Shown here piece by piece: positions 1 through 64,000 of a DNA stretch of 64,000 nt. Under the pieces are notes generated by a model. It worked only from the letters and a program-made list of their open reading frames with translations, was not told the origin of the DNA and searched no databases. This DNA is from Candidatus Nanoarchaeia archaeon (GTDB lineage: Archaea; Nanobdellota; Nanobdellia; Woesearchaeales; ARS49): contig JBGPOY010000004.1 of assembly GCA_041488275.1 (NCBI GenBank), forward strand, positions 795 to 64,794. The letters run 5' to 3'. Within the stretch, counting starts at the first letter, position 1, and the number at the start of each line of letters is the position of its first letter. The position numbers were made by a program, and so were the translations under genes.

Positions 1-692
1 GCTTTCAACTGCTTGCATAAACTGCATGCGTTCTTGACTGCATCGCCCAAGTTTTCGAGGTTGTTGACCAATGCCCAGTGCGCGAGCGCGTCGTGCGGCG
101 CGATTTGGAGTTCCTGCGCCATTTTCGGGGAGCGCAGGCTGCCTTTCAGGAGGCGGTAGAGTAGAAAGTAGAGGCGGTTCATGTCGTAGTCGCGCAAGGC
201 AACGCCGTCGTAGAGTTTCGTGTTGTCCAAGCCCGCGACGCTGTCCTGCAGCATCGAGCGCAGAATCATGTCCATCCTTCGCAGGGTTTTGTCCACCGAG
301 ACTTCGGAGAGATTGAGCAAGTCGCGCGCGACCAGCCGCTTGGACGTCTGCTCCATGATTTCGAGCGCGACAAAGTCGTGCAGCAGTTTGCGGATGTCTT
401 TCGACTTCTCGGGCAGCGATTCGCCGGTGAGAGTAATGGTGCCGTAATTGTTGACGTACGCGCTTGTGATATCTCGTCCAATCGTGTCAAGGTCTTTCTG
501 GTCAATCTCGATGGTCTTTTCGCGCGTTTCCGTGGGAGCGCTCTTCGCGTCTGAGGAAATGGCCAGTTCGCCGCCGCGCTCAGTAATATAGAGAAGGCTG
601 CCTTTGCCGAGCTGGTTCTTCACGAGCCATTCCTTCGGCAGAGCGATGGTGTGGCTGCTGGGACCTGCTTTGACGAGTTTGCGGATGTGCAT
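1..692 (-). CDS. SpoVT/AbrB-domain + PhoU-domain regulator (archaeal phosphate-uptake-regulator-like). N-terminal ~230 aa lie in the window; the C-terminus runs off the window start.
   Basis: Reverse-strand translation from ATG (cat at 690-692) reads MHIRKLVKAGPSSHTIALPKEWLVKNQLGKGSLLYI... (AbrB-like swapped-hairpin N-terminus) followed by a helical PhoU-like region. No stop codon occurs before position 1. Confidence 0.65.
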   Translation of the reverse strand, partial: MHIRKLVKAGPSSHTIALPKEWLVKNQLGKGSLLYITERGGELAISSDAKSAPTETREKTIEIDQKDLDTIGRDITSAYVNNYGTITLTGESLPEKSKDIRKLLHDFVALEIMEQTSKRLVARDLLNLSEVSVDKTLRRMDMILRSMLQDSVAGLDNTKLYDGVALRDYDMNRLYFLLYRLLKGSLRSPKMAQELQIAPHDALAHWALVNNLENLGDAVKNACSLCKQLK

Positions 693-1261
693 CGGCTCAC
701 CTCTTTATAGACGGAAATAAGTATGAAACGTATTTGCGGTATTCACAATACGTTAAACCTATATTAAGCTTACGCCATAAGAGTAGTATGATCCCCAAGC
801 AACCTTGGGGAACTGTAACATCCAACAAAAACGCGAGAGAATATGCAAACACTGCACATTTTCGGGCGATGAGGCGAGACTCGCAGGCACAAGGTCTCCC
901 CGTTGTTGGCCGACGCTGAGTGCTCCGCTATATGCGTCGTCCTTCCCACCATTTTTTACTCTCGCGCTTTATAATCCGTTGGCGCACGCAGAGAAAGCTC
1001 TGCTGCACATGAGAACGCGCAAGCGTTTTCGTTGTGCGTGTTGGCAAGATTGCACACCACACGCATCACTCCTCACCGGGGCGAGAAACGCTCGCCCCAT
1101 CCCTATCATGCTCACCAACCCCCCTCAATACAAAAAGATGGCGCGAACCAGCTCATTCTTTGCACGTTTCGCGCCTTCTTTTATTTTACTCCTTTCCTAC
1201 GCGGTGCTGTACGACAAGTCACACTTCGTCGAAGCGCTCTACTACCTGGTGCACGGCTCCG

Positions 1262-2374
1262 ATGCGCATAACTAATCCGGGACTGCTCGTGCAGTTCGAC
1301 GCGTTCATCGATGCTATCACGCCCGAAGATAAGGTCGGGCTGTTCTACGACGATGACCCTGACGGCGTTTGCTCCGGTTCTCTGGTCGTCACCGCCCTTG
1401 AGCGCTTTCGCAACAACAAAATCACGCTCGCTCTTTCCTCGGACCGCGGCAAGTACGGCATGACGGAAGAGCACGTCAAGAAATTCAAGAAAGCGGGCAT
1501 CACCAAAGTCATCACGTGCGACAACGCCATCGAAGAACACACCGAACCCGTCGAAGCCATCGCCAAATTCGCGGACGTGCTCGAGATTGACAACCACGCC
1601 ATCTGCGGTTCCTTCAAGTCTCCCCGTATTCTCATGATGAAGCCTCAATTGTACGTCGAGGATATCGACTACAGCAAGTACTGCACGAGCAAGCTTGTCT
1701 ATGACCTGTTCTCCCGCCACGGCGACCTGCGCGACCGCGACTGGGTCGCCGTCACCGGCTGCATCACCGACATCTCGACCGAGCCGTGGATGGCGTGGAT
1801 TAAGACCGTCGCGAAAAAGTACCGCATCAAATTGCAGAAGGACAAGTTCAAGACAGAATTCGGCAGGGTCGGCATTTACATCAACGACGCAATCTCCTAC
1901 AATCCCAAGAACGTGGCCGAAGCGCTGCGGGAAACGCTCGCCGCGCGCAACCCGAAAGAACTCCTCAACTCCTCACTCAAAAAGTATCACGCAGAGGTCG
2001 AAGCCGAACTCAGGAAATGGATTGACGCGCTCAAGACGAGAGGCGAATGGTATCCTGACTTGAGTCTCGTGTTTTACCAAGTCGCGCCGAAATTCAGAAT
2101 CAAGAGTGCGCTGAGCACGATTCTCGGGCTCAACTACCCTCACCTCACGCTCGTGATTGCCTCGCCGGAAGGCACGAACATGACGCTTTCCGCCCGACGA
2201 GGCGACAAAACTATCGCCGTTAACCGCTTGTTCCAGCTCGCGCTTGAAGGACTGCCTGGAGCTGCCGGCGGGGGTCACATTCCCGCAGCAGGCGGCGCGT
2301 GCAAGGTCAAGGACTTCCCGAAGTTCAAGAACCGCGTCATCGAGCTGCTGAAGTCGGGATTTACGGGACTTTGA
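1262..2374 (+). CDS. DHH-DHHA1 family phosphoesterase (RecJ/NrnA-like)
   Basis: DHH motif FYDDDPDGVCSG near the N-terminus and DHHA1 motif GGGHIPAAGG near the C-terminus. Start moved to ATG 1262 (MRITNPG...); the upstream ORF extension looks like non-coding junk. Confidence 0.8.
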   Translation: MRITNPGLLVQFDAFIDAITPEDKVGLFYDDDPDGVCSGSLVVTALERFRNNKITLALSSDRGKYGMTEEHVKKFKKAGITKVITCDNAIEEHTEPVEAIAKFADVLEIDNHAICGSFKSPRILMMKPQLYVEDIDYSKYCTSKLVYDLFSRHGDLRDRDWVAVTGCITDISTEPWMAWIKTVAKKYRIKLQKDKFKTEFGRVGIYINDAISYNPKNVAEALRETLAARNPKELLNSSLKKYHAEVEAELRKWIDALKTRGEWYPDLSLVFYQVAPKFRIKSALSTILGLNYPHLTLVIASPEGTNMTLSARRGDKTIAVNRLFQLALEGLPGAAGGGHIPAAGGACKVKDFPKFKNRVIELLKSGFTGL

Positions 2375-2439
2375 AGAGCAGTCTTGTAACACAAAGTCTT
2401 AAAAACACCGTTGACTTCTGTCGAAGAATAGGTGATTGT

Positions 2440-3930
2440 GTGCAATTCAAAAAAAGTCAGAGTGCATTCATTCTCGCGCTCTTGATTCTGTCCGTATCTG
2501 TTGTTGCACAAATGTCGCCGACAACCGGTCCCGACTGCACTTCAGCAACTGCTGCAGGTAACGTTGAGATTTGTAATGGCATCGATGATAATTGTAACGG
2601 CGCAATCGATGAGCGTCTTGGAAATACGGAGTGCGGAACAGGACCGTGCGCTACGTCAGTGCCTGCGTGTGTGAAAGGCATCCCCCAATCGTGTACACCG
2701 AAGCCCGCGCCAAGCTCCTATGAGATTTGCGGAAACGGCATTGATGACAATTGTAATGGACAAGTCGATGAGAACTGTCAGCCTGCCTGCACCTCAAATT
2801 GGGTATGGTCGGCGTGGAGCGCATGCTCTTCAGGTGTACAAACAAGAACCACCTCTGATGCAAACAATTGCCCGACCTCGATAGGGCGTCCCGCAGATCA
2901 AACACAAACGTGCAATGCTACCTGTACTCCTGTCACGCAAACGTGCAGTGTTGGTGTTGGCGCATGTGCTCGTTCAGGCACGCAAACGCAGTCGTGCGTG
3001 AATGGCGTGCTCGGTGCTTTGAGTGTGTGCTCTGCAACGGCAGGAGCTCCCGCCGCCGAAACCTGTGGTAATCATGTTGATGATAACTGCAATGGGCAGG
3101 TCGACGAGGGCTGCCTGTTCCAGAATGGTCAGCCGTGCCAAGTGTCGTCGCAGTGTTATTCGCAAAACTGTGCGAACGGAATCTGTGCGTCCTATCAGGA
3201 TTGTATCACCTCGTGCACCTCGCTGGCGCAGAATTGTGTCAGCTACAGTTGCGGATGGTTTGGATGGTCGACCTGCCAGCAGTGCACCCCGTACCAAAAC
3301 CTCAATACGGCATGTGCACAAGGGTGCAATCAACCGTGTACTCCGGTGTCGCAGCCGTGTAGCGTGGGTGTTGGCGCATGTGCCCGTTCAGGTACGCAAA
3401 CGCAATCGTGCGTGAATGGCGTCCTTGGTGCCCCCGGTGCGTGTTCTGCAACTCCCGGTACTCCTATTGCTGAAATATGCGGCAACGCGATTGACGATAA
3501 CTGCGACGGCCAAATCGACGAAGGTTGCTCAACGCCACCCTGCACACAGGGAACGACCACGTGCGGTCTCGGCGCATGCCAAAATACGATTCAGAATTGC
3601 ATCAACGGCGTTCCGCAAACCTGCACTCCCGGTCCGACGTACCCGAGCCCCGAGATTTGCAGCAACGGGATCGATGAAAATTGTAACGGCCAAATCGATG
3701 AAGGTTGCCTGTTCCAGAATGGCCATTCTTGTCAAGTGTCGTCGCAGTGTTATTCGCAAAACTGTGCGAACGGCATTTGCGGCTCCTATCAGGAGTGCAT
3801 CAACTCATGCACCTCGCTGGCGCAGAATTGTGTCAGCTACAGTTGCGGGTGGTTTGGATGGTCAACCTGCCAGCAGTGCAACTCGTACCCGTCTCTGAAT
3901 CAAGCGTGCGCGCTCTCCTGCAATCCTTGA
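2440..3930 (+). CDS. Secreted Cys-rich repeat protein with five MopE-type metal-binding motifs (C-N-G-x-D-D-N-C-N-G-x-x-D-E) and a TSP1-like WSxWS motif
   Basis: GTG start at 2440 is preceded by GGTGA and a TATA at ~2397. Signal peptide VQFKKSQSAFILALLILSVSVVAQ. Five copies of EICGNGIDDNCNGQVDE-like motifs. WVWSAWSACSSGVQTR motif. Extreme Cys content. Confidence 0.7.
   Translation: MQFKKSQSAFILALLILSVSVVAQMSPTTGPDCTSATAAGNVEICNGIDDNCNGAIDERLGNTECGTGPCATSVPACVKGIPQSCTPKPAPSSYEICGNGIDDNCNGQVDENCQPACTSNWVWSAWSACSSGVQTRTTSDANNCPTSIGRPADQTQTCNATCTPVTQTCSVGVGACARSGTQTQSCVNGVLGALSVCSATAGAPAAETCGNHVDDNCNGQVDEGCLFQNGQPCQVSSQCYSQNCANGICASYQDCITSCTSLAQNCVSYSCGWFGWSTCQQCTPYQNLNTACAQGCNQPCTPVSQPCSVGVGACARSGTQTQSCVNGVLGAPGACSATPGTPIAEICGNAIDDNCDGQIDEGCSTPPCTQGTTTCGLGACQNTIQNCINGVPQTCTPGPTYPSPEICSNGIDENCNGQIDEGCLFQNGHSCQVSSQCYSQNCANGICGSYQECINSCTSLAQNCVSYSCGWFGWSTCQQCNSYPSLNQACALSCNP
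2923..3927 (+). repeat. Imperfect intragenic tandem duplication: unit A (CTPVTQTCSVGVGACARSGTQTQSCVNGVLGA), a MopE motif, and unit B (GCLFQNG..CQVSSQCYSQNCANGIC..CGWFGWSTCQQC)
   Basis: Copies begin at 2923 and 3337 (unit A) and at 3112 and 3706 (unit B). DNA identity between copies is near-perfect (e.g. tgcctgttccagaatgg...gtgtcgtcgcagtgttattcgcaaaactgtgcgaacgg). The second copy carries an extra ~180-bp insert. Confidence 0.75.
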
Positions 3931-3970
3931 ACTCTCTAGTCTACCCGCTATATTCTTTTAAAATTGGTTC

Positions 3971-5491
3971 GTGCTTTCTCGTCGTATGAGAGAGTTGGTG
4001 GATGCCGAAACGTGGCAGCTGGTGCAGGACCGATTAGCCGCGGCGCTCGGGCTTCCGGTCGTCACGGTAGACTTGTCCGGCCACATCGAGTTCCGTTCCG
4101 GAACGTTCCCGTTTTTCTGCGAGATTGTGATGAAGCGCGGCGGACAGTTTTGCACGCTCTGCCGGCAGGACTGGGCGGCAAATGCCTCAGGCGTGTATCA
4201 GGATTCTTGCCATGCAGGGCTGTACTCCATCACCGTTCCTGTCTTGATTGACGACAAAAAAGTGGGCGCCTTGATGGTCGAAGGCATCCGCGCAGACCAG
4301 CGCCTCCAAGAAGCCGCGGTCAAAGCCGCCTCGCTCATCGGCGTCGGCTCGGAAGAGCTCGTGGACGAAATCCCGAACGTGCCGATGCAGACTCCTGCGC
4401 AGCTTGCGACCATTCGCCAGCTGCTCGAGACGTTCGCGTCAACCTTGCCGCGCATCGCGTCCGACCGCAGCAAAGACAAGCGCGAAGCGCGTCAGCTGAC
4501 AGTCTTGCTGGACTTTCTCAACCAGCTCGGCGCGACGTTTGATCTTCCGAAAATCCTGAGCACGACGCTCAACTTTTGCATGAAGACATTCACGCTCGAG
4601 GACTGCAGCGTGCGGTACGGCGACGAAACTGCTCGCTTCGCGTACTTGGAAAAGCGCGATGACGCGTGCAAACCGTTAGAAGAAGCGCTCTGGGCGCACT
4701 TACAGAACAGCAAGATGGCGCTGTTTCTCGCGGACGTGCGGGATGACTTCCTGCTGGGACAGGTGGCGGGCATCGCGAACAGCGTACTTGCCGTCCCGAT
4801 TTTGTGGCAGGGCGTGTGCAAGGGCATGCTCGTGCTGTACGGCAAAGTCGGCGAAGAACTGAGAGCGTACGAGGACGTCGTTCGCGCGCTCGCGCAGCGC
4901 ATCGAAGCCGCGCTTGCCGCCGCGCGCAAGTACAAGGAAGCGCAGGAAACAGCCGTCACGGACAAGCTGACCGGATTGTACAACAAGCACTACTTTACCG
5001 AGACGTTCAAGAACGAAGTCGTGCGCGCCTCCAAATTCAAGCGTCCGACGTCGCTTATCATTTTTGACGTGGACAACTTCAAGAGCTACAACGACACGTA
5101 CGGGCATCCGGAAGGCGACAAACTGCTTTCCGAACTCGGACGCGTGCTGCGCGAGACCGTCGGCCAGATTGACACGTCCTGCCGTTACGGCGGAGAGGAG
5201 TTTGTCGTTATTCTGCCGGAAACCAAGCCCGAGCACGCGATGGCGGTCTCCGAGCGCATTCGTTCCGCAATCGATACAACAAATTTCCCGAACCGCAAGA
5301 CCACCATCAGTTTGGGAGTCATCACATGCATGAATTCGTCGGCATCCGCGGACTTTATGCTGAAGGAAGCCGACCGCGCGCTCTACAAGAGCAAGCACCT
5401 GGGCAAAAACCGTTCCACAGGATTCATCATCGTGGACAAGAACTTGGGAACCATTGATGCAAGCGAAGCGAGCGGACAGAAAGTCGTCTAG
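3971..5491 (+). CDS. Signal-transduction protein: PocR ligand-sensing domain + GAF domain + GGDEF diguanylate-cyclase domain (active-site GGEEF)
   Basis: N-terminal PocR-like region with conserved Cys/Gly spacing (FFCEIVMKRGGQFCTLCRQ...CHAGLYSITVPV). Central GAF-like segment. C-terminal GGDEF domain: LTGLYNKHYF...FDVDNFKSYNDTYGHPEGD...RYGGEEFVVILPET. Confidence 0.8.
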   Translation: MLSRRMRELVDAETWQLVQDRLAAALGLPVVTVDLSGHIEFRSGTFPFFCEIVMKRGGQFCTLCRQDWAANASGVYQDSCHAGLYSITVPVLIDDKKVGALMVEGIRADQRLQEAAVKAASLIGVGSEELVDEIPNVPMQTPAQLATIRQLLETFASTLPRIASDRSKDKREARQLTVLLDFLNQLGATFDLPKILSTTLNFCMKTFTLEDCSVRYGDETARFAYLEKRDDACKPLEEALWAHLQNSKMALFLADVRDDFLLGQVAGIANSVLAVPILWQGVCKGMLVLYGKVGEELRAYEDVVRALAQRIEAALAAARKYKEAQETAVTDKLTGLYNKHYFTETFKNEVVRASKFKRPTSLIIFDVDNFKSYNDTYGHPEGDKLLSELGRVLRETVGQIDTSCRYGGEEFVVILPETKPEHAMAVSERIRSAIDTTNFPNRKTTISLGVITCMNSSASADFMLKEADRALYKSKHLGKNRSTGFIIVDKNLGTIDASEASGQKVV

Positions 5492-6685
5492 TTACTTGCT
5501 CGTCAGAATTTCTACTACGTCGCGGTGTTTCAGGAGCGTGTCGCGCCCGATTTTGCGCTTCGTCTTCACGTCCATCGCGGCGACGAAGTTCTTCGCCAAG
5601 TCCGTGTGAATCTTGTTCGCAAAGTCGAGCGCCGTTGAGCCGGGAGGCAGCAGGAAGCAGTCGGGCAGGACGTTGCCGTCCTTGTCTGCGAGCTTGTTGA
5701 CGCCGCCGGGGAAGATGGCCATGTACTTGAGCAGTTCAAACACGGCGGTGTTGAGGACGGTTTGCGCGCCGGTACCGCCGTACTTGTGCAGGACGGACTT
5801 GCGGATGTATTCGAGCGCGTCCTTTTGCTTCGGGTTGACGTTGCCTTTGATAGTAAAATCCTTGTCGCCGGGCAGATAGTCGATAAGTCCTGCCTTTGCC
5901 GCTGTCCTGAGCGTCAGTTCTGCTTCGGCGCTGATAGGAATAATGGTGAGCTGCGGGAACTCCTTCCGGATGCGCGTAAGGTTTGCTTCCGCGCTCGGCA
6001 GGTCCATTTTGTTTGCCGCGATAATCATCGGTTTGCTGCGCGCGCGCACGGTGACGGCAATCTCTTTCAATTGCTCGTCCGTCCATTCCGCCGGGCGCTC
6101 GAGCGGGAGCTTGAGTTTCTTGAGGATTTCTTCCACGAGTGATTCGGAGATGTTCAGTCCGGAGAGCTGCTTGGCAAGCGCTTTCACGACTTGCCCTTTT
6201 TCCTGTTGGAGTGTGCGCGACGTCTTTTCCCAGCCTTTCTTGATGATGCCGAACACCCACATATCGAGTTCGACTTCGAGGAAACGAATGTCGTTCGCGG
6301 GGTCGTACGTTCCCGGCGTAACGGATTCGCCTTTTTCGTTCGTGGAACCGGCCATGTCGACCACGTGCACGAACGCGTCCGCCTGCCGCAGGCCGTCCAA
6401 GAACGTGAGCCCCATGCCTTTTCCGAGGTGGGCGCCCGGCACGAGTCCGGCGACGTCCATCACTTCAACGGGAACGAAGCGCTGGTGGTTGGCGCACATG
6501 CCGAAACGCGGGTTGCATTGGACGTTGAAGTCCTTGTCCACGCAGTCGATGCGCACGAACGCGAACGCCTTGTTCGGGTCGATGGTAGCGAAAGGATAGT
6601 TCGCGATCAAGACATCAACGAGCGTGATGCTCTTGAAGAACGTGCTCTTGCCGACGTTCGCCTTGCCCACGATGCCGATTAACAT
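5492..6685 (-). CDS. ychF: YchF/OLA1-type Obg-family GTPase/ATPase with C-terminal TGS domain
   Basis: MLIGIVGKANVGKSTFFKSIT (P-loop), ANYPFATIDPN, and a C-terminal TGS-like segment. Start set at ATG 6685, which has a reverse TATA (ttatataa) about 25 bp upstream. Confidence 0.8.
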   Translation of the reverse strand: MLIGIVGKANVGKSTFFKSITLVDVLIANYPFATIDPNKAFAFVRIDCVDKDFNVQCNPRFGMCANHQRFVPVEVMDVAGLVPGAHLGKGMGLTFLDGLRQADAFVHVVDMAGSTNEKGESVTPGTYDPANDIRFLEVELDMWVFGIIKKGWEKTSRTLQQEKGQVVKALAKQLSGLNISESLVEEILKKLKLPLERPAEWTDEQLKEIAVTVRARSKPMIIAANKMDLPSAEANLTRIRKEFPQLTIIPISAEAELTLRTAAKAGLIDYLPGDKDFTIKGNVNPKQKDALEYIRKSVLHKYGGTGAQTVLNTAVFELLKYMAIFPGGVNKLADKDGNVLPDCFLLPPGSTALDFANKIHTDLAKNFVAAMDVKTKRKIGRDTLLKHRDVVEILTSK

Positions 6686-6870
6686 GCGTCTTTTGCGCTT
6701 CTGCTCGTTATATAAGCTTTCCTCTGGCAAGAGGAAGCGTCGCGCTCGGCCCGCCACCTGTCCTTGCTCTCCGTGCCCCTGCAGTATGGTCGTGCGTCGT
6801 GGCGGAAAGGTGCTGAGTTGAACGCTGTTTCTGCCTCGCGCTCCAAGTCGCTTCCTCTTGCCTTCCTTAC

Positions 6871-6890
6871 CTTCACGAAACCCTTATAAA
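6871..6890 (+). promoter_or_regulatory. BRE/TATA promoter (cttcacgaaacccttataaa) for the three-paralog operon, leaderless spacing to ATG 6913
   Basis: TATA 'cttataaa' ends 22 bp before the ATG. The same 20-mer (one mismatch) occurs upstream of the deoxyhypusine synthase gene at 21812-21832. Confidence 0.55.
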
Positions 6891-6912
6891 TGCGGCTCGC
6901 CCGAAAGGAGTC

Positions 6913-7512
6913 ATGGCCGAACAAGAGGTGACGTACGGCGGCAAGGAGGCCGACGTCAAGTTTACGGTCGTCTACAAGGACGTGTATTCGTGGGGTTACT
7001 TCTACAAGCTCTTGCACGAGTGGCTGCTGGACAACAAGTACTGCGGCGCCGATGAGGACTTCAAGGAAATCCTGTACGAACAGCTCGAAAAACCGTTCGG
7101 CACCGAAATCTGGCTGCGCTGGCGGCTCGTGAAGAAAGGCGAAGCAGTGGGACCGTATCATGAATTGTTCCAGTACTCCGTTGACGTCGACTTTCACATT
7201 CTCGGACAGAAAGAAGTCGAGGTCGTGACCGGCGGCAAGAAGTACAAGGCGGACAAAGGCGAAGTCGAAGTCGGCGTGGCAGCCCGAGTCGACATCGACC
7301 CGGAAAAGAAAATCAAGAATCACTGGCTCGGCCAGCACTTCGAGGACTTCATCTTCCGAACGTTCCTGAAACGCAAGGTCAAGCAGCACAAGAAACTCAT
7401 CACGTATGATATGCAGCGCTTTCAGGAAGCCATCAAGACGTATCTGAAACTGGAAACGTTCCTCCCCGAGCGCGAGCTCGCGGAATACTACCAGAAGCGG
7501 GACCAGAGCTAA
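6913..7512 (+). CDS. Uncharacterised protein, paralog 1 of a tandem triplet (199 aa)
   Basis: Shares the N-terminal motif Y.G.FS..GL..L.EWLLD..Y, a beta-rich core (EVEVVTGGKKYKADKGEVEV) and a C-terminal helix (F..F+.FL...V) with the two downstream ORFs. Confidence 0.6.
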   Translation: MAEQEVTYGGKEADVKFTVVYKDVYSWGYFYKLLHEWLLDNKYCGADEDFKEILYEQLEKPFGTEIWLRWRLVKKGEAVGPYHELFQYSVDVDFHILGQKEVEVVTGGKKYKADKGEVEVGVAARVDIDPEKKIKNHWLGQHFEDFIFRTFLKRKVKQHKKLITYDMQRFQEAIKTYLKLETFLPERELAEYYQKRDQS

Positions 7513-7513
7513 A

Positions 7514-8026
7514 ATGGGCGACGAAAAGACCGCGGTCGTTCCGCCAGCCGTCACGCGGTATTACGGTCCGTTCAGCTTCCGTGGATTGCTCACCGCCGTC
7601 CGCGACGGGATGAAGCGCGAAGGGTACGATGAAGTCGACGAAAACAGCTACAAGCACAAGGTCGGAGGCGAAGGCACGGACGTCGAAGTCAAGCTGGAAT
7701 CCGACCGCAAACAGAATGATTACGTTAAGTTTAAAATGAACGTTGAGATCAAGATCAGCGAAATGAAGGACGTGGAAGTCGTGCACGAGGGCGAAAAGAT
7801 GAAGATGCAGCACGGCCGCGTGCAGGCGACCGTCACCGAAACCATCGAGCTTGACTACCAGAAAGGGTTTGAGTCCAGCCCGTTCCTGCTCGGATTGCGC
7901 AAGTTTTATCACGACTTCCTCATCAAGACCAAGATTGAGGAAGACTACTGGTACGCCTCGCACCAACGCGTGCAGCGGCTCTCCCAATTGATTCGCCAGA
8001 CGCTGGGGTTCGAAATCCATGGCTGA
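7514..8026 (+). CDS. Uncharacterised protein, paralog 2 of the tandem triplet (170 aa)
   Basis: Starts 2 nt after the paralog-1 stop. Same motif layout (YYGPFSFRGLLTAV..GY; DVEVKLESDRK..; FLLGLRKFYHDFL). Confidence 0.6.
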   Translation: MGDEKTAVVPPAVTRYYGPFSFRGLLTAVRDGMKREGYDEVDENSYKHKVGGEGTDVEVKLESDRKQNDYVKFKMNVEIKISEMKDVEVVHEGEKMKMQHGRVQATVTETIELDYQKGFESSPFLLGLRKFYHDFLIKTKIEEDYWYASHQRVQRLSQLIRQTLGFEIHG

Positions 8027-8528
8027 ACAGGAAATCATCGTGGACAAGGAACGCATCGAGTACGAAGGCATCTTTTCTGTCGCGGGACTCTACCGTTTGA
8101 TTGACGAATGGCTGCTCGACAAGGGTTATTACCGAAAGGAACCGCAGCACATCGAGAGCGCAAAGCCCGAAGGCAAGTTCGTGGAAATGTCGCTGGAACC
8201 GTCCAAGACGCTCACGGACTACGCGCTCAGCATGCTCAAGCTGCGCATCCAGCTCAGCAACATCCGCGACGTGAGCGTCGAAACCGGCGACGGCACGAAG
8301 CAGCGCCTGAACCAAGGCAAGGTCCTCATCACGCTGAGCGGCATCCTCGTCACCGATTACGAAGGCAAGTGGGAAGGCAAGCCGCTGTTCCTCTTCATCC
8401 GCACCATCTACGACAAATTCTTGTACAAGCCCATGACCGGTGGATTTCAGGACACGGTTAGGAGAGATGCCGACCAGCTGAAGAACGTCATTTCCGGTTT
8501 CTTGAACCTGCACCGCTACACGACATAA
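8019..8528 (+). CDS. Uncharacterised protein, paralog 3 of the tandem triplet (169 aa)
   Basis: Overlaps paralog 2 by 8 nt. YEGIFSVAGLYRLIDEWLLDKGYY matches paralog 1 closely. Confidence 0.6.
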   Translation: MAEQEIIVDKERIEYEGIFSVAGLYRLIDEWLLDKGYYRKEPQHIESAKPEGKFVEMSLEPSKTLTDYALSMLKLRIQLSNIRDVSVETGDGTKQRLNQGKVLITLSGILVTDYEGKWEGKPLFLFIRTIYDKFLYKPMTGGFQDTVRRDADQLKNVISGFLNLHRYTT

Positions 8529-8565
8529 GCTCGTGCAGAACGCGCGGCTAAAAAATTCTTGCTGA

Positions 8566-9324
8566 TTACAGCCTGATTTTTCTGAAGAAATAGGCGCCAA
8601 TCAGAACGATAGCGACGCAAAATCCGACCATCGCTCCGAAACTGATGAGCGGCGAAATCTGAGACGTACCGAGCAAACCGTACCGAATGCCTTCAACGCC
8701 GTAGGTGAGCGGGTCAAGGTAGCTGAGGGTGCGCAGCCACGCGGGCGCACCGGAGAGCGGGAACAATGCGCCGGACAGGAAAAAGAGTGGGAACGTGATA
8801 AAGTTCATCACGAGCGGAAATCCCTGCATATCGCTCATGCGCGAGCCGAACGCCGTACCCATTGCCGTAAACGTCAGCCCGATAAGGAGCATGAAACCGA
8901 CCGCGATGAAGAATCCCGTGACGCTCGAGATGGACGCGCCAAAGATGAGTGAAATCGCGAGCAGGATGAATCCTTGAATGACTGCAGTGGTCGCGCCGCC
9001 GAGCGTGTGTCCGAGCATGATGCTGGTTCTCGAAACGGGCGCGACAAGCGTTTCCTTGAGGAATCCGAACTGCTTGTCCCAGATGATTTGGATGCCGGAA
9101 AACATCGACGTGAAGAGGACGGTCATCGCGATGATGCCGGGCGCGATGAATGCGAGATAATTGTGCTGCATTCCCGGAACGCTCACCGAGTTCAGTCCGG
9201 TGCCGATGATGACGAGGAAAAAGAACGGCATGCCGATGCTGCCGATGATTCTGCTGGGTGAACGGATGTAGCGCGTCATGGTGCGCAGCCAGAGGGTTAC
9301 GATTGCTTCCATCATCGTCGCCAC
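8566..9324 (-). CDS. ABC-2 family transporter permease
   Basis: Six predicted transmembrane segments in an ABC-2 permease-like pattern. Overlaps the upstream ATPase gene, indicating an operon. Confidence 0.8.
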   Translation of the reverse strand: MATMMEAIVTLWLRTMTRYIRSPSRIIGSIGMPFFFLVIIGTGLNSVSVPGMQHNYLAFIAPGIIAMTVLFTSMFSGIQIIWDKQFGFLKETLVAPVSRTSIMLGHTLGGATTAVIQGFILLAISLIFGASISSVTGFFIAVGFMLLIGLTFTAMGTAFGSRMSDMQGFPLVMNFITFPLFFLSGALFPLSGAPAWLRTLSYLDPLTYGVEGIRYGLLGTSQISPLISFGAMVGFCVAIVLIGAYFFRKIRL

Positions 9325-10298
9325 GCTCTGCGTACGAGGCGCATGGTTTCTTTCCCGCCGGATTCTTCCTCGCGGATGGTCTTGCCTGTGACATGCAGGA
9401 AGACGTCTTCCAGCGTAGGCGTATGGACGCTGATGTGCTCAAGCGTGATGTTGGATTCCTGCGCGAGCTTGACCAAGTCGGAGATGCGGTACGCGGGTCG
9501 GTCGGCCTTGATGGACAGCGTGCCGTCATGCTGCTTCACGCCGGACGACCATTTCGCGCGCGCAAGCTCTTGGACGAGCTCATTCTGCTTCTTCGTTTTC
9601 ACCGAAATGAAGCCGCCGCCGACCGAGCGTTTGAGGTTTTCTGACGTGTCGAGCGCGATGATTTTGCCGTGGTCGATGATGGCGATGCGGTCGCACAAGC
9701 GGTCGGCTTCCTCCATATAGTGTGTCGTGAGAATGATGGTGACTTTCTTGTTCTTGTTGATGGCGCTGATGTACTCCCACAAATGGTTGCGCGTTTGCGG
9801 GTCCAGCCCGATAGTGGGTTCGTCAAGGAACAGCACGCGGGGCTCGTGGAGTAGTCCGCGCGCGATTTCCAAGCGGCGGCGCATGCCTCCTGAGTACGTG
9901 CGCACCAGGTCCTTCTGGCGGTCTTCGAGTCCGACGAGTTTCAGGAGTTCCGCGATGCGTTTCTTGCGCTCGGCGACGGGCACGCTGTAGAGGCGTCCGT
10001 GGATGTCGAGATTTTCGTAGCCGGTGAGCTCGTCGTCGAGGCTTTGGTCCTGAAAGACGACGCCGATGGACTTGCGCACCTCATTCTGCTGGGTGAGAAT
10101 GTTGAACCCGTTCACGGTCGCGCTGCCCGAGGTCGGCTGGCTCAGCGTGGCAAGCATCGAAATGGTGGTGGTCTTGCCCGCGCCGTTCGGACCGAGAAAA
10201 CCGAAGATTTCACCCTCGTTCACGTCGAAGCTGACGTCGTCAACGGCGGTGAAGTTGCCGAACTTCTTCGTCAGCTTGTTCAGGGAAATCATCGCCAT
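9312..10298 (-). CDS. ABC transporter ATP-binding protein (DrrA-like) with a C-terminal extension
   Basis: Walker A GPNGAGKTTTISML, signature LSGGMRRRL, Walker B VLFLDEPT. Confidence 0.85.
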   Translation of the reverse strand: MAMISLNKLTKKFGNFTAVDDVSFDVNEGEIFGFLGPNGAGKTTTISMLATLSQPTSGSATVNGFNILTQQNEVRKSIGVVFQDQSLDDELTGYENLDIHGRLYSVPVAERKKRIAELLKLVGLEDRQKDLVRTYSGGMRRRLEIARGLLHEPRVLFLDEPTIGLDPQTRNHLWEYISAINKNKKVTIILTTHYMEEADRLCDRIAIIDHGKIIALDTSENLKRSVGGGFISVKTKKQNELVQELARAKWSSGVKQHDGTLSIKADRPAYRISDLVKLAQESNITLEHISVHTPTLEDVFLHVTGKTIREEESGGKETMRLVRRAWRR

Positions 10299-10491
10299 AT
10301 CGGATGTCCGACATACGGAGGTTAAAAAGGTTGTGATTCAAGCCCCCAGCCGGAGTTGCACCGGCGACCTGCAGTTTACAAAACTGCCGCAATGGCTACT
10401 ATGCTATGGGGGCGTGTTCTTTCCTCTCCTCGGGACGTTTTTAAATCTTCCCGCCGTAATCCTTAAATAGTGTTTCTCGTCAGGCGCGGGT

Positions 10492-10950
10492 ATGACGGTG
10501 AAGGACGACTACGAAAAGCTGCGCAAGCGGTTCAATCTGCCGTCGTTCGACGAGATTGATGCCGAGTTTGACCTCGCGGGAATCGAGGAAGGCAATCTCC
10601 TGCGCGAAATCCGGCATCGCGTGCACGAACGCCTCGAGTTCGGCGCGGGCATTATCGACACGATTTGCCAGCCCGACGCCAACAACATGCGTTCCATGAT
10701 GGAGTGCGGCTTCTTCAACGACCAGGAAAAGACCAAGGCGTTTCATCTTTCGCAGCGCTTGATGGTATTGTGGCGCAGTTTGACCGAAGCCGAACTGCTC
10801 AACGACGAAAAGTCCGACGTCGAAGCAATCAAACTCGCGTTCAAGGAGTGGAAAGAGATGAAAGAGCCGCTCCTCGCGTTCATCCGCAAAATGAAGGAGT
10901 CTTGGAAGCACGCCGCGCCGGGCAGGGAAGATCTCGGCTATCTCGGATGA
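10492..10950 (+). CDS. Hypothetical protein (152 aa), translationally coupled (ATGA) to adk
   Basis: Clean ORF with a TATA (tttttaaatc) about 45 bp upstream. No recognisable family. Confidence 0.5.
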   Translation: MTVKDDYEKLRKRFNLPSFDEIDAEFDLAGIEEGNLLREIRHRVHERLEFGAGIIDTICQPDANNMRSMMECGFFNDQEKTKAFHLSQRLMVLWRSLTEAELLNDEKSDVEAIKLAFKEWKEMKEPLLAFIRKMKESWKHAAPGREDLGYLG

Positions 10951-11570
10951 AAATCGTCCTGATGGGCCCGCAGGGGTCAGGAAAAAGCGTGCAGGCGGAA
11001 CGTCTCTCGGCACACTACGACATTCCGCATCTTGCCATCGGCGACGTTTTGCGCGCAGAAGTCGCGAAAAAGACGGCAATGGGCAAGCGCATCGAAAAGG
11101 CAATTGACGCGGGCAAGCTCGTTTCGAACTCATTCACCAACAAGATTGTCGAGAAACGCTTGGAAGAAAACGACGCCGCCGACGGCTGGATTCTCGACGG
11201 GTATCCCCGCGACTTGCCGCAGGCGGAATTCTTGGACGGCATCACGGACTTGGACGCGGTTATCGTTATTGACATTCCCGAAAAGCTCACTATTGAGCGC
11301 ATCGCGAGCCGCAGAATCTGCCCGAAGTGCGGAGCAGTGTACGGTATCACGATGAAGCCCAAAAAAGCGGGTGTCTGCGACAAGTGCGGCACCAAACTCG
11401 TGCACCGCGATGACGACAAGCCCGACGCCATCAAGAAGCGCTTGGAAATCTATCACGAGGAAACCGAGCCGCTGACGGAATACTACAAACCCCGCAACTT
11501 GGTGCACGTCGTGGACGGCGCGAAAGGCGTGGACGCCGTGTTCAAAGAAATTACGCAGTTTCTTGGCTGA
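10947..11570 (+). CDS. adk: Adenylate kinase with a zinc-ribbon LID
   Basis: MKIVLMGPQGSGKS P-loop; LID with CPKCG...CDKCG. The upstream ORF extension is rejected. Confidence 0.85.
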   Translation: MKIVLMGPQGSGKSVQAERLSAHYDIPHLAIGDVLRAEVAKKTAMGKRIEKAIDAGKLVSNSFTNKIVEKRLEENDAADGWILDGYPRDLPQAEFLDGITDLDAVIVIDIPEKLTIERIASRRICPKCGAVYGITMKPKKAGVCDKCGTKLVHRDDDKPDAIKKRLEIYHEETEPLTEYYKPRNLVHVVDGAKGVDAVFKEITQFLG

Positions 11571-12540
11571 ATAGTTGTTTCACGACTTCGGTGGCGTACC
11601 CGCCGGGCGGAAGCGTAAAGGTGAGCGTGATTTTCTTCATGCCCGCGTTCAGCTCATCGTCATCGGGTGTGCTGTGTTTCAAGTGCTGCACGTCCAGCGT
11701 CGTCGCGCGCGTCGTGCCTTCTTCGCTCAGTTCGGGAAATGATCGCAAAACGAACGCGCGGGGTTGAATGCCTTCGTGTTTCAGTTGCAATTGCACGTGG
11801 TGGTCGGATGGTTCAGAACCGAACCCGACGACGGGAACCGTGAACGGAAGAATGCCTTTGGCAAGCGTCCGCACCGCGTCGTTCCAGAGCTTGCTTTGGT
11901 ACGCGTGGACGAACAAACGCAGCAATTTCTTGGGCAGCATCCGCAACGCACCGAGCGTATCTGTCGGAGCGTGCGCAAGATGCGCTCGAAGCGTACCCGC
12001 GTCTTGAGGTTCGGTGTCGAGCACGAGCGCAAGCGCGGTTGCGTAGTCGCCTTTGACGATCGCCTTCCCAACACCCGCGTTGTTGACGCTGAAGCGCTGG
12101 TCGCCGAAGTAATTGATGAAGCGCGCAGGAACGACCGGACCGCGTTCGATGTCGCGCACCGTGATGCTGAATCGGTTTCCTGCGTGACTGCCGAGCGTCA
12201 CCGGTTCGGTGTCGTACCCGAGAAACGTCGTGGTGATGAACCCGTCATCGAAAGGAACGCGAACGTCAGGGACCCGCTTGACTGAGCACACTTGCGTCGT
12301 GATTGCCTGCGCGTCCTTCAATCCCGCGAACCCGATGTCCTTGAGCTGCACGTTCCAGTGGCGCGCGAGTGTACGGGCGGCTTCGAGCGTGCCGACGCCG
12401 CGCTTGCGCAGGATGAACCACGAAAACTGTCCGCTGCCCGCGGGCTTGCGGGAGTGGAGTTCCTCGACGATAAAATCCTCGGGCACCTGCTTGACGCGCA
12501 TGGGCGAAAGGGAGCGCACAAGGTTTTTAAACCCTCTCAC
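11551..12540 (-). CDS. truD: tRNA pseudouridine(13) synthase TruD/Pus7-like
   Basis: VKQVPEDFIVEE N-terminal motif, AGLKDAQA, FINYFGDQRF. The true start may be the internal Met at ~12501. Confidence 0.75.
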   Translation of the reverse strand: MRGFKNLVRSLSPMRVKQVPEDFIVEELHSRKPAGSGQFSWFILRKRGVGTLEAARTLARHWNVQLKDIGFAGLKDAQAITTQVCSVKRVPDVRVPFDDGFITTTFLGYDTEPVTLGSHAGNRFSITVRDIERGPVVPARFINYFGDQRFSVNNAGVGKAIVKGDYATALALVLDTEPQDAGTLRAHLAHAPTDTLGALRMLPKKLLRLFVHAYQSKLWNDAVRTLAKGILPFTVPVVGFGSEPSDHHVQLQLKHEGIQPRAFVLRSFPELSEEGTTRATTLDVQHLKHSTPDDDELNAGMKKITLTFTLPPGGYATEVVKQLFSQETA

Positions 12541-12555
12541 GCGCGTTGGAAGGGT

Positions 12556-12630
12556 GCGCCCGTAGCTCAGCCTGGATAGAGCGCGAGGTTCCTAACCTTG
12601 AGGCCGAGGGTTCGAATCCCTTCGGGCGCG
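12556..12630 (+). tRNA. tRNA-Arg (anticodon CCT)
   Basis: Hand-folded cloverleaf: acceptor gcgcccg/cgggcgc, D arm gctc-agcctggata-gagc, anticodon stem cgagg/ccttg with loop ttCCTaa, T arm gaggg-ttcgaat-ccctt. Confidence 0.8.
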
Positions 12631-12631
12631 T

Positions 12632-13402
12632 ATGTTAACGTCCGATTACGCCGCAAGCTTTGACGGCACGCTCATCCATTATCAGGTAAACCGCCGCCCG
12701 AAAAACCCTACGCTGGTGTTCATCCACGGCGCGGGCAGCAACCACACCGCGTGGGCGCGAATCACGCCGCGGTTCAAGAACCGTTCCTACATCGCGGTCG
12801 ACTTGCGCAACCACGGGCTGTCCGGCTTCGGCAAATTTTCTATTGAGAACGTCACGCGCGACATTGCCGAAGTGCTTGCGCGCGAGCACGTGAAGGAATT
12901 CATTCCGGTCGGCATGTCCCTTGGCGCTCCGGTCGCGCTCGAGCTCGTCAAGCGTTTCCCGGACAAAGCAAAACGCGTCGTGCTCATCAGCCCGAGTTCG
13001 CGCTCCCTGACGAACCACAGCGCGTTTTTTGTCGAGGCGATGCGCACGATTCGCGGCGCGCTGATGCTGTTCCCGAAGCGTAACCGTCTGAAGTTCGTGC
13101 GTCAGAACAAAAAAGTCCCCGCAATTATCAACCCGTTCTGGGAAATGCAGGGAATTCACGTGCGCGACATGGCGCTTGCGATTGAGCGCGCGCTCACGCT
13201 TGAGCTGGATTTTACGAGCCTACGAAAACCAACGCTTATATTGACGGGGCGCAATGACTTGTTGATGAACCGGCGCGCGCTGAACAAGATTCTTCGGCGG
13301 AACCCGCATATCGCGCACGAATCGCTTCCCGCGCACCACCTGATTCTCAGCCGGGCGCCGTCGCTCGCAGCCGAGCGCATCGCGGCGTTTGCGGAGGACT
13401 GA
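12632..13402 (+). CDS. Alpha/beta-fold hydrolase
   Basis: LVFIHGAGSNHTAW near the N-terminus and nucleophile-elbow GMSLGA. Confidence 0.75.
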   Translation: MLTSDYAASFDGTLIHYQVNRRPKNPTLVFIHGAGSNHTAWARITPRFKNRSYIAVDLRNHGLSGFGKFSIENVTRDIAEVLAREHVKEFIPVGMSLGAPVALELVKRFPDKAKRVVLISPSSRSLTNHSAFFVEAMRTIRGALMLFPKRNRLKFVRQNKKVPAIINPFWEMQGIHVRDMALAIERALTLELDFTSLRKPTLILTGRNDLLMNRRALNKILRRNPHIAHESLPAHHLILSRAPSLAAERIAAFAED

Positions 13403-14451
13403 TGGCGCGCATCCTGTACGGCATCGCAGGAGAAGGCTTGGGGCACGCCACGCGCGCAAAGGCAATTCTCGAACAGTTGAACCATCACGACGTGCAGATT
13501 GTGACGGGCAGCCGCGCGTTTCCGTACCTCTCGCGTTTCTTTCCCAAGGTGCACCCCGTCTCCTCGCTGCACATCAAGTACTGGAACAACGCGGTCTCGA
13601 CATCGGGGACGCTTGCGTATAACGTCCTGCGGTTTCCCGTGCTGTTGTACTCATTCATTCAAACCGTGTTGCTGGCGCGGAAGTTCAAGCCCGACCTCAT
13701 CATCACCGACTACGAGCCGTTCACGTGCTACACGGGATTGCTCTTGGGCATTCCGATTTTGAGCATTGACAACCAGCACGTGCTCGACCGCGTGCGCACG
13801 GGATTTGACCGCCGCTGGTGGTGGGAAACGTTCAAGCTTAAGCTGCTGACATCCGTCGTCATTCCGTCGGCAACCGAATACATCGTGACCACGTTCGCGT
13901 TCAGCCTGACGCCGTTCAAGAAAACGCGGCTCGTTCCGCCGATTTTGCGCAAGGAATTGCTCGCGATTTCCCCGACGATAGGAAAGCACGTCTTGGTCTA
14001 TCAGACTTCCCAGTCCAATCGCCGCCTGCTTGAACTGTTGAAGCGCCTGCCTGAGCAGTTCATCGTGTACGGGTTCGGCGAGATGCAGAACACGGACAAC
14101 CTCACGTTCAAATCCTTTAGTGAGAGCGAATTTTTCAAGGACATCGCGAGCTGCAAGGCGGTGATTTCCAACGGCGGTTATTCCTTAATGGGGGAGGCGT
14201 TGATGCTCGGCAAGCCCGTGCTCTCAGAACCGGTGCGCAAGCAGTTCGAGCAGACCGTGAACGCGATGCTCTTGGAGAGAGAAGGTTTCGGCATGAACGC
14301 CGTGCACATTCAGGGCGCGAACATCACCGAATTCCTCGCGCACCTCGATATGTATCGCAAGAACTTGAAGAAGTTTGATTCCATCGACAAGAACGCGGGC
14401 GTTGACGAAACGGTCGCGTGGATTGAACGGCTTATCCGGCAAGCTTCTTGA
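13402..14451 (+). CDS. Glycosyltransferase, GT1/GT28-like (MJ1255/TIGR00661-type)
   Basis: ILYGIAGEGLGHATRA N-terminus and a C-terminal GT-B Rossmann region (SNGGYSLMGEALMLGKP). Confidence 0.65.
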   Translation: MARILYGIAGEGLGHATRAKAILEQLNHHDVQIVTGSRAFPYLSRFFPKVHPVSSLHIKYWNNAVSTSGTLAYNVLRFPVLLYSFIQTVLLARKFKPDLIITDYEPFTCYTGLLLGIPILSIDNQHVLDRVRTGFDRRWWWETFKLKLLTSVVIPSATEYIVTTFAFSLTPFKKTRLVPPILRKELLAISPTIGKHVLVYQTSQSNRRLLELLKRLPEQFIVYGFGEMQNTDNLTFKSFSESEFFKDIASCKAVISNGGYSLMGEALMLGKPVLSEPVRKQFEQTVNAMLLEREGFGMNAVHIQGANITEFLAHLDMYRKNLKKFDSIDKNAGVDETVAWIERLIRQAS

Positions 14452-16264
14452 GCAATTCGGCAATCTTTTGTCCTGACGCCTTTCCGCGCAGGCGAGCCAT
14501 CGCTTTTCCGATGAGCGCATTGTACGCCATGCCCTTGTTTTCGGTAATGATGGACGTGAGCTCGCGCGTGAGCTCCGCGTCAGAGAGAAGGGTGTACTTC
14601 TTGAGCACGCCCGTCACCGGACGGTTTTCCTTAAGAATCTCGAGCACGCTTTCCTTGGAGAGGGTGTTGTCGTTGAGCGCGGCAAACAGCGCGTCGTAAT
14701 CGTGGTCCATCGCTGTGCTGTCGATGTTGAACTGGCGTTTGAGGTTACGCGCGCTCGTAAAAAAGACTTCCGCGATGTAGGCGGGCTTGACGCCGGGATA
14801 GTGCTTGACAAATCGTTCGAATACGATTGACTTTTCTGATTTTGCCGCGAGTTCAGCGAGGTCGTGGGCCAAGCCCCATTCTTCATAGCGTTCTGCTTTG
14901 CTTTCAATCAGTTCCGGAAGCGTCGTTGATTCGAGAAGCTTGAGTAACGGAACAGGTTTGACGTCGGTTTCCGGGTACAGTCGCGCGGCGCCGGGCATCG
15001 GGCGCAGGAATGTGGTCGTTCCGTCGTCATTTGCCTTGCGGACTTCTTTCGGAATGCCTTTCAGCGTTTCTCTCGCGCGTTCGATGATGGCGGTCATCGC
15101 GCGCTGCGCCTTATCTGGAGCGTCTGCGACGAGCACGAACGCATCGTTGGCCAAGCAACCCAGCGCGCGCCGGAGCGCGTCCACTTCGCCTTGCGTGATG
15201 CCGTACTTGGGCAGCTCGTCCGAGTGAAAGAGTCCGCCGACACCGGCGGTTGATTTCGCGCGGTCGGAAAATTCCGTGCCCAAACGCCTGCCGGGCTGGA
15301 CTTCCTTGCCCGTAAGACCGTGAAAGCCGTGCAAACGGATGCCGAGCACGACGCCTTTGTTCTTGAGCGCATTCTTGATGACTTCTCCGTCGCATTTGGC
15401 AAGAATGTGCGTGACGTCCTCGACTTTCGGGCTGAGTTCTTTCACGCCGCGCTTCGCAAGTTCATCGCGCATCTCGAGCAAGGTCTTTTGGCGCAATGCT
15501 TCGTACGCCACGAGCGTCGGGAGCATCTTGAGGTCTTGCGCGCCCTTGATTTCGACGCGCGTGCCGCCGATGATGCTGACGTTCACGTCTTGGCGAATCG
15601 TGCCGAGCCCGCGTTTCGCGTTGCCGGTACTGCGCAGCAGCAAGCCGAGCGCTTCGGCGACTTCTCTGCACTGGTCCGGGTCCTTGATTTCGGGACCGGT
15701 GCCGATTTCGACGAGCGGAATGCCCAGCCGATCGAGCCGGTAAAGCGTTTCAGAAGAATTGTTCTTGATAATGCGGCACGCATCCTCTTCGAGGCTGATG
15801 TTCGGAATGGTGACGGTGCCGTGCGGCGTCGTGAGCGTGCCGTTGCGCGCGACAAGAGCCGTGCGCTGGAACGCGGACGTGTTGCTGCCGTCCACAATCG
15901 TCTTGCGCATCACTTGCAGTTGGTCCGAGACGCGCGCCTTGAGCAGGAGCGCGGCTTGCAACGCGACCGTGAGCGCTTGGTCGTTCAGCGTTTCGGGAGG
16001 AGATTCATCGAGTTCGACAAGACAGGTCGTGTCCTCGAACCCTTCGTAGACAAAGGATTTGCCTTTTTCCATTTCGTGCATGGCTGCAACGTCAATGTCT
16101 CCGGTTTCGCCGGCGACGGCGCGCAGCTGGCGGCGAACGGTGAAGTGCGCGGGGTCGTCCCGAATCAGCGTCGGACAATTACAGAAGAGCTTGCGTCCCT
16201 CGAGCTGTTGGTGAATCTCGAGTCCGCATTTCAGTCCGAGTTGTTTCCAGTCGAGCGCTGCCAT
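14432..16264 (-). CDS. gatE: Glutamyl-tRNA(Gln) amidotransferase subunit E
   Basis: Archaea-specific GatE N-terminus (LKCGLEIHQQL...FCNCPT) and GatB-like body. Confidence 0.9.
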   Translation of the reverse strand: MAALDWKQLGLKCGLEIHQQLEGRKLFCNCPTLIRDDPAHFTVRRQLRAVAGETGDIDVAAMHEMEKGKSFVYEGFEDTTCLVELDESPPETLNDQALTVALQAALLLKARVSDQLQVMRKTIVDGSNTSAFQRTALVARNGTLTTPHGTVTIPNISLEEDACRIIKNNSSETLYRLDRLGIPLVEIGTGPEIKDPDQCREVAEALGLLLRSTGNAKRGLGTIRQDVNVSIIGGTRVEIKGAQDLKMLPTLVAYEALRQKTLLEMRDELAKRGVKELSPKVEDVTHILAKCDGEVIKNALKNKGVVLGIRLHGFHGLTGKEVQPGRRLGTEFSDRAKSTAGVGGLFHSDELPKYGITQGEVDALRRALGCLANDAFVLVADAPDKAQRAMTAIIERARETLKGIPKEVRKANDDGTTTFLRPMPGAARLYPETDVKPVPLLKLLESTTLPELIESKAERYEEWGLAHDLAELAAKSEKSIVFERFVKHYPGVKPAYIAEVFFTSARNLKRQFNIDSTAMDHDYDALFAALNDNTLSKESVLEILKENRPVTGVLKKYTLLSDAELTRELTSIITENKGMAYNALIGKAMARLRGKASGQKIAELLKKLAG

Positions 16265-16491
16265 AGGATTTCCTTGCCTTTTTTGAGGAGCTTGATGCGC
16301 GTAAGCGGCAGCGCGATTTCCTCGCCCGCCATATCGATGACGACGGAGGAGGCTTCGATGCGCTTGATGTCCGCGTATTTTTTCTCGATGAGCTGGCGCA
16401 GGACGCGGTCTTCATACGCGAACGTGTAGTCGGCAGGGTGTTCGGTCGCGTCCTGTTTGATGTCGTTGAGGAGGTCGCGGAGGTATGCCAT
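16231..16491 (-). CDS. Small conserved-looking hypothetical protein (86 aa) wedged between gatD and gatE
   Basis: Its start overlaps the gatD stop, and its 3' end overlaps the first 34 nt of gatE. The composition is protein-like. Confidence 0.4.
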   Translation of the reverse strand: MAYLRDLLNDIKQDATEHPADYTFAYEDRVLRQLIEKKYADIKRIEASSVVIDMAGEEIALPLTRIKLLKKGKEILWQRSTGNNSD

Positions 16492-17786
16492 TAGCGCCAG
16501 AGGAATGCGTTCGGCTCGATGCGTTCGCTGAGCTCGCCCGCGATGTTTGCGCCGTAGCGCGCCTGCGCTTCCGCTTTGGGATGATTGCTGAGGAGCCAGG
16601 CGAGCTTGAGGAACGCGGTTTCGGGATGCATGTCCGTCAGGTTGCCGAGCACGCCGAGTTCCTGCAGTTTTCTTCCGGGAGCGTAGACGTTCATGTCGAC
16701 TTCTCCGAAGAGCGTTTGCGTTGCCATCGCGACGAGCGTTCCCGACGCGATGACTCCTTTCAGCGCGGTGAGAATTTTCGTGTGTTCTTTGGTTTCGGCG
16801 TCAATCTCGTTCATCGGAATGTGTCCGAGGCCTGTTCCTGAAAGCACGAGTCCGTCCCATCCTTTGTAGAGCGAGAACTGTTCGGCGTACATGTTAGTGT
16901 GAATGTGCAGGAGCCCGACTTGCAGCGTTTCCTTGAACGGCTTGACGACAAACGTGCCCGTGCCCTTGCGCGGGTAGTCGGTGCGGAGCCAGATTACTTT
17001 CTTGGACTTCACGTCGACGCTTGCCCACGGCAACGCGTTGATGGGTCGGAACGCGTCTCTTCGGGACGAGTGGAGCTTGCGGCACTTTGTTCCTTGCAGG
17101 ATGAGGCAGGACGTGTCGTTGAGGTTTTCGTGCATGCAGACGCCGACGCCGACGAATTCCGTGTTCGCGATGAAGCTCGCTGCCGCGATGAGATTTGCTC
17201 CCGCGTCAGAGCTGCCTCGGTCAGAGGAGCGTTGCGCTCCGACGAGGATGACCGGAATCGGCAGGTTGTGCAACGCGAAGGAGAGCGCGGCGGAGCTGTA
17301 GTGCATCGTGTCCGTGCCGTGCGTGATGATGACTCCATTAACTCCTTTCGCGATTTCCTTGGCGACTTCGTGCGCGAGCAGGTTGTAGTGCGCGAACCGC
17401 ATGTCGTCGGACGCCATGTTGCGGATGAGGCGAGAGTCAATGTTGGCGATGTCGCGCAGTTCGGGGAAGAGCGCGAGGATTTCGTCCGGCGTGAACCGGC
17501 TCGTCACGGCGCCGGTCTCGTAGTCCACCTTGCTCGCGATGGTGCCGCCGGTGTGGAGAATGGTGATGCGCGGCAAACCGTTCTTGTGCGCGACCGCTTT
17601 CGTCGCAGGTTCTTTCGCGTGGTGCGCTTCAACGAGCTTGATGTCTTTGACGCGCTTCTTGTCCACGCCGATGTTGTACCCAGAATCGAGCTTGACGATG
17701 ACAAAGTCCTTTTCTTCGGGAAGCAGCACGCCTTGGACGGTCTCGTCCTTCGCGACGATGCTGACGCGGTCACCTGGCTTGGGCAT
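16491..17786 (-). CDS. gatD: Glutamyl-tRNA(Gln) amidotransferase subunit D (asparaginase-like)
   Basis: ILHTGGTIAS, HGTDTM, and asparaginase-family architecture with the GatD N-terminal domain. Confidence 0.9.
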   Translation of the reverse strand: MPKPGDRVSIVAKDETVQGVLLPEEKDFVIVKLDSGYNIGVDKKRVKDIKLVEAHHAKEPATKAVAHKNGLPRITILHTGGTIASKVDYETGAVTSRFTPDEILALFPELRDIANIDSRLIRNMASDDMRFAHYNLLAHEVAKEIAKGVNGVIITHGTDTMHYSSAALSFALHNLPIPVILVGAQRSSDRGSSDAGANLIAAASFIANTEFVGVGVCMHENLNDTSCLILQGTKCRKLHSSRRDAFRPINALPWASVDVKSKKVIWLRTDYPRKGTGTFVVKPFKETLQVGLLHIHTNMYAEQFSLYKGWDGLVLSGTGLGHIPMNEIDAETKEHTKILTALKGVIASGTLVAMATQTLFGEVDMNVYAPGRKLQELGVLGNLTDMHPETAFLKLAWLLSNHPKAEAQARYGANIAGELSERIEPNAFLWR

Positions 17787-17823
17787 AGGGAAATCCTGAG
17801 AACGGGGCTTTATTAATATTCCC

Positions 17824-18105
17824 CTACTGCGCTTCGGCTACCTTGATGATGTGCCAGCCGAACTTGGTCTTGACGGGTTTGGAGAGTTCGTTGACGGGCA
17901 GCGTGAACGCGGAGTCTTCGAATTCTTTGACCATCATTCCTTTGCCGAACCAGCCGAGGTCGCCTCCTTTGTTGCGCGAAGGGCAGAGCGAGTGCTTCTT
18001 GGCTTCGTCTTCGAAGGAAGCGCCGCGCTTGAGGTCGAAGAGGATGCTGTTCGCTTCCTGTTCGGTCTTGACGAGAATGTGGTAGGCGCGGATTTTCTTG
18101 GGCAT
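17824..18105 (-). CDS. Parvulin-type peptidyl-prolyl cis-trans isomerase (single-domain, PinA-like)
   Basis: 93 aa: AYHILVKTEQEA...GGDLGWFGKGMMVKEFEDSAF...FGWHIIKV. Confidence 0.8.
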   Translation of the reverse strand: MPKKIRAYHILVKTEQEANSILFDLKRGASFEDEAKKHSLCPSRNKGGDLGWFGKGMMVKEFEDSAFTLPVNELSKPVKTKFGWHIIKVAEAQ

Positions 18106-18109
18106 CGGT

Positions 18110-20398
18110 TCACCCGAAGTAAATCGGCTTTTCTTCCTGCATTTCTTTGGCGCGGGCTTGCGTGAACTGGTCCTGCAGGTCCTTGTAGGATTTTTCGATG
18201 TCTTTCGTCACGCTGGGACGGACTTTCTTGAGCGACTGGTCAAAGTGGTCTTTCGTGATTTCCTTGGCGCTCATGTTCTCGCGCAACGCCATAATGGCTG
18301 CTTCGCGGCAGATGCTTTCGATGTCTGCTCCGACGTATCCGTCGGTGCGTTCTGCCAAGTCCTCAAGTTTGATGGTCTTGGAGAGCGGCATGTTCTTGGT
18401 ATGAATCTTGAAAATCTCGTTGCGCACGGCTTTGTCGGGAACGGGCGTCATGATGATGCGGTCAAAGCGTCCCGGGCGCAAGAGTGCCGTGTCCAAAATG
18501 TCAGGTCTGTTCGTCGCGCCGATGATGACGATATCGTGCAACGCTTCCAGCCCGTCGATTTCCGTGAGCAGTTGGTTGACGACGCGGGCGGTGACGTCCG
18601 AATCTGAAGAAACTCCTCGGCGCGGCGCGAGGCTGTCCATTTCGTCAAAGAAAATGATTGCGGGAGCGGCTTGGCGCGCTTTCTTGAAGATTTCGCGCAC
18701 GGCTTTTTCGCTTTCGCCGACCCACTTGCTCAGCAGTTCCGGACCTTTAATCGAGATAAAGTTGGCTTCGCTTTCCGTCGCGACGGCTTTGGCGAGCATC
18801 GTCTTGCCCGTGCCGGGCGGACCGTACAGGAGAATGCCTTTCGGCGGCTTGACTCCCAAGCGCTTGAACGCTTCGGGGTGCTTGAGCGGCCATTCGACGG
18901 CTTCGAGTAATTCCTGCTTGATGCTTTTCAGGCCGCCGACGTCGTCCCAGTGAATGTTCGGCATTTCGACGAGGACTTCGCGCAGTGCTGAAGGTCGGAC
19001 GACTTTGAGGGCTTCCTTGAAGTCCTTCTTCATAATCATCAGCTTTTCGAGGATTTCTTTGGGAATGGCTTCCTCTGCGTCGTACTGCAAGTCGGGAAGC
19101 ACGCGTCGGAGCACAATCATCGCGCTTTCCTTTGCCAGCGACGCAAGGTCTGCCCCGACAAAGCCGTGCGTGATGCTCGCGATTTCGCGCAGGTTGACGT
19201 CCTTGGCGAGCGGCATGTTGCGCGTGTGAATCTTGAGAATGTTGAGGCGTCCTTCCTTGTTGGGAACGCCGATTTCGATTTCGCGGTCAAACCGTCCCGG
19301 TCGTCTGAGCGCCGGGTCGAGGATGTTGGGAACATTGGTTGCGGCGATGACGACGACTTTCCCTCGCGATTTCAGTCCGTCCATCAGAGCGAGCATTTGC
19401 GCGACGACTCTGCGCTCGACTTCGCCTCTCGTTTCTTCGCGCTTGGACGCGATGGCGTCGATTTCGTCGATGAAAATGATGCTGGGAGCGTTCTTTTCCG
19501 CTTCTTCGAACTTCTTGCGCAGGTTTTCCTCGGACTGTCCGTAATATTTGGACATGATTTCCGGACCGTTAATCAAAACGAAATGGGAGTTGGTCTCGTT
19601 CGCGACGGCTTTCGCCATCAAGGTCTTGCCCGTGCCGGGCGGGCCGTGCAGCAGGACTCCTTTCGGAGGTTCGACGCCGAGGCGTTCGAAGATTTCGGGG
19701 TGTTTGAGCGGGAGTTCAATCATTTCGCGCACTTTCTTGATTTCGTCCTGCAAGCCGCCGATGTCTTCGTACGCGATGTCGGGGACGGTTTCTTCCTTCA
19801 ACTCCACTGCTTCGGGGTTGAGCTGGATTTCCGTCGCGTCCGTGATGATGACGGGCTGTTTCGGGTTGGTCTCGACGACCATGAACTTGAGGTCAGTAAA
19901 GCCGAAGCCCATCATGCTGGCTTCGTCCAAGAGCGGGAATACTTCGTCGAAGAACGGGCTGCCGGACATCGTGTTTCGCCTTCTGCGAGTTCCGCCGAGC
20001 GAGATGATGTCTCCTTTCACGACCGAGCGTCCGAGAAGTCCTTGTTTGAAGATGCCCGGGCTTGCCTTGACGACAATGCCTTCCTTGGCGGGCGCGATGA
20101 TGACTTTCTTTGCTTCCTTGACTTCCGCCTTGCGCACGGTCACCTGTTCGCCGATGCTCGTGCGGGCGTTCTTGCGCGCGAGGTTGTCCATGCGGATGAA
20201 GTCCAGGCCGATGTCGCTTGGGTACGCTCGATCGACCAGAGCAACGGTCTTGCGTGTGCCTTCGATTTCGAGAACGTCACCCGGACGGACATCAATGCGG
20301 TGCATGAATCCGCTGTCTATCCTGACGATGCCTTTGTTCACGTCGTCCTGAATGGCTTCCGTGACCTTCAGGCGGATTTCTTTGACTGCGTCTGTCAT
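18110..20398 (-). CDS. cdc48: CDC48/VCP-like AAA+ ATPase (N domain + D1 + D2)
   Basis: Two Walker A motifs (GPPGTGKT twice), second-region-of-homology motifs, CDC48 N-domain. Confidence 0.9.
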
Positions 20399-20424
20399 GA
20401 CTATGATGGGTGAGCCGAGAACGC

Positions 20425-20832
20425 TTACTTCGCCGAAACTTGCGGCATTTCAATGGGCGAAGGCAGGTTGAGCTCGCGGCTCATGAGGATTGCTTCGACA
20501 TTGCACTTGCTGAGGATGTGATTGATGAGGACGCGGCTGATGTCCTTGGGAAGCTGCTTGTCCTTTTGCCACGCCTTTGCGAGTGCTTCAATCTTTGCCG
20601 GAGGATCCAGGTAAATGATGCCGCCCTCGAGCACGATTTTGCCCTTGTCGGGTTCGTAGTTCGTGGTGAACTGGAACTCGACGCGAAGCACATCTTGCGT
20701 TCCGGGGCCCATTTCGAGCTTGATTTTCGCCGCTTCCGTGAGGTTGACGGCGTTCTTGACGGTGACGTTGCCGGTGTTGCGGTCCGAGCGTTCGCCCAAA
20801 ATTTTGGTATAGTTGAATGCAATGATTGGCAT
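20425..20832 (-). CDS. Hypothetical protein (135 aa)
   Basis: ORF preceded by two reverse-orientation TATA boxes (tatttaaag). No family recognised. Confidence 0.45.
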
Positions 20833-20913
20833 GGAAAACCACCTGACGTTTGTGCCCCCTGCGGGGTTATTTAAAGTATTCGTTTGCCGTTTTGAGCGTA
20901 TTTAAAGTTTTCC

Positions 20914-21744
20914 TTACTTCGGGGTAACGGCAGGCGGCGTCGTGCTGAACGTGACGCCCGCGTTCTCGCTTTCACGCACCCAGTCGTCGAGCGCGTTGAA
21001 CTCGGTCTTCAGCTCCCACAGCGCGCTCCTTTGGTCCTTGAACGATTCGAGCAGGGGATCGAGCCACCGGTCGGCGCGCGTGCGCGTGTCTTCCTTATAC
21101 GCGGGCGTGCGGTAGCGGTCAAGCTGGGCGTGGACGTCGCGCGCCTTGAAGTGCAGCGTGTAGCCTTCGCTGGTCGGCCAGCGCAGATTCCACGTTTCGG
21201 CCTCCAGCAGGTAGCTGATGTCCGGCCGCGAGCCGGTGTCTTCCCGCTTGATGTGGTTGATGAACGTTTCCTGCTTCATCCGGTCAAACCTGAGAAGGTG
21301 GGTTTCCTGCCGGTCGCGGCGGTAATGCGCGAAATACACGTTATCTTCCGATTCGTGAAACAGGGACGGATTGTTGTGCATGTACGAGTAAATGGCTGAC
21401 GTTTCCTTGATGGTCGGGTCGCCGAGCGACAGCATCAGCTTGCCGAGTTTTCGGTGTTCTTCGCGCTGGCTCAACGCGAGCTTGGTGTTGTCCGACGGGT
21501 CAACCAAGAGTTTGCCCTGCGCTTCAAAAAACGAAGGCGTGGCGAAGTACGTGCTGAACCTGCCGTACGCCTGCGGAGCGAGCAGATAGACGTGTTGGCT
21601 GTGAATGTACTGCTCCTGTGTCACCAGCATCTTCGGACGCCCGCTTTTGCACAACCGCGACGCCATTGACCAGAGAATTTTGCTTGCGCGCATGCGGTTG
21701 GAGAGTCCGCGTTTCTTAAAAGGATTTAGTGCGTGCAAAACCAT
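20914..21744 (-). CDS. Hypothetical protein (up to 276 aa)
   Basis: Long ORF with coding-like composition; no recognisable motif. The start is uncertain. Confidence 0.45.
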   Translation of the reverse strand: MVLHALNPFKKRGLSNRMRASKILWSMASRLCKSGRPKMLVTQEQYIHSQHVYLLAPQAYGRFSTYFATPSFFEAQGKLLVDPSDNTKLALSQREEHRKLGKLMLSLGDPTIKETSAIYSYMHNNPSLFHESEDNVYFAHYRRDRQETHLLRFDRMKQETFINHIKREDTGSRPDISYLLEAETWNLRWPTSEGYTLHFKARDVHAQLDRYRTPAYKEDTRTRADRWLDPLLESFKDQRSALWELKTEFNALDDWVRESENAGVTFSTTPPAVTPK

Positions 21745-21783
21745 GATTGCTGAGCACAGCTTACCAACGCACCGCGAAACCTA

Positions 21784-21832
21784 CACCGAGGCTGCTCGGT
21801 GAAGTTTCGTGCTTCACGAAACCTTTATAAAG
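21784..21832 (+). promoter_or_regulatory. Promoter region of the deoxyhypusine synthase gene: palindrome CACCGAGgctgCTCGGTG (21784-21801), inverted repeat aagtttcgtg/cacgaaac (21801-21822), TATA tttataaa (21825-21832)
   Basis: Read directly from the sequence. TATA is 22 bp upstream of ATG 21854. Confidence 0.55.
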
Positions 21833-21853
21833 CTCCCGACGGGAAAAGGAGCT

Positions 21854-22864
21854 ATGGGGATTAGCAAGGACAAGCTCAGCAAGGCAAAGGAATCCATCTT
21901 CAAGCAGTCGAAAGAGCCCTCGCACGAGACGTTCATTCAGGGCTACGACTTTTCCAAGAAGTTCGACCTCCAGAAGTTCGTCGCCGCGTACGGCACGACC
22001 GGATTTCAGGCAACGAACTTCGCGCGTGCGGTCGGCATCATCAAAAAGATGAAGCTCGCGCGCGAAAAAGAAGGCTGCCGCGTGTTCCTCGGCTACACGT
22101 CGAATATGGTGACTTCCGGCGTGCGCGAATCCATTCTCCACTTGGTCAAGAATAATCTCGTGGACGTGCTCGTCACGACTGCCGGCGGCGTCGAGGAAGA
22201 CATCATCAAGTGTCTCAAGCCGTTTGTTCTCGGCGACTTCCGCGCGAAAGGAGCGGCGTTGCGCGAACAGGGCATTAATCGCACAGGCAACATCTTTGTG
22301 CCCAACGACCGCTATTGCGATTTCGAAGATTTCCTGACGCCCATTTTGAAAGAAGTTGTTGCGGAACAGAAAAAGTCCGGACACATCATCGCGCCCAGCG
22401 AACTCATCCGGATTTTGGGCGAGCGCATCAACAACGAGGAAAGCATCTATTACTGGGCCGCGAAGCACAAAATTCCCGTGTTCTGCCCCGCGATTACCGA
22501 CGGCAGCATCGGCGACATCCTGTTCTTCTTCAAGTACAACCATCCCGAGATTAAGGTCGATATCGCTGAGGACACGTTCCGTTTGAACAACCTCGCGATT
22601 GACGCAAAGCAGACGGGCATGATTGTGCTCGGTGCCGGACTCGTGAAGCACCAGATTTGCAACGCCAACATGTTCCGCGAAGGCGCGAAATACGCAGTCT
22701 ACATCAACACCGCGATGGAATACGACGGTTCCGATTCGGGAGCAGAACCCGAAGAAGCCATCTCGTGGGGCAAAATCGCAGCCACAGCCGAACACGTCAA
22801 AGTCGTCGGCGACGCCACCATTCTGTTTCCGCTTGTGGTCGCGAGCGCGTACGGCGAGAAATAA
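21854..22864 (+). CDS. dys: Deoxyhypusine synthase
   Basis: Full-length DHS similarity (GYTSNMVTSGVRE, TTAGGVEED, GDATILFPL). Start set at ATG 21854 by promoter spacing. Confidence 0.9.
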   Translation: MGISKDKLSKAKESIFKQSKEPSHETFIQGYDFSKKFDLQKFVAAYGTTGFQATNFARAVGIIKKMKLAREKEGCRVFLGYTSNMVTSGVRESILHLVKNNLVDVLVTTAGGVEEDIIKCLKPFVLGDFRAKGAALREQGINRTGNIFVPNDRYCDFEDFLTPILKEVVAEQKKSGHIIAPSELIRILGERINNEESIYYWAAKHKIPVFCPAITDGSIGDILFFFKYNHPEIKVDIAEDTFRLNNLAIDAKQTGMIVLGAGLVKHQICNANMFREGAKYAVYINTAMEYDGSDSGAEPEEAISWGKIAATAEHVKVVGDATILFPLVVASAYGEK

Positions 22865-22914
22865 GACGCCCATGCGGGTTAATCCGAGACTGCTCGGAAA
22901 ACCCTTTGGGCTAA

Positions 22915-22988
22915 CGCCCATGCGGGGATTTGAACCCCGACCGCAGCCTTCGGAGGGCCGAGTACTATCCAGGTTATACTACACGGGC
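22915..22988 (-). tRNA. tRNA-Arg (anticodon CCG)
   Basis: Reverse-strand cloverleaf: acceptor gcccgtg/catgggc, anticodon stem cggcc/ggctg with loop ctCCGaa, T arm cgggg-ttcaaat-ccccg. Confidence 0.7.
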
Positions 22989-23043
22989 ATACCTCTGAAA
23001 GGAAAGCTATCTCTTTTTAAAGTCTACCCACGACACCGAACGC

Positions 23044-23838
23044 ATGATCCTCGTCGACGTTCACGCGCACTTGCAGCATGAACAGTTCAAGAAGGACTTC
23101 AAGGAAGTCATCGACCGCGCAAAGGCGGCGGGCGTGAAGGCGATTATTCTCAACGGCGTCAACGAGCCGACAAACCGTGAAGTTCTCGAGCTCGCGAAAC
23201 ACGACCCGATTCTGAAAGTGGCGTTGGGCGCGTACCCGATTGACGCGCTCGGGCTCGACTTGGAAGGCGATTCCGGGCTCACGCGCCCCATCCACAAAAT
23301 TGACCTCGACAAAGAACTCGCGTTTATCGCGTCGCAGAAGGACAAAATCATCGGCATCGGCGAAGTCGGGCTCGACTACAAGTACGTGACCGACCCTGCG
23401 CTCCAGAAAAGGATGCGCGAGAACTTCCAGCGCGTCATCGAGCTCTCCGAAAAAATCAAGAAGCCGATGATTGTGCACACGCGCGGCGCAGAAAAAGATG
23501 TGATAGAAATGCTGGAGTCCAGCAAGGTCAAGAAAGTCGACTTGCACAGCTTCGGCGCGCGCAAGAGCGTCGCGAGAAAGGCCGCAGATCTCGGATTCTA
23601 CACGAGCGTGCCTCCGGTGTGCGTTCGGCTTGACCATTACAAGATGATTGTCGACGTGTTCGGCATCAACCAGCTCCTGACGGAAACGGATAGTCCGTGG
23701 CTTGGTCCTGTCGCCGGCGAGCGTAACGAACCCAAGAACGTCTTGGAAAGCGTGAAGTTCATCGCGAAACAGAAAGCGTTTGAAGTCGAGGAAGTCGCGA
23801 ACAATGTCTGGCTGAACTATCAGCGCCTGTTCGGTTAA
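23044..23838 (+). CDS. tatD: TatD-family metal-dependent hydrolase/DNase
   Basis: LVDVHAHL, GIGEVGLDY, TIM-barrel metal-ligand pattern. TATA about 26 bp upstream (leaderless). Confidence 0.85.
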   Translation: MILVDVHAHLQHEQFKKDFKEVIDRAKAAGVKAIILNGVNEPTNREVLELAKHDPILKVALGAYPIDALGLDLEGDSGLTRPIHKIDLDKELAFIASQKDKIIGIGEVGLDYKYVTDPALQKRMRENFQRVIELSEKIKKPMIVHTRGAEKDVIEMLESSKVKKVDLHSFGARKSVARKAADLGFYTSVPPVCVRLDHYKMIVDVFGINQLLTETDSPWLGPVAGERNEPKNVLESVKFIAKQKAFEVEEVANNVWLNYQRLFG

Positions 23839-24398
23839 ACGTTCGCGGCAATCAGCTTCTTCTTGCCGATGTGATGGTTGACGTATTCGACATAGCCGCG
23901 CACGCCTTTCTTGTTTTTCGTCAGCGCGAGCGAGTTCTGCGTCGGAAGCACGTACCGGTGGCTGCCGTCTTTGGCGCGCCAGATAAGTCTCCCGCCCCAC
24001 GCTTTGTTCGACGACATAACGAAATAGTGCGTGACGAGCTTCCACGTTTGAGGGACGTCGTTCAGAATCGTGTAGTCGTTCTTGCCGAACTCGGTGTAGA
24101 ATGCTTTCTTGCCTGACGGAATGCTTGTGATGAGGTTGACGTACGCGCGGAAGCGTTCAGAACTCAGGAAACGCAAAAATGCGTCCTGTTGCATCCCGAA
24201 CGCGCACGACATCTGCTGCGGAACGTATGTGCGCTTGAACTGCGCCTTCTTGGTCAAGTGCTGCACGCGCGCGAATGCGTCCTTGCGCAGGAAGTCCTGC
24301 ACGAGCAATTGTCCTTCGCGGGCGAACACGGTGCGCATCTGTTCCACGACGCCGAAGTCAAGGTATTGCGGGCGAATCCAGTCCGAGAGCTTATCCAT
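23835..24398 (-). CDS. 2OG-Fe(II) oxygenase-like double-stranded beta-helix protein lacking the HxD...H iron ligands (probably catalytically inactive paralog)
   Basis: Paralogous to the upstream gene (WI.P.Y...L..F core conserved). DYTILNDV replaces DHLLPHDD, and GYVEYV replaces TTYHRV. Confidence 0.55.
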   Translation of the reverse strand: MDKLSDWIRPQYLDFGVVEQMRTVFAREGQLLVQDFLRKDAFARVQHLTKKAQFKRTYVPQQMSCAFGMQQDAFLRFLSSERFRAYVNLITSIPSGKKAFYTEFGKNDYTILNDVPQTWKLVTHYFVMSSNKAWGGRLIWRAKDGSHRYVLPTQNSLALTKNKKGVRGYVEYVNHHIGKKKLIAANV

Positions 24399-24999
24399 GG
24401 ACCCACCCTGCGAGCGTCAATCGTTGTTTGTTCGCCACAACTTCCCGCACTCGGTGATACGTCGTGCCGGGCTTGACTGTGAAAATGACGAAGGAATTCC
24501 ACGCGGGAACGTACGACTTCGCAACGCGGTTGTGTTTGAACAAGTCCAACTGTCCGCCGTTTTTCGCAATCCATTGCTTGGACAAATTTACGACAAACGC
24601 GATTTTCCTTCCTTCAAGCTTATCGTCGTGCGGAAGCAAGTGGTCAGTGTCGTCGTAGATGAAGCCGGAAATGTCAATCTCGTGCGCGAGATTCTCGCCC
24701 GTGACGTACGACAGCCACGTCAGAAATGTGCGTGATTGAAGAAAGTCGCGGAACGCGCGCAGCGTTTTGTTACTGCTTTTCTTGACATCGTGCGTTTGCT
24801 CGAACGAAAACAAGTCCGCTTCCTGCTCGAAAAAGCGTTCCTTGAGCAAGGCAGTGCGAACGCGTGCGAGTTTGTCCGCGCGGAAGAAGTTCGTGAGCTG
24901 CAGGTGCGCGAACGGCGCGTTTGACGCGTAACGTTTCCTGAGCGTCGCGGCAGTTCGTGAGCGCACGTACGCCGGAGCAATCCAGTCGCGGAGGTTCAT
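24391..24999 (-). CDS. 2OG-Fe(II) oxygenase (prolyl-hydroxylase/Tpa1-OGFOD1-like) with intact HxD...H...R motifs
   Basis: IYDDTDHLLPHDDKLEGRKIAFVVNL...GGQLDLF...TTYHRVREV...RLTLAGW. Overlaps the downstream paralog by 8 nt. Confidence 0.6.
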   Translation of the reverse strand: MNLRDWIAPAYVRSRTAATLRKRYASNAPFAHLQLTNFFRADKLARVRTALLKERFFEQEADLFSFEQTHDVKKSSNKTLRAFRDFLQSRTFLTWLSYVTGENLAHEIDISGFIYDDTDHLLPHDDKLEGRKIAFVVNLSKQWIAKNGGQLDLFKHNRVAKSYVPAWNSFVIFTVKPGTTYHRVREVVANKQRLTLAGWVHG

Positions 25000-25003
25000 C
25001 GGA

Positions 25004-25077
25004 TGAGGCTGCCCGGATTCGAACCGGGATTTGAAGGTCCCGAACCTTCAGTCATAGCCAAGTTAGACCACAGCCCC
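25004..25077 (-). tRNA. tRNA-Pro (anticodon CGG)
   Basis: Reverse-strand cloverleaf: acceptor ggggctg/cagcctc, anticodon stem gaagg/ccttc with loop ttCGGga, T arm cccgg-ttcgaat-ccggg. Confidence 0.7.
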
Positions 25078-25232
25078 GTGGCGCTTTTAGTTCTGTACGG
25101 GGATGCTGGTCTCTTGCCGAGCGGACTCGGCATAGGACCGCAGCCCCGTGTGTCTTCGCTGAATTCTCGAGGGTTGCCTTATAAAGGTTTCCAGAAGGGA
25201 AAGCATAAAAGCAGCGGCGCGCTTGCTCACCT

Positions 25233-25448
25233 ATGTCCCCGCGAAAGTCCGGAGAACACTGGACACGCTCGTTGGTGAAAGCCATCACGTACCGCGTGCT
25301 CATCATCATTCTTGACTTCATAGTTATCTACTGGCTGTCCGGCAAGGTGTCGGTTGCGGCGGTGTTCGTCATCGCAAGCAACATCTACACAACGTTTGCG
25401 TATTATGCCCACGAACGTGTATGGAGTCGTATTCAGTGGAGACGTTAA
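25233..25448 (+). CDS. DUF2061-like small membrane protein (71 aa)
   Basis: LVKAITYRVLIIILDFIVIYWLSG... hairpin-type membrane protein. Confidence 0.55.
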   Translation: MSPRKSGEHWTRSLVKAITYRVLIIILDFIVIYWLSGKVSVAAVFVIASNIYTTFAYYAHERVWSRIQWRR

Positions 25449-25642
25449 GCTTTCTTCGCAACCAGAGCCATGACGAACAGGGAGAGAATGCCGAGGACGG
25501 CTCCGCCGAACATGACGACCAAGTGCGGCGTCGTGAGCGGCACGCCCACGGACGTGTGGAACGCGTGCGGCGAGAGCGCGAGAAACCAGCCGATACCCGC
25601 AATGACTGCGGCGGTGTAGTAGATGCGGGTGTAGGTGTTCAT
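25445..25642 (-). CDS. Small membrane protein (66 aa from the internal Met; the ORF extends to 25720)
   Basis: Two predicted transmembrane helices. Start moved to ATG 25642 so that it does not overlap the upstream gene. Confidence 0.4.
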   Translation of the reverse strand: MNTYTRIYYTAAVIAGIGWFLALSPHAFHTSVGVPLTTPHLVVMFGGAVLGILSLFVMALVAKKA

Positions 25643-25679
25643 GGCAAAAAGGAAATGAAAAAAGAAAAAGGCTGAGTTC

Positions 25680-26021
25680 TTACTTCGCCATGTAGGCGAC
25701 AGCAAGCGAAACCACTCCAATCACGATGTGAAGGATGTGGAACGCGGTGTTGAACCCGAGGAAGTCGGTTATTGCGCTCAAGTACGGCACGAACCCGATG
25801 ACGCCCACGACGAGGGCGAACCAACCGAGAATCATGTTCGTCTGCTTACCGGCCTTCCAGAATACGATTGCTCCACCCAACAGGTGGATGATGTTCGAGT
25901 AGAGGTTGACGCCGAAAATGCCAAGCACCGGGTTCTGGAAAAAGCCCAAAATGCCGACAAGCGCGACAACCGCTCCGATTATCTTCGAATACGTTGCATT
26001 CATGTCTGCGATGGTACTCAC
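25680..26021 (-). CDS. DUF4383-like small integral membrane protein
   Basis: 113 aa, four predicted transmembrane helices. Reverse promoter (ccttccgaggatataaaggttt) at 26050-26071. Confidence 0.55.
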   Translation of the reverse strand: MSTIADMNATYSKIIGAVVALVGILGFFQNPVLGIFGVNLYSNIIHLLGGAIVFWKAGKQTNMILGWFALVVGVIGFVPYLSAITDFLGFNTAFHILHIVIGVVSLAVAYMAK

Positions 26022-26126
26022 CTCATTTGAGTAATGGAGTCTGTCCAGCCTTCCGAGGATATAAAGGTTTGTGCGCGCGGTTCAGGCGCGCTGACTCATT
26101 GAGAAGTGGTTACGGGAAGGAAAAAG

Positions 26127-26200
<74 letters not shown>

Positions 26201-26292
26201 GTGCTTTGTTCGTGCTTCGGGACGTTATAAAAACCTTTGCCCAGCACAACGTTTTTAAACAACGGAGGCTCCTGAAGAACCAAAGAGGGACT

Positions 26293-26601
26293 ATGCGTAT
26301 TTCCATCGACACGGCAACGGATTCTCACGACCACATTCGCAAGGTCATTGACCTGCTGCGCCAAATGATCGGCGAGTCGCATTCCTCCAGCGCGCCTTCC
26401 TCGTCGTCCAATGTCTTTGAGCCGCAGGGAGCAAGCCCGTTCGCGGGAATCTTCGGAGACAGCGCGCCTGCCGCTCCGGCAGCGCCTGCCCCTGAATCTC
26501 CTCCTGCCGCCCCTGCCGACCCTTCGCAGCCGCAAGTGGTTGATCTGTGGGGCAACCCGAAGAAGCCAGACGACCAAGAATTCCCCGTCGAAGTCTACTA
26601 A
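26293..26601 (+). CDS. Hypothetical protein with a Pro/Ala/Ser-rich low-complexity C-terminal half
   Basis: TATA (gtttttaaac) about 35 bp upstream. N-terminus MRISIDTATDSHDHIRKVIDLLRQMIGE. Confidence 0.45.
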   Translation: MRISIDTATDSHDHIRKVIDLLRQMIGESHSSSAPSSSSNVFEPQGASPFAGIFGDSAPAAPAAPAPESPPAAPADPSQPQVVDLWGNPKKPDDQEFPVEVY

Positions 26602-26602
26602 G

Positions 26603-27076
26603 ATGCCCGCCGCGAACCTGAAACAGATTGCGCAGGATGTGGAATACATCCGCAACACCGTTGAGCGCGTGCCGGATCATTTCAACATGCGCCATGTGGT
26701 CGGGTCGTTGTTCGGCGCGCTCTTGTTCGGGCTGCCGTTCGTTCCCAAGGGTTTGTTCATTGACGTCACGGCAAAGCTGACGCCCAACCACGCGCTCGCG
26801 ATGCTCGCGGCGATTGTCGCGATTCTCACCGCAGAAATTTATTACATCGGCTACGCCCGCGTGCATAACAAGGACCATCGCCACTTCGGGCAGTTCTGGG
26901 CAAAACGCATCGTCGCGTATGTCGCGGTCGGATTTTTTGTCGCAATTTTCCTCACGTACCTGTACGGGCTGAACTTCCTGGTCGAAAGCGACACGCACCT
27001 CCGCTACCTCGTCCTCGCCCTCGCGCTACCGTGCTGCGTCGGCGCAAGCGTCACCGACCTGTTGAAGAAGTACTGA
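26603..27076 (+). CDS. Integral membrane protein of unknown function (157 aa)
   Basis: Four predicted transmembrane helices. Starts 2 nt after the previous stop. Confidence 0.55.
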   Translation: MPAANLKQIAQDVEYIRNTVERVPDHFNMRHVVGSLFGALLFGLPFVPKGLFIDVTAKLTPNHALAMLAAIVAILTAEIYYIGYARVHNKDHRHFGQFWAKRIVAYVAVGFFVAIFLTYLYGLNFLVESDTHLRYLVLALALPCCVGASVTDLLKKY

Positions 27077-27078
27077 CT

Positions 27079-28047
27079 ATGGGACGCGTGCTTGCGGGCG
27101 ACATCGGAGGCACCAAAACAATTCTGGGCATCTTCGACGACCACGCCGGACCGATTGCCAAGCGCACGTACGCGAGCAGAAGCTTCCACTCCTTCAAACA
27201 AATTCTTGACGATTTCCTGCAGACGCACCGCGGAGCGTTCCGCGCCGCCTGTTTCGGCGTTGCCGGTCCCGTTGTCGGTTCGCGCGCGTGGCTCACCAAT
27301 CTGTCGTGGACCGTGGATGCGGACGCGCTGAAAAAAGAACTGCGCTGCCCCGTCGCAATCCTAAATGATGCGGAAGCCGCGGCGTTCGGTATCCCGCACC
27401 TGCTTCCGACGGACACGGTCATTGTTTCGAAGGCAAAAAAGAAGGGCAACGAAACCAAGGTCGTGGTCGCTCCCGGCACCGGTCTCGGAGAGTCTATCCT
27501 GCACTGGACGGGTTCGCATTACGATGTCATCGCCGGCGAAGGAGGGCATACGGATTTTGCGCCGCGCACGCAGGTGCAGTGGGAAATGAAGCGTTTTCTC
27601 CAGCAAACGCAGCCTGATGCAGGCACCGAAGAGCTCCTGTCCGGCCACGGCTTGCTCAACATTTACGATTTTCTCAATCACCTGAAGTTTGCGCAGCAAA
27701 ACCCGGAAACCAAAGAGAGCATCATGCGCAGCGGACCTCGGGCTATCACGGCAGCCGCGCTGCAGCTCAAGGACCCGTTAAGCGTCGGCGCGGTCGACCA
27801 GTTCGTCATGATTCTCGCCGCAGAAGCCCAGCGGCTCGCGCTCACGGCGAAAGCGTTGGGCGGCGTCTATCTCGCCGGCGGAATCGTGCCGCACTTGCTG
27901 CGATTTATCCAGCACGAGCAGTTCATGCGCACGTTCCTCGAAAGCAGAATGAAGAAATTGCTGGAACAGATGCCCGTGCACGTCGTGATGAACGAAGACT
28001 TGGTGTTGCTCGGAGCGACGAGCTTTGCGCGGACGAGAACGCACTAA
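27079..28047 (+). CDS. glk: Glucokinase (bacterial Glk family)
   Basis: LAGDIGGTKTILGIF N-terminus, ATP-binding DAEAAAFG, Glk-type C-terminal half. Confidence 0.8.
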   Translation: MGRVLAGDIGGTKTILGIFDDHAGPIAKRTYASRSFHSFKQILDDFLQTHRGAFRAACFGVAGPVVGSRAWLTNLSWTVDADALKKELRCPVAILNDAEAAAFGIPHLLPTDTVIVSKAKKKGNETKVVVAPGTGLGESILHWTGSHYDVIAGEGGHTDFAPRTQVQWEMKRFLQQTQPDAGTEELLSGHGLLNIYDFLNHLKFAQQNPETKESIMRSGPRAITAAALQLKDPLSVGAVDQFVMILAAEAQRLALTAKALGGVYLAGGIVPHLLRFIQHEQFMRTFLESRMKKLLEQMPVHVVMNEDLVLLGATSFARTRTH

Positions 28048-28649
28048 ATCTCAATAATTCTGGGCGTGCGCGCGACGTTGATGACAGTCGTGCGCCCGAT
28101 TTTCTGTTCGATTCCTCCGGCCTCGTGGATGTGCCCGCACACCGCGAAGTCGGGCTGAAATTTCTCGATGCTCTTTCGGACCGCCCAGCTGCCGGGAAAC
28201 ATCCCGCCCATTTCCATCAAGGTGCCGCTCGGGTGCTCGTGCACGACCATCAGCTTGCGTGACAAGGTCTTGATGCGTTCGTGCGCGTGTTGGAGCTGCT
28301 CGTAGATGTCGTGCTGGCTGGTGTGATTCGGTCCGATGGACGCGCCGCCCATGCCGAAAATGCCCACGCCGTTAATCTCGACGCCCGTCCCGTTGAGGTT
28401 CGTGGCGTCGTACAGGTTCGCGAGAAAGTCAGCGGTTGCGGGCGTTTCGTGGTTGCCGTGAACGAGCAGGACGTGCTTGCCTTTTGCCTTGAAGGGCCCG
28501 ACAATGCCGTCGGTGTTCTCGTCGCCGTACGTCAGGTCTCCGGCGAGCACGACCAAGTCAACGTTTTCTTTTTCTGCTTGGTCTGCCAGCGTGAGGATGA
28601 ATGCGTGGTCGGAATGCACGTCGCCGACGGCAAGGATACGGAGTTTGTC
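28044..28649 (-). CDS. Calcineurin-like metallophosphoesterase (YfcE/MJ0936-like)
   Basis: LAVGDVHSD, VLAGDLT, GNHE, CGHIHE metal-ligand motifs. Confidence 0.75.
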   Translation of the reverse strand, partial: DKLRILAVGDVHSDHAFILTLADQAEKENVDLVVLAGDLTYGDENTDGIVGPFKAKGKHVLLVHGNHETPATADFLANLYDATNLNGTGVEINGVGIFGMGGASIGPNHTSQHDIYEQLQHAHERIKTLSRKLMVVHEHPSGTLMEMGGMFPGSWAVRKSIEKFQPDFAVCGHIHEAGGIEQKIGRTTVINVARTPRIIEI

Positions 28650-28690
28650 CATGCGGTTTTTCACGGAAAATCGGTTTATAAATGTTCGGC

Positions 28691-29254
28691 TTACTTCACG
28701 AGAGAAAGAACGGCGTTGAGCGCGCTCGGGAGCTCGTTGATGCCTTCGCTGCCGCTGAAGTGTTCCTTGTTCTTTTCCATGATGACCTTCGCTCCGAAGC
28801 GCTTCTCAAACAATGCAACGTTGCTGAGCGGAACGACGGGGTCGTTGGCGGAGAAGATGGTGATGATGTGGTTCGCGGCGTGCTTGATTTTGTCGTAGTC
28901 CATCGGCGTGTCAACCCAGGGCTTGCCGATGGGCTTCTCTTCAGCGGTTAAACCCTTGAGGGTGAACCATGGCGCGACCAGGACGATACCGCCGATGGGC
29001 GCGCCAATGGTTTGAAGGTAGCGAATAATCGTTTGGCAGCCGATGCTGTGCCCGACCAAAAACGTGTCTTTGTCGGGCTTTTTGACGACGGCTGAGAGCT
29101 TCTTGACCCACGCCTCGATGACCGGAGTGTCCGTGTCGGGCATCGCGGGGTTCTCGACCTTGAAACCGCGCTTCGTGAGTTCCTGATTCAGCCACGGCAG
29201 CCAGCCTTCCTGCGGGTTACCTCCCCAGCCGTGGATGATGAAGCAGCGCTTCAT
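28691..29254 (-). CDS. RBBP9/YdeN-family serine hydrolase (alpha/beta fold)
   Basis: FIIHGWGG...LVGHSIGC nucleophile elbow, ~187 aa. Confidence 0.7.
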   Translation of the reverse strand: MKRCFIIHGWGGNPQEGWLPWLNQELTKRGFKVENPAMPDTDTPVIEAWVKKLSAVVKKPDKDTFLVGHSIGCQTIIRYLQTIGAPIGGIVLVAPWFTLKGLTAEEKPIGKPWVDTPMDYDKIKHAANHIITIFSANDPVVPLSNVALFEKRFGAKVIMEKNKEHFSGSEGINELPSALNAVLSLVK

Positions 29255-32200
29255 ACCTTCAAACTCACCACGTTCGAAACGCCGTGGTCGCCGAGCGAGA
29301 CGCCGTAAAGCGTGGACGCTTCGCCGATGACGTTGTCGTTGTGCGAGATGACGATGTATTGCGCGCGCTCACAGTACTTGCGGATGAGCTTGGCGAGCTT
29401 TTCCGAGTTGTGCTTGTCCAGCGCGGCGTCGACTTCGTCGAGGATGTAGAAGCTTGCGGGAGCGTGTTCCTGGATGGCGAAGATGAACGCGAGCGCCGTC
29501 ATCGTTTTTTCGCCTCCTGAAAGCGAGCGTATGTCGAGGAACTTGTTGCCGACGAGCTTGACCTTCACGTTCAGGCCGCCTTCGAACGGGTTTTCAGGCG
29601 TTTCGAGCTCGAGATCTGCCTCGCCTTTCGTGCTGAGCGCGTTGAAAATGCCTTGGAAGTTTTGTTTTACGACCGCGAGCGTCTGCAGGAAGAGTTCTTT
29701 CTTCTTGCCCTCGATTTCGTTCATGAGCCCGACGACGTCTTCCTTTTCCTTGACCAGGATGTCCTTCTTTTGCTGGAGGTTCTGGAATTCCCTTTCGACG
29801 GTGTCGTAGATTTCGAGCGCGCGCATGTTGACCGAACCGATGTTTTCGCGCATCTTTTCGGCGTCCTTGATTTCCTTGGCAAGCACGTCGTCCGGCTTCG
29901 CCAGGTCGAGCTCGACGCCGGCGTACTGCTCGAATTCCACGACGATGTTCGAACGTTCCGCTTTCAGGCGGGCTTCCTCGATGCTGTGCGTGTTCATCTG
30001 GAGCTCTTCCTTGCGGCTGTTTTCTTCAATCGTGAACGCCTTGTTTTCGAGAACCGTGATTTCGTCGGAAATCTTGTTGCGCTTCGTGAACAGGTCTTTG
30101 AACTTGCTCTGGAATTCGGCCTGCGCCTTTTCCTTCTGCTTGAGCGACTTTTCCTGTTCTTTGATGGCGCCGTCAAGCGTCTTGCTTTCTCCCTTGTGCG
30201 CGTCGGTCTCCTGCGCGATGTCTTGGAGGAGTTTGCGCGTGTTGTCCTGGTCGCGGACAAGAATTTCTGACAGTTGAGCGTCAACGTTCTTCAGGTCCGC
30301 GCCGAGCATGACGATTTGGTCCGAGAGCTTCTTGCGGTGCTCCTCGTACGCGTTCAGTTCAGCAATGATGGTCGGCTTGCGCAACTCTGCAATCTTGTCG
30401 TGCAATTGCTGCTTGCGAATCTTGAGTTGCGCGAGCTCCTGCGTCGCGTCGGAAATCGTGTCGGTGATGCTGTCGAGCTTTTTCGAGGCTTCGTTGAGCT
30501 GTTTCTTGAGCTCTTCCTTGTAGCTCTTGCTCGCCTCAAGGTCAGACGTGTCGAGGTGCAGGGATTTCTCGGTCTTGATGATGTCGCCTTCCGTGTTGGC
30601 CTTGAACTCGCGGAGCTTGTAAATTTTGTCCTCGTTCTCGGTCTTGTCGAGCTGGAGCTTGCTGACGTTCGACTGCAGTTTTCCGACTTCGTTCTGGATG
30701 CTTTCGATGGTGCCCGCGAGTTCCTGTTCCTTGAACGCGCCCTGCTTCTTGGCGTGGTAGCCGCCGATCATCGCTCCGGACACGTCGCACACGTCGCCGT
30801 CGAGCGTGACCATCTTGATGGTGCCGACGCCGATTCTGCGCGCGACCTCGATGCTTTGCACGATGAGCGTGTTGCCAAAGACGTACGCGAACACGTCCTT
30901 GAATTTCGGCTCGAACTTGATGAGGTCGATGGCGAACCCGATGACGCCTTTTTCTTCGGTCAACTTTTTGTTTTCCGACTTGACGGGCGTGCCTCTGATC
31001 TTGTTGAGCGGGAGGAACGTTGCCGTGCCGAACCGGTTTTCCTTGAGGTACTTGATACACCGAGCCGCGACTTTGTCGTCGTCGACCACGACGCTGTTGA
31101 TTCTGTTGGCTGCCGCGACTTCGAGCGCGAAGCTGTAGTCCTTGCTCGTGTTGCCGAGTTCGGAGACGGTGCCGTAAATGTCGCCCAATTGCTGGCGGTT
31201 TTCGAGGACTTTCTTGACTGCGACGTTGCCGGCGACGGCTTCCTGCACGCCCGCGTTGCGGACTTCCAAGCGAGCAAGTTCTTCGGAGAGTTTGAGCAGG
31301 CGCTGCTTGCCGCTCGCGAGTTCGGCGGCCATGCGGCTGTCCGTGTTGAGCAATTGGTTGAGTTCGAGGACGGCTTTCTTGAATTCGTCCTTCTTCTGTT
31401 TCAGCGCCTTGATTTCCTGCGTATGTTCCTTCTCGAGCTCGTGGACTTTCTCGATTTGCTGGTCAATCGTTTGCAGCTGGAATTCGACTTTGTCTTTCTC
31501 GCGGAGGAGGTTTTGCTGTCCTTCGCGCAGCTGTGAAAGTGATTTCTGACGCTCATCGGCCTTCATGTCGAGCGAGCGCATTTCCTCGTCAATCGCGCCG
31601 GATTCCTCGCCGAGCTGGTGCTTTTTCTTGAAGTCCGCGAGCTTTTTCTCGTGGGCGGCGAGCTCCTTCTGGAGCGAGGACTTTCTGCCTTCCAAATCGT
31701 CTTTTTGCTCGCGGGTGAGCTTGACTTTTTGGTCGAGTTCTTCCAAGGACTTCCCGAGCGCTTCCTTGCGCTGGGCCATCCTGCCGAGTTCGGTGTGAAG
31801 CGCTCCGAGTCGGGTTTTTTGCGTGGCGACGTCGATGCGGATGTGCTCGACTTCCTTCTGCATCGTAATCTGTTCTTGTTCTCCTTTCTGCTGGACTTCC
31901 TGGTCAATCTGCTGCATTTCGGTCCTGCGAGACTGGATGCCTTCTCTCGTTGCCTTGATGTGTCCTTGGAGTTTGTCAAACTTGACGCGGTAGCCGCCGA
32001 CCTTTTCCTCGATGTCTTTCACGTCAGCTTCTTTCTTGTCGAGCTGGCGCTTGAGCATCGTCGCCTTGTTCTGGCGCAAACGGTCGTTCAGTTCCTTGAA
32101 CTTCATCGCGTGGTCGCGGTCTTTCTTGAGGTCTTTCAGGTAGGACTCGCGTTCTTTGAGAATGATGCCGACCTGTCCGAGGTTTTCCTCAACTTTGGAA

Positions 32201-32847
32201 AGGTCGTTGAGCGCGTGGTTTTTCTTTTCCTCGTACATGCCGATGCCTGCGATTTCTTCCACGATTTGTCGGCGTTCGACGGTCGGCATTTCGCAGAAGT
32301 GGATGATGTCGCCTTGGAGAATGATGTTGTAGCCGTTGGGGTCGATTTTCGCGTAGTTCATCAGGTCAAGAATTTCTTGTCGTGTGCGAGTTTTGCCGTT
32401 GATTTTGTACTTGCTTTGCCCGTCTGACTGGACGATGCGCGAGAGCTTGACTTCCGGTTCGGGAGTGGGGAAGGTGTTCTTGCTGTTGTCGAACACGATG
32501 CTGACTTCGGCGTGCTTGGCCGGGTTTTTGGTCTTGCCGCCGTTGTAGATGAGGTTGCTGGTCTTTTCGGCGCGCATGGATTTCGCGGACGTCTTGCCGA
32601 GAACGAAGCAGAGTGCGTCCAAAACGTTCGATTTGCCCGAGCCGTTCGGTCCGATGATGACGTTGAAGTCGTTGTCGAACAGGAGCTCGGTGCGCTTGCC
32701 GAAGCTCTTGAAGCCTTCCAGAATCAGCTTGTTGATTTTCGTGACGCCAATGCTGCCTGCGTTGGTTATGGGCGCGTCAAGTACTTGAGACACAGGTTCA
32801 GCAGGGCTGCTTGCGGCATCCCCTTTCACCTCAGCGTTGTCAGACAT
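29251..32847 (-). CDS. smc: Chromosome segregation protein SMC
   Basis: N-terminal Walker A NVIIGPNGSGKSN, long coiled coils, hinge, C-terminal LSGGEKTMTALAFIFAIQ...ILDEVDAALD. Confidence 0.9.
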   Translation of the reverse strand: MSDNAEVKGDAASSPAEPVSQVLDAPITNAGSIGVTKINKLILEGFKSFGKRTELLFDNDFNVIIGPNGSGKSNVLDALCFVLGKTSAKSMRAEKTSNLIYNGGKTKNPAKHAEVSIVFDNSKNTFPTPEPEVKLSRIVQSDGQSKYKINGKTRTRQEILDLMNYAKIDPNGYNIILQGDIIHFCEMPTVERRQIVEEIAGIGMYEEKKNHALNDLSKVEENLGQVGIILKERESYLKDLKKDRDHAMKFKELNDRLRQNKATMLKRQLDKKEADVKDIEEKVGGYRVKFDKLQGHIKATREGIQSRRTEMQQIDQEVQQKGEQEQITMQKEVEHIRIDVATQKTRLGALHTELGRMAQRKEALGKSLEELDQKVKLTREQKDDLEGRKSSLQKELAAHEKKLADFKKKHQLGEESGAIDEEMRSLDMKADERQKSLSQLREGQQNLLREKDKVEFQLQTIDQQIEKVHELEKEHTQEIKALKQKKDEFKKAVLELNQLLNTDSRMAAELASGKQRLLKLSEELARLEVRNAGVQEAVAGNVAVKKVLENRQQLGDIYGTVSELGNTSKDYSFALEVAAANRINSVVVDDDKVAARCIKYLKENRFGTATFLPLNKIRGTPVKSENKKLTEEKGVIGFAIDLIKFEPKFKDVFAYVFGNTLIVQSIEVARRIGVGTIKMVTLDGDVCDVSGAMIGGYHAKKQGAFKEQELAGTIESIQNEVGKLQSNVSKLQLDKTENEDKIYKLREFKANTEGDIIKTEKSLHLDTSDLEASKSYKEELKKQLNEASKKLDSITDTISDATQELAQLKIRKQQLHDKIAELRKPTIIAELNAYEEHRKKLSDQIVMLGADLKNVDAQLSEILVRDQDNTRKLLQDIAQETDAHKGESKTLDGAIKEQEKSLKQKEKAQAEFQSKFKDLFTKRNKISDEITVLENKAFTIEENSRKEELQMNTHSIEEARLKAERSNIVVEFEQYAGVELDLAKPDDVLAKEIKDAEKMRENIGSVNMRALEIYDTVEREFQNLQQKKDILVKEKEDVVGLMNEIEGKKKELFLQTLAVVKQNFQGIFNALSTKGEADLELETPENPFEGGLNVKVKLVGNKFLDIRSLSGGEKTMTALAFIFAIQEHAPASFYILDEVDAALDKHNSEKLAKLIRKYCERAQYIVISHNDNVIGEASTLYGVSLGDHGVSNVVSLKV

Positions 32848-32964
32848 TAGGCAGTGGTTTTCACGAGTGGTTGCTATATAAAGACTTCGGTGAACGGTTT
32901 ATTTATTTCCATATACAAATATATGAGGCAAAGGATTAAAAACTGCCTCGATTGATGAACGCGC

Positions 32965-33606
32965 ATGCCAACCGTGTGCGGCATTGACGAAGCCGGCAGA
33001 GGACCGATTATCGGCTCGCTCTTCATCTGCGGCGCCGTGATTGAGTCCGGACAGGAGGACGCGCTCAAGAAGATGGGCGTCAAGGACTCCAAATTGCTTT
33101 CTCCCAAACAGCGCGAGGCGTTGTATGACCACGTGTTGAAATTTGTCAAGTCGTACAAATTGATTCGCATTCCTCCCGACGAAATCGACGACTCCGTGGA
33201 AAGCACCGAGACCAATCTCAACTGGCTGGAAGCCAACAAAGCCGTTGAAATCATCAACACGCTGAAGCCCGATAGCACGATTCTGGACTGTCCGAGCCCG
33301 AACCTCAAAGCGTACTCGGGATACATCGAGAAGAAACTCGTGCACAAGACCGCCTTGATGTGCGCGCACCACGCCGACACCGACTACGTCGTCGTCGGAG
33401 CGGCGAGCATCATCGCGAAAGTGAACAGGGATAGAGAAGTCGCGGCGCTGGCAAAGAAAATCGGCGTCGACTTCGGTTCGGGGTATGCGGCCGATCCGAA
33501 AACCAAGGCGTTTGTCGAGAGCTACTGGGACAAGTTCCCCGAAATCATGCGCCACAGTTGGAAAACATTTAAGAACGCGTCGCAACAGACACTCGGAAAA
33601 TACTGA
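32965..33606 (+). CDS. rnhB: Ribonuclease HII
   Basis: VCGIDEAGRGPIIGSL, DSKLLS, HADTDYVVVGAASIIAK. Confidence 0.9.
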   Translation: MPTVCGIDEAGRGPIIGSLFICGAVIESGQEDALKKMGVKDSKLLSPKQREALYDHVLKFVKSYKLIRIPPDEIDDSVESTETNLNWLEANKAVEIINTLKPDSTILDCPSPNLKAYSGYIEKKLVHKTALMCAHHADTDYVVVGAASIIAKVNRDREVAALAKKIGVDFGSGYAADPKTKAFVESYWDKFPEIMRHSWKTFKNASQQTLGKY

Positions 33607-33608
33607 AG

Positions 33609-34001
33609 GTGAACACGATGGCAAAAAAAGACGTTCCTAAATTCGGCAATCACGAAATCATCCAGTTCGTCGGCGTCCACGACTTGGAGCCGTCCGAACA
33701 GGATTCTGTTCAACTGCTGACGACGGAATACTTTGAGAAAATCAAGCGCGAACTCCACAACCTGACGAACTTGGTCGTGCACGTGCAGACCGAAGGCGTC
33801 AAGAAAGGACGCGACAAGGAAGACAAGCGCAAGCGGTATTCGTTGCACGTCCGCAGCGTGTCGCCGGGATTCGTGTTCGAGTCATCCAAGAACGACGACT
33901 ACGAGCTACCGCGCGCGCTGCACAAGTCCTTCGAGGAAATCCTGTCGCAAATCCAGCACCGGCTCAGGACCGATGTGACGCACCCGAAGCCGTATCAATA
34001 A
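33609..34001 (+). CDS. Hypothetical protein (130 aa) whose predicted beta-alpha-beta-beta-beta-alpha order resembles HPF/YfiA-like ribosome-associated factors
   Basis: Starts 3 nt after rnhB. Secondary-structure guess only; no confident sequence-level assignment. Confidence 0.45.
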   Translation: MNTMAKKDVPKFGNHEIIQFVGVHDLEPSEQDSVQLLTTEYFEKIKRELHNLTNLVVHVQTEGVKKGRDKEDKRKRYSLHVRSVSPGFVFESSKNDDYELPRALHKSFEEILSQIQHRLRTDVTHPKPYQ

Positions 34002-34038
34002 AAAATTCTTTGAAAAAAGAATTATTCTTTTCTTTCTG

Positions 34039-34305
34039 TCATGTGACGTGCCCTATCGCGTCGATTGTTGTGGAGCTGACGCGCTCCGCGCGTGTGACGT
34101 TGAGGACGTTGTCGATGCAGATGGTCTGCATGGCGCCCTCGCGCGAGAACGGTTCGGGCTTTTCCGCAATGGTAACCCATGCCGCGTTCATGCGAGTCAT
34201 GAACCCGGTCAGGTAACCGACTTCCTGATGCGGGCGCCCGGCGGACCGGTACGTGACTTCAACGCGCTCCTGTGCTCCATAACTCCTCAGCTCTTTTTCA
34301 TTCAT
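34039..34305 (-). CDS. Hypothetical small protein (88 aa)
   Basis: ORF with protein-like composition; no motif recognised. Confidence 0.35.
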   Translation of the reverse strand: MNEKELRSYGAQERVEVTYRSAGRPHQEVGYLTGFMTRMNAAWVTIAEKPEPFSREGAMQTICIDNVLNVTRAERVSSTTIDAIGHVT

Positions 34306-34392
34306 ATTGATTCACCTCAGAAATCTCCTGAGATGAGCCTTTTAAAGTAGCTTGTGAAGGGCAGATATGGACGAGAAGACTGGATGAAAAGA

Positions 34393-34467
34393 TAGCGGGG
34401 GAAGGATTTGAACCTTCGACCTACGGGTTATGAGCCCGTCGAACACTCCAAGCTGTTCTACCCCGCT
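34393..34467 (-). tRNA. Initiator tRNA-Met (anticodon CAT)
   Basis: A1:U72 acceptor pair, three G:C pairs closing the anticodon stem (acggg/cccgt), loop ctCATaa, T arm gaagg-ttcaaat-ccttc. Confidence 0.8.
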
Positions 34468-34573
34468 GATGATGCCTAGGAAACCCTTCACGGGTTTTAT
34501 AAATGTTTGGGAGTGGCGGTGTTCAGGGAATCCCTGCAAAACCTTTAAAAGCAGTATGTATTTGCTTCAGCGC

Positions 34574-35872
34574 ATGCCTCGCTCGCGCAGCAGTTGGACA
34601 AAACGTCTGCTGTGCGCGTTCGTGCTTCTTGCTCTTCTCATGTTGAGTGCATGTCTAACGCCAGCTACGACCGGCGCTACGCTGTCTTTGAAAGTTCACC
34701 CTCCTGCAACGTGTGATGGTACGTTTTCATATGCGGTCGAATTGACTAATGCCAAGCATGAAGGGATGGGAGATCAATGGATTAAAGTTTCCATTAATGG
34801 CGAAGATTTTGAACGCCTCAAGACGGACCAAAATGGGCGCTTCTCGTCAACTGGAGATATGCATCCTGCGTGGTGCAATAAGGATGCCGTTCTCACTGCC
34901 ACATTTGAGGGTACAAAGCAGTTCGGTTCTGCAACAGTTCAGCAGATACTGCGTGTTGCGGCATGCAATGACGGAACGGCGATGGAAAGTTGCTCGCAGA
35001 ACAAAGGGTATTACTGTGACAACGCGACAGCATTGGTCTTTAATTGTGATAAGTGTGGATGTACTGACAGTCTCATTTGTTCCGATAATGCCTGCGTCAC
35101 TGCGGATGCGCGAGTTTCCCAACTGATTTCAGAATTACAAGGGCATATCGTGAAAGTTAAGAACAGCTATGTGGAAGGATCCGGCATTGTATTTTCGCAA
35201 GAGACAGTTGGTGCAACAGTTCATACGGCAATTCTCACTAATCATCACGTTGTCGAAGATGCGTGGAGCCTTGAGGATATCCAAGTTTTATCGAATTCTC
35301 CAGAAGGAAAAGTCCTGGCTGCGTATGTCGCTCCTCTGGGAATTGATTTGGCAATTGTCGAAGTTGAAGGAAAAATTGGCACGCCCATTGACCTCAAATA
35401 TGTCGATGTGCAGAAGGGGCAGGCAGTCGTCGCGCTCGGGTCGCCTCTGGGCTTCCAAGGAAGCGTTTCTAAAGGGATTATTTCCAATTTTGTCAAGGAT
35501 GACTCCAATAACAACTACACGCTTGATCACATTCAAACCGATGCTGCAATTAACCCCGGAAGCAGCGGCGGAGGACTTTTCCTTGAAAGCGATGGAAGTT
35601 TAGTCGGCATTAATACGTACAAGTACACTAATACCGAAGGCTTGGGATTTGCTATTGATTTCAGAGAACTTAACTTGCTTCCCGCATACAAAAACTGGAT
35701 TCCGTGGGCGCCTCCAAAACTATGTGATGATGGAACTCCCTACGGCCTTTGCTCGCTACTCATTCCATATGCTTGCGACGACGGAAAAGTCGTTCCGGCA
35801 TGCGAGTATTGCGGTTGTCCTCCTGCCGATGGCACTGTTTGCTATACAGATGGCAAGTGCCGTGTTCCCTGA
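34574..35872 (+). CDS. Secreted trypsin-like (S1/HtrA-type) serine protease, lipoprotein-like signal, with Cys-rich N- and C-terminal regions
   Basis: Catalytic triad context HHVVEDA / DLAIVEV / GSSGGGLF. Signal MPRSRSSWTKRLLCAFVLLALLMLSAC. Start set at ATG 34574, which is 23-26 bp from the TATA tttaaaag; the alternative start is ATG 34556. Confidence 0.8.
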   Translation: MPRSRSSWTKRLLCAFVLLALLMLSACLTPATTGATLSLKVHPPATCDGTFSYAVELTNAKHEGMGDQWIKVSINGEDFERLKTDQNGRFSSTGDMHPAWCNKDAVLTATFEGTKQFGSATVQQILRVAACNDGTAMESCSQNKGYYCDNATALVFNCDKCGCTDSLICSDNACVTADARVSQLISELQGHIVKVKNSYVEGSGIVFSQETVGATVHTAILTNHHVVEDAWSLEDIQVLSNSPEGKVLAAYVAPLGIDLAIVEVEGKIGTPIDLKYVDVQKGQAVVALGSPLGFQGSVSKGIISNFVKDDSNNNYTLDHIQTDAAINPGSSGGGLFLESDGSLVGINTYKYTNTEGLGFAIDFRELNLLPAYKNWIPWAPPKLCDDGTPYGLCSLLIPYACDDGKVVPACEYCGCPPADGTVCYTDGKCRVP

Positions 35873-35943
35873 GCCTTCTTTAACTGCAAGTCACTAGGAA
35901 AACCTTTAAAAGACACCCTCAGCAACGAACAGGCAGTACCATT

Positions 35944-36027
35944 GCCACCGTGGCGCAACCTGGTACCGCGGTGGATTGCTAATCCACTTTCCGCAAGGAT
36001 TTCCCGGTTCAAATCCGGGCGGTGGCG
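35944..36027 (+). tRNA. tRNA-Ser (anticodon GCT) with long variable arm
   Basis: Acceptor gccaccg/cggtggc, anticodon stem gtgga/tccac with loop ttGCTaa, variable arm tcc-gcaa-gga, T arm cccgg-ttcaaat-ccggg. TATA about 31 bp upstream. Confidence 0.85.
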
Positions 36028-36059
36028 TCCATTCAGAAGCGCATTGCCCCGCACGGGCT

Positions 36060-36107
36060 CACCGAGCGGTCTCGGTGTTTGTCCGGGCGGTGGCGTCAGT
36101 TTTATTA
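36060..36107 (+). promoter_or_regulatory. serS upstream region: palindrome CACCGAGcggtCTCGGTG (36060-36077), a copy of the tRNA-Ser 3' segment tccgggcggtggcgtc (36082-36097), and TATA ttttatta (36100-36107)
   Basis: Read directly from the sequence. The TATA-like box is 24 bp upstream of serS ATG 36131. Confidence 0.5.
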
Positions 36108-36130
36108 GGAGTCAAAACAAAGAGGCGACA

Positions 36131-37414
36131 ATGCTCGATATCAAGCTCATTCGCGAACATCCCGACCAGGTTAAGGCGGGGCTGAAGAAGCGCACCAATC
36201 CTGAGTATGTGCAGTGGGTTGATGACGTCCGCGCGCTGGATGAGAAAATCCGCAAGCTGAAAGGCGAGACGGACGAACTCAGAGCGCGCCGCAACAAGGT
36301 TTCTGAAGAGATTAACGCCGCGAGAAAGGCGGGCAAGGACATTAAGAAAGTCTTGGAGGAAGCCAAGCAGATTCCCGCCCACATCGCGAACAACGAATCA
36401 AAATTACAAGAATTCGAGACGCAAATCAGGTATTTCCTGTTACGCATTCCGAACTTGCTGCAGGACTCAGTTCCTGTCGGCAAGGATGAGACGCACAACA
36501 AGGTCGTCAAGGAGTTCGGCAAGCCCGTCAAGCAGTCCTTCGAGCCGTTGAGCCACATCGACTTGGTCACGCTGGGCGATCTCGCTGACTTCGACCGCGC
36601 GGCGAAAATCTCCGGCGCGCGCTGGTATTTCCTGAAAGGAAAGCTCGCGCGACTGCAAATGGCATTGATGGAGTACGCGACGGACTTCATGACGAAAAAG
36701 GGATATCTCATGACGGTGCCGCCGTACTTCATGAATCGAGCGGCGTACGAAGGCGTCACCGATATGGGCGCGTTCCAAGACGTCTTGTACAAAGTCGAGG
36801 GCGAGGACCTGTACGGCATCGCCACGTCCGAGCACCCGTTGACGGCGCAGTTCAAGGACGAAGTTCTCGAAGCGTCGCAATTGCCCATCAAGCTCTTCGG
36901 CATCTCGCCGTGTTTCCGCAAGGAAGCAGGCGCGCACGGCCGCGACCAAAAAGGCATTTTCCGCGTGCACCAATTCCACAAAGTTGAACAAATCATCATC
37001 AGCAAGCCCGAGGATTCCGAAAAACTGCACGAGGAAATGGCGCGCAACGCCATCGAGTTCTGGCAATCTTTAGGAATGCCGTTCCACCAAATCCTGCTGT
37101 GTTCCGGCGACACCGGCGCAGTTTCATCGAAAACGTACGATATGGAAGTCTGGATGCCTGTGCAGAACGCGTACCGTGAAGTCGTGTCGTGTTCGAACTG
37201 CACCGATTATCAGGCGCGCCGCTTGAACATCCGCTTCCAGGACAAGCAGGAGCGGGGATTTGTCCACACGCTGAACTCGACGCTCACGACGGATACGCGT
37301 CCATTGGTCGCAATCATGGAGAACAATCAGGATAAGAACGGCACCATCACCATCCCTGAACCGCTGCAAAAGTACTGCGGGTTCAAAACGATAGAAACGA
37401 AACCGAAAAAGTAA
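36131..37414 (+). CDS. serS: Seryl-tRNA synthetase
   Basis: Class II motifs and an N-terminal coiled-coil arm. The ORF extension through the tRNA is rejected. Confidence 0.9.
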   Translation: MLDIKLIREHPDQVKAGLKKRTNPEYVQWVDDVRALDEKIRKLKGETDELRARRNKVSEEINAARKAGKDIKKVLEEAKQIPAHIANNESKLQEFETQIRYFLLRIPNLLQDSVPVGKDETHNKVVKEFGKPVKQSFEPLSHIDLVTLGDLADFDRAAKISGARWYFLKGKLARLQMALMEYATDFMTKKGYLMTVPPYFMNRAAYEGVTDMGAFQDVLYKVEGEDLYGIATSEHPLTAQFKDEVLEASQLPIKLFGISPCFRKEAGAHGRDQKGIFRVHQFHKVEQIIISKPEDSEKLHEEMARNAIEFWQSLGMPFHQILLCSGDTGAVSSKTYDMEVWMPVQNAYREVVSCSNCTDYQARRLNIRFQDKQERGFVHTLNSTLTTDTRPLVAIMENNQDKNGTITIPEPLQKYCGFKTIETKPKK

Positions 37415-37689
37415 TGGCGAAAATCCCCGCGTTTGTCTGGCTGGTGCTCGGAGCGGTCGTTGCTTTCATCTCCTACGAAGTCGGTCCCGCGTTCCAATGG
37501 TTTCTCTATCTCGGATTGTTCTTCGTCGCCGTAGGAGTCGTCAAACTGTTCTTCGGGCGCAAAACGCTAGGACCGATCTATCCTGCGCACCCCGTGCAGC
37601 GCGCCCATCAGCATTTCTGCCCGCGCTGCAGGCATCCGACGCACCCGACGGACAGGTTTTGCAGGAATTGCGGGCAGCGCTTGCGTTAG
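37414..37689 (+). CDS. Small membrane protein with C-terminal zinc ribbon (CPRC...CRNC)
   Basis: Two transmembrane helices followed by CxxC...CxxC. The start overlaps the serS stop (TAATG). Confidence 0.5.
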   Translation: MAKIPAFVWLVLGAVVAFISYEVGPAFQWFLYLGLFFVAVGVVKLFFGRKTLGPIYPAHPVQRAHQHFCPRCRHPTHPTDRFCRNCGQRLR

Positions 37690-38075
37690 TGCGTGCCTGC
37701 GTAGAAATTGATGTCTTCAGAAGTAATCGTGAGCTTGTGTTGCTTTCCCCAAGCGATAAACTGCTTGATGCGTTCGTCGAGTCGCGTTTGGGGCAGCGAG
37801 CGCGGTCCGTTCGCTTTGTCATTGGGTCCAACGCCGAATTCCCCTTCATCTTCGGTGAATATCTTTTGCCGGATAACAACCTGACCTGCCGTTGCCTTTT
37901 GGTCATCAGCGAGGCAGAGGAACTCGATTCCATCGGGAAACACATTCGATGCGAGACTGTCGCAAGGAGTGCCATCAGGCAAGACGGCAAGAGGGCCATA
38001 CTGTTCACGATATTGCCGAAGCGGCAATTCACGCCGGATGCCGATGTAGAGTTCACCATGATAGTCGATAGACAT
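37686..38075 (-). CDS. Hypothetical protein (129 aa)
   Basis: Reverse TATA (ccattaaagc) about 22 bp upstream of ATG 38075. Composition is more protein-like than the overlapping Arg-rich plus-strand ORF. Confidence 0.45.
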   Translation of the reverse strand: MSIDYHGELYIGIRRELPLRQYREQYGPLAVLPDGTPCDSLASNVFPDGIEFLCLADDQKATAGQVVIRQKIFTEDEGEFGVGPNDKANGPRSLPQTRLDERIKQFIAWGKQHKLTITSEDINFYAGTH

Positions 38076-38139
38076 ATCTCTCGAGACAAAGAACTTCCAT
38101 TAAAGCATTTCGCGCCTGCACTACTCCATCCCCTAAAAC

Positions 38140-38149
38140 TTTATATAAA
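38140..38149 (+). promoter_or_regulatory. TATA box (tttatataaa) of orc1/cdc6, leaderless spacing
   Basis: Ends 21 bp before ATG 38170. Confidence 0.55.
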
Positions 38150-38169
38150 CCTCCGAACCACGTCGGTGT

Positions 38170-39246
38170 ATGGGGTTGTTCAACCAAAAGGGCGGTGGCG
38201 AAACGCTCTTCCAGAACGAGGACGCGCTGAATCTCGAGTTCGTGCCCAAGCTTCTTCCCTATCGCGACCTTCAGCAGAAGCGCGTCGCCGCGTGCATTCG
38301 TCCCTTGCTGGAAGGCAGGAACGGGCGCAACGCGCTCATTCACGGCCCTCCGGGCATCGGTAAGACAGCCGCAATTCAGTGGGTCAAGCGCGAATTGGAA
38401 GAAACTACCGACGATGTGTACATCGCGTACATCAATTGCTGGCAGAAGAACACGACGTTCAAGATTTTTGAGGAATTGTGCCAGCAGTTCGACTACAAGT
38501 TCACGCAGAACAAGCGCACCGAGGAATTGTTCGAAATTCTCAAGCAGCGCGTCAACAAAAAAGCCGGCCTGTTCATCTTCGACGAGATTGACAAGGTGGA
38601 CGACCACGACTTCCTTTACTCCATCCTTGAAGAAATTTACAAGAAGTCAGTCATTCTCATCACGAACTACAAAGAATGGCTCGAGGATGTCGACGAGCGC
38701 GTCCGCTCTCGCCTGATGCCGGAAGTCGTCGAGTTCAACTCCTACTCGCTAGCGGAAACGCTCGGCATTCTGAAACAGCGTTCCGACCTCGCGTTCGCGT
38801 CCGGCACCGTCTCCAACGATGCATTAACCGCAATCGCGACGCAGGCGTACGACGCCCATGATGTCCGCACGGGCATGTACATGCTCCGCGAAGCCTCGCT
38901 TGCAGCGGAATACGCCAACTCAAGAGTCATCACGCTCGACCACGCCAAAGTCGCCATCGGCAAGGCAAAAGAATTCGTCATCCGCCGCTCGGACGATTTG
39001 AACGAAGACACCAAACAAGTCTTTGACGTCGTGAAAAAGAATTCCGGCAGCAAAATCGGCGACCTGTTCCGGATGTACAAGGAAGTCGGCGGGTTCGGCA
39101 CGTACAAAACCTTTCAAAGAAAAATCGAGCGCCTCGAAAAGGGCGGCTTCATCACGGCGAACAAGCTCGTCGGCGGCAAGGAAGGCACGACCACCATTGT
39201 CGAGCTCGCGAACGGCGAAAAAGCAACGACTTTGGACCGATTCTAG
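38170..39246 (+). CDS. orc1: Orc1/Cdc6 replication initiator (AAA+ plus winged helix)
   Basis: Walker A HGPPGIGKTA, Walker B LFIFDEID, sensor motifs, C-terminal winged-helix domain. Confidence 0.9.
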   Translation: MGLFNQKGGGETLFQNEDALNLEFVPKLLPYRDLQQKRVAACIRPLLEGRNGRNALIHGPPGIGKTAAIQWVKRELEETTDDVYIAYINCWQKNTTFKIFEELCQQFDYKFTQNKRTEELFEILKQRVNKKAGLFIFDEIDKVDDHDFLYSILEEIYKKSVILITNYKEWLEDVDERVRSRLMPEVVEFNSYSLAETLGILKQRSDLAFASGTVSNDALTAIATQAYDAHDVRTGMYMLREASLAAEYANSRVITLDHAKVAIGKAKEFVIRRSDDLNEDTKQVFDVVKKNSGSKIGDLFRMYKEVGGFGTYKTFQRKIERLEKGGFITANKLVGGKEGTTTIVELANGEKATTLDRF

Positions 39247-39400
39247 GAATTATTCCGTTATCATCCCGTATTCTCCTTCACACTCCACCTGACACTGGAC
39301 AACCATCAGCGTAGCCGATTTAAAAGCAGATTTCTTCAAGAAACTCACGACGGACGCGCCCGAAAGGGCCTTCCGCTCATAACCAAACGAGGTGATCGAA

Positions 39401-39535
39401 ATGGTTGATTTGGAAACAGGAACGATACGACGGTTGTTTCATGAACAGGTGCGCAAGCTCACGAAGGGCTCACTCCCGCCCAAGACGCGGCTGAAGACCT
39501 TTGACGTGCAGTTCTCGGACCGGTGGTTGATATGA
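39401..39535 (+). CDS. Micro-ORF A (44 aa, basic)
   Basis: Shine-Dalgarno-like GGTGA 7 nt upstream, TATA (gatttaaaag) at ~39318, codon third positions GC-rich like neighbouring genes. Confidence 0.35.
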   Translation: MVDLETGTIRRLFHEQVRKLTKGSLPPKTRLKTFDVQFSDRWLI

Positions 39536-39675
39536 ACACCGGCAAAGACTACTTTACCGAGGAAGAGATTGAAGGCGACCTGTACTTCGACGAAGCGCTC
39601 GCGCGCCTGAACGAAGACGGCGAGCTTTCCGGCTTTGAAGAAGGCTTCATGCACGGCTATCTCTCGGCGTATTAA
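39532..39675 (+). CDS. Micro-ORF B (47 aa, highly acidic), ATGA-coupled to micro-ORF A
   Basis: MNTGKDYFTEEEIEGDLYFDEALARLNEDGELSGFEEGFMHGYLSAY. Followed by a hairpin plus T-run. Confidence 0.35.
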   Translation: MNTGKDYFTEEEIEGDLYFDEALARLNEDGELSGFEEGFMHGYLSAY

Positions 39676-39686
39676 ACTCCCTTACC

Positions 39687-39720
39687 CTCCCGCGGTCCCC
39701 CCGCGGAGGTTTCTTTTTTT
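39687..39720 (+). terminator. GC-rich hairpin (cccgcgg-tcccc-ccgcggag) followed by a T-run ttcttttttt
   Basis: Read directly from the sequence. Lies between the converging micro-ORF B and the GT4 gene. Confidence 0.5.
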
Positions 39721-40833
39721 CTAGAAATTCACCAGCGCATTTCTGACATTCACGGCGACATTCTTCCACGAGCGCTTTTCTTCCACGGTCTTGCGCGCCT
39801 CGACGCCCAAGGCCTTGCGCGTTTCCTCGTGCAGCAGCAGGAATTTCAGCAGGTCCGCGAGCGTGCGGGCGTCCCTGCGCGGGAAGATGAGCCCGTTCTT
39901 GCCGTCCTCGATGTATTCGCGCACCGACCCGACCGGAGTCACGAGCACGGCGCACCCGCACGCCATCGCCTCCAGCGTCGTCAACGACGTGGTTTCCGTC
40001 AGTGACGGCAAGACGTAAATGTCGCTCGCTTGGTAATAGGGAACGACGTTATTCTGTTGTCCGAGCAGCAGGACGCGAGAACTGGGCTTGATGCCGTCAG
40101 CTACTCCGCTGCCGACAATCAGCAACAGCACATTCGGGAAGTCCTTGCGCAAGTGTTGGAACGCCGTGTACAACGTGCCGATGTTTTTCTCGCGCGCGAG
40201 TCTGCCGACGTAGGTAATGACGAACTGCGACGGCAAAACGCCAATCGCGCGTTTCGCTTCCGTGCGGCTGACAGGAGGAATGAATCGAGAGGTATCGATG
40301 CCGAGCTGAACAACTTGCTTCTTCGTCGTGATGCCCTGCATCGTGAGCAGTTCGTCGAGCTCTTGCGACGGAACGAGCAACAGGTTGCACTTGTTGTAGA
40401 GCCAGCGAACGATGAGCTTCATCGTCCACCACGTCGTGCGGCGGAAGTGCTTGAGGCTCTTGCTGACCAGTTCCCACTCAACGCTGTGCACATAACTGAT
40501 AACCGGACGCTTGAGCTTCGACGCCGCGAGAATCGCGCCCACGCCGATGGGGCCGAGCGCCTGGTTGAACACGACGTCGTGCTGTCGTACTAAGTTGCGG
40601 ATGCGTTTCGTGCTGAACTTGGACAGGAAGATGTCGCCGAACCGGAACGGCATCAGCGGCAAGCGGATAATTTTGACGCCGGGAATCGACGGCGTTTCGC
40701 CCTCGAACGCGGGGCACACTACCGTAATCTCAAAGTCTTCCTGCAGTGTCGGAATCAGGCTGTGCAGGAACCGCGCAATGCCGTCCCATCGAGGAAGGAA
40801 GTTGTCGGTCGTAATCAAAAGCTTCTTTTTCAT
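39721..40833 (-). CDS. Glycosyltransferase family 4 (GT-B)
   Basis: GT4 signature in the C-terminal half (EAMACGCAVLVTPVGSVREYIEDGKNG). Confidence 0.85.
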   Translation of the reverse strand: MKKKLLITTDNFLPRWDGIARFLHSLIPTLQEDFEITVVCPAFEGETPSIPGVKIIRLPLMPFRFGDIFLSKFSTKRIRNLVRQHDVVFNQALGPIGVGAILAASKLKRPVISYVHSVEWELVSKSLKHFRRTTWWTMKLIVRWLYNKCNLLLVPSQELDELLTMQGITTKKQVVQLGIDTSRFIPPVSRTEAKRAIGVLPSQFVITYVGRLAREKNIGTLYTAFQHLRKDFPNVLLLIVGSGVADGIKPSSRVLLLGQQNNVVPYYQASDIYVLPSLTETTSLTTLEAMACGCAVLVTPVGSVREYIEDGKNGLIFPRRDARTLADLLKFLLLHEETRKALGVEARKTVEEKRSWKNVAVNVRNALVNF

Positions 40834-41528
40834 ATGAGTTCAATCCACGGTTTGAGATACGGCGCAAGCCAGTTCGTCAGGAGCGTTCCGATGACGCCGC
40901 CGATGATGCCGGAAATGACGCCGTTGAGCGTGTACGCCAGCACGGGGTTCAGGTGCAATGCGCCGAACAGGAATGCCATCGAGGGCAGGATGAACGCTTC
41001 GTACAAGCCCGCGAGCAGCGCGGTCTGCAAGGGAGCGATACGCTTCACGCGCACGTGTTTGCCGTTCAGCGTCATACCAAGCTTGAGCGGCAGGAGATTG
41101 TAGATTGCGAACAGGATAAGGAACGAGAGCGCTGTCGCGGCAAACCCCAGCAAGGCCGTCCCGAGGAACGGCACGCTGCTGATGCGCGCGATCGTGTCCT
41201 CAATCAGGAACAAGACCGTGAGAAACACGGCGTTGCCGATGGCTGCAGGAATGAGGTTGATGTGCGTAATCGTGAATTCTTTGCCGCCGAGCGTGCCACG
41301 CACAACTCGTTTTGTCACGTGCCAGATGCCGAGCGCGATAAGCGTGCCGAACACGCCGACCAGCAAGCCAAGGATGATGTCGCTCGCGATGCCGCCCACG
41401 CCCGGCGTGCGGAACGCAAGAGGAAGCACGAACGGAAGCGCGCCCATCACGAACAGCGTCGCGCCTTCGAAGAGGAGCAGGATGGCTGCCATATCGAGGA
41501 CGTTGATTCGCGTGATGGGTTGTCGCAT
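40830..41528 (-). CDS. Integral membrane protein of unknown function (232 aa)
   Basis: Six to seven predicted transmembrane helices. Overlaps the neighbouring genes by 4 nt at each end. Confidence 0.55.
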   Translation of the reverse strand: MRQPITRINVLDMAAILLLFEGATLFVMGALPFVLPLAFRTPGVGGIASDIILGLLVGVFGTLIALGIWHVTKRVVRGTLGGKEFTITHINLIPAAIGNAVFLTVLFLIEDTIARISSVPFLGTALLGFAATALSFLILFAIYNLLPLKLGMTLNGKHVRVKRIAPLQTALLAGLYEAFILPSMAFLFGALHLNPVLAYTLNGVISGIIGGVIGTLLTNWLAPYLKPWIELI

Positions 41529-41529
41529 A

Positions 41530-42180
41530 TTAGTTCATCCGGTAAAACGCTTCGGCGTATTTACAATGATTGTTCCAGCCCGTGATGAGCGCGTGCAGCA
41601 CCATACGCAAACGCATCGGCAGCATGAGCAGGAGACCGACTTGGCTTTCATGAGCATCATACGCCTTGAGCTTGAGCGGGAACGTTTCAGTAATGTCAAC
41701 AACGAGCTTGGGCTTGTTGCTGTGCCGCACGTTGAGCGGGTTCCAGACGTCGAACGTGTAGACAGGACAGGAAAGCTTGCGCTCCTTCAGAATACCCGAA
41801 ACGAGCTTGTACACCGCCTTGTGGTCGGGATGCGGGTCGTCAATGCTGTGCGTGAAAATCTTGGTCGGCTTTTCGTGCTCGACAAAGTCGATGACGCGTT
41901 CCTTGATGCCTTTCTGGACGATTTCCTGCACGAACTTTCCTTCGTGAAGCCCGAAAAAAGTCACGCCCTTGCCGCCGAGAATGCGGTCGGACTTCTTCGC
42001 CTCGCGGACGCGCGTCTGCACGATGATTTGCGGCTGCATGTACGGGTGGCTCATCTCGCCGTACGAGAACACGACCGTCTTCACGGTCTTGCCTTCCTGG
42101 GCGTACTTCGCGAACGTTCCCCCGCCGCCGATGATTTGGTCATCGTTGTGGGCGCACAGGAACAGGATGGTTTCCTTCAT
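41530..42180 (-). CDS. PIG-L/LmbE-family N-acetylglucosaminyl deacetylase
   Basis: LFLCAHNDDQIIGGGGT...HPDH zinc-binding motifs. Start set at ATG 42180, which has a reverse TATA (ctttttaaagg) about 27 bp upstream. Confidence 0.8.
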   Translation of the reverse strand: MKETILFLCAHNDDQIIGGGGTFAKYAQEGKTVKTVVFSYGEMSHPYMQPQIIVQTRVREAKKSDRILGGKGVTFFGLHEGKFVQEIVQKGIKERVIDFVEHEKPTKIFTHSIDDPHPDHKAVYKLVSGILKERKLSCPVYTFDVWNPLNVRHSNKPKLVVDITETFPLKLKAYDAHESQVGLLLMLPMRLRMVLHALITGWNNHCKYAEAFYRMN

Positions 42181-42258
42181 GGGCGAATTCACGAGAACGC
42201 GCTTTTTAAAGGTTTGTCTGAAGGAAAGATTTATATCGTTGCTCGCGGTTTCGCTACT

Positions 42259-42603
42259 ATGGAGCTCACGGAACTTCTGTCGCTTTCGTTCGGAAAACCC
42301 GCCGCGTCGCGAGACTTGCAGCACCTGTTCGAATATTTCTCGATTGCCGTCCCGTGCACCGTCCGCATTCCCGATTGGTATTCCCTGCGCGGCACCATCG
42401 CGAACGAGAAAGCCATTATCGAGTTTACCATGTGCAGCCCGAATGCAGGACCCGTTATTGGGCTCGCGTTTTCGCGCCGGTACGATCCGTTAGGGATGTG
42501 GACGAAGCACGAAAAGACGCTGCTCAAGGACCTGCACAAGGCGTACAGGAAGAAATATGCACCGGGAGGGAATCGAACCCTCACCATCAGCTTGGAAGGC
42601 TGA
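42259..42603 (+). CDS. Hypothetical protein (114 aa) whose last 45 nt overlap tRNA-Gly on the opposite strand
   Basis: TATA (gatttatatcg) ends about 22 bp upstream of the ATG. Composition is protein-like, but the overlap with a tRNA gene is unusual. Confidence 0.3.
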   Translation: MELTELLSLSFGKPAASRDLQHLFEYFSIAVPCTVRIPDWYSLRGTIANEKAIIEFTMCSPNAGPVIGLAFSRRYDPLGMWTKHEKTLLKDLHKAYRKKYAPGGNRTLTISLEG

Positions 42604-42628
42604 GGTCATACCACTAGACCACCGGTGC
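42558..42628 (-). tRNA. tRNA-Gly (anticodon TCC)
   Basis: Acceptor gcaccgg/ccggtgc, anticodon stem tcagc/gctga with loop ctTCCaa, T arm gaggg-ttcgatt-ccctc. Confidence 0.8.
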
Positions 42629-42662
42629 GATGAGAATTCCTGCCCTCGGGACGTTTATAAAT

Positions 42663-43721
42663 TTAGCGCTGGCTCGCGAGCAATTCACGACGAAGATTGT
42701 CCAAGAACCGCGGGAAATCTTCTTTCTTGATGCCGCAGCCGACGGCGTGCTCGTGCCCGCCGCCGTATCCTTCGATGCCGACGAGCGCGCGCTGCAGCAG
42801 CGGCAACAGCACCGTCTTCGGTCCCGACCGGAGCGAGCACCGGACTTCGCCGGACTTTTCGCGTCCGAGCACGATGATTTGGTCGTTGTGTTTGTACAAT
42901 AATTCGTTGGCAAGGTCTTTTGTCAGGGAAAGCGTGTCGTCGGTGTACGTGAACACGATGAGCGGGTCGCTGGTCACCGATTTTTCGGCGCGCTTCATGA
43001 GCTCGATATATGACTGATTGATGTGGTCGTACTTTTTCCACAAGAATTTGGAGCGCGGGCTGTTCTTGTCCATCAGTTCTTCGATGCTTTCGACGCGGCT
43101 CAGGATTTTGATGCTCTTCATAACCTCTCCCGTCGGACCTTTTAGGTTGAAGGACAAGAGTTTGATGAGCGGCGCGAGCGGCGAGTTGAACAGCGCTTCC
43201 TCGACGGTCGTGATGTGCGCCGGCAGGAGTTCAGGATACTTTGCGTGGAAGTCCTTGGCAAACGGCGGGAAATACCAGTCGCCGACGCTGCCGAGCGTCG
43301 CAATCCACAAGTCCTGCTGGACGACCTGATAGCAGCCGCACGGCGTGGGAATGTTGAGGTTGTTGCGCAGACGCGGGTTGAAGTAATCAACGCCTGTTCT
43401 TTCTTGCGGCGCGTGGTGGTCCACCCACGTGCACGGAATCCCGTTCAGCGCGTCGAAAAACTCCTGTTCCGCGAGCGCGATGTCGAGGACGAACACGCGG
43501 TCGGCGCCGGCTTCATGCACCTTTTGCGCGTGCGCGGCAGTCAAGCGAGGATACGCCTTGAGCGGGTAACCCCTGCCTTCGCCCTTGTAGCGGTAGAAGA
43601 GCAGAAAGCTCGCCAGTCCGTCCGGGTCGTCGTGAAAGAAGATAAAAGGGCGTTGACAGTGGTCGAGCGCGTCCTTGACGCGGACAACTTGTTCTTCCGT
43701 GAGCATTTGAGGAGGAGTCAT
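42663..43721 (-). CDS. DHH-DHHA1 family phosphoesterase, second paralog
   Basis: FFHDDPDGLASF, VDHHAP, GGGHEHAVGCG. Confidence 0.8.
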   Translation of the reverse strand: MTPPQMLTEEQVVRVKDALDHCQRPFIFFHDDPDGLASFLLFYRYKGEGRGYPLKAYPRLTAAHAQKVHEAGADRVFVLDIALAEQEFFDALNGIPCTWVDHHAPQERTGVDYFNPRLRNNLNIPTPCGCYQVVQQDLWIATLGSVGDWYFPPFAKDFHAKYPELLPAHITTVEEALFNSPLAPLIKLLSFNLKGPTGEVMKSIKILSRVESIEELMDKNSPRSKFLWKKYDHINQSYIELMKRAEKSVTSDPLIVFTYTDDTLSLTKDLANELLYKHNDQIIVLGREKSGEVRCSLRSGPKTVLLPLLQRALVGIEGYGGGHEHAVGCGIKKEDFPRFLDNLRRELLASQR

Positions 43722-43914
43722 GGGTGTTTTTCGCGAGTCGTACTCTCGAGTGCTCCCGCAATAGCTTTTTAAATATTCGCCTTCTCACTCCCAAGTATGG
43801 GGATTTGCGAGCAATGCCACGCGTATCAGGTCTTCAAGGAGAAGTGCTGGTACTATTGGGAAGGAAAGCGCTCCTGCAGCCAGTTCAAAGCGCACGCGGC
43901 AAGCGAGCCGGGCT

Positions 43915-44580
43915 TTATTTCGCTGGAACAGGTTGAGCGGGCGTTGGCGGAAAAACCATAATTTTTGCCTGAGCGACCGCCGCGTCCATCATTATTTCTT
44001 GGTCAGGGACGTTCGTCTCCATTTGTTCAACGTCCGCGAGCCGTGCGTGCGTTGCCGGATGCTGCGCGATGAGAAAACTGCAGCAGTCTTCGTACGGCAG
44101 AATTGAAATCTCGTACGTTCCAATCTGTTTTGACAGTTTGATGGTGTCGACCTTGTCGGCGCCGAGCAACGGCGTCAGAATCGTCTGCGTCGTTGCGCGG
44201 TCGATAACCGTGATGTTGTCCAGCGTTTGCGACGCGACCTGCGCAAGGTTGTCGCCCGTGACGAACGCCTGCGCGCCTTCCTTCTTGAGAATGCGTTCCG
44301 CGATGCGCAGCATAAACCTGCGGTACACAATCATGCGGTGTGTCGCGGGAACGGCCTTGATGAGCGCGAACTGCACGTCCTTGAACGGCACGAGATAGAG
44401 CTTGAGGGGGTGCTTGGCGTACGTCGATAACTGCGTGCACAGCTGCACCACTTTGTTCTCGACGCCCAGCTTGTCCGGCGTTTGGTGATGGAAGTGAACG
44501 GCAACGAGTTCGACGCCCTGCTTGAGCATCAGATAACTTGCAACGGGAGAGTCAATCCCGCCGCTGAGAAGCGAGACCGC
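43915..44580 (-). CDS. ThiI-like PP-loop ATP pyrophosphatase (tRNA sulfurtransferase C-terminal domain only, no THUMP)
   Basis: SGGIDSPVASYLM PP-loop. The ORF extends to 44691 but overlaps the upstream gene, so a GTG/VKAVSLL start near 44580 is assumed. Confidence 0.6.
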   Translation of the reverse strand, partial: AVSLLSGGIDSPVASYLMLKQGVELVAVHFHHQTPDKLGVENKVVQLCTQLSTYAKHPLKLYLVPFKDVQFALIKAVPATHRMIVYRRFMLRIAERILKKEGAQAFVTGDNLAQVASQTLDNITVIDRATTQTILTPLLGADKVDTIKLSKQIGTYEISILPYEDCCSFLIAQHPATHARLADVEQMETNVPDQEIMMDAAVAQAKIMVFPPTPAQPVPAK

Positions 44581-44582
44581 TT

Positions 44583-45356
44583 TCACGGTGTTCCGTAGAT
44601 GAGTTTGTACGCATCGTTGCGCTCCCACAGAAACGAGAACGCCGGATTCTTGAAATGCTCGAGGATGAGTTTGGTGTCCTTCGGCAGGCACTTGCCGCCG
44701 ACGCCCTTGAGCGCGTCGCGGATGTCAATGTTCCATTTGGTGTTCGTCAGGCGCTTGATTTCGTTGAAGTTGTATCCTTTTTCCTCGAACATCATGCGCA
44801 TTTCCTGCGCGAGGATGATTTCCATCGCGCGATAAAAATTTTCGACGACCTTGGTCAATGCTGCGTGCGTGAAGTCGCTCGAATGCAGCAAGTCCTTCGG
44901 CATAAAGCGCGTGTAGAACTCGATTCCCCGAGACGTGGCGTGGTCGGTGACGCCGCCGATGACGCGGTCAAGGTTGAAAACGTAGTGCGCGGGGTCGTTC
45001 GGGTTGAACCGGTGCGGGCACGTGACCAAGTCGACGTTGCGCTGCGTGCCCCAGTCGACGAGCGAATCGTATTCGTTGGGGTCGAGCGTGCTTTCGATGG
45101 ACACGAGCGGTTCCTGGGCGAGGTTGAGCTTGGTGAGCACGTCCTTGACCTGCGCGGTCGTGTACGTCGCGACGATGTACACATCCGAAGGCGGAACCGT
45201 GTCCGAGACGCGGTAGCCGTCTTTGTGAAAGGCGTCGAGGCGTTCCTTGCTGATGTCGACGCCCGTGATGCGGTCGGTTTTTGCCTTGCGAGTCAGTTCC
45301 TTGAAGCTCTCGCTGCCGACTTCGCCCAAGCCAATGACGGTGATGTCCAACCCCAT
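44583..45356 (-). CDS. Short UDP-glucose/GDP-mannose dehydrogenase-family protein (NAD-binding and catalytic domains; C-terminal domain absent)
   Basis: VIGLGEVG Rossmann motif and the catalytic-Cys motif GGKCLPKD. Confidence 0.6.
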   Translation of the reverse strand: MGLDITVIGLGEVGSESFKELTRKAKTDRITGVDISKERLDAFHKDGYRVSDTVPPSDVYIVATYTTAQVKDVLTKLNLAQEPLVSIESTLDPNEYDSLVDWGTQRNVDLVTCPHRFNPNDPAHYVFNLDRVIGGVTDHATSRGIEFYTRFMPKDLLHSSDFTHAALTKVVENFYRAMEIILAQEMRMMFEEKGYNFNEIKRLTNTKWNIDIRDALKGVGGKCLPKDTKLILEHFKNPAFSFLWERNDAYKLIYGTP

Positions 45357-45391
45357 GCCTTCGTGACGTCAGGGGAGGGTTTAAATAGTTT

Positions 45392-46159
45392 TTGCACGGT
45401 GAATCGCGCATGCCTATCCCGCAATTCGTCAAGAGCGTGAAGCAATTGCACGACGCCGTTGCAACGGCGGCGAAGAACGGCATCGCGCTCACGGACGCTC
45501 CTTCGTCGAAGGTGCATGACTTCAAGGCGCAGCAGCGCGAAGCGATGCGCAGCTCCGTTCTCACGGGCATCGCGACGGTGGATATGAAGAGCCACGCGCT
45601 GTTCTCGCTCATTGACGCGGACGTAACGAACCGTCCGCTCGTGGAAGCAATCCTCAAACAAGTCGGAGAACTCGGGCAGACCAAGGACGTCGCGAAACTG
45701 CAGTCATTGGTCGGCCGTATTTCGGAGTTGGCTGTTGACCTGCCGCGTGAAACGTCGGACGCCGCCGCGCTGCCGAAACTGCCCGCCGACATCGCGGGCG
45801 ACATCGCCGCCGACTACGCCGAACTGCAGACCTGCCTGAAGTCCGGAGCGTACCGCAGCGCGGTCATCCTGTGCGGCAGGATTCTCGAGACGGCATTGCA
45901 CCGCAAGTATTTTGAACTCACGGGCAATGATTTGCTTGAGAAAGCTCCGGGCACCGGCTTGGGGAACCTCGTCGCGAAAATGTCGGAAAAAGGAGAAACC
46001 ATCGACCCGGGACTGGGCAACCAGATTCATCTCATCAACCAAGTGAGAGTTCACAGCGTGCACAAGAAACAGCAGCCGTTTTCTCCGTCGAAAGCGCAGG
46101 CGCAGGCCATCACGCTCTACACCATGGACGTCATCGCAAAGCTGTGGAAGTCGCCATGA
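45392..46159 (+). CDS. Hypothetical protein with a C-terminal DUF4145-like domain
   Basis: CLKSGAYRSAVILCGRILETALHRKYF...LGNLV...IDPGLGNQIHLINQVRVHSVHK fits the DUF4145 pattern. Confidence 0.45.
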   Translation: MHGESRMPIPQFVKSVKQLHDAVATAAKNGIALTDAPSSKVHDFKAQQREAMRSSVLTGIATVDMKSHALFSLIDADVTNRPLVEAILKQVGELGQTKDVAKLQSLVGRISELAVDLPRETSDAAALPKLPADIAGDIAADYAELQTCLKSGAYRSAVILCGRILETALHRKYFELTGNDLLEKAPGTGLGNLVAKMSEKGETIDPGLGNQIHLINQVRVHSVHKKQQPFSPSKAQAQAITLYTMDVIAKLWKSP

Positions 46160-46662
46160 TTACGGACTACGTCGCGTTGGGCGCGCTCATCTCGTGTCTC
46201 ATCACGGGGTTCGTGTTCGTGTTCTTCGGTCTGCCGGGAACGTACCTGCTGCTCGCAGGCGCGCTCTTGTATGACCTGATTACGTGGAGCTGGGCCATCG
46301 GCTCGGGTTCCATCCTGTTCCTGGTTTCCTTGGTCGCGTTCGGCGAGGCGTTCAACAGCATCGTCGGAGTGGCGGCCGCGCGCGGGTTCAAGAGCTCGTT
46401 CCTCGGCACAGTTGGCGCGATGATTGGCACCGTTGTTGGAGGCGTGCTCGGCATCCGCTACGACTTCATCGGCATCCTTTCCGGCATTCTCCTCGGCGGA
46501 CTGTTCGGCGCGTTCCTGCTTGAATTCATCCGCTTGGTCAGCGTGCGCGAGGCAGGCGTCGCCAGCATGGGTGCGTTCCTCGGGCGCGTGATGAGCATCT
46601 TCATTCGTTTCGAGGCGGCAATGATGATGATTGTCGTCATCGCGCTGTCGTCGTTGACGTAA
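46144..46662 (+). CDS. DUF456-like integral membrane protein
   Basis: FVFVFFGLPGTYLLLAGALLYDL and four transmembrane helices. Confidence 0.6.
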   Translation: MEVAMITDYVALGALISCLITGFVFVFFGLPGTYLLLAGALLYDLITWSWAIGSGSILFLVSLVAFGEAFNSIVGVAAARGFKSSFLGTVGAMIGTVVGGVLGIRYDFIGILSGILLGGLFGAFLLEFIRLVSVREAGVASMGAFLGRVMSIFIRFEAAMMMIVVIALSSLT

Positions 46663-46710
46663 TTCTCGAGTCGCTAAATGTTTTTATAGCGAGCACGAAT
46701 GAAGTGACGC

Positions 46711-46959
46711 ATGCTTACGAGGACGTATATCGACAAAGTGAAACGTCTTGAGCAACAAACGGGTCCGCTAGATTGTGAACTGACAGTCGGAACGATTTGG
46801 TCGAGACGTCCTTGGGCGTTGGATGATACGTACATCAAGCCTGAGACGAAATTCCCGCGTTCCATTTCATTAAAGCGCGCCTACTCAAGACGTGAAGAAA
46901 GCAAGGAATATGAGATACCGCGCGGCTTTTTCACATCACGCTTTTACGTTACGCACTAA
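46711..46959 (+). CDS. Small basic hypothetical protein (82 aa) in a lower-GC patch
   Basis: TATA tttttatag about 25 bp upstream (leaderless spacing). Converges on the alaS stop. Confidence 0.35.
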   Translation: MLTRTYIDKVKRLEQQTGPLDCELTVGTIWSRRPWALDDTYIKPETKFPRSISLKRAYSRREESKEYEIPRGFFTSRFYVTH

Positions 46960-49488
46960 CTATTGCTTCTTTTTCTTCCACTCAGCAAGTTCGCTGATGA
47001 AGCGCTGCAGCGTCTTGATGACGTTTTCGGGCTGCGTCTGCAGGATCTCGGCAGCTTGAGCAAATGCGTCGCCCGTCGCTGTTTCTGAAGAAACGAAGCG
47101 GAGCCAGTCGGGCTCGATGGGCTTCTGTGATTGGAACGCCTTGCGGGCTTTCTTCCACTTGTCAAAGATCTCCTGCACGCGAGGAGCGATTTGTTTCGGC
47201 AGGCAGCCGAGGAAGTGCGCCAGTTCCTCGACTTTCTTGCGCTGGTCCTGTTCCAAAAGCTCGGCGGCTTTGCCCGCCACGAACGTGATGCGGACGACGC
47301 CGTCCTTGACCTTGCTTGCTTTCAGCAGCTTGATGCGCCCGGCTTCTTTCGTGTTGTGCAGGTGCGTCCCGCCGCACGCTTCGACATCCACTTCAGGAAT
47401 TTCGACGATGCGGAGCACTTTGCCCGGTACGGCTCCCCCTTGATAGATGCCCATGCCGTACTTTTGTTCGGCCTCGGTGCGCGGCACGAACTTCAGGCGC
47501 GTGGGAATCGCCTCGTCCACGATGCGGTTGGCTTCCTTCTCAATCGTGTCGAGTTCTTCCTGCGTCAGGAGCTGGAAATGCGTGATGTCGATGTGCGCCT
47601 TGTCAATGTCCTTCTTCGCGCTCGCTTGGTTGATGTGGTTGCCGAGAATTCGCCGGGCCGCGGCGTTCACGATGTGCGTTGCGGTGTGGTGCTGCGCCAA
47701 CTGCGTGCGGCGTTCGAGATTGATTTTGCCCGTGACCATCGCGCCTTGGTTCACGCGCGAGGCGTCGTCCAGCACGTGGACGATGACGCCTCCCTGCTTG
47801 AAGATGTCCGTGACCGGGTGCCCGTCGAGCGTTCCCAAGTCGTGCAGTTGTCCGCCGCTCGTCGGGTAAAAGTATGTCTCGTTGAGAATGACATTGTTGC
47901 CGATGACCTTGGCGACTTTCGCGGTGAAGTCCACTTTTGCCCAGTCTTCGTAATACCTTGCGACCGTGTCCGGCACGCCCGCGAGGTCGAGCTTTTCTTC
48001 GCGCACCGTGGCGTGTTCCTGTTCCTTCTGTTCGTGCTTCGCCGCGACGACCGCGTAGAAGTTGTCGGGAACCGTGATTTTCTTGCCCTGCTTGGCGGCT
48101 TCCTCGGCAATCATGTCGGGGTTGATGCCTTGATTGTCATAGAGTTCGACCAAGTCGTCGGTCGTGAGCTCCTTGTCCAAAGCGCGTGCGAGCAATTGTG
48201 ACATCTTTTGCTTGGTCGCGTCGTACTTGCTTTTTTCAACGCTGAGAATCTGGTGCACTTCCGCAAGATGTTCCCGCAATTCAGGGAACAACGGCTTGAG
48301 ATAGTCCGCGTGCCACTCCGCAATCTGGGGAAGGTTGACGTTCCACTGGTGCTTGTCGATGAACTGCAGCGCCCGACGAAGGATGACGCGGAGGTTGTAC
48401 ATGCCGCCGACGTTCGAGGGCAGCGCGCCGTCCGCAAGCGCGACCAAAAGAGAACGCGTGTGCTCAGCGACTGAATAGAGCGCGGCTTGCGTGCCGATGC
48501 GTTTCTTCAGTTCGTCCTTGTCCTCGCCGATGGCGTCGGCGACGCGTTTCCACGCGCCGTCAAGGTCTTCGACTTCGTCGACGTTGAGATAGGAGGCGTG
48601 CGGAAGGAAGCGCGACATCAGTTCTTCGTCCATTTTGACGCCGGTCGCGTTGCGCAGGTGCTTCATGACTTCAGGAAAGGTCGTTTCGTAGCTCGTGCTT
48701 CTGCCTTGCGAGAACCACGCGTTGCGCTCGTGACCCATACCCATGTCGAGAACCTTGAGCGGCAACGGCTTGAATCCGCTATCCGTGTTTTGGAAACTCA
48801 TGTAGACTTGGTTGCCGAGCTCCAAGCCGCCCGAGAAGAACTCCATCGACGGGCCGGAGTTGCCGCCGCCCGCCCACGCGTCCTCGTGGAACGTGATGTC
48901 ATCGTTCTTCAGCCCCAATCCCTGCTTGAGCCAGTTGTGGATGTCGCGGAAATACTTGGGCTGGTCGTACTTGTCCGGAGGCATGAACGCGTGCTGTCCA
49001 ATCATCACGAATCCGGTATAGTGCGCGCCCGTGATGCCGACGTTGTCAATGTCGTTGAAGCGCAAGCAGAACTGCGGAACGACGAGCGGGTTTGCCGGAG
49101 GCGCGACTTCGCCCGTGACGACGTACGGCTGGAAGTCATAGATGGACGCCTGCACGAAGTCCGTGTCTTGGCGCCAGCGCGCGACGACCGGATACCGTTT
49201 GATGGGCGTGTAACCCCATTTGTTGAACAGTTTTGAGAACTTCTGCCACGTCTCGATGTAGTCGAGCTGGAATTTTGCGGGAGAGTTGCCGAGGAAGCGA
49301 AAACCTCCGGAACAGCCGGGGTCGCCGCACACGGGACTGGGTCGCGTGCTCCAGAACCATCTGCCGCATTTCGAGCATTGGTGGCGGGCAAAGCCTTCTT
49401 CCTTGAGAACGCCCGTGGCGTAGTACTTGTCAGGGCTCTTCGAAGCGAGCGCTTTCAGCTGGACTTTTGCCTCTTTGTCCGACAACAT
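46960..49488 (-). CDS. alaS: Alanyl-tRNA synthetase (archaeal type)
   Basis: 842 aa, class II AlaRS catalytic core, editing domain (HTATHI... CGGTH). Confidence 0.9.
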   Translation of the reverse strand: MLSDKEAKVQLKALASKSPDKYYATGVLKEEGFARHQCSKCGRWFWSTRPSPVCGDPGCSGGFRFLGNSPAKFQLDYIETWQKFSKLFNKWGYTPIKRYPVVARWRQDTDFVQASIYDFQPYVVTGEVAPPANPLVVPQFCLRFNDIDNVGITGAHYTGFVMIGQHAFMPPDKYDQPKYFRDIHNWLKQGLGLKNDDITFHEDAWAGGGNSGPSMEFFSGGLELGNQVYMSFQNTDSGFKPLPLKVLDMGMGHERNAWFSQGRSTSYETTFPEVMKHLRNATGVKMDEELMSRFLPHASYLNVDEVEDLDGAWKRVADAIGEDKDELKKRIGTQAALYSVAEHTRSLLVALADGALPSNVGGMYNLRVILRRALQFIDKHQWNVNLPQIAEWHADYLKPLFPELREHLAEVHQILSVEKSKYDATKQKMSQLLARALDKELTTDDLVELYDNQGINPDMIAEEAAKQGKKITVPDNFYAVVAAKHEQKEQEHATVREEKLDLAGVPDTVARYYEDWAKVDFTAKVAKVIGNNVILNETYFYPTSGGQLHDLGTLDGHPVTDIFKQGGVIVHVLDDASRVNQGAMVTGKINLERRTQLAQHHTATHIVNAAARRILGNHINQASAKKDIDKAHIDITHFQLLTQEELDTIEKEANRIVDEAIPTRLKFVPRTEAEQKYGMGIYQGGAVPGKVLRIVEIPEVDVEACGGTHLHNTKEAGRIKLLKASKVKDGVVRITFVAGKAAELLEQDQRKKVEELAHFLGCLPKQIAPRVQEIFDKWKKARKAFQSQKPIEPDWLRFVSSETATGDAFAQAAEILQTQPENVIKTLQRFISELAEWKKKKQ

Positions 49489-49565
49489 GAGCAGAAAGCG
49501 ACGAAAGCTATTCTTAAAGGTTATGCAAACGTACGAGAGTTTTTACTCAGGTCGTCGTTGGTATG

Positions 49566-49606
49566 AGAAAAAACGAGAAAAATAAAAAAAAGAAAAACAA
49601 AACAGA
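49566..49606 (-). terminator. Oligo-T tract (on the minus strand) immediately downstream of the surface-protein gene
   Basis: The plus strand is A-rich (gagaaaaaacgagaaaaataaaaaaaagaaaaacaaaac), which gives T-runs on the coding strand right after the stop at 49612. Confidence 0.4.
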
Positions 49607-49611
49607 GTTGT

Positions 49612-50553
49612 TTATTCGTCCTTGCTGGACAACTTGCTGACGCCCAGGATGATCGCGACGATCACCAAGAGGCCCACGAGGACGAGGAGGATTCCCTCGA
49701 GGACGCTGCGGAGCGTGCTCTTCTCGGCCGGAGCCGGAGTGCTCGCAACGGGCGTAGTCGTGACAACAACAGGAGCCGGAGCAGCCTTGACGGGTGCCGC
49801 TTCGATGCTGACCGCGCGGGTTGCGCTTGCGCTGTCGTGGTCGTCGTTGTAGCTGACGTCAACCTTGACTTGGTAGTCGCCGGTCTTGACGTCCGACGGG
49901 ATGCGGATGTACATCTCTTCGGTGTCTTCCTGGTGGTTGTCGCCGCGGACCTTGCTGATGTAGCTGGTCGCGCTGACTCCCAATTCCGGAATGCTGACGT
50001 GGACGCGGACGTTGGTTTCGTCCTTCTGGCCGAAGTTCTGGACACGCACGGACGTCAGGAGTGCCTGACCCGCGATGACCGATCCTTCGGGAGAGAAGAC
50101 GACATCCTTGACGATGACGTCGTGGCGGGGCTGGTCGAGGACCAAGCTGTAGTCCTGGACGACTGCGCCGCTGTTGCGGTCCGTGACCGTGATGCGCAGT
50201 TGGTAGCTGTCCGACTGTGCGTCGGCAGGCAGACTGAGAGACAGGCTCTTCTTGTACGTAGTGTTTTCCTGCGTCGCGAAGAGGTCGCTGGTGTCAGAAA
50301 TGCTGCCGTGTTCGTAGCCCGTGATTTGGGCTTCGACGCGGACGTTGTCGGCCGCTTCCGTGGAAGTAAGCCAGACATTCACCGCAAAGGTGTTGCCGTT
50401 CTCAAGAGAGAGACGGTTAATCTGATTCTCGAAGACAGTCGTTCCGTCGACTTCAACCTTGTCAACCGACGGCAGTGCCGAAACGGCGCCTGCGACGGCA
50501 AACATGGTCAAGAGCATCAACGTGACGATGCCAAACAGTTTGTTCGCTTTCAT
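49612..50553 (-). CDS. Cell-surface protein: signal peptide, two beta-rich domains, Pro/Thr/Ala linker, C-terminal transmembrane anchor
   Basis: MKANKLFGIVTLMLLTMFAVAGAVSA signal; APVKAAPAPVVVTTTPVASTPAPA linker; LVLVGLLVIVAIILGV anchor. Confidence 0.7.
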   Translation of the reverse strand: MKANKLFGIVTLMLLTMFAVAGAVSALPSVDKVEVDGTTVFENQINRLSLENGNTFAVNVWLTSTEAADNVRVEAQITGYEHGSISDTSDLFATQENTTYKKSLSLSLPADAQSDSYQLRITVTDRNSGAVVQDYSLVLDQPRHDVIVKDVVFSPEGSVIAGQALLTSVRVQNFGQKDETNVRVHVSIPELGVSATSYISKVRGDNHQEDTEEMYIRIPSDVKTGDYQVKVDVSYNDDHDSASATRAVSIEAAPVKAAPAPVVVTTTPVASTPAPAEKSTLRSVLEGILLVLVGLLVIVAIILGVSKLSSKDE

Positions 50554-50730
50554 TGCAAAATCCCCCTCACTTTTGCTCTAGGAGCATTAGTGTGTTACCT
50601 CTGTGAGAGAGCGACCCCTATTTAAACCTTTCTGTTCTATTAGCACTATGCAGTAGCAAAAACGCGCCCAAAGCGTTGGCGGCTGGTGCCCACCAAAGAT
50701 ATATAAACGTCGCAGAAGCATGTTTTCCGC

Positions 50731-52476
50731 ATGATGCGCCAGCCGATTGTGACCATCCTCGGTCACGTGGACTACGGAAAAACAAGCCTGTTGGACTACA
50801 TCCGCGGCTCGGCTGTCGCGGCAAAGGAAGCGGGAGGCATCACGCAAGCCATTGGCGCCAGCATCATTCCTCTGGAAACCATCCGCAAAGTCTGCGGAGC
50901 GTTGCTCGACCAGCTCAAGCTGAAGCTCACGGTTCCCGGATTACTATTTATCGACACCCCCGGACACGCAGCGTTCATTAATTTGCGCAAGCGAGGCGGC
51001 AACCTCGCGGACATCGCGATTCTCGTGGTCGACATCACGAAAGGGTTGGAGCCGCAGACGGTCGAGTGTATCCAGATTCTCAAGCAGTACAAGACGCCGT
51101 TCATCATCGCGCTCAACAAGGTCGACACGCTCGAAGGCTGGAAGTCCGGCGAGAAGTCCCTGCTGAAAGGCATCGCGTCGCAGTCCGAACTGACGCAGCG
51201 ATTGTTCGAGACCAAGCTGTACGAAGTGGTCGGCAAGCTGTTCGAGCTCGGCTTCGAGGCAGAACGCTTCGACCGCGTGGGCGATTATACAAAACAGATT
51301 GCGCTCGTTCCGACCAGCGCGAAAACCGGTCAAGGCATTCCCGAACTCTTGATGGTGCTTACGGGACTGGCTCAGAAATTCTTGGAAAGTTCGCTGCACG
51401 CAGTTTCCGGTCCTGCGAAAGGAACTATACTCGAAGTCAAAGATACTGCCGGCTTGGGCGTCACGCTCGACGCCATCATTTACGAAGGCGTGTTGAAGGC
51501 GGGCGACACTATTGTTATCGGCGGCGCTGAACAGCCCGTCGTGACGCGCGTGAAAGCGCTGCTCGTTCCTGACGCTCTTGCGGAGATGCGTGAGAAGAAA
51601 ACCAAGTTCCATGCCATCAAGGAAGTCGTCGCCGCGATGGGCGTCAAGATTTCCGCGACGGACATCGAAACCGTGCAGTCAGGAATGCCGTTCTTGGTCG
51701 CCAAGGACGTTGAACAGGCAAAGCTTGACGTGCAGAAGGACGTCGAAGCAGTCACCTTGCAGACCGCTGAATCAGGCATTGTCGTGAAGGCGGACACGCT
51801 TGGCTCGCTGGAAGCATTGAGCTTTTTGCTGAACGAAAAGAAAATTCCCATCAAGAAAGCGAGCGTCGGTCCCATCGCGAAAAAGGACTTCTCGGACGCG
51901 CAGGCGAACGCATCGAAGGACGAACTGCTCGGCGTGATTCTCGGCTTCAACATTCCTGTTCCTGAAGGCATTCCTGAAGGCATCAAGGTGTTGACGAACC
52001 CCATTATTTACCGCCTGATTGAGGACTACGAGCAGTGGCTCGCGGGGATGCGCAAGAACCTCGTTACGGGAGAACTTAACAAGCTCACCAAGCCTGCAAA
52101 AATTCAACTGCTTACCGGTTACGTGTTCCGCCAGAGCAACCCTGCGGTCGTCGGAACGGAAGTGCTTGCCGGCACGTTGAGACCGGGAACGCAGTTGATG
52201 AAGCCGACCCGCGAAATCATCACGGACGCGCGCACGGTGCAGGAAGAGCAGAAAAGCATTCCCGAAGCAAAACGAGGAATGCGCGTCGCGGTGTCGTATC
52301 CCGGCGTTATCGTCGGGCGGCAGTTGAAGGAAGGAGACATTCTCTACAGCGCGATTACTGAGAAAGAGTTCCGTCAGTACAAGGAGTTCAAGGACGCGCT
52401 GACGGCTGAAGAAAAGGAATTGCTTAAGGAGATTGCCACTATCATGCGCGAAAAGAACCCCGTGTGGGGCGTGTAA
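50731..52476 (+). CDS. infB: Translation initiation factor aIF5B (IF2 homolog)
   Basis: G domain ILGHVDYGKTSLLD, DTPGHAAF, NKVD. No intein. TATA gatatataaa about 25 bp upstream. Confidence 0.9.
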   Translation: MMRQPIVTILGHVDYGKTSLLDYIRGSAVAAKEAGGITQAIGASIIPLETIRKVCGALLDQLKLKLTVPGLLFIDTPGHAAFINLRKRGGNLADIAILVVDITKGLEPQTVECIQILKQYKTPFIIALNKVDTLEGWKSGEKSLLKGIASQSELTQRLFETKLYEVVGKLFELGFEAERFDRVGDYTKQIALVPTSAKTGQGIPELLMVLTGLAQKFLESSLHAVSGPAKGTILEVKDTAGLGVTLDAIIYEGVLKAGDTIVIGGAEQPVVTRVKALLVPDALAEMREKKTKFHAIKEVVAAMGVKISATDIETVQSGMPFLVAKDVEQAKLDVQKDVEAVTLQTAESGIVVKADTLGSLEALSFLLNEKKIPIKKASVGPIAKKDFSDAQANASKDELLGVILGFNIPVPEGIPEGIKVLTNPIIYRLIEDYEQWLAGMRKNLVTGELNKLTKPAKIQLLTGYVFRQSNPAVVGTEVLAGTLRPGTQLMKPTREIITDARTVQEEQKSIPEAKRGMRVAVSYPGVIVGRQLKEGDILYSAITEKEFRQYKEFKDALTAEEKELLKEIATIMREKNPVWGV

Positions 52477-52477
52477 G

Positions 52478-52927
52478 ATGGACTGGGCGGTTCTCACGTC
52501 CAAGGACATCCGCGCCGTGCACGCCCAGCTCGAGGAGCAGTTTGGTTTCGCGGGCAAACTTGACTACGCGTTTCTCAAGAATCACGAGAACAATTTGTAT
52601 ATGGTCACGCGCGACGTTTCGCTCGTTGACTGGAAAAAACTGCACGTCACGAGCATGGGCTCGTACTTTGCCGAGCAAAAGAAGGGTTTGCGACTTAGCA
52701 TTGAGGGCTCCCAGTTAGTTGGTCCGAACGCGACCAAGAACGTCTTTGAGCTGAAGGATGAAGAAGTCATGCCGTGGCTGAAAGGTCACGACTTGTCGAC
52801 GAAGTCGCCGCTCGTGGGGCTCGTGATTGTGCGGCACAAGAACGACTATTTCGGCTGCGGTTCGGTGAAAGAAGGAATTCTGCTGAACTTCGTGCCGAAG
52901 ATTCGACGATTGCCGGCTCAGGCTTGA
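52478..52927 (+). CDS. NIP7-like pre-rRNA-processing protein with C-terminal PUA domain (UPF0113)
   Basis: LHVTSMGSYFAE...GLVIVRHKNDYFGCG pattern matches NIP7. Confidence 0.65.
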   Translation: MDWAVLTSKDIRAVHAQLEEQFGFAGKLDYAFLKNHENNLYMVTRDVSLVDWKKLHVTSMGSYFAEQKKGLRLSIEGSQLVGPNATKNVFELKDEEVMPWLKGHDLSTKSPLVGLVIVRHKNDYFGCGSVKEGILLNFVPKIRRLPAQA

Positions 52928-53376
52928 TTCCAGAACTTATCGCCAACCCAGTGCAGATTCTTGACGACTTTGCCTGACGCTGCCGCGCTGGCGTCGGCGC
53001 CGGAGAGCAGCATTTTGCCGACGGCGAGTGGCTTCTTGTTGTTGATGTCGACCACGACCACGATGTCGTCCTTCGCGATGTTGGGCGCGAATTCCTTGAT
53101 GCCGGGGCGCATCACGTCAGCCCCTGCGACGACGAACTTCACGGCGCCCATATCGACCACGATTTTCTTCAAAATGTCGTGCGTGAGCAGGTAGCGCAGG
53201 TGCGGAATGGCGCCTGCGTCGGTGGCGATGAACGCCGGCTGCTGGTTCACGGTCCAGCGCCTTCCGGCGTCGTCTTCGATGTAATCGATGTGGTCTTTCG
53301 GCGTGAACGTGACGTGGAACGACTTCAGCGATGACTGAAATTCCTCAAGGTCGTGTTTGCTGAGCTGTTTCTTCAT
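52918..53376 (-). CDS. PUA-domain RNA-binding protein (MCT-1/Tma20-like, TIGR00451-type)
   Basis: DDIVVVVDINNKKPLAVGKMLLSGAD...GKVVKNLHWVGDKFW. Confidence 0.65.
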   Translation of the reverse strand: MKKQLSKHDLEEFQSSLKSFHVTFTPKDHIDYIEDDAGRRWTVNQQPAFIATDAGAIPHLRYLLTHDILKKIVVDMGAVKFVVAGADVMRPGIKEFAPNIAKDDIVVVVDINNKKPLAVGKMLLSGADASAAASGKVVKNLHWVGDKFWNQA

Positions 53377-54104
53377 GCCTTTTCCACCGTTGTGATGATG
53401 GTCTGGTAGTCCTCGAGCGTGAGGCGCGGAACTTCGGTCGCGAGCAGCGCGTCGGAAAGCCCGAGCGCGTCGACAAACGCGCCGCCTTCGCGCTTGGTTG
53501 ACTTTTTCCACAGCACGTACGTTTCGCGCAGCGCGTTCTTCACTTTCTTGTCGCGCTGCAGGAACAGTTGCTGGACAAACAAGTCGTGAGTCGATTCCGG
53601 CAGTTTCTTTTTGATGACGAAGATACAGAGGTTGGTGTCCGGCGCGGGCGTCAGCGACTCAGGCGCGACCTCATCCTTGGTTTCCATCGTGAAAAAGGCG
53701 TTGGCGAGGAACGCGAGCACGGTGTCATCGTCCTGCAGCTTGCCGGCGAACGACGTCGGAACGAGCAGCACTGCAATTTCGAAGTCCGTGCGGAACAGGT
53801 GATACGTGAGCGATTCAAGAATGCTGAACGGCAGGTTGCTGATGATTTTGTTCGCGGTCAGGGGAACGCGCATCGCATCGGCTTCCAGCACCGTGACGTT
53901 CGGAAGCGTGCGCAATTGCGCAGTGAGCGACGGGTCTTTCTCGACGGCAATGATGCTCTTGCACGCGGGGATGCGTCGCGTGATGGCGCCTGAACCGGCG
54001 CCGATGTCCATCACGATGTCTGTCGGCTTGATGCGCGCTTCCTGCACCATCCTTCGGATGACCTTTCCGTCCGTCAGAAAGTGCTGGTCGTTGATGTCGG
54101 TCAT
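53373..54104 (-). CDS. rsmA: 16S rRNA (adenine-N6,N6)-dimethyltransferase KsgA/Dim1
   Basis: SAM motif VMDIGAGSGAIT, NLPFSI. Start set at MTDINDQHF (ATG 54104), which has a reverse TATA about 24 bp upstream. Confidence 0.85.
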   Translation of the reverse strand: MTDINDQHFLTDGKVIRRMVQEARIKPTDIVMDIGAGSGAITRRIPACKSIIAVEKDPSLTAQLRTLPNVTVLEADAMRVPLTANKIISNLPFSILESLTYHLFRTDFEIAVLLVPTSFAGKLQDDDTVLAFLANAFFTMETKDEVAPESLTPAPDTNLCIFVIKKKLPESTHDLFVQQLFLQRDKKVKNALRETYVLWKKSTKREGGAFVDALGLSDALLATEVPRLTLEDYQTIITTVEKA

Positions 54105-54177
54105 GCCCTTTGGGGAGGAAAATATGGTTTTTAAGCGTTGTGCAAGACTTTTATGGAACGTGCGGTGCAGAGGGAGT

Positions 54178-54510
54178 ATGACGCTCGAACAGCTGTGCCA
54201 GATGCCGGTCAAGAAAGCAAAGCAATTGCTCCACCGCGAGGCGAGGCTCGTGTGCTTTGGCGACGAGTACGTGCAGCAGGTGACCGGCGACGGGATGGAA
54301 GTGAAGGAAACGCGCGAAGGAATGGTTGACCAAGAGTGCCGTATTGCGCGCGCGTTGCTCGACATCAACGTGGCATTTCAAACGTGCAGGTATATCTCGC
54401 AGGATCCGCGCATGCACGAGCGTCCGTCGGTGATGCAGGTCTGGAAACGAGTCGCAAGCGCATACCAGCAGGTGGTTGCGCGATGGAAGTACGTCTGGAA
54501 TTCTGCATAG
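54178..54510 (+). CDS. Hypothetical protein (110 aa)
   Basis: TATA-like cttttatgg about 24 bp upstream of the ATG. No family recognised. Confidence 0.4.
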   Translation: MTLEQLCQMPVKKAKQLLHREARLVCFGDEYVQQVTGDGMEVKETREGMVDQECRIARALLDINVAFQTCRYISQDPRMHERPSVMQVWKRVASAYQQVVARWKYVWNSA

Positions 54511-54563
54511 TCAAATCGATTTGAGCTACAGGATTATATAGCAGGTCTGCGTCGTTTCAAAGG

Positions 54564-55292
54564 GTGCGGAGAAGGGCTATGGAACATGACGTGCAAAAGG
54601 CAATTCTGCTGAAGCTGATTCATAATCCTACGCTCTCGTTCAACGAACTGTGGAACAAGGAAGGCGAGAGCAACAAGTTCGCCTACCACATCAATAAGAT
54701 GGAGTCCGACGGGCTTATTGCGAAGTCGCTCGAAGGAAAATACGCGCTCACCGCCGAAGGCAAGAAGCTGTCGGCGTTCATCGAAGGCGACACGGGAGGA
54801 CGTGCCGAGTTTCCGACGCTCACGATTTTTCAGTTGGTCTGGCGCGATGACGGTCGCTTGCTGTGCCAAAAGCGTTTGAAAGAACCGTTCTACGGCATGT
54901 GGGGTTTCGTGTCCGGCAAGCAGAACTTTGGCTGGAACATCCTTGAATGCGCGAAGCGCGACCTGAAGGAAGAAACGAACCTCGACTCGGGACCGTACAT
55001 CATTCGCGGCATCGAGCAGGTGAAAACGTACGAAGGCGGGAAATTATTGTTCCACCACTTCCTGATTGCCGTCGAGACGCGCAACCCAATCGGCGAATTG
55101 AAGGTGCGCTCGCACAAGGCCGAACACGTCTGGATGACGCCTGCCGAGTACAAGACGATGCCGCGCTTCCCCGAAACGTGGCCGTTGGATGACTTGTTCC
55201 ACAACAAGAAATTCCAAGTCATCGAAGGCGAACGCTATATGCAGGATGGGAAAGTTGTTGGCAGTAAGCTCGTGAGCAAGATAGAATTCTGA
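54564..55292 (+). CDS. Winged-helix DNA-binding domain fused to a NUDIX hydrolase domain
   Basis: N-terminal HTH (ILLKLIHNPTLSFNELWN) and Nudix box GMWGFVSGKQNFGWNILECAKRDLKEETNL. Confidence 0.75.
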   Translation: MRRRAMEHDVQKAILLKLIHNPTLSFNELWNKEGESNKFAYHINKMESDGLIAKSLEGKYALTAEGKKLSAFIEGDTGGRAEFPTLTIFQLVWRDDGRLLCQKRLKEPFYGMWGFVSGKQNFGWNILECAKRDLKEETNLDSGPYIIRGIEQVKTYEGGKLLFHHFLIAVETRNPIGELKVRSHKAEHVWMTPAEYKTMPRFPETWPLDDLFHNKKFQVIEGERYMQDGKVVGSKLVSKIEF

Positions 55293-55308
55293 AAGTTTCT
55301 TATAGGAG

Positions 55309-55821
55309 TTGGCGTTTCGCGTGACTATGGACGAAATTCAGGCATTGTATTTCAGGCACGTGCAGCAGGAAGCGCGCGTTGAGCACATCAAGAGCTCCGA
55401 CGCCTCAGCAGTCCTTCTGCCTTCCGCGGAAGCGTATCTTGCAAAACTCGCTGCGCAGATTGAGCATCATCCTCGGCGTTTGCCGTTGAAGGATGAACTG
55501 GAAGCCAAGCTCCAACTCATTGCAGCACAGCTTGATCAGGAACAGGGCTCGAAAGGACTGTGCTTCACGTGCGAGAACTACGTCAAGAAGGAAGATTTGC
55601 CGGACCTCGATGCCATTGCGTGCGAACGCATTTCTCCACCGTTGAGATTCCGAGACGAGCCGCTCGTCATCTGCCCGCAATACGTGAAGGGCGATTGGGT
55701 CGCGCAGGCCGCATTCAAGGTGCTTGAGACGGTCTCTTCAGACACGGCAGGTGCGCTCAAATCGCTGCAGCAGAAATATCGGTCTGAACTCGAGAAAACA
55801 GATTCTGCGCGACGCTTCTAG
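55309..55821 (+). CDS. Hypothetical protein (170 aa)
   Basis: ORF with a C-x2-C...C...C pattern; no family recognised. Confidence 0.4.
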   Translation: MAFRVTMDEIQALYFRHVQQEARVEHIKSSDASAVLLPSAEAYLAKLAAQIEHHPRRLPLKDELEAKLQLIAAQLDQEQGSKGLCFTCENYVKKEDLPDLDAIACERISPPLRFRDEPLVICPQYVKGDWVAQAAFKVLETVSSDTAGALKSLQQKYRSELEKTDSARRF

Positions 55822-56918
55822 CTCAAGTGAATTTCGACAATGTCGCCGTCTTGTAGCTCTTTTTCGAGGTTGCGGAACAATTGCCCGGGGAACTTGGCGG
55901 ACTTGCCCCAGATTTTCGCGAAACGGAACTTCGTGACAAAGTCACGGTGAAGCGTGTCGCACACCGTGCGTAACGTCGAGCCTTTTCTCAGCACCAAAGG
56001 TTCGTCGAGGTCGGGCTTCTTGTTGACTTCCTTGAGATACAGCCGAATAAACCGCAAGCCCTGAAAAATCGTTTCCTTCAGCTTCTCGATGTTCTTTCCC
56101 TGCGAGGCGGAAATGAAGACGTCGGGCTTGATGGTCTGCTTGATGTGCTCAATCTGCGCGGGCGTGGCGAGGTCCATCTTGCTCACGACCGTGATGGACG
56201 GAATGTACTTTCGGTTGCCTTCGACGACGTCAATCAATTGGTCGACGTCAATGTCGGTGCGAATCATCACGTCGGCGTTGTTGATTTTGAATTCGCGCAA
56301 CACCGCGGCGATGATTTCGTACGTGAGCTTGGTGAGCTTGACGGTCGAGCCGATATCCAATCCGCCTTTCGATTTCTTGACGATTTTCACGTCGGGAGCG
56401 CGCTGGTTGATGCGCACGCCGGTTTCGTAGACTTCGCCCAAAATCGCCTGATAGTGTTCAGGGTTCAGCGCGTCGATCAGGATGAGGACCAAGTCCGAGT
56501 TGCGCACCATCGCGAGAACTTCTTTTCCTCTGCCCGTGCCTGCTGCGGCTCCCTGGACGATGCCGGGAACGTCAAGAATCTGGACTTTTGCCTTGTTGTA
56601 CTCCATCACGCCGGGAACGACCGTGAGCGTGGTGAATTGGTATGCCGCGACCTTTGATTTCGCGCCGGTGAGCGCGTTCAAGAGCGTGGATTTACCGACG
56701 GAAGGAAAGCCGAGCAACACGACCGTCGCGTCCCCGGTCTTCTTGACAAACCAGCCCGAGTCGCTTTTGCCGATGCCCGCGCGCTTTTCAACCGTGCCTT
56801 TCAACTTGGCAAGCTGCGCTTTCATCACGCCGAACGCGTGCTGAGTGGCCTTGTTGTACTTCGCAGTACTCAGCTGGTGTTCGAGTTCCTGAATGCGGTC
56901 GTTGATTTTGGCGCTCAT
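55818..56918 (-). CDS. DRG-family (developmentally regulated GTP-binding protein) Obg-like GTPase with C-terminal TGS domain
   Basis: NKATQHAFGVMKAQLAKLK N-terminus, G1 GFPSVGKST, G3 DVPG, TGS-like C-terminal segment. Confidence 0.85.
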   Translation of the reverse strand: MSAKINDRIQELEHQLSTAKYNKATQHAFGVMKAQLAKLKGTVEKRAGIGKSDSGWFVKKTGDATVVLLGFPSVGKSTLLNALTGAKSKVAAYQFTTLTVVPGVMEYNKAKVQILDVPGIVQGAAAGTGRGKEVLAMVRNSDLVLILIDALNPEHYQAILGEVYETGVRINQRAPDVKIVKKSKGGLDIGSTVKLTKLTYEIIAAVLREFKINNADVMIRTDIDVDQLIDVVEGNRKYIPSITVVSKMDLATPAQIEHIKQTIKPDVFISASQGKNIEKLKETIFQGLRFIRLYLKEVNKKPDLDEPLVLRKGSTLRTVCDTLHRDFVTKFRFAKIWGKSAKFPGQLFRNLEKELQDGDIVEIHLS

Positions 56919-56974
56919 CGTGTTTGTCCTTCACGCCCCAACCTTTTTAAACCCTGCGAATGCCAACAGAGAGT

Positions 56975-57544
56975 ATGGCGTTCAGCGATATCACGAACTG
57001 GTTCCTGGCGGTAGTCAAACCGCTCGCGTCCAACCTCGTCGTCGCCGTGGTCGTGCTGCTCATCGGCATCATTCTTGCCCGCATTGTCGAACGCGTCGTT
57101 TTGCGCATCCTGCACGAGCTGGAGCTCGACAAGTGGCTCCGGAAGGCGGGCTTGAAGTTCGCGATGGAGCAGACCGTCTCGCACGTCGTGCGGTACGTCA
57201 TTTACTTCATCACCGTCATCGCCGCGTTGAACCGCGTCGGGCTGACGAGCTTTGTGCTGAACATCCTCGCCGCGGGCGTCATCGTGCTCGTCATCGCCGC
57301 CATCCTGCTGGGCGTGAAGGACTTCATCCCCAACTTCATGGCGGGCTTGCGAATCCACCACCGCGGCTTTGTCAAAGTCGGCGACGTCATTCGTGTGCGA
57401 GACTTAGAAGGCGAAGTGCGCCAGATTAATCTCTTGGACACGCGCATCAAGACGGTGTCAGGAGACTTGCTGTTCGTTCCGAACTCGATGCTGACGAAAC
57501 ACGAAGTTCTCAGGCACAAACGAAAGAAGACGATGCTGAAGTAA
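56975..57544 (+). CDS. Small-conductance mechanosensitive channel (MscS family, short form)
   Basis: Transmembrane helices followed by the MscS beta-domain (VKVGDVIRVRDLEGEVRQINLLDTRIKTVSGDLLFVPNS). Start at the second Met by TATA spacing. Confidence 0.7.
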   Translation: MAFSDITNWFLAVVKPLASNLVVAVVVLLIGIILARIVERVVLRILHELELDKWLRKAGLKFAMEQTVSHVVRYVIYFITVIAALNRVGLTSFVLNILAAGVIVLVIAAILLGVKDFIPNFMAGLRIHHRGFVKVGDVIRVRDLEGEVRQINLLDTRIKTVSGDLLFVPNSMLTKHEVLRHKRKKTMLK

Positions 57545-57545
57545 G

Positions 57546-58511
57546 TCAGAATTCGTTGAGATCTTTAATCAGTCCATTTACATCGGCGCGTTCGTAAAAC
57601 TCTTTCGGGATAGCGTGTTTCTTCAACAATTCCTCGATGCCTTTCGTTGTTTCTGCGGTTTCTTTGACTGACTCCGCGACGGTTGTTTCCATCTTTTTCA
57701 GTTCATCGCGGTCGCTTTCGAGTTTGCGAGTTACCATGGATTCGTAGTTCTTCAGCACGCAACAGACCAGCCCTTGCGTTTCCCTGTCAGTAATAGTAAG
57801 CTTCGGTAACATCTGGTAAAATTCGGAGAAGGTCTCGGAAATTCCTGATGCGTCGTACTCGCTCATTCCTTCAGAGTCGTCTAAACTCCAGCCACCGTGC
57901 TTGAGCATATCGGTCAGCGTTTCTTTGAGTGAACTTTGATATTCGGTGATGTACGCTTTCTCTCCCGTTTCTCGGATGGACGTGAGCCGTTCAGGAGCGA
58001 TGGCGTATCCAATCCTCTCGGCCCAGGTTTCTGCGACTCGAATGTTTTTTTCATATGCAGGAAAGCCGGTGCAAGCATGTGCGTTTTTGACGGCTTCTTC
58101 CAGTTCAGACTCAATGGCGCGCGGAGTGGGCGTTACGACAGTACCGGACTCGTCCCTGCTCACGTGCTTGACGTCAAAGGGGTCGTCGCGCTTGACGAGG
58201 GTAGTATGAATTATTGAATCACAGGAGTTGCAGTAGAGTCCCGCTTCGCCGATGTACGGAGAATTGAGATGAGGCTCTTGCCTGATAAAAATTTCAGTGC
58301 GCGGCATGCCTTTTCGGGTCATGCTGCAGTTGCCGCAGGTATAGCTAGCAATGCGGGTGAGTGCTGCATAGTCAAGTTTGGACGCGGCCATGTGTGGGTC
58401 GCTGCAATGGCGGTCAGAAATCAAGGCACGTTCATCGCTCGTCAGCGGAAGTACTGCAGAACTCTTGGTATCGCTCAACCATACGTGTTGTTCCTGCAGT
58501 TCCGTCGGCAT
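57546..58511 (-). CDS. Hypothetical protein with an N-terminal CxxC...CxxC zinc ribbon; lower GC than surrounding genes
   Basis: 321 aa ORF, YTCGNCS...YCNSCDS. Base composition visibly AT-richer than its neighbours. Confidence 0.5.
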   Translation of the reverse strand: MPTELQEQHVWLSDTKSSAVLPLTSDERALISDRHCSDPHMAASKLDYAALTRIASYTCGNCSMTRKGMPRTEIFIRQEPHLNSPYIGEAGLYCNSCDSIIHTTLVKRDDPFDVKHVSRDESGTVVTPTPRAIESELEEAVKNAHACTGFPAYEKNIRVAETWAERIGYAIAPERLTSIRETGEKAYITEYQSSLKETLTDMLKHGGWSLDDSEGMSEYDASGISETFSEFYQMLPKLTITDRETQGLVCCVLKNYESMVTRKLESDRDELKKMETTVAESVKETAETTKGIEELLKKHAIPKEFYERADVNGLIKDLNEF

Positions 58512-58556
58512 TCCTGAAGCAAGGGAGAATCGCTTTAAATGGTTTTAGCTAGTGAA

Positions 58557-58802
58557 TCACACAATTTCGAGAAGACTCACAACGCTAAACAATTGCGTCC
58601 GCATGTGTGACGGGATGTTGATGTCGTCGGAGATGCTTTCGAGTTCGTGCAGCGCTTTGGAGACGTCGACTTTGCCGCCGTTGCTTTCGAGCAGGCGAAT
58701 TGTTCCGACAATCTTGGCCCGCGCGTTCTTCGGCACGGTCGAGTCCTGTTCGAGTTCGCGGAGAAGCATGAGTGCTTGCATAAGAGAATCCATCGTCATC
58801 AC
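58557..58802 (-). CDS. UPF0147-family small archaeal protein
   Basis: 81 aa. TVPKNARAKIVGTIRLLESNG...DINIPSHMRTQLFSVVSLLE matches the UPF0147 pattern. Confidence 0.65.
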   Translation of the reverse strand: MMTMDSLMQALMLLRELEQDSTVPKNARAKIVGTIRLLESNGGKVDVSKALHELESISDDINIPSHMRTQLFSVVSLLEIV

Positions 58803-58807
58803 CGTTG

Positions 58808-59140
58808 TTATTTTTTCATCTGCTTCATGACTTCGTCCTGCAGGATCTTCAACTTCTCGCGCAATTGCGCTTCCTGCTTTTCGAACGTCTTGACGCGAAG
58901 CTCCACGAGCTCTTTTTTCTGCTCCAACTCTTTTTTGAGAGTGTCCTTGTCGGACGCGACCATGATGTTGCCGATGATTTTGTACGCCTGCGGCGCGTGC
59001 GCGATTTCTTTCAGCGCGCTTTCCAACTCGTACAATTGCGTCTGAAACTGCTGTTTCTGAGCGACCAATTGCTGGACGTTCTGGTCAAGCAGTTGAAGAC
59101 GTTGGAGCTGTTCCTGTTGCGACGAGGAAAGCTCAGCCAT
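58808..59140 (-). CDS. pfdB: Prefoldin beta subunit
   Basis: 110 aa coiled coil-hairpin-coiled coil (KIIGNIMVASDKD beta hairpin). Confidence 0.8.
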   Translation of the reverse strand: MAELSSSQQEQLQRLQLLDQNVQQLVAQKQQFQTQLYELESALKEIAHAPQAYKIIGNIMVASDKDTLKKELEQKKELVELRVKTFEKQEAQLREKLKILQDEVMKQMKK

Positions 59141-59148
59141 AGCGAGAA

Positions 59149-59286
59149 CTAAACCGCCTTAATTTTGGTGGTCGTGGTGCGGGGCTTGTACAGCATCTTG
59201 CTGCTGCAGTACGGGCACCGGATGCGCTTGCCGAGCAGGTCTTCGCTGATTCTGCGTCCGCAGTTGAAACAGGCGTACTTGACCAT
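59149..59286 (-). CDS. rpoP: DNA-directed RNA polymerase subunit P (Rpo12/RpoP), 45 aa zinc ribbon
   Basis: MVKYACFNCGRRISEDLLGKRIRCPYCSSKMLYKPRTTTTKIKAV, hand-translated. Its start overlaps the L37ae stop by 1 nt (TAATG). Too short for the ORF track. Confidence 0.75.
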   Translation of the reverse strand: MVKYACFNCGRRISEDLLGKRIRCPYCSSKMLYKPRTTTTKIKAV

Positions 59287-59618
59287 TACGCTTCCTCCTC
59301 GGCGAGCTCTTGCTTGCGGGCTTCAGCGGCAATCTTTTGTGACGCTTCGATTTCCGCGGGGGTGCGCTCGGCCGCCTGCTTCTTGCTGAACGTGAGAGAT
59401 TTCGTGACCGAATAGGCCTTGCCGGTGAATTTGTGTCCGCACTTTCTGCATTCGAAGATGCCGAAGCTCAGCCAGCCGACCTTGACCTTGCCGCACGACG
59501 GGCAGGTGTGGAACTTGCGCTGCTCTTCCTCGATGACGGCGAGCTTGATCTTGTTCGTCGGACCGTAGCGGGTGCCGAATCGTTTTGCGCTTTTGAGTCC
59601 GATTTTTTGTTCTGGCAT
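59286..59618 (-). CDS. rpl37ae: Ribosomal protein L37ae (eL43) with a Glu/Ala-rich C-terminal tail
   Basis: GTRYGPTNKIKLAVIEEEQRKFHTCPSCG...CRKCG zinc ribbon. Confidence 0.85.
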   Translation of the reverse strand: MPEQKIGLKSAKRFGTRYGPTNKIKLAVIEEEQRKFHTCPSCGKVKVGWLSFGIFECRKCGHKFTGKAYSVTKSLTFSKKQAAERTPAEIEASQKIAAEARKQELAEEEA

Positions 59619-59659
59619 AGAGAATCACCGATGATTGTGTTTGTTGTGGTTGCAGCGAG

Positions 59660-59734
59660 TGGGGCTGCCCGGATTTGAACCGGGATCCCCTGGACCCAAG
59701 CCAGGAAGCCGAACCAAGTTAGCAGACAGCCCCA
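59660..59734 (-). tRNA. tRNA-Pro (anticodon TGG)
   Basis: Acceptor ggggctg/cagcccc, anticodon stem cctgg/ccagg with loop ctTGGgt, T arm cccgg-ttcaaat-ccggg. Close sequence relative of the tRNA-Pro(CGG) at 25004-25077. Confidence 0.7.
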
Positions 59735-59761
59735 GTATACCTCACGAATCCTGAGGGGGGG

Positions 59762-59811
59762 TTATAAAGGTTTCGAGCAGGCACTCGAAACTTCACCGAG
59801 CGGCCTCGGTG
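59762..59811 (-). promoter_or_regulatory. tRNA-Pro(TGG) promoter region: reverse TATA (ttataaagg), inverted repeat tttcgag/ctcgaaa, and palindrome CACCGAGcggcCTCGGTG (59794-59811)
   Basis: Read directly from the sequence. The reverse TATA is about 28 bp from the tRNA 5' end. Confidence 0.5.
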
Positions 59812-59829
59812 TAGCTTTCGCGCAGACGC

Positions 59830-60687
59830 TTAGGACGGCGTCAGGTCCTCGACACCGAGCTGGTCGTGCGTCGCGGTGGGGAGGATGTGGAGCCCCTGCC
59901 CGCCGAGCCAGAACGCTGCCGCCGACGCGAGCACGACGTGACTCGAGGGAGCGTCTTTGCCGACCGAAATGAGGACGTTGTTGCCGATGACGATGAGCAC
60001 GCTGCCGCCGAGGGCGTCGAGCGTGACGTCGCCCGGCTGAAGGATTTGGACGGTCGCGAGAGGATAGTTTGCGGTGTAATACTTCTGCAGTTCTTTTGCG
60101 AGCGTTTCCCCGCTGTTGGTGGTGTCGATGATGACGTTGCCTGCCGCGGACGACTGTCCGGCTTCGACAGCGTTCGCCGCCCTGTACACCTTCAGCAGGT
60201 CTTTCGCGAGCGGGAGGTCGGTGGTGTCAAGCACAACGCGCCCTTCCTTGTACTTCGCATCGGCAAAGTGCGTGACGACATCCTTTGCCGCGGCGCGCGT
60301 GTCCTTGCCGGACGTTCCGCCGATAAGCAGGAGAGACTTGCCTGAAGCCGTTTGAACCGAAACGATAACCGCGGTGTGGTTGCCGTACTGCCAGCCGTCG
60401 CAGGTGTCGCCCGCGAGCGACGTCCACAGGGAATTCGCGCACGGTCCGCCCAAAATCACCTGCGTCGCTTCTTTCGTTCCGGCGACGCTGTAGTTCTTCA
60501 CGCCGAATTCGTTGGCGAACGCGAACGAGGCATACTCGTCGTCCGCGTTCTTCTGCGGCCCGATGACCACACTCGGCGCGGCGTCCGTGTAGAACGACTC
60601 GAACGCCTCCTTGACCGAAAACGCGGAAGCGACGGGAACGAGCAATAGGACGGAAAGAATAATCGAGACCAGCAGTGTTTGTTTCAT
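59830..60687 (-). CDS. Secreted hypothetical protein (signal peptide, 285 aa)
   Basis: MKQTLLVSIILSVLLLVPVASA signal peptide. No family recognised. Confidence 0.55.
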   Translation of the reverse strand: MKQTLLVSIILSVLLLVPVASAFSVKEAFESFYTDAAPSVVIGPQKNADDEYASFAFANEFGVKNYSVAGTKEATQVILGGPCANSLWTSLAGDTCDGWQYGNHTAVIVSVQTASGKSLLLIGGTSGKDTRAAAKDVVTHFADAKYKEGRVVLDTTDLPLAKDLLKVYRAANAVEAGQSSAAGNVIIDTTNSGETLAKELQKYYTANYPLATVQILQPGDVTLDALGGSVLIVIGNNVLISVGKDAPSSHVVLASAAAFWLGGQGLHILPTATHDQLGVEDLTPS

Positions 60688-61319
60688 GCGCTCACCTTTT
60701 TGTAGAAACTTTTTGCGGACACAAAGTACGGAAGGCCAAGACGCTTTGCAATCTGGCGCGTGTTCTTCCGGTACCCGAAAATTGCAATGGGCTTGATGTT
60801 GACGATACGGTGATAGACCACTTCGTTGTACTGGATGAGTCGGTACTTCTGCCGCTCAAGGCGAGGATGTCCGTGCTTCATGCGGAACGCATTGACGGAC
60901 TTCAGCACTGCTTTCGGCGAAGGATATTTTTTCAGCAGCGCGTGAAAATCTTTGAACATGAATTTTTCGTAGCCCGGAATGAGCTTGTGGCTGTAATACA
61001 TGTGCAGGTTGTCCTTGATGCGGTAGTAGTGCACGACCAGTTTCTTCGCGTCGCTCAAGAGGACCAAGTCAAACGGAGAAATATAGTCCGGTTTCTGCTT
61101 GGTTTGGAAGATGATGCCTTGCGGGCGGTAGGTTTTGGTGTACTGCTTGTCCAGAATGGTGCAGGACAGCCGCATTTTTCTCCCGAAACTCTTCGTGTTG
61201 GGGAGGATGCGCTTTCTCCGAACCATGTCCGTGACGGTCTGGAATGACACCTTCTTTTTTCCTTTGAGCGTCTTGGAGACAAAATCTTCCTCCAGGGACT
61301 TCACGAAATACAGTTGCAC
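60684..61319 (-). CDS. Basic (Lys/Arg-rich) hypothetical protein with a possible PD-(D/E)xK-like motif (PFDLVLLSDAKK); lower GC
   Basis: 211 aa. GC visibly lower than its neighbours. The motif assignment is tentative. Confidence 0.45.
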   Translation of the reverse strand: MQLYFVKSLEEDFVSKTLKGKKKVSFQTVTDMVRRKRILPNTKSFGRKMRLSCTILDKQYTKTYRPQGIIFQTKQKPDYISPFDLVLLSDAKKLVVHYYRIKDNLHMYYSHKLIPGYEKFMFKDFHALLKKYPSPKAVLKSVNAFRMKHGHPRLERQKYRLIQYNEVVYHRIVNIKPIAIFGYRKNTRQIAKRLGLPYFVSAKSFYKKVSA

Positions 61320-61399
61320 GATTTTAAAGAGCGGTCGCGGTTATAAAAACCTTCTGTGTCACCAAACCTTTAAATATCGTCCGTGAGGGAGAAGAGACC

Positions 61400-62503
61400 A
61401 TGTCTCTCAGCGCGCATCAGCGTTTCGAACTCAAGAAGTTCCTGAAGGAACTCGAAGGCAAGCGCGGCAGGCATACCGAACTCGTGTCGGTGTGGGTCCC
61501 TGCCGGGTACGACTTGATCAAGGTCATCCAGCAGCTGCAGGAAGAGCAAGGAACGGCAGCGAACATCAAGAGCGCGACCACGCGCCGAAACGTCACGGAC
61601 GCGCTCGAACGCATGATTCAACATCTCCGTGTCGTAGGAAGAACGCCCACGAACGGTTTGCTCGCGTTTTCAGGCAACGTTTCCGAGAAAGAAGGCGGCA
61701 TTGACGTGCGCGTGTGGAGCATCGAGCCGCCCATCCCCATCAACCAGCGGTTGTATCGGTGCGACAAGGATTTCAAGCTCGAAATTTTGACGGACATGCT
61801 GCAGGCCAAGGAAGCGTATGGCTTGGTCGTGATGGATGCGCGCGACGCCACCATCGCCGTGCTCAAGGGCAAGTCCATCATCCCGCTCGTCAAGACGCAC
61901 TCGGAAGTGCCGGGTAAAATGAAAGCGGGAGGCCAGTCCGCGCACCGTTTCCAGCAAAACCGCGAGCTCGCTGCGAAGCAGCATTACATCAAGGTCGCCG
62001 ATTACATGAAGGAACAGTTCCTGATGATGGAAGGCCTGAAAGGCATTCTCGTCGGCGGCCCCGGTCCGACGAAGTACGAGCTTGTTGAAGGGTCGTTCAT
62101 CACCAACGACGTCAAGAAAAAAATCCTTGCGGTCAAGGACATCGCGTACACGGACGAGTTCGGCTTGCAGGAACTCGTCGACCGCTGCCAGGACGTGCTC
62201 GCGCAGGAAGAAATCGCGGGCGAGAAAAAAATCATGCTGCGCTTCTTCGAACTGCTCGCCACGAAAGGCGAAATGGTGACGTACGGCGAGTCGCAGACGC
62301 GCAAAGCGTTGGAAATGGGCGCCGTCGACACGCTGCTGCTTTCTGATTCGCTCACGGACGACAAAATTGACGAGTTCGAGGCCATCGCGAAGAACTACAG
62401 CACGACCGTCCAAATTATTTCCACCGAAACGCGCGAGGGCGTGCAGTTGCGCGACCTCGGCAAAATCGCAAGCATTCTCCGCTACCCGGCAAACCTCGAA
62501 TGA
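61400..62503 (+). CDS. prf1: Peptide chain release factor aRF1
   Basis: NIKS and GGQ motifs (TAANIKSATT; KAGGQSAHRF). Confidence 0.9.
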   Translation: MSLSAHQRFELKKFLKELEGKRGRHTELVSVWVPAGYDLIKVIQQLQEEQGTAANIKSATTRRNVTDALERMIQHLRVVGRTPTNGLLAFSGNVSEKEGGIDVRVWSIEPPIPINQRLYRCDKDFKLEILTDMLQAKEAYGLVVMDARDATIAVLKGKSIIPLVKTHSEVPGKMKAGGQSAHRFQQNRELAAKQHYIKVADYMKEQFLMMEGLKGILVGGPGPTKYELVEGSFITNDVKKKILAVKDIAYTDEFGLQELVDRCQDVLAQEEIAGEKKIMLRFFELLATKGEMVTYGESQTRKALEMGAVDTLLLSDSLTDDKIDEFEAIAKNYSTTVQIISTETREGVQLRDLGKIASILRYPANLE

Positions 62504-63165
62504 ACGCAGACCTGATTGTCGAAGCATTCTCGCAATTGTATCCTGACAAACGTCCGAACTTTACTCCCGTATTGAAGTATTCCGGAAAATTCAAGGGCTT
62601 CAACGCCAACATCAAGATGCGCGGTTCGACGGTGTCCGTGAATTTGAGCAAGCAGTGGCGCGGCGTGAGCAAGGACATCCAGCTCGGACTGATTCAGGAC
62701 TTGCTTGCGCGATTGTCGAAGGACAAGCGCAGCACGGGCAACATCGAATTGTACCTTGCGTTTATGCGCAACGTCCATTACGCGGTGCCGAAAACGAAAC
62801 GTGATGACGTGCTCGAGGCGTCGTTCAACCGCGTCAACGAACGCTTCTTCAACGGGATGACGCAAATCACGAATTTTGCGTGGATGGACGGCACGCGGAC
62901 GCTCGGATTGTACGAGTACGGCACGGACACCATCAAGATGACGCGGTTGCTCGCCGAGCACCCGGACTTGATGGACTACGTGATGTACCATGAGATGCTG
63001 CACAAGAAGCACAAGTTCTACGCAACCGAGAAAGGCGGTCATCGACATCATTCGACCGCGTTCCGGGAAGACGAGGCAAGGTTCGGCGACACCGCCGCGC
63101 TCGACCGCCAAATCAGCCGCGTGATTTCCTCAGGCAAGCGGCGCTCAATGTGGTCCTGGTTCTGA
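62500..63165 (+). CDS. DUF45/YgjP-family HExxH metal-dependent hydrolase
   Basis: C-terminal YVMYHEMLHKKH motif. ATGA-coupled to aRF1. Confidence 0.7.
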   Translation: MNADLIVEAFSQLYPDKRPNFTPVLKYSGKFKGFNANIKMRGSTVSVNLSKQWRGVSKDIQLGLIQDLLARLSKDKRSTGNIELYLAFMRNVHYAVPKTKRDDVLEASFNRVNERFFNGMTQITNFAWMDGTRTLGLYEYGTDTIKMTRLLAEHPDLMDYVMYHEMLHKKHKFYATEKGGHRHHSTAFREDEARFGDTAALDRQISRVISSGKRRSMWSWF

Positions 63166-63200
63166 AAAGACTTTTATAGACGCACGCTCGACGCGCGGGT

Positions 63201-63590
63201 ATGAGTCTGGGTGAGTGGCTGGGAGAGTATCTCTTCGGTATCGAGACGATGCAGTGGTACGCCAAGCAGCGGCGGGAGTATAGTCTTCTCACGCATCCCG
63301 AAGACTTGGACGATAAACTCAGTAATTCGCTCAAGAATCAGGTCGAGCTGTTTCTCGCGTGTAAGTTCGCGCCCACGCTTGTCTCTGCGGTTTCTGCGTA
63401 CTTTGTCGTGTATACGCAAGAGCCCAAGTTCGCGATTGGCGTCTTTGCGGCGGAAGCGTTTCGCGTGTATTCCGCATGCGGGGAACGCGAATACAAGAAG
63501 TTCAACGAAGAATTACGGAAGCATATGTCTCCGTGGCGGCACGCAGTCCCGCGTCAGCCGTGGGAACAGCCGGAGAACTGGTGGAAGTAG
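63201..63590 (+). CDS. Hypothetical protein (129 aa)
   Basis: ORF with coding-like composition; no family recognised. Confidence 0.4.
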   Translation: MSLGEWLGEYLFGIETMQWYAKQRREYSLLTHPEDLDDKLSNSLKNQVELFLACKFAPTLVSAVSAYFVVYTQEPKFAIGVFAAEAFRVYSACGEREYKKFNEELRKHMSPWRHAVPRQPWEQPENWWK

Positions 63591-63607
63591 CGGCGTCAGG
63601 AAAACCG

Positions 63608-63874
63608 TTACCGTGCGAACGCTACCAACACGTGCCAGGCTGCTTTCGTGGTCGGGCTTTTGGTGTTCAGGGTGAATCCCTTGCCCAGGCGGCGCACGAC
63701 CTTGTACTTGCGGAGGTCGCGCCAGGCAGCGGGGAAACTTGCCTTGGAAACGTGCGCGTTGGAACGGATTTCCTGCGCGGAAAACGATATCCTGCGATTC
63801 TCTCCCAGAAAATCTACAATCCTAAAGAACGGCTCGTTGGTTATGAATTTCGGCAGTACGCCCATCGAAATCAC
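63608..63874 (-). CDS. Putative small winged-helix DNA-binding protein
   Basis: 88 aa. FRIVDFLGENRRISFSAQEI...AAWRDLRKYKVVRRLGKGF resembles wHTH regulators. Confidence 0.4.
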   Translation of the reverse strand: MISMGVLPKFITNEPFFRIVDFLGENRRISFSAQEIRSNAHVSKASFPAAWRDLRKYKVVRRLGKGFTLNTKSPTTKAAWHVLVAFAR

Positions 63875-63924
63875 CTCATGACTCGTGAGAATACGGTTGT
63901 GAATATAAATATGTCTGAGCGCGG

Positions 63925-64000
63925 CTATTCCAATCCGCGCTTGAGCATTTTGTGCGCGCGGTTGATGGCCTTGAATTTTTCGGCATCGCCGGTGGGCGTG
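63925..64000 (-). CDS. 3' end of a gene running off the window (C-terminal ...PTGDAEKFKAINRAHKMLKRGLE, J-domain-like?)
   Basis: Stop codon at 63925-63927 on the minus strand. The ORF is open to the window end. Confidence 0.3.
   Translation of the reverse strand, partial: TPTGDAEKFKAINRAHKMLKRGLE

What the first reader, a model, noticed from the sequence alone, without database searches (positions are those of the whole stretch)
3971..5491. PocR-GAF-GGDEF diguanylate cyclase candidate in an archaeal genome context
The neighbouring genes are unmistakably archaeal (gatDE, aIF5B, aRF1, orc1, L37ae-rpoP, prefoldin, deoxyhypusine synthase). This ORF nonetheless ends in a complete GGDEF domain with a canonical GGEEF active site, preceded by a GAF domain and a PocR small-molecule-sensing domain. 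c-di-GMP signalling is generally regarded as a bacterial trait and GGDEF domains are very rare in archaea. PocR is common in archaeal sensors, which argues against simple contamination. The gene shares the local GC content and the leaderless promoter style of its neighbours. No EAL, HD-GYP or PilZ partner is visible in this window.
Basis: partly seen in the sequence, partly recalled or inferred. Interest (0 to 1): 0.7.

Follow-up and report, generated by a model that had tools for sequence, protein, structure and literature searches.

The report
Genuine archaeal sensor diguanylate cyclase
A DPANN (Woesearchaeota-type) archaeon carries an intact, sensor-linked enzyme for making the "bacterial" messenger c-di-GMP, and relatives keep the gene at the same chromosomal spot, so it is not contamination as reviews had suspected for archaeal hits.

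Summary
The gene most likely starts at ATG 3986, not GTG 3971, and ends at 5491. It encodes a 501-aa soluble PocR-GAF-GGDEF protein with strong HMM scores, an intact GGEEF site and all catalytic residues of PleD. Only the RxxD inhibitory site is lost (GQID).

The 64-kb window is archaeal (GatDE, Orc1/Cdc6, aIF5B, aRF1, L37ae, deoxyhypusine synthase). Its GatE is closest to proteins labelled Woesearchaeota.

GC3, tetranucleotide use and the TATA-at-minus-26 promoter pattern match the neighbouring genes. A GGDEF gene sits at the same position in nine other contigs: after a RecJ-like DHH gene and convergent with a YchF-like GTPase. Two of these contigs were chosen blind through GatE alone.

The sensor end varies (PocR-GAF, truncated PocR-GAF, GAF only). 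All forms share a C-terminal tail motif absent from the bacterial hits.

This is a vertically inherited archaeal diguanylate cyclase family. No EAL, HD-GYP, PilZ or c-di-GMP riboswitch occurs in the window, so turnover and receptors are unknown. Enzyme activity is inferred, not shown. It is a new member of a known enzyme kind, and it bears on an open question in the field.

The parts
3986..5491 (+). Gene for a 501-aa PocR-GAF-GGDEF sensor diguanylate cyclase (ATG 3986, stop TAG 5489-5491)
   Evidence: ORF. Homologue N-termini. Exact 501-aa product found on the JGI contig. Coordinates checked.
3956..3963 (+). TATA-box-like TTTTAAAA centred about 26 nt upstream of the ATG, implying a leaderless or near-leaderless archaeal transcript
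   Evidence: Sequence. Many other first-in-unit genes of the window have an A/T octamer centred about 24-26 nt before the ATG. This is pattern evidence only; no transcript data.
3992..4447 (+). PocR sensory domain with four cysteines (C45, C56, C59, C75) followed by H76
   Evidence: Pfam PF10114, 1.4e-20. Cys positions. C56 is at least 90% conserved and the others are present in most PocR-type members. No solved PocR relative by sequence.
4541..4915 (+). GAF domain, followed by a long helix (residues 292-324) that leads into the GGDEF domain
   Evidence: Pfam PF01590, 27.6 bits against cut-off 22.4. AlphaFold model, mean pLDDT 92.4, helices 137-181 and 292-324.
4952..5413 (+). GGDEF catalytic domain
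   Evidence: PF00990 2.1e-43 and TIGR00254 2.3e-49. PleD 1w25 1.7e-30 and 3ign 4.2e-31. Foldseek to 3ign: rmsd 1.4 A over 163 columns, TM 0.92.
5189..5203 (+). Active-site (A-site) motif GGEEF
   Evidence: Translation. GGEEF is invariant in alignments of 17 and 61 sequences, and the full RYGGEEF in the 17-sequence one.
5162..5173 (+). Position of the RxxD inhibitory (I) site, here GQID with the Arg lost
   Evidence: Alignment to PleD R359-D362. Motif table. Deeper family members keep RxxD.
5414..5488 (+). C-terminal tail STGFIIVDKNLGTIDASEASGQKVV carrying the clade-specific motif [VIL][IM][VL]D[KR][NS]L
   Evidence: Found in most of P0001-P0068 and in none of the bacterial hits P0069-P0120. 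Also present in the blind-sampled orthologues and in most of the hits fetched from the exhaustive search.
1262..2374 (+). Conserved upstream neighbour: a RecJ2/GAN-like DHH-DHHA1 phosphoesterase (370 aa). Link to the cyclase is by synteny and one gene fusion only.
   Evidence: Pfam DHH/DHHA1. Profile against PDB: MjaRecJ2 6tvv 2.5e-13, GAN 5ghr 3.1e-8. Adjacent in L001, L004, L088, L092, L093, L095, L096. Fused to PocR-GAF-GGDEF in P0331/L097.
5492..6685 (-). Conserved convergent neighbour: a YchF-related (YGR210-like) GTPase, 397 aa. Its stop codon abuts the cyclase stop codon.
   Evidence: NF007171, 5.2e-163. Same arrangement in nine of the ten contexts examined.
6913..8528 (+). Three small paralogous ORFs of unknown function (199, 170 and 169 aa). 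They are kept next to the GTPase in most relatives; membership in the system is unproven.
   Evidence: No Pfam hit. Paralogy, BLASTP E 1e-6. Three or four small ORFs without Pfam hits, of similar sizes, at the matching position in L001, L004, L090, L092, L095, L096; their homology to the window ORFs was not tested.

Best explanation
This is a native chromosomal gene of a Woesearchaeota-type (DPANN) archaeon. It encodes a soluble, cytoplasmic sensor diguanylate cyclase.

Shown: the domain order is PocR, a long helix, GAF, a long helix, GGDEF. Every residue PleD uses for Mg2+, guanine and phosphate binding is present. The gene is one of a diverse archaeal family held at one chromosomal position.

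Inferred mechanism: the protein forms a parallel homodimer through the two long helices. A small ligand or a redox/metal state is sensed by the Cys-rich PocR domain, by the GAF domain, or by both. That signal changes the helical linker so that the two GGDEF domains, each holding one GTP, can meet and form c-di-GMP. This is how bacterial sensor cyclases such as PadC and DgcR work.

Because the RxxD I-site is GQID, product feedback inhibition at the primary site is probably absent in this sub-clade.

Unknown: what degrades or reads the product. No EAL, HD-GYP, PilZ or riboswitch is nearby. The conserved RecJ-like DHH neighbour is a weak candidate for degradation.
For: - **Domains and scores:**
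- **Catalytic residues against PleD:** D327->D, N335->N, D344->D, R366->R, GGEEF, K442->K, R446->K. These positions are invariant across family members of 26-76% identity.
- **Structure:** AlphaFold model with pLDDT 92.4. The GGDEF fold matches 3ign at 1.4 A. The best whole-chain matches are sensor/coiled-coil/GGDEF enzymes, 5llw and 6zxb.
- **Location in the cell:** the strongest hydrophobic stretch lies inside the GAF sheet, so no membrane segment is predicted.
- **Archaeal host:**. GatE is 74% identical to a protein labelled Woesearchaeota.
- **Native composition and promoter:**
- **Synteny:** ten independent contigs from NCBI, JGI, ENA and Logan, including positions deep inside 969-kb and 462-kb contigs. 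Two of them were picked through GatE alone (56% and 63% identity) and both carry the gene, with RYGGEEF and the clade tail.
- **One family:** the N-terminal halves of the 500-aa and 441-aa forms are homologous (hhalign 99.5%, E 3.8e-22).
- **Separation from bacteria:** on the GGDEF domain alone, the 68 archaeal-type sequences form one NJ clade apart from 49 bacterial ones. No bacterial sequence is close; mean identity is 42-44%.
Against: - No biochemical or expression data exist; activity is inferred from sequence and a monomer model.
- No phosphodiesterase, receptor or riboswitch was found in the 64-kb window or in the flanks examined around relatives (up to 10 kb each side), so a complete signalling circuit is not shown.
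- Exact monophyly of the archaeal clade has low bootstrap support, 53 of 200.
- PleD R446 is Lys here.
- All the genomes are metagenome assemblies. Lineage names come from depositor labels, and one is demonstrably wrong ("Binatia" for P0001).
- The sensed signal is unknown.
Confidence: 0.8

Rival explanations
1. Bacterial contamination or chimeric assembly: the GGDEF gene sits only about 4.8 kb from the end of its contig and could have been joined on wrongly.
For: The gene is near one contig end. Reviews treat archaeal MAG hits as possible contamination (PMC5847659; bioRxiv 10.1101/2021.11.05.467447). One close homologue carries a bacterial label, "Binatia".
Against: The same gene order is seen in ten independent assemblies, including positions about 441-462 kb into a 969-kb contig and 335-357 kb into a 462-kb contig, with archaeal genes on both sides. 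Composition is indistinguishable from the neighbours. The promoter pattern is archaeal. The contig labelled Binatia has the same archaeal-type neighbourhood.
Confidence: 0.02
2. A recent, functionally unintegrated horizontal import from bacteria into this one lineage.
For: GGDEF domains are overwhelmingly bacterial. Bacterial proteins with the same PocR-GAF-GGDEF order exist, for example Pyrinomonadaceae at 37-39% identity. An adjacent gene (2299-3930) is a compositional outlier, so the locus does accept insertions.
Against: Positional orthologues are present in lineages whose GatE is only 56-63% identical. Family divergence goes down to about 26% identity while the catalytic residues stay invariant. 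There is a clade-specific tail motif. No bacterial sequence exceeds 53% identity in the catalytic domain. Composition is native. An ancient transfer from bacteria into the ancestor of this archaeal group remains likely.
Confidence: 0.04
3. The GGDEF domain is intact in sequence but does not act as a c-di-GMP synthase in vivo. It could make another nucleotide product (cGAMP, pppGpG), or act as a GTP-sensing or scaffolding module.
For: No EAL, HD-GYP, PilZ, MshEN or riboswitch was found nearby. c-di-GMP has never been detected in an archaeon (PMC10249747). The I-site is lost. The conserved C-terminal tail has no known counterpart.
Against: The guanine-selecting Asp (PleD D344), which Hypr cGAMP synthases replace by Ser according to established knowledge, is invariant. 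All metal and phosphate ligands are conserved under long divergence, which is the pattern expected for an active enzyme. Non-catalytic GGDEF domains usually have degenerate motifs.
Confidence: 0.12
4. Extension rather than strict rival: the cyclase works as a pair with the upstream RecJ-like DHH-DHHA1 phosphoesterase. The DHH protein would degrade c-di-GMP or pGpG and so replace EAL/HD-GYP.
For: The DHH gene lies upstream of the cyclase in all ten contexts examined: adjacent in most, about 6 kb away in L086, on the opposite strand in L001, and only 5 nt away in L088. One contig encodes a single 871-aa DHH-DHHA1-PocR-GAF-GGDEF fusion. The DHH and GGGH motifs are conserved. From general knowledge, bacterial DHH-DHHA1 enzymes (GdpP, NrnA, CnpB) hydrolyse cyclic and linear dinucleotides.
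Against: The closest solved relatives are the archaeal nucleases MjaRecJ2, PfuRecJ and GAN, not NrnA or GdpP. In the window and two close relatives the DHH motif reads DNH. In the window a 1.6-kb gene separates the two, and in L001 the DHH gene is on the other strand. The whole region of 25-30 kb is syntenic, so adjacency alone is weak. The fusion is seen on one 13-kb contig only.
Confidence: 0.2

Closest known systems
Bacterial GGDEF diguanylate cyclases PleD (1w25/2v0n) and WspR (3bre)
   Same: Same catalytic domain, 33-37% identity. GGEEF and the Mg2+, guanine and phosphate ligands are the same. The fold superposes.
   Different: There is no receiver domain; the input is PocR plus GAF. The primary I-site RxxD is GQID. 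There is an extra conserved C-terminal tail. The host is an archaeon.
Bacterial PocR-GAF-GGDEF proteins (e.g. Pyrinomonadaceae P0079, 739 aa; loci L010, L012)
   Same: Same domain order. 39% identity in GAF-GGDEF, and 28% in PocR with the Cys pattern retained.
   Different: The bacterial proteins are longer, keep RxxD (RGAD), lack the tail motif, and do not group inside the archaeal clade.
Methanocella arvoryzae RCIX2274 (CAJ37382), REC-PAS-PocR-GGDEF-HD-GYP
   Same: It was long cited as the only archaeal GGDEF protein, and it also contains PocR next to GGDEF (PMC5847659; bioRxiv 10.1101/2021.11.05.467447).
   Different: It is a single multi-domain ORF in one methanogen, with its own HD-GYP. 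The protein here is the product of a family conserved across a lineage and has no HD-GYP.
Sensor/coiled-coil/GGDEF enzymes PadC (5llw) and DgcR (6zxb)
   Same: These are the best whole-chain structural matches. A sensory module is joined to GGDEF by a long helix, which supports the dimer-register activation model.
   Different: Their sensor types are different (bacteriophytochrome, receiver). Sequence identity is 17-32%. The dimer was not modelled here.
Archaeal c-di-AMP signalling (DacZ in Haloferax)
   Same: This is the one cyclic-dinucleotide second messenger established in archaea (PMC6741144, PMC10249747).
   Different: It uses an unrelated DAC-fold enzyme and a different nucleotide. c-di-GMP itself has not been detected in any archaeon tested.

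Membership tests
GGDEF diguanylate cyclase (PF00990 / TIGR00254) | Profile score above the curated threshold | tested here: met
   148.3 bits against 23.8. 167.3 bits against 37.4.
GGDEF diguanylate cyclase (PF00990 / TIGR00254) | A-site motif GG(D/E)EF | tested here: met
   GGEEF at 5189-5203. Invariant in 17 and 61 aligned sequences.
GGDEF diguanylate cyclase (PF00990 / TIGR00254) | Metal-binding Asp (PleD D327) and Glu (E370) | tested here: met
   D361 and E404 in 501-aa numbering align to PleD D327 and E370.
GGDEF diguanylate cyclase (PF00990 / TIGR00254) | Guanine-recognising Asn and Asp (PleD N335, D344) | tested here: met
   N369 and D378 are invariant.
GGDEF diguanylate cyclase (PF00990 / TIGR00254) | Phosphate-binding Lys and Arg (PleD K442, R446) | tested here: inconclusive
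   K442 is conserved (K470). R446 is Lys in the window, while several family members have Arg (GRNR). The change is conservative and its effect is unknown.
GGDEF diguanylate cyclase (PF00990 / TIGR00254) | GGDEF (palm-like) fold | tested here: met
   AlphaFold pLDDT 92.4. 3ign rmsd 1.4 A over 163 columns, TM 0.92.
GGDEF diguanylate cyclase (PF00990 / TIGR00254) | RxxD allosteric I-site (common, but not required for membership) | tested here: not met
   GQID at 5162-5173. RxxD is retained in deeper family members.
GGDEF diguanylate cyclase (PF00990 / TIGR00254) | Synthesis of c-di-GMP from two GTP | not testable with these tools
   Needs an enzyme assay.
Hypr-GGDEF (cGAMP synthase) subclass | Ser in place of the guanine-selecting Asp (PleD D344) | tested here: not met
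   Asp is present and invariant. The defining residue is taken from general knowledge of Hallberg et al. 2016, as cited in PMC10249747.
PocR sensory domain (PF10114) | Profile score above the curated threshold | tested here: met
   74.2 bits against 23.9, covering profile positions 1-157 of 162.
GAF domain (PF01590) | Profile score above the curated threshold | tested here: met
   27.6 bits against 22.4, which is marginal. GAF_2 and GAF_3 are below their thresholds. The secondary structure of the model is compatible.
Complete c-di-GMP signalling module | A phosphodiesterase (EAL or HD-GYP) in the same genome | tested here: not met
   None among the ORFs of the 64-kb window that were scanned against Pfam (nine already identified or obvious genes were left out), or among the precomputed Pfam annotations of called genes in the flanks of relatives. 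The rest of the genome could not be read.
Complete c-di-GMP signalling module | A receptor (PilZ, MshEN, riboswitch) | tested here: not met
   No PilZ or MshEN hit. Rfam found only tRNAs. Genome-wide status cannot be tested here.
Native archaeal (Woesearchaeota-type) gene | Conserved position among archaeal genes in independent genomes, and native composition | tested here: met
   Ten contexts, two of them sampled blind through GatE. GC3 and tetranucleotide use. GatE relatives labelled Woesearchaeota.

The most novel reading that the evidence does not exclude
c-di-GMP signalling is an old, vertically inherited trait of a whole DPANN order. It runs without the canonical bacterial parts (no EAL, HD-GYP or PilZ). 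Turnover would use a RecJ-like DHH-DHHA1 phosphoesterase, which is fused to the cyclase in one lineage, and the receptors would be unknown ones. That would be an independent archaeal c-di-GMP network, and the clade-specific C-terminal tail could be its coupling element.
Probability: 0.25. Interest if true: 0.85.

Novelty: new member of a known kind. Interest (0 to 1): 0.62.

Why it matters
Reviews state that c-di-GMP machinery "appears limited to bacteria". They say the only accepted archaeal GGDEF protein is a single Methanocella ORF. They also say archaeal MAG hits may be contamination and that "future studies will show" whether any is genuine (PMC5847659; bioRxiv 10.1101/2021.11.05.467447; PMC10086821; PMC10249747).

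This locus gives a direct answer for one lineage. An intact cyclase is held at one chromosomal position across relatives whose GatE is only 56-63% identical. That makes archaeal c-di-GMP experimentally testable: one soluble 501-aa protein can be expressed and assayed.

It also raises the question of what degrades and reads the messenger in small-genome, often symbiotic DPANN cells.

Tried and rejected
It returned only bacterial loci, so it gave no archaeal taxonomy. Lineage was instead inferred from GatE homologue labels.
2. The exact-sequence look-up with the GTG-3971 start found nothing. The ATG-3986 version succeeded.
3. I tested whether the DHH neighbour is an NrnA/GdpP-type dinucleotide phosphodiesterase. 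A single-sequence PDB search was nearly empty. A profile search pointed to the archaeal RecJ2/GAN nucleases. The idea is kept only as a low-probability extension because of the P0331 fusion.
4. P0332, a PocR-GAF-GAF-HD-GYP protein that matched the sensor profile strongly, was checked as a possible missing phosphodiesterase. Its contig carries bacterial-type genes (A24_N_bact prepilin peptidase, PdxJ), so it was rejected as the archaeal partner.
5. The first NJ/bootstrap script timed out and was rewritten.
6. The exhaustive profile search was swamped by giant multi-GAF proteins, so its global hit counts say nothing about family size. Only single-stretch hits of 430-530 aa were used.
7. No specific bacterial donor could be identified.
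8. Literature searches found no paper describing this family.
Full report
**Observation**

The ORF 3971..5491 (+) exists. Pfam gives three domains: PocR (residues 8-159, E 1.4e-20), GAF (191-315, E 4.7e-6, just above threshold) and GGDEF (328-481, E 2.1e-43). NCBIfam TIGR00254 gives 2.3e-49.

Close homologues all begin at the position of an internal ATG. The exact-sequence look-up failed for the 506-aa version. It found the 501-aa version on JGI metagenome 3300052990, contig Ga0534153_0000084, 119,726 bp. The gene is therefore most likely 3986..5491.

A TTTTAAAA box lies at 3956-3963, centred about 26 nt before the ATG. Many other first-in-unit genes in the window have an A/T octamer about 24-26 nt before their ATG. 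This fits leaderless archaeal transcription.

**Is the enzyme intact?**

The alignment to PleD maps D327, N335, D344, R366, GGEEF and K442 onto identical residues. R446 is Lys. In an alignment of 17 full-length family members with 26-76% identity, RYGGEEF and these ligands are invariant. GGEEF and most of the ligands remain invariant in a 61-sequence alignment that includes bacteria.

The guanine-selecting Asp is present, so a Hypr-type cGAMP synthase is not indicated. The primary inhibitory site RxxD reads GQID (5162-5173). Close relatives also lack the Arg, whereas deeper members keep RxxD.

An AlphaFold model built on the 61-sequence alignment has mean pLDDT 92.4. It shows PocR, a helix at 137-181, GAF, a helix at 292-324, and GGDEF. 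Foldseek superposes the catalytic domain on 3ign at 1.4 A. The best whole-chain matches are sensor/helix/GGDEF enzymes such as PadC, 5llw.

No solved PocR structure was found by sequence. The most hydrophobic 19-residue stretch lies in the GAF sheet, so the protein is predicted to be soluble.

**Is the context archaeal and the gene native?**

NCBIfam and Pfam identify the following in the window:
- GatE, GatD, CDC48 and an archaeal YchF-related GTPase
- deoxyhypusine synthase, Orc1/Cdc6, aIF5B, aRF1, L37ae and prefoldin

The long ORFs at 29251-32847 and 46960-49488 look like SMC and AlaRS; I left them out of the scans, so those two names are unverified.

The window's GatE has a 100% match on the same 119.7-kb contig. 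Its nearest labelled relatives are "Candidatus Woesearchaeota archaeon" (74%) and "Nanoarchaeota archaeon" (68%).

The cyclase gene has GC 0.583 and GC3 0.753, against 0.757 +/- 0.042 for 41 window genes. Its tetranucleotide correlation with the window is 0.909, rank 35 of 42 segments. Two other genes are clear compositional outliers; the cyclase is not.

**Synteny**

Contexts were fetched for eight proteins: homologues at 76, 75, 73, 39, 31 and 30% identity, the window protein itself, and a fusion protein found in the exhaustive search. They come from NCBI, JGI, ENA and Logan assemblies.

Nearly all show the same order: RecJ-like DHH gene, cyclase, convergent YchF-like GTPase, three small unknown ORFs, then ADK, TruD, a glycosyltransferase and GatE. 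The 30% homologue (L086) keeps the DHH and PhoU genes 6 kb upstream, but its downstream neighbours differ.

One context lies 441-462 kb into a 969-kb contig. The homologue labelled "Binatia" sits in the same archaeal-type neighbourhood, so that label is a binning error.

As a blind test I then chose two GatE homologues of only 63% and 56% identity, without reference to GGDEF. Both contigs (97.7 kb and 462.6 kb) carry a GGDEF gene of 328-330 aa at exactly this position. Both proteins have RYGGEEF and the family tail.

In addition, seven pairs of GGDEF and GatE hits share identical "longest contig" lengths. This suggests further co-resident cases, although equal contig length is an inference rather than proof.

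**One archaeal family with variable sensors**

Hits P0001-P0068 mostly lack RxxD. Most carry a C-terminal motif [VIL][IM][VL]D[KR][NS]L about 12-25 residues from the end. None of the bacterial hits P0069-P0120 has it, and nearly all of those with an intact GGEEF keep RxxD.

The 441-aa form occupies the same locus. Its N-terminal half is homologous to the PocR-GAF half of the 500-aa form (hhalign 99.5%, E 3.8e-22). It lacks about 50 residues, including the cysteines. The 328-aa form has no PocR hit and is too short to hold a full PocR-GAF sensor; by size it matches the roughly 325-aa hits.

An NJ tree on 157 columns of the catalytic domain, with the tail excluded, puts all 68 archaeal-type sequences in one clade apart from 49 bacterial sequences and PleD. 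Exact monophyly recurs in only 53 of 200 bootstraps, and most other replicates differ by one to three taxa. No bacterial sequence stands out as a donor: mean identity is 42-44% and the maximum is 53%.

An exhaustive profile search with the sensor half found about 37 single-stretch, full-length representatives at the 50% clustering level among the best 150 hits. Of the 32 hits fetched, 29 carry a GGDEF domain and all 29 have GGEEF; most also have the tail.

Bacterial proteins with the same domain order exist in Pyrinomonadaceae, at 39% identity in GAF-GGDEF and 28% in PocR. An ancient transfer of the whole architecture is therefore plausible. Its direction is unresolved.

**Mechanism**

Shown: the domain order, the intact catalytic site, the loss of the I-site, and the long connecting helices.

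Inferred: a parallel dimer, in which a signal sensed by the PocR and/or GAF domains alters the helical linker and lets two GTP-loaded GGDEF domains meet.

PocR domains are associated with sensing small hydrocarbon derivatives such as 1,2-propanediol or methanol (PMC13602510, citing Anantharaman and Aravind 2005). The four cysteines plus a histidine (C45, C56, C59, C75-H76) are also present in the bacterial PocR-GGDEF protein. They suggest a bound metal or a redox-sensitive site. This is a hypothesis only.

The conserved tail has no known function.

**Partners**

Pfam scans of the ORFs I called across the window (68 genes chosen by a codon-usage score, plus two compositional outliers) found no EAL, HD-GYP, PilZ or MshEN; seven of the called genes already identified through NCBIfam, and the two presumed SMC and AlaRS ORFs, were left out of these scans. 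Rfam found only tRNAs. None appears among the precomputed Pfam annotations of the called genes in the flanks of relatives.

The upstream DHH-DHHA1 gene is the most persistent neighbour. It is 5 nt from the cyclase in L088. On one 13-kb contig it is fused to the cyclase as an 871-aa DHH-DHHA1-PocR-GAF-GGDEF protein. Its profile, however, matches the archaeal nucleases MjaRecJ2, PfuRecJ and GAN rather than NrnA or GdpP. In the window the DHH motif reads DNH, and a 1.6-kb inserted gene separates the two. I rate a role in degradation at about 0.2.

A PocR-GAF-GAF-HD-GYP protein found by the sensor profile lies in a bacterial-looking context.

**Comparison with the literature**

- Galperin et al. 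[quoted passage not shown]
- Galperin and Chou 2021 (bioRxiv 10.1101/2021.11.05.467447) say the machinery "appears limited to bacteria", and leave archaeal MAG hits to future studies.
- Romling 2022 (PMC10086821) writes that archaeal GGDEF proteins "need to be confirmed in archaeal contigs".
- van der Does et al. 2023 (PMC10249747) note that c-di-GMP has not been detected in archaea.

My searches of the held library found no description of this Woesearchaeota family. NCBI's pipeline does already name several members "diguanylate cyclase".

**Verdict**

This is a canonical sensor diguanylate cyclase, so it is a new member of a known kind. It is genuinely archaeal, appears vertically inherited within a DPANN group, and carries lineage-specific features: loss of the I-site in this sub-clade, the C-terminal tail, and a variable sensor end. 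Enzyme activity, the input signal and everything downstream remain to be shown.

Noticed in passing
window 2299-3930 (+); the JGI gene call is 472 aa: A cysteine-rich repeat protein with five MopE-type putative metal-binding motifs (PF11617, 5.8e-29) and an N-terminal hydrophobic segment. It is inserted between the DHH gene and the cyclase. GC3 is 0.529 against 0.757 for the window, and it is absent from this position in all relatives, so it is probably a recent insertion.
   Followed up: partly
window 34430-35872 (+), between tRNA-Met (34393-34467, -) and tRNA-Ser (35943-36031, +): A Cys-rich, probably secreted trypsin-like protease (Trypsin_2, 9.2e-22). It lies in the lowest-GC stretch of the window (GC 0.48, GC3 0.46; tetranucleotide r 0.57) and is bracketed by two tRNA genes. 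It looks like a foreign island.
   Followed up: partly
window 6913-7512, 7514-8026, 8019-8528 (+): Three tandem paralogous ORFs (24% identity, E 1e-6) with no Pfam hit. They are transcribed divergently from the YchF-like GTPase. Three or four small ORFs without Pfam hits, of similar sizes, sit at the matching position in most relatives examined. Function unknown.
   Followed up: partly
L097 7981-10596 (ENA ERZ21828334, contig-100_2346): A single 871-aa ORF fuses the RecJ-like DHH-DHHA1 protein to PocR-GAF-GGDEF in the usual syntenic context. It is either a real Rosetta-stone fusion or a lost stop codon. It was seen on one contig only.
   Followed up: partly
L004 2120-3619 (-) (JGI 3300006865): A second, unrelated-sensor GGDEF protein (499 aa; 35% identity in the catalytic domain only; keeps RxxD; no tail). 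It is inserted beside a DUF87/HerA-like ATPase gene, near a metallophosphoesterase gene. Some of these archaea therefore have two cyclases.
   Followed up: partly
L004 16813-17619 (+): A 268-aa protein with Sigma70_r2 and Sigma70_r4 domains on an otherwise Woesearchaeota-type contig, next to a radical-SAM/SPASM gene. A bacterial-type sigma factor in an archaeal contig is odd. It may be a mobile element or a mis-join.
   Followed up: no
window 23835-24999 (-), next to deoxyhypusine synthase (21809-22864) and TatD (23044-23838): Two adjacent Ofd1/Tpa1-like 2OG-Fe(II) oxygenase genes (Ofd1_CTDD, 2OG-FeII_Oxy_4). They are also conserved at this position in L095. These are eukaryote-like translation-factor or ribosome hydroxylase relatives in a DPANN genome.
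   Followed up: no
window 42663-43721 (-): A second DHH-family protein (DHHA1, 2.3e-9; 352 aa). A 349-aa DHH/DHHA1 protein is likewise present in L092. One of the two DHH proteins is presumably the replicative GAN/Cdc45-like protein, which leaves the other free for a different role.
   Followed up: partly
L086 11577-20188 (GCA_019323195.1): In the most divergent PocR-type relative, the cyclase is convergent with a glycogen-debranching-type GDE_C gene, and a glycogen synthase gene lies nearby, instead of the YchF GTPase. Single case; possible metabolic link not examined.
   Followed up: no
search result, (P0241-P0383): Many giant proteins of 2,000-3,900 aa, with up to 21 GAF-like stretches each, outrank true family members when the sensor profile is searched. 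Their origin and function were not examined.
   Followed up: no

Follow-up and report, generated by a model that had tools for sequence, protein, structure and literature searches.

Three paralogous genes and their promoter

The window, by which we mean the whole 64,000-nucleotide stretch analyzed, carries three consecutive open reading frames on its forward strand, termed here paralogs A (6913 to 7512, 199 aa), B (7514 to 8026, 170 aa), and C (8019 to 8528, 169 aa). These positions had been given in a preliminary description of this DNA and agree with the public gene calls for the same contig. The gap between A and B, described there as 2 nt, is 1 nt, as the TAA stop codon of A ends at 7512 and the ATG of B begins at 7514. 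The 8-nt overlap of B and C was described correctly, with the TGA stop codon of B (8024 to 8026) falling within the start of C, ATGGCTGA (8019 to 8026).

The three proteins are homologous to one another, as had been proposed. Pairwise BLASTP similarities are significant (summarized as E values of 1e-6 to 7e-16), and they are not only compositional, since the composition-adjusted search is significant for all three pairs: A and B at an E value of 6e-6 over 68 aa, A and C at 1e-6 over the full length with 24% identity, and B and C at 7e-16 over 136 aa with 29% identity. The shared sequence motifs quoted earlier are roughly right, but the complete N-terminal motif fits C alone and is partial in A and B. 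All three proteins are very hydrophilic (GRAVY of −0.4 to −0.7). When the family hidden Markov model (HMM) was run on the 64-kb window, the A, B, and C reading frames were the exclusive matches. Two unannotated minus-strand genes in L002 were considered as family members and ruled out, having no match to the family HMM.

The genes form one closely packed unit without an internal promoter, preceded on the plus strand by a promoter at 6876 to 6891 with a BRE-like element, cgaaaccc (6876 to 6883), and a TATA box, TTATAAAT (6884 to 6891). The strong consensus promoter noted earlier is thus present, but its type is archaeal BRE/TATA; a bacterial sigma-70 reading was rejected, as no promoter of that type was found. 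The TATA element lies 29 to 30 nt ahead of the ATG of A, and its position is conserved: 38 of 87 nonredundant relatives have the same cgAAAnccTTATAAAT element at −30/−31 from the start of A. Archaeal TATA boxes are centered at about −26/−27 relative to the start, and given this established geometry, the spacing implies that the operon mRNA would be leaderless.

Extent of the family

A profile search of metagenomes recovered 2,078 family clusters (50% identity), of which 1,609 have E values of ≤1e-10. Family members were found in 121 species genomes, which are labeled nearly all as Woesearchaeota, Nanoarchaeota, or Nanoarchaeia. That the proteins could not earlier be assigned to a known family agrees with our searches of curated libraries and of PDB sequences. 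A, B, and C had no match in Pfam (even at E ≤ 10), NCBIfam, PHROGs, or PADLOC. When 148 diverse members were run against Pfam, no match recurred, and no family was hit by more than 2 of them. Searches of PDB sequences with two family profiles returned only noise (E values of 0.05 to 0.6; FMD subunit D, NikR, VapW, and OFOR). One single-copy member had a subthreshold match to RtcR (43 residues, E value of 0.0011), which we treated as chance. The label "hemerythrin superfamily protein" given to B by JGI was also set aside: B has no match in Pfam or NCBIfam, and it aligns along its length with A and C, whose models are alpha/beta.

Foldseek found nothing at E ≤ 0.001 among the viral structures of BFVD, and nothing was found by a pattern scan of viral contigs or by tblastn against phage and plasmid collections. 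We rejected a mobile-element or defense origin because these viral contig, phage, and plasmid searches were empty. No description of the family came up in literature searches on archaeal Ygr210 and on uncharacterized DPANN families. We place A, B, and C in a large family, so far unannotated, of small and probably cytoplasmic alpha/beta proteins from DPANN archaea (Woesearchaeota/Nanoarchaeota).

Gene arrangements and promoters in related loci

We classified 156 nonredundant loci by the adjacency of family genes within each locus, so that an A gene counted as missing from a B-C locus is one that does not stand beside B-C. The triplet A-B-C occurs in 69 loci, and there are also 31 loci with B-C, 25 with a solitary A, and 22 with a solitary C-like gene. 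In a neighbor-joining analysis, A, B, and C each form their own orthologous clade, and single-copy family members exist.

The order A-B-C is invariant in all 69 triplet loci. B always precedes C, and the two are spaced by ≤10 nt or overlap in 83 of 100 loci; for A and B, a spacing of ≤10 nt is seen in just 34 of 74. Conserved gene order with translational coupling therefore holds for B-C and in part for A-B. Triplets packed like the one in the window, with gaps of ≤10 nt and no internal promoter, were found in 30 related loci. Promoter positions follow the spacing. B has its own TATA element at −30 in 25 of 28 triplet loci with an A-B gap of 11 to 60 nt, in 8 of 8 with a gap of >60 nt, and in 20 of the 31 B-C loci, but in none of 30 loci where the gap is ≤10 nt. 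No TATA element of its own was found for C in any locus examined in this promoter scan. A thus makes up a transcription unit of its own in about half of the triplets.

Divergence of the three paralogs

C is the slowest evolving of the three, with 24 homologs at 51 to 100% identity, and it is closest to the solitary members (distance of 1.4 versus 2.0 for A and B). Its conserved polar and aromatic residues are E46, K53, D67-Y68, the TDYE.RWE.KP stretch, R127, and D131-K132, and its conserved segment reads TDYE.RWE.KP...R..YDK. Residues common to C and the solitary members have been lost from B and A. B evolves fastest, as judged from HMM classification and distances, and a word-indexed search reached just 4 homologs of it. 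Several of the residues that do not vary in C and the solitary members are missing from it, namely, K53, D67, W117, E118, P121, and R127 (C numbering). A, for which 22 close homologs were found, has an insertion of its own behind helix 1. Its conserved C-terminal tail (YLKLETFLPERELAEYYQKRDQS) is predicted to be disordered (pLDDT of <50), and 97% of A-type proteins retain the proline of this tail. A mean-field DCA of 476 sequences gave a signal dominated by subfamily and gap artifacts and was discarded.

Predicted fold

AlphaFold2 (AF2) models predict the same fold for A (pLDDT of 83.5, pTM of 0.77) and C (pLDDT of 83.6, pTM of 0.76), with the order beta-alpha-beta4-alpha-alpha in A; the order of secondary-structure elements guessed in the preliminary description was broadly right. 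By DSSP, the A model has strands at residues 15 to 25, 51 to 60, 63 to 74, 86 to 106, and 109 to 128 and helices at 27 to 40, 138 to 151, and 153 to 179. The C model has a strand at 3 to 19, a helix at 21 to 35, four meander strands, and then a C-terminal helix. This last helix comprises 46 residues with a PxTGG break, and the equivalent region of A folds back as two helices. Hydrophobic and polar residues alternate along the strands, a pattern that points to one exposed sheet face. As a tentative reading, the models suggest an open, two-layer arrangement in which the helices cover the hydrophobic face of the sheet. Residues 111 to 140 of C are its most conserved segment and also the low-confidence part of the monomer model, a combination that an interface or a ligand site would be expected to show.

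Genomic neighbors

Upstream of A in the window, on the minus strand, lies a gene for a YchF/Ygr210-type GTPase with MMR_HSR1, YGR210-like_G4, and TGS domains (5492 to 6685; NCBIfam PRK09602, 5e-163; public call of 397 aa). It has its own BRE/TATA at 6708 to 6721, minus strand, 30 nt before its ATG at 6685. Of 57 triplet loci, 51 have this GTPase gene upstream of A in divergent orientation; of 30 loci with only B-C, none has it there. In about 19 loci, A is preceded at a distance of 13 to 65 nt by a PHP+PHP_C gene, and in 13 of these loci A is solitary. A gene for a CBS and zinc-ribbon protein is directly upstream in about 19 of 26 retrieved loci with a solitary C-like gene and in 11 of 30 B-C loci. 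The recurring partners comprise the PHP phosphoesterase, the CBS pair, the TGS-containing GTPase, GGDEF, and DHH. The proposed neighborhood comparison thus found recurrent GTPase, PHP, and CBS genes, but the set varies with the arrangement, with GTPase and PHP accompanying A and CBS accompanying B-C and solitary genes, and gives no single consistent functional link. As these genomes are tiny and highly syntenic, the conservation of neighbors may in part reflect shared ancestry, not shared function.

Interpretation

The reading that we prefer, at a probability of roughly 45%, is that C retains an ancestral site, B is an obligate degenerate partner of C, and A is a looser third subunit. The family would have begun as a single gene that was then duplicated, along a route from a single gene to a coupled B-C pair and on to the A-B-C operon; the existence of single-copy members makes it probable that the ancestor was homo-oligomeric or monomeric. 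C would keep the ancestral, strongly conserved polar and aromatic site. B, encoded just before C and translationally coupled to it, appears to have lost most of that site and would serve as the degenerate partner in a B-C hetero-oligomer. Judged from gene order, coupling, and residue conservation, B and C are probably partners in one complex. Single-copy members, a conserved C, faster and degenerate B and A, a fixed gene order, and coupled translation are what is seen where a duplicated homo-oligomer has become a hetero-oligomer, although the oligomeric state here is deduced. A would be the third paralog, elsewhere placed under its own promoter or at a separate site, typically after a PHP gene and divergent from a GTPase gene. 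In the lineage of the window, it seems to have been joined with B-C into one leaderless tricistronic operon under a consensus BRE/TATA. Its presence in one operon with B-C suggests that A is either part of the B-C complex, to which its conserved disordered LPERE tail might attach it, or active in the same process.

The tight spacing of all three genes had been taken to indicate a 1:1:1 complex. Such a strict heterotrimer, with A, B, and C all obligate subunits held together, e.g., by their C-terminal helices, would suit the promoterless packing with gaps of ≤10 nt in the window and 30 related loci, the invariant order, and the separate orthologous clades, which argue that all three paralogs are retained under selection. 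Across the loci, however, coupling is conserved for B-C only (≤10 nt in 83 of 100), and A, a separate unit of transcription in about half of the triplets, stands alone in 25 loci and is absent beside B-C in 31. The conserved neighbors of A (PHP and GTPase) also differ from those of B-C (CBS), and a long three-stranded coiled coil appears unlikely in the models because of the PxTGG break in the C helix and the fold-back helices of A. We therefore consider an obligate heterotrimer somewhat unlikely.

An earlier suggestion was a resemblance to the SRPBCC/Bet v 1 fold, from which it could be argued that A, B, and C are three independent divergent helix-grip (SRPBCC/Bet v 1/START-like) carriers of different hydrophobic or nucleotide-derived ligands, adjacent merely by tandem duplication. 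DPANN archaea are not known to make the lipids that they scavenge from their host, and scavenged host lipids could be among such ligands. The proteins do share with this superfamily a small soluble alpha/beta domain of about 160 to 200 aa and the succession of an N-terminal strand, a helix, a long-stranded antiparallel meander, and one or more C-terminal helices on the hydrophobic sheet face. They have many conserved aromatic residues, and for both models the best Foldseek E values among PDB matches are to PYL/Bet v 1/START proteins (3oji at 3.4e-4 and 1.1e-3; further matches were 3put, 5n8q, 3ie5, and 4ytx). The likeness goes no further than the order of helices and strands: TM scores are 0.15 to 0.30 with rmsd of 12 to 18 Å, and an hhalign comparison of the family profile with a manually entered Bet v 1 sequence gave a probability of 0.13%. 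None of the 148 diverse members matched an SRPBCC Pfam model, nor did A, B, or C at E ≤ 10. The models, with the order beta-alpha-beta4-alpha(-alpha), did not superpose at a TM of >0.5 on the helix-grip order beta-alpha-alpha-beta6-alpha, and they have 5 strands and one N-terminal helix, compared with 7 and two in Bet v 1. SRPBCC proteins usually come from a single gene and are monomers or homodimers, whereas this family is encoded as coupled paralogs, and the B-C coupling and the loss of the site in B argue for partnership over independent carriers. The hydrophilicity of the proteins also speaks against carriers of this kind, which we regard as unlikely.

For both models, Foldseek gave its highest homology probabilities (0.95 to 1.00) and best TM scores (0.31 to 0.37, rmsd of 8 to 10 Å) to Cyt delta-endotoxin/volvatoxin A2 (PF01338), which is of similar size and has long antiparallel strands flanked by helices. 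The long amphipathic beta-hairpin of the family, with strands of about 20 residues, recalls the Cyt strands proposed to insert into membranes, so that the proteins might be membrane active and perturb the membranes of the host or of the episymbiont itself. We find this highly improbable, as TM stays below 0.4, neither Pfam nor PDB gives a sequence match to the Cyt family, strand amphipathicity suggests a two-layer fold and not the three layers of Cyt, and there is no signal peptide or sign of secretion or toxicity; the neighbors are cytoplasmic housekeeping or nucleotide-related genes. With TM scores of ≤0.37 to the nearest PDB neighbors, membership in either the Bet v 1/START or the Cyt/volvatoxin families is not supported. 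The core order beta-alpha-beta4-alpha is identical to that of TBP-like fold domains, including the DUF1795/Eag (SciW) chaperones, which in the models is a resemblance of fold class, not homology. Foldseek matches were weak (4jhy, TBP-like, E value of 0.05; SciW, E values of 0.03 to 0.07, TM of about 0.3), TBP itself was unmatched, the strands and C-terminal helices of the family are much longer, and nothing in the family points to binding of nucleic acids or transmembrane helices. Members of the TBP-like fold are commonly (pseudo)dimers that join their sheets, and the DUF1795/Eag chaperones act as dimers, which would fit an obligate B-C pair.

As to what the proposed assembly of C, B, and A would do, the recurring partners (PHP, the CBS pair, the TGS GTPase, GGDEF, and DHH) lead us to infer a binding or adaptor module in nucleotide or RNA-phosphate metabolism or signaling, not a known enzyme class. 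We identified no catalytic motif, ligand, or cavity for A, B, or C. A more specific proposal is a new type of hetero-oligomeric receptor/adaptor specific to DPANN archaea, in which C would bind a nucleotide-derived signal or an RNA 5′/3′-phosphate end at the invariant TDYE.RWE.KP/R/DK site, B would be a degenerate scaffold, and the conserved LPERE tail of A would connect the assembly with the Ygr210/YchF-type GTPase and a TrpH-like PHP phosphoesterase. In this detail, the proposal is quite unlikely; an alternative version has the complex carry host-derived lipids.

DPANN archaea have tiny genomes in which a large share of the genes is without annotation. The family described here comprises >2,000 clusters at 50% identity, and since 2 to 3 copies are kept in genomes of about 1 Mb under a consensus promoter, it is probably important to the cells of these archaea. 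We offer here the definition of the family, its three orthologous groups, a likely evolutionary route, and the candidate partners, namely, the PHP phosphoesterase, the CBS protein, and the Ygr210-type GTPase. Should the association with this GTPase have no functional basis, A, B, and C would add one more well-defined conserved hypothetical family; if it has one, they would offer a way into the Obg-family Ygr210 GTPase, which is uncharacterized in archaea and fungi.

A conserved family of paralogs in DPANN archaea

When analyzing the window, we found A (positions 6913 to 7512, 199 amino acids [aa]), B (7514 to 8026, 170 aa), and C (8019 to 8528, 169 aa) on the forward strand by ORF calling, exactly where the preliminary description had placed them, and the public gene calls on the contig concur. 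The 8-nt overlap of B and C (ATGGCTGA) was also as described, but the 2-nt gap reported between A and B reads 1 nt in the sequence. The proposed paralogy is real and not compositional, since composition-adjusted BLASTP gave E values of 6e-6 (A-B), 1e-6 (A-C, full length), and 7e-16 (B-C), and a family HMM selects these three and no other ORFs in the 64-kb window. Opposite the triplet, whose coding region is 56% GC, there are three long ORFs on the reverse strand spanning 6679 to 8600 (6679 to 7554, 291 aa; 7433 to 8071, 212 aa; and 7923 to 8600, 225 aa), which are probably by-products of GC-rich coding sequence.

As the preliminary description held, the proteins can be assigned to no known family: searches of Pfam (E ≤ 10), NCBIfam, PHROGs, and PADLOC returned nothing meaningful for A, B, or C, and PDB sequences gave no significant match to two family profiles. 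The JGI label "hemerythrin superfamily protein" on B was unsupported by any search. When 148 diverse members were scanned singly against Pfam, each Pfam family was matched by at most two of them. One single-copy member (locus L161, 4917 to 5429) matched RtcR, a CARF-containing regulator, over 43 residues (E value of 0.0011, 18.9 bits against a cutoff of 23.1); since the remaining members lack it, we attribute this subthreshold match to chance.

Word-indexed searches yielded 24 C-type, 4 B-type, and 22 A-type relatives, the named ones being "Candidatus Woesearchaeota." An exhaustive profile search over 1.84 billion cluster representatives gave 2,078 clusters at E ≤ 1e-3, including 1,609 at E ≤ 1e-10, with member lengths of 152 to 223 aa among the best 150. 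Scanning one genome per species, we found the family in 121 genomes, labeled almost all as Woesearchaeota, Nanoarchaeota, or Nanoarchaeia; the exceptions were one Aenigmatarchaeota, one "Binatia bacterium" bin, and many "uncultured Methanosarcinales" TPA bins. The Binatia record is a 3.8-kb contig (L009, DATILO010000068.1) bearing an archaeal triplet whose C is 80% identical to that of the window, and dozens of TPA bins titled "uncultured Methanosarcinales archaeon" show Woesearchaeota-type (DPANN-type) synteny; both are probably misbinned or mislabeled. No member was found in the viral contigs, phage genomes, and plasmids searched. In DPANN archaea, this is a real, conserved, previously unannotated protein family, and its division into paralogs is clear.

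Gene arrangement and promoters

We investigated the arrangement of the genes in 156 nonredundant loci. A-B-C was found in 69, B-C only in 31, solitary A in 25, a solitary undifferentiated (C-like) member in 22, and A-B with a contig end cutting the locus in 5; gene order was invariably A, B, C on a single strand. B and C overlap or lie within 10 nt in 83 of 100 loci (median, 2 nt), and A and B lie within 10 nt in only 34 of 74, with 11 to 60 nt in another 31.

The strong consensus promoter of the preliminary description proved to be a conserved archaeal BRE/TATA element of the cgAAAnccTTATAAAT type (6876 to 6891, forward strand); no sigma-70-type promoter was found at the operon. In 38 of 87 distinct upstream regions, the TATA box of this element begins 30 to 31 nt 5' of the A start codon. 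Archaeal TATA boxes are centered about 26 to 27 nt 5' of the transcription start, which implies that the mRNA of the window operon is leaderless. B has its own TATA box at the same distance in 25 of 28 triplet loci with an A-B gap of 11 to 60 nt, all 8 with a longer gap, and 20 of 31 B-C-only loci, but in none of the 30 with a gap of ≤10 nt, as in the window; upstream regions of C show no TATA peak like that of A or B. This pattern points to B-C as an invariant bicistronic unit, with A standing apart as its own unit in about half of the lineages; A, B, and C of the window are predicted to form one tricistronic leaderless operon. A strict 1:1:1 A-B-C trimer would suit such an operon, less so the loci where B-C or A stands without the other.

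Neighboring genes

In 51 of 57 triplet loci, A is flanked upstream by a divergently transcribed YchF/Ygr210-type GTPase gene (NCBIfam PRK09602, 5e-163), a gene seen in that position in 0 of 30 B-C-only loci. Its mechanical ORF in the window begins at GTG 6757; a BRE/TATA element (GAAAGC TTATATAA, reverse strand, 6708 to 6721) 30 nt 5' of ATG 6685, together with the 397-aa public gene call, favors 6685 as the actual start, on a leaderless mRNA. A PHP+PHP_C phosphoesterase gene precedes A by 13 to 65 nt, in the same orientation, in about 19 loci (13 with a solitary A); where the GTPase gene is also present, the PHP gene lies between it and A. The PHP product shows weak similarity to 3',5'-nucleoside bisphosphate phosphatases. 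Of the 26 solitary C-like loci retrieved, about 19 have a CBS-pair and Zn-ribbon gene immediately before the family member, and 11 of 30 B-C loci have one in the same position. The 64-kb window has no PHP or CBS homolog. The B-C pair and its CBS gene are preceded in about 10 B-C-only loci by a conserved gene (2932 to 4800 in locus L055; 3023 to 4912 in L053) whose product of about 620 aa contains a Pol-beta/NTP_transf_2 nucleotidyltransferase domain.

Further upstream, a GGDEF gene is kept in 38 of 57 triplet loci; in the window, it encodes a PocR-GAF-GGDEF diguanylate cyclase-type protein (3971 to 5491, forward strand; TIGR00254 at 2e-49) with a GGEEF motif. GGDEF signaling is, to our knowledge, rare in archaea, and cyclic-dinucleotide signaling in Woesearchaeota may therefore merit separate study. 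About 19 triplet loci have an upstream DHH/DHHA1 phosphoesterase gene, often near the GGDEF gene. Downstream of the triplet, a gene for a 152-aa protein without Pfam or NCBIfam match (10492 to 10950, forward strand) is conserved in 21 related loci; its stop overlaps the adenylate kinase start (10947) by 4 nt, and it represents another unannotated family, apparently coupled to adk. The intervening ABC-2 permease and DrrA-type ATPase pair (8566 to 10298, reverse strand) looks like a lineage-specific insertion, as it is absent there in a close relative (L001).

Because the genomes are small and highly syntenic, part of this neighbor conservation may be inherited gene order without a functional link; the short same-strand PHP-to-A and CBS-to-member distances are stronger hints of one.

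Conserved residues and predicted fold

A proteins cluster in one clade and B proteins in another, with a single orthologous group holding the B proteins of both triplets and B-C pairs. C is slow-evolving, and solitary members are nearest to it (distance of 1.4, versus 2.0 to A or B). Residues near-invariant in C and solitary members (E46, K53, D67-Y68, T111-D112-Y113-E114, R116-W117-E118, K120-P121, R127, and D131-K132, among others; C numbering) are degenerate in B and mostly so in A, while W31, E41, G52, G91, K93, K95, D112, K158, and L161, among others, are conserved across the whole family. A-type proteins have a conserved C-terminal tail (YLKLETYLPERE..F..KR; Pro 97%), whose disorder in the AlphaFold2 (AF2) model would be typical of a docking peptide.

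The AF2 models of A (pLDDT 83.5, pTM 0.77) and C (pLDDT 83.6, pTM 0.76) share the same order of elements: a strand at the N terminus, a helix, a meander of four strands (two of them about 20 residues long), and C-terminal helices. These are two helices in A (138 to 151 and 153 to 179) and a single 46-residue helix in C; low confidence around residues 111 to 140 and a PxTGG in midhelix make a helix-turn-helix, as in A, the more likely prediction for C. Conservation in C peaks in this segment, where the monomer model is least confident, a combination that an interface or ligand site would be expected to show. Hydrophobic and polar residues alternate in the long strands, which indicates a two-layer fold with one polar sheet face exposed.

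The suggested SRPBCC/Bet v 1 resemblance, on which the proteins might be independent helix-grip ligand carriers, is seen in Foldseek, where Bet v 1/PYL/START proteins gave the best PDB E values for both models (3.4e-4 to 1e-2), but not in superposition (TM scores of only 0.15 to 0.30, root mean square deviation of 12 to 18 Å). Cyt-like membrane-active proteins are a further alternative, with Foldseek probabilities of 0.95 to 1.00 for volvatoxin A2 and Cyt toxins, again with both models, but TM scores of only 0.31 to 0.37.

What fits best is a single gene that gave rise to a coupled B-C pair, with A joining later in an operon. After duplication, C would have retained the ancestral site and B would have become a degenerate obligate partner; A would be a third paralog acting with or near the PHP phosphoesterase and the Ygr210-type GTPase, joined to B-C in one operon in the lineage of the window. 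A hetero-oligomeric core of the family is likely. The recurring partners (PHP, CBS, TGS-GTPase, GGDEF, DHH, and adenylate kinase) all deal with nucleotides or phosphoesters, and our working guess is thus a complex with a binding or adaptor role in the metabolism of nucleotides or RNA phosphates or in signaling that involves them. For now the family stands as a "conserved hypothetical," well defined and with partners that can be tested, but not yet as a new mechanism.
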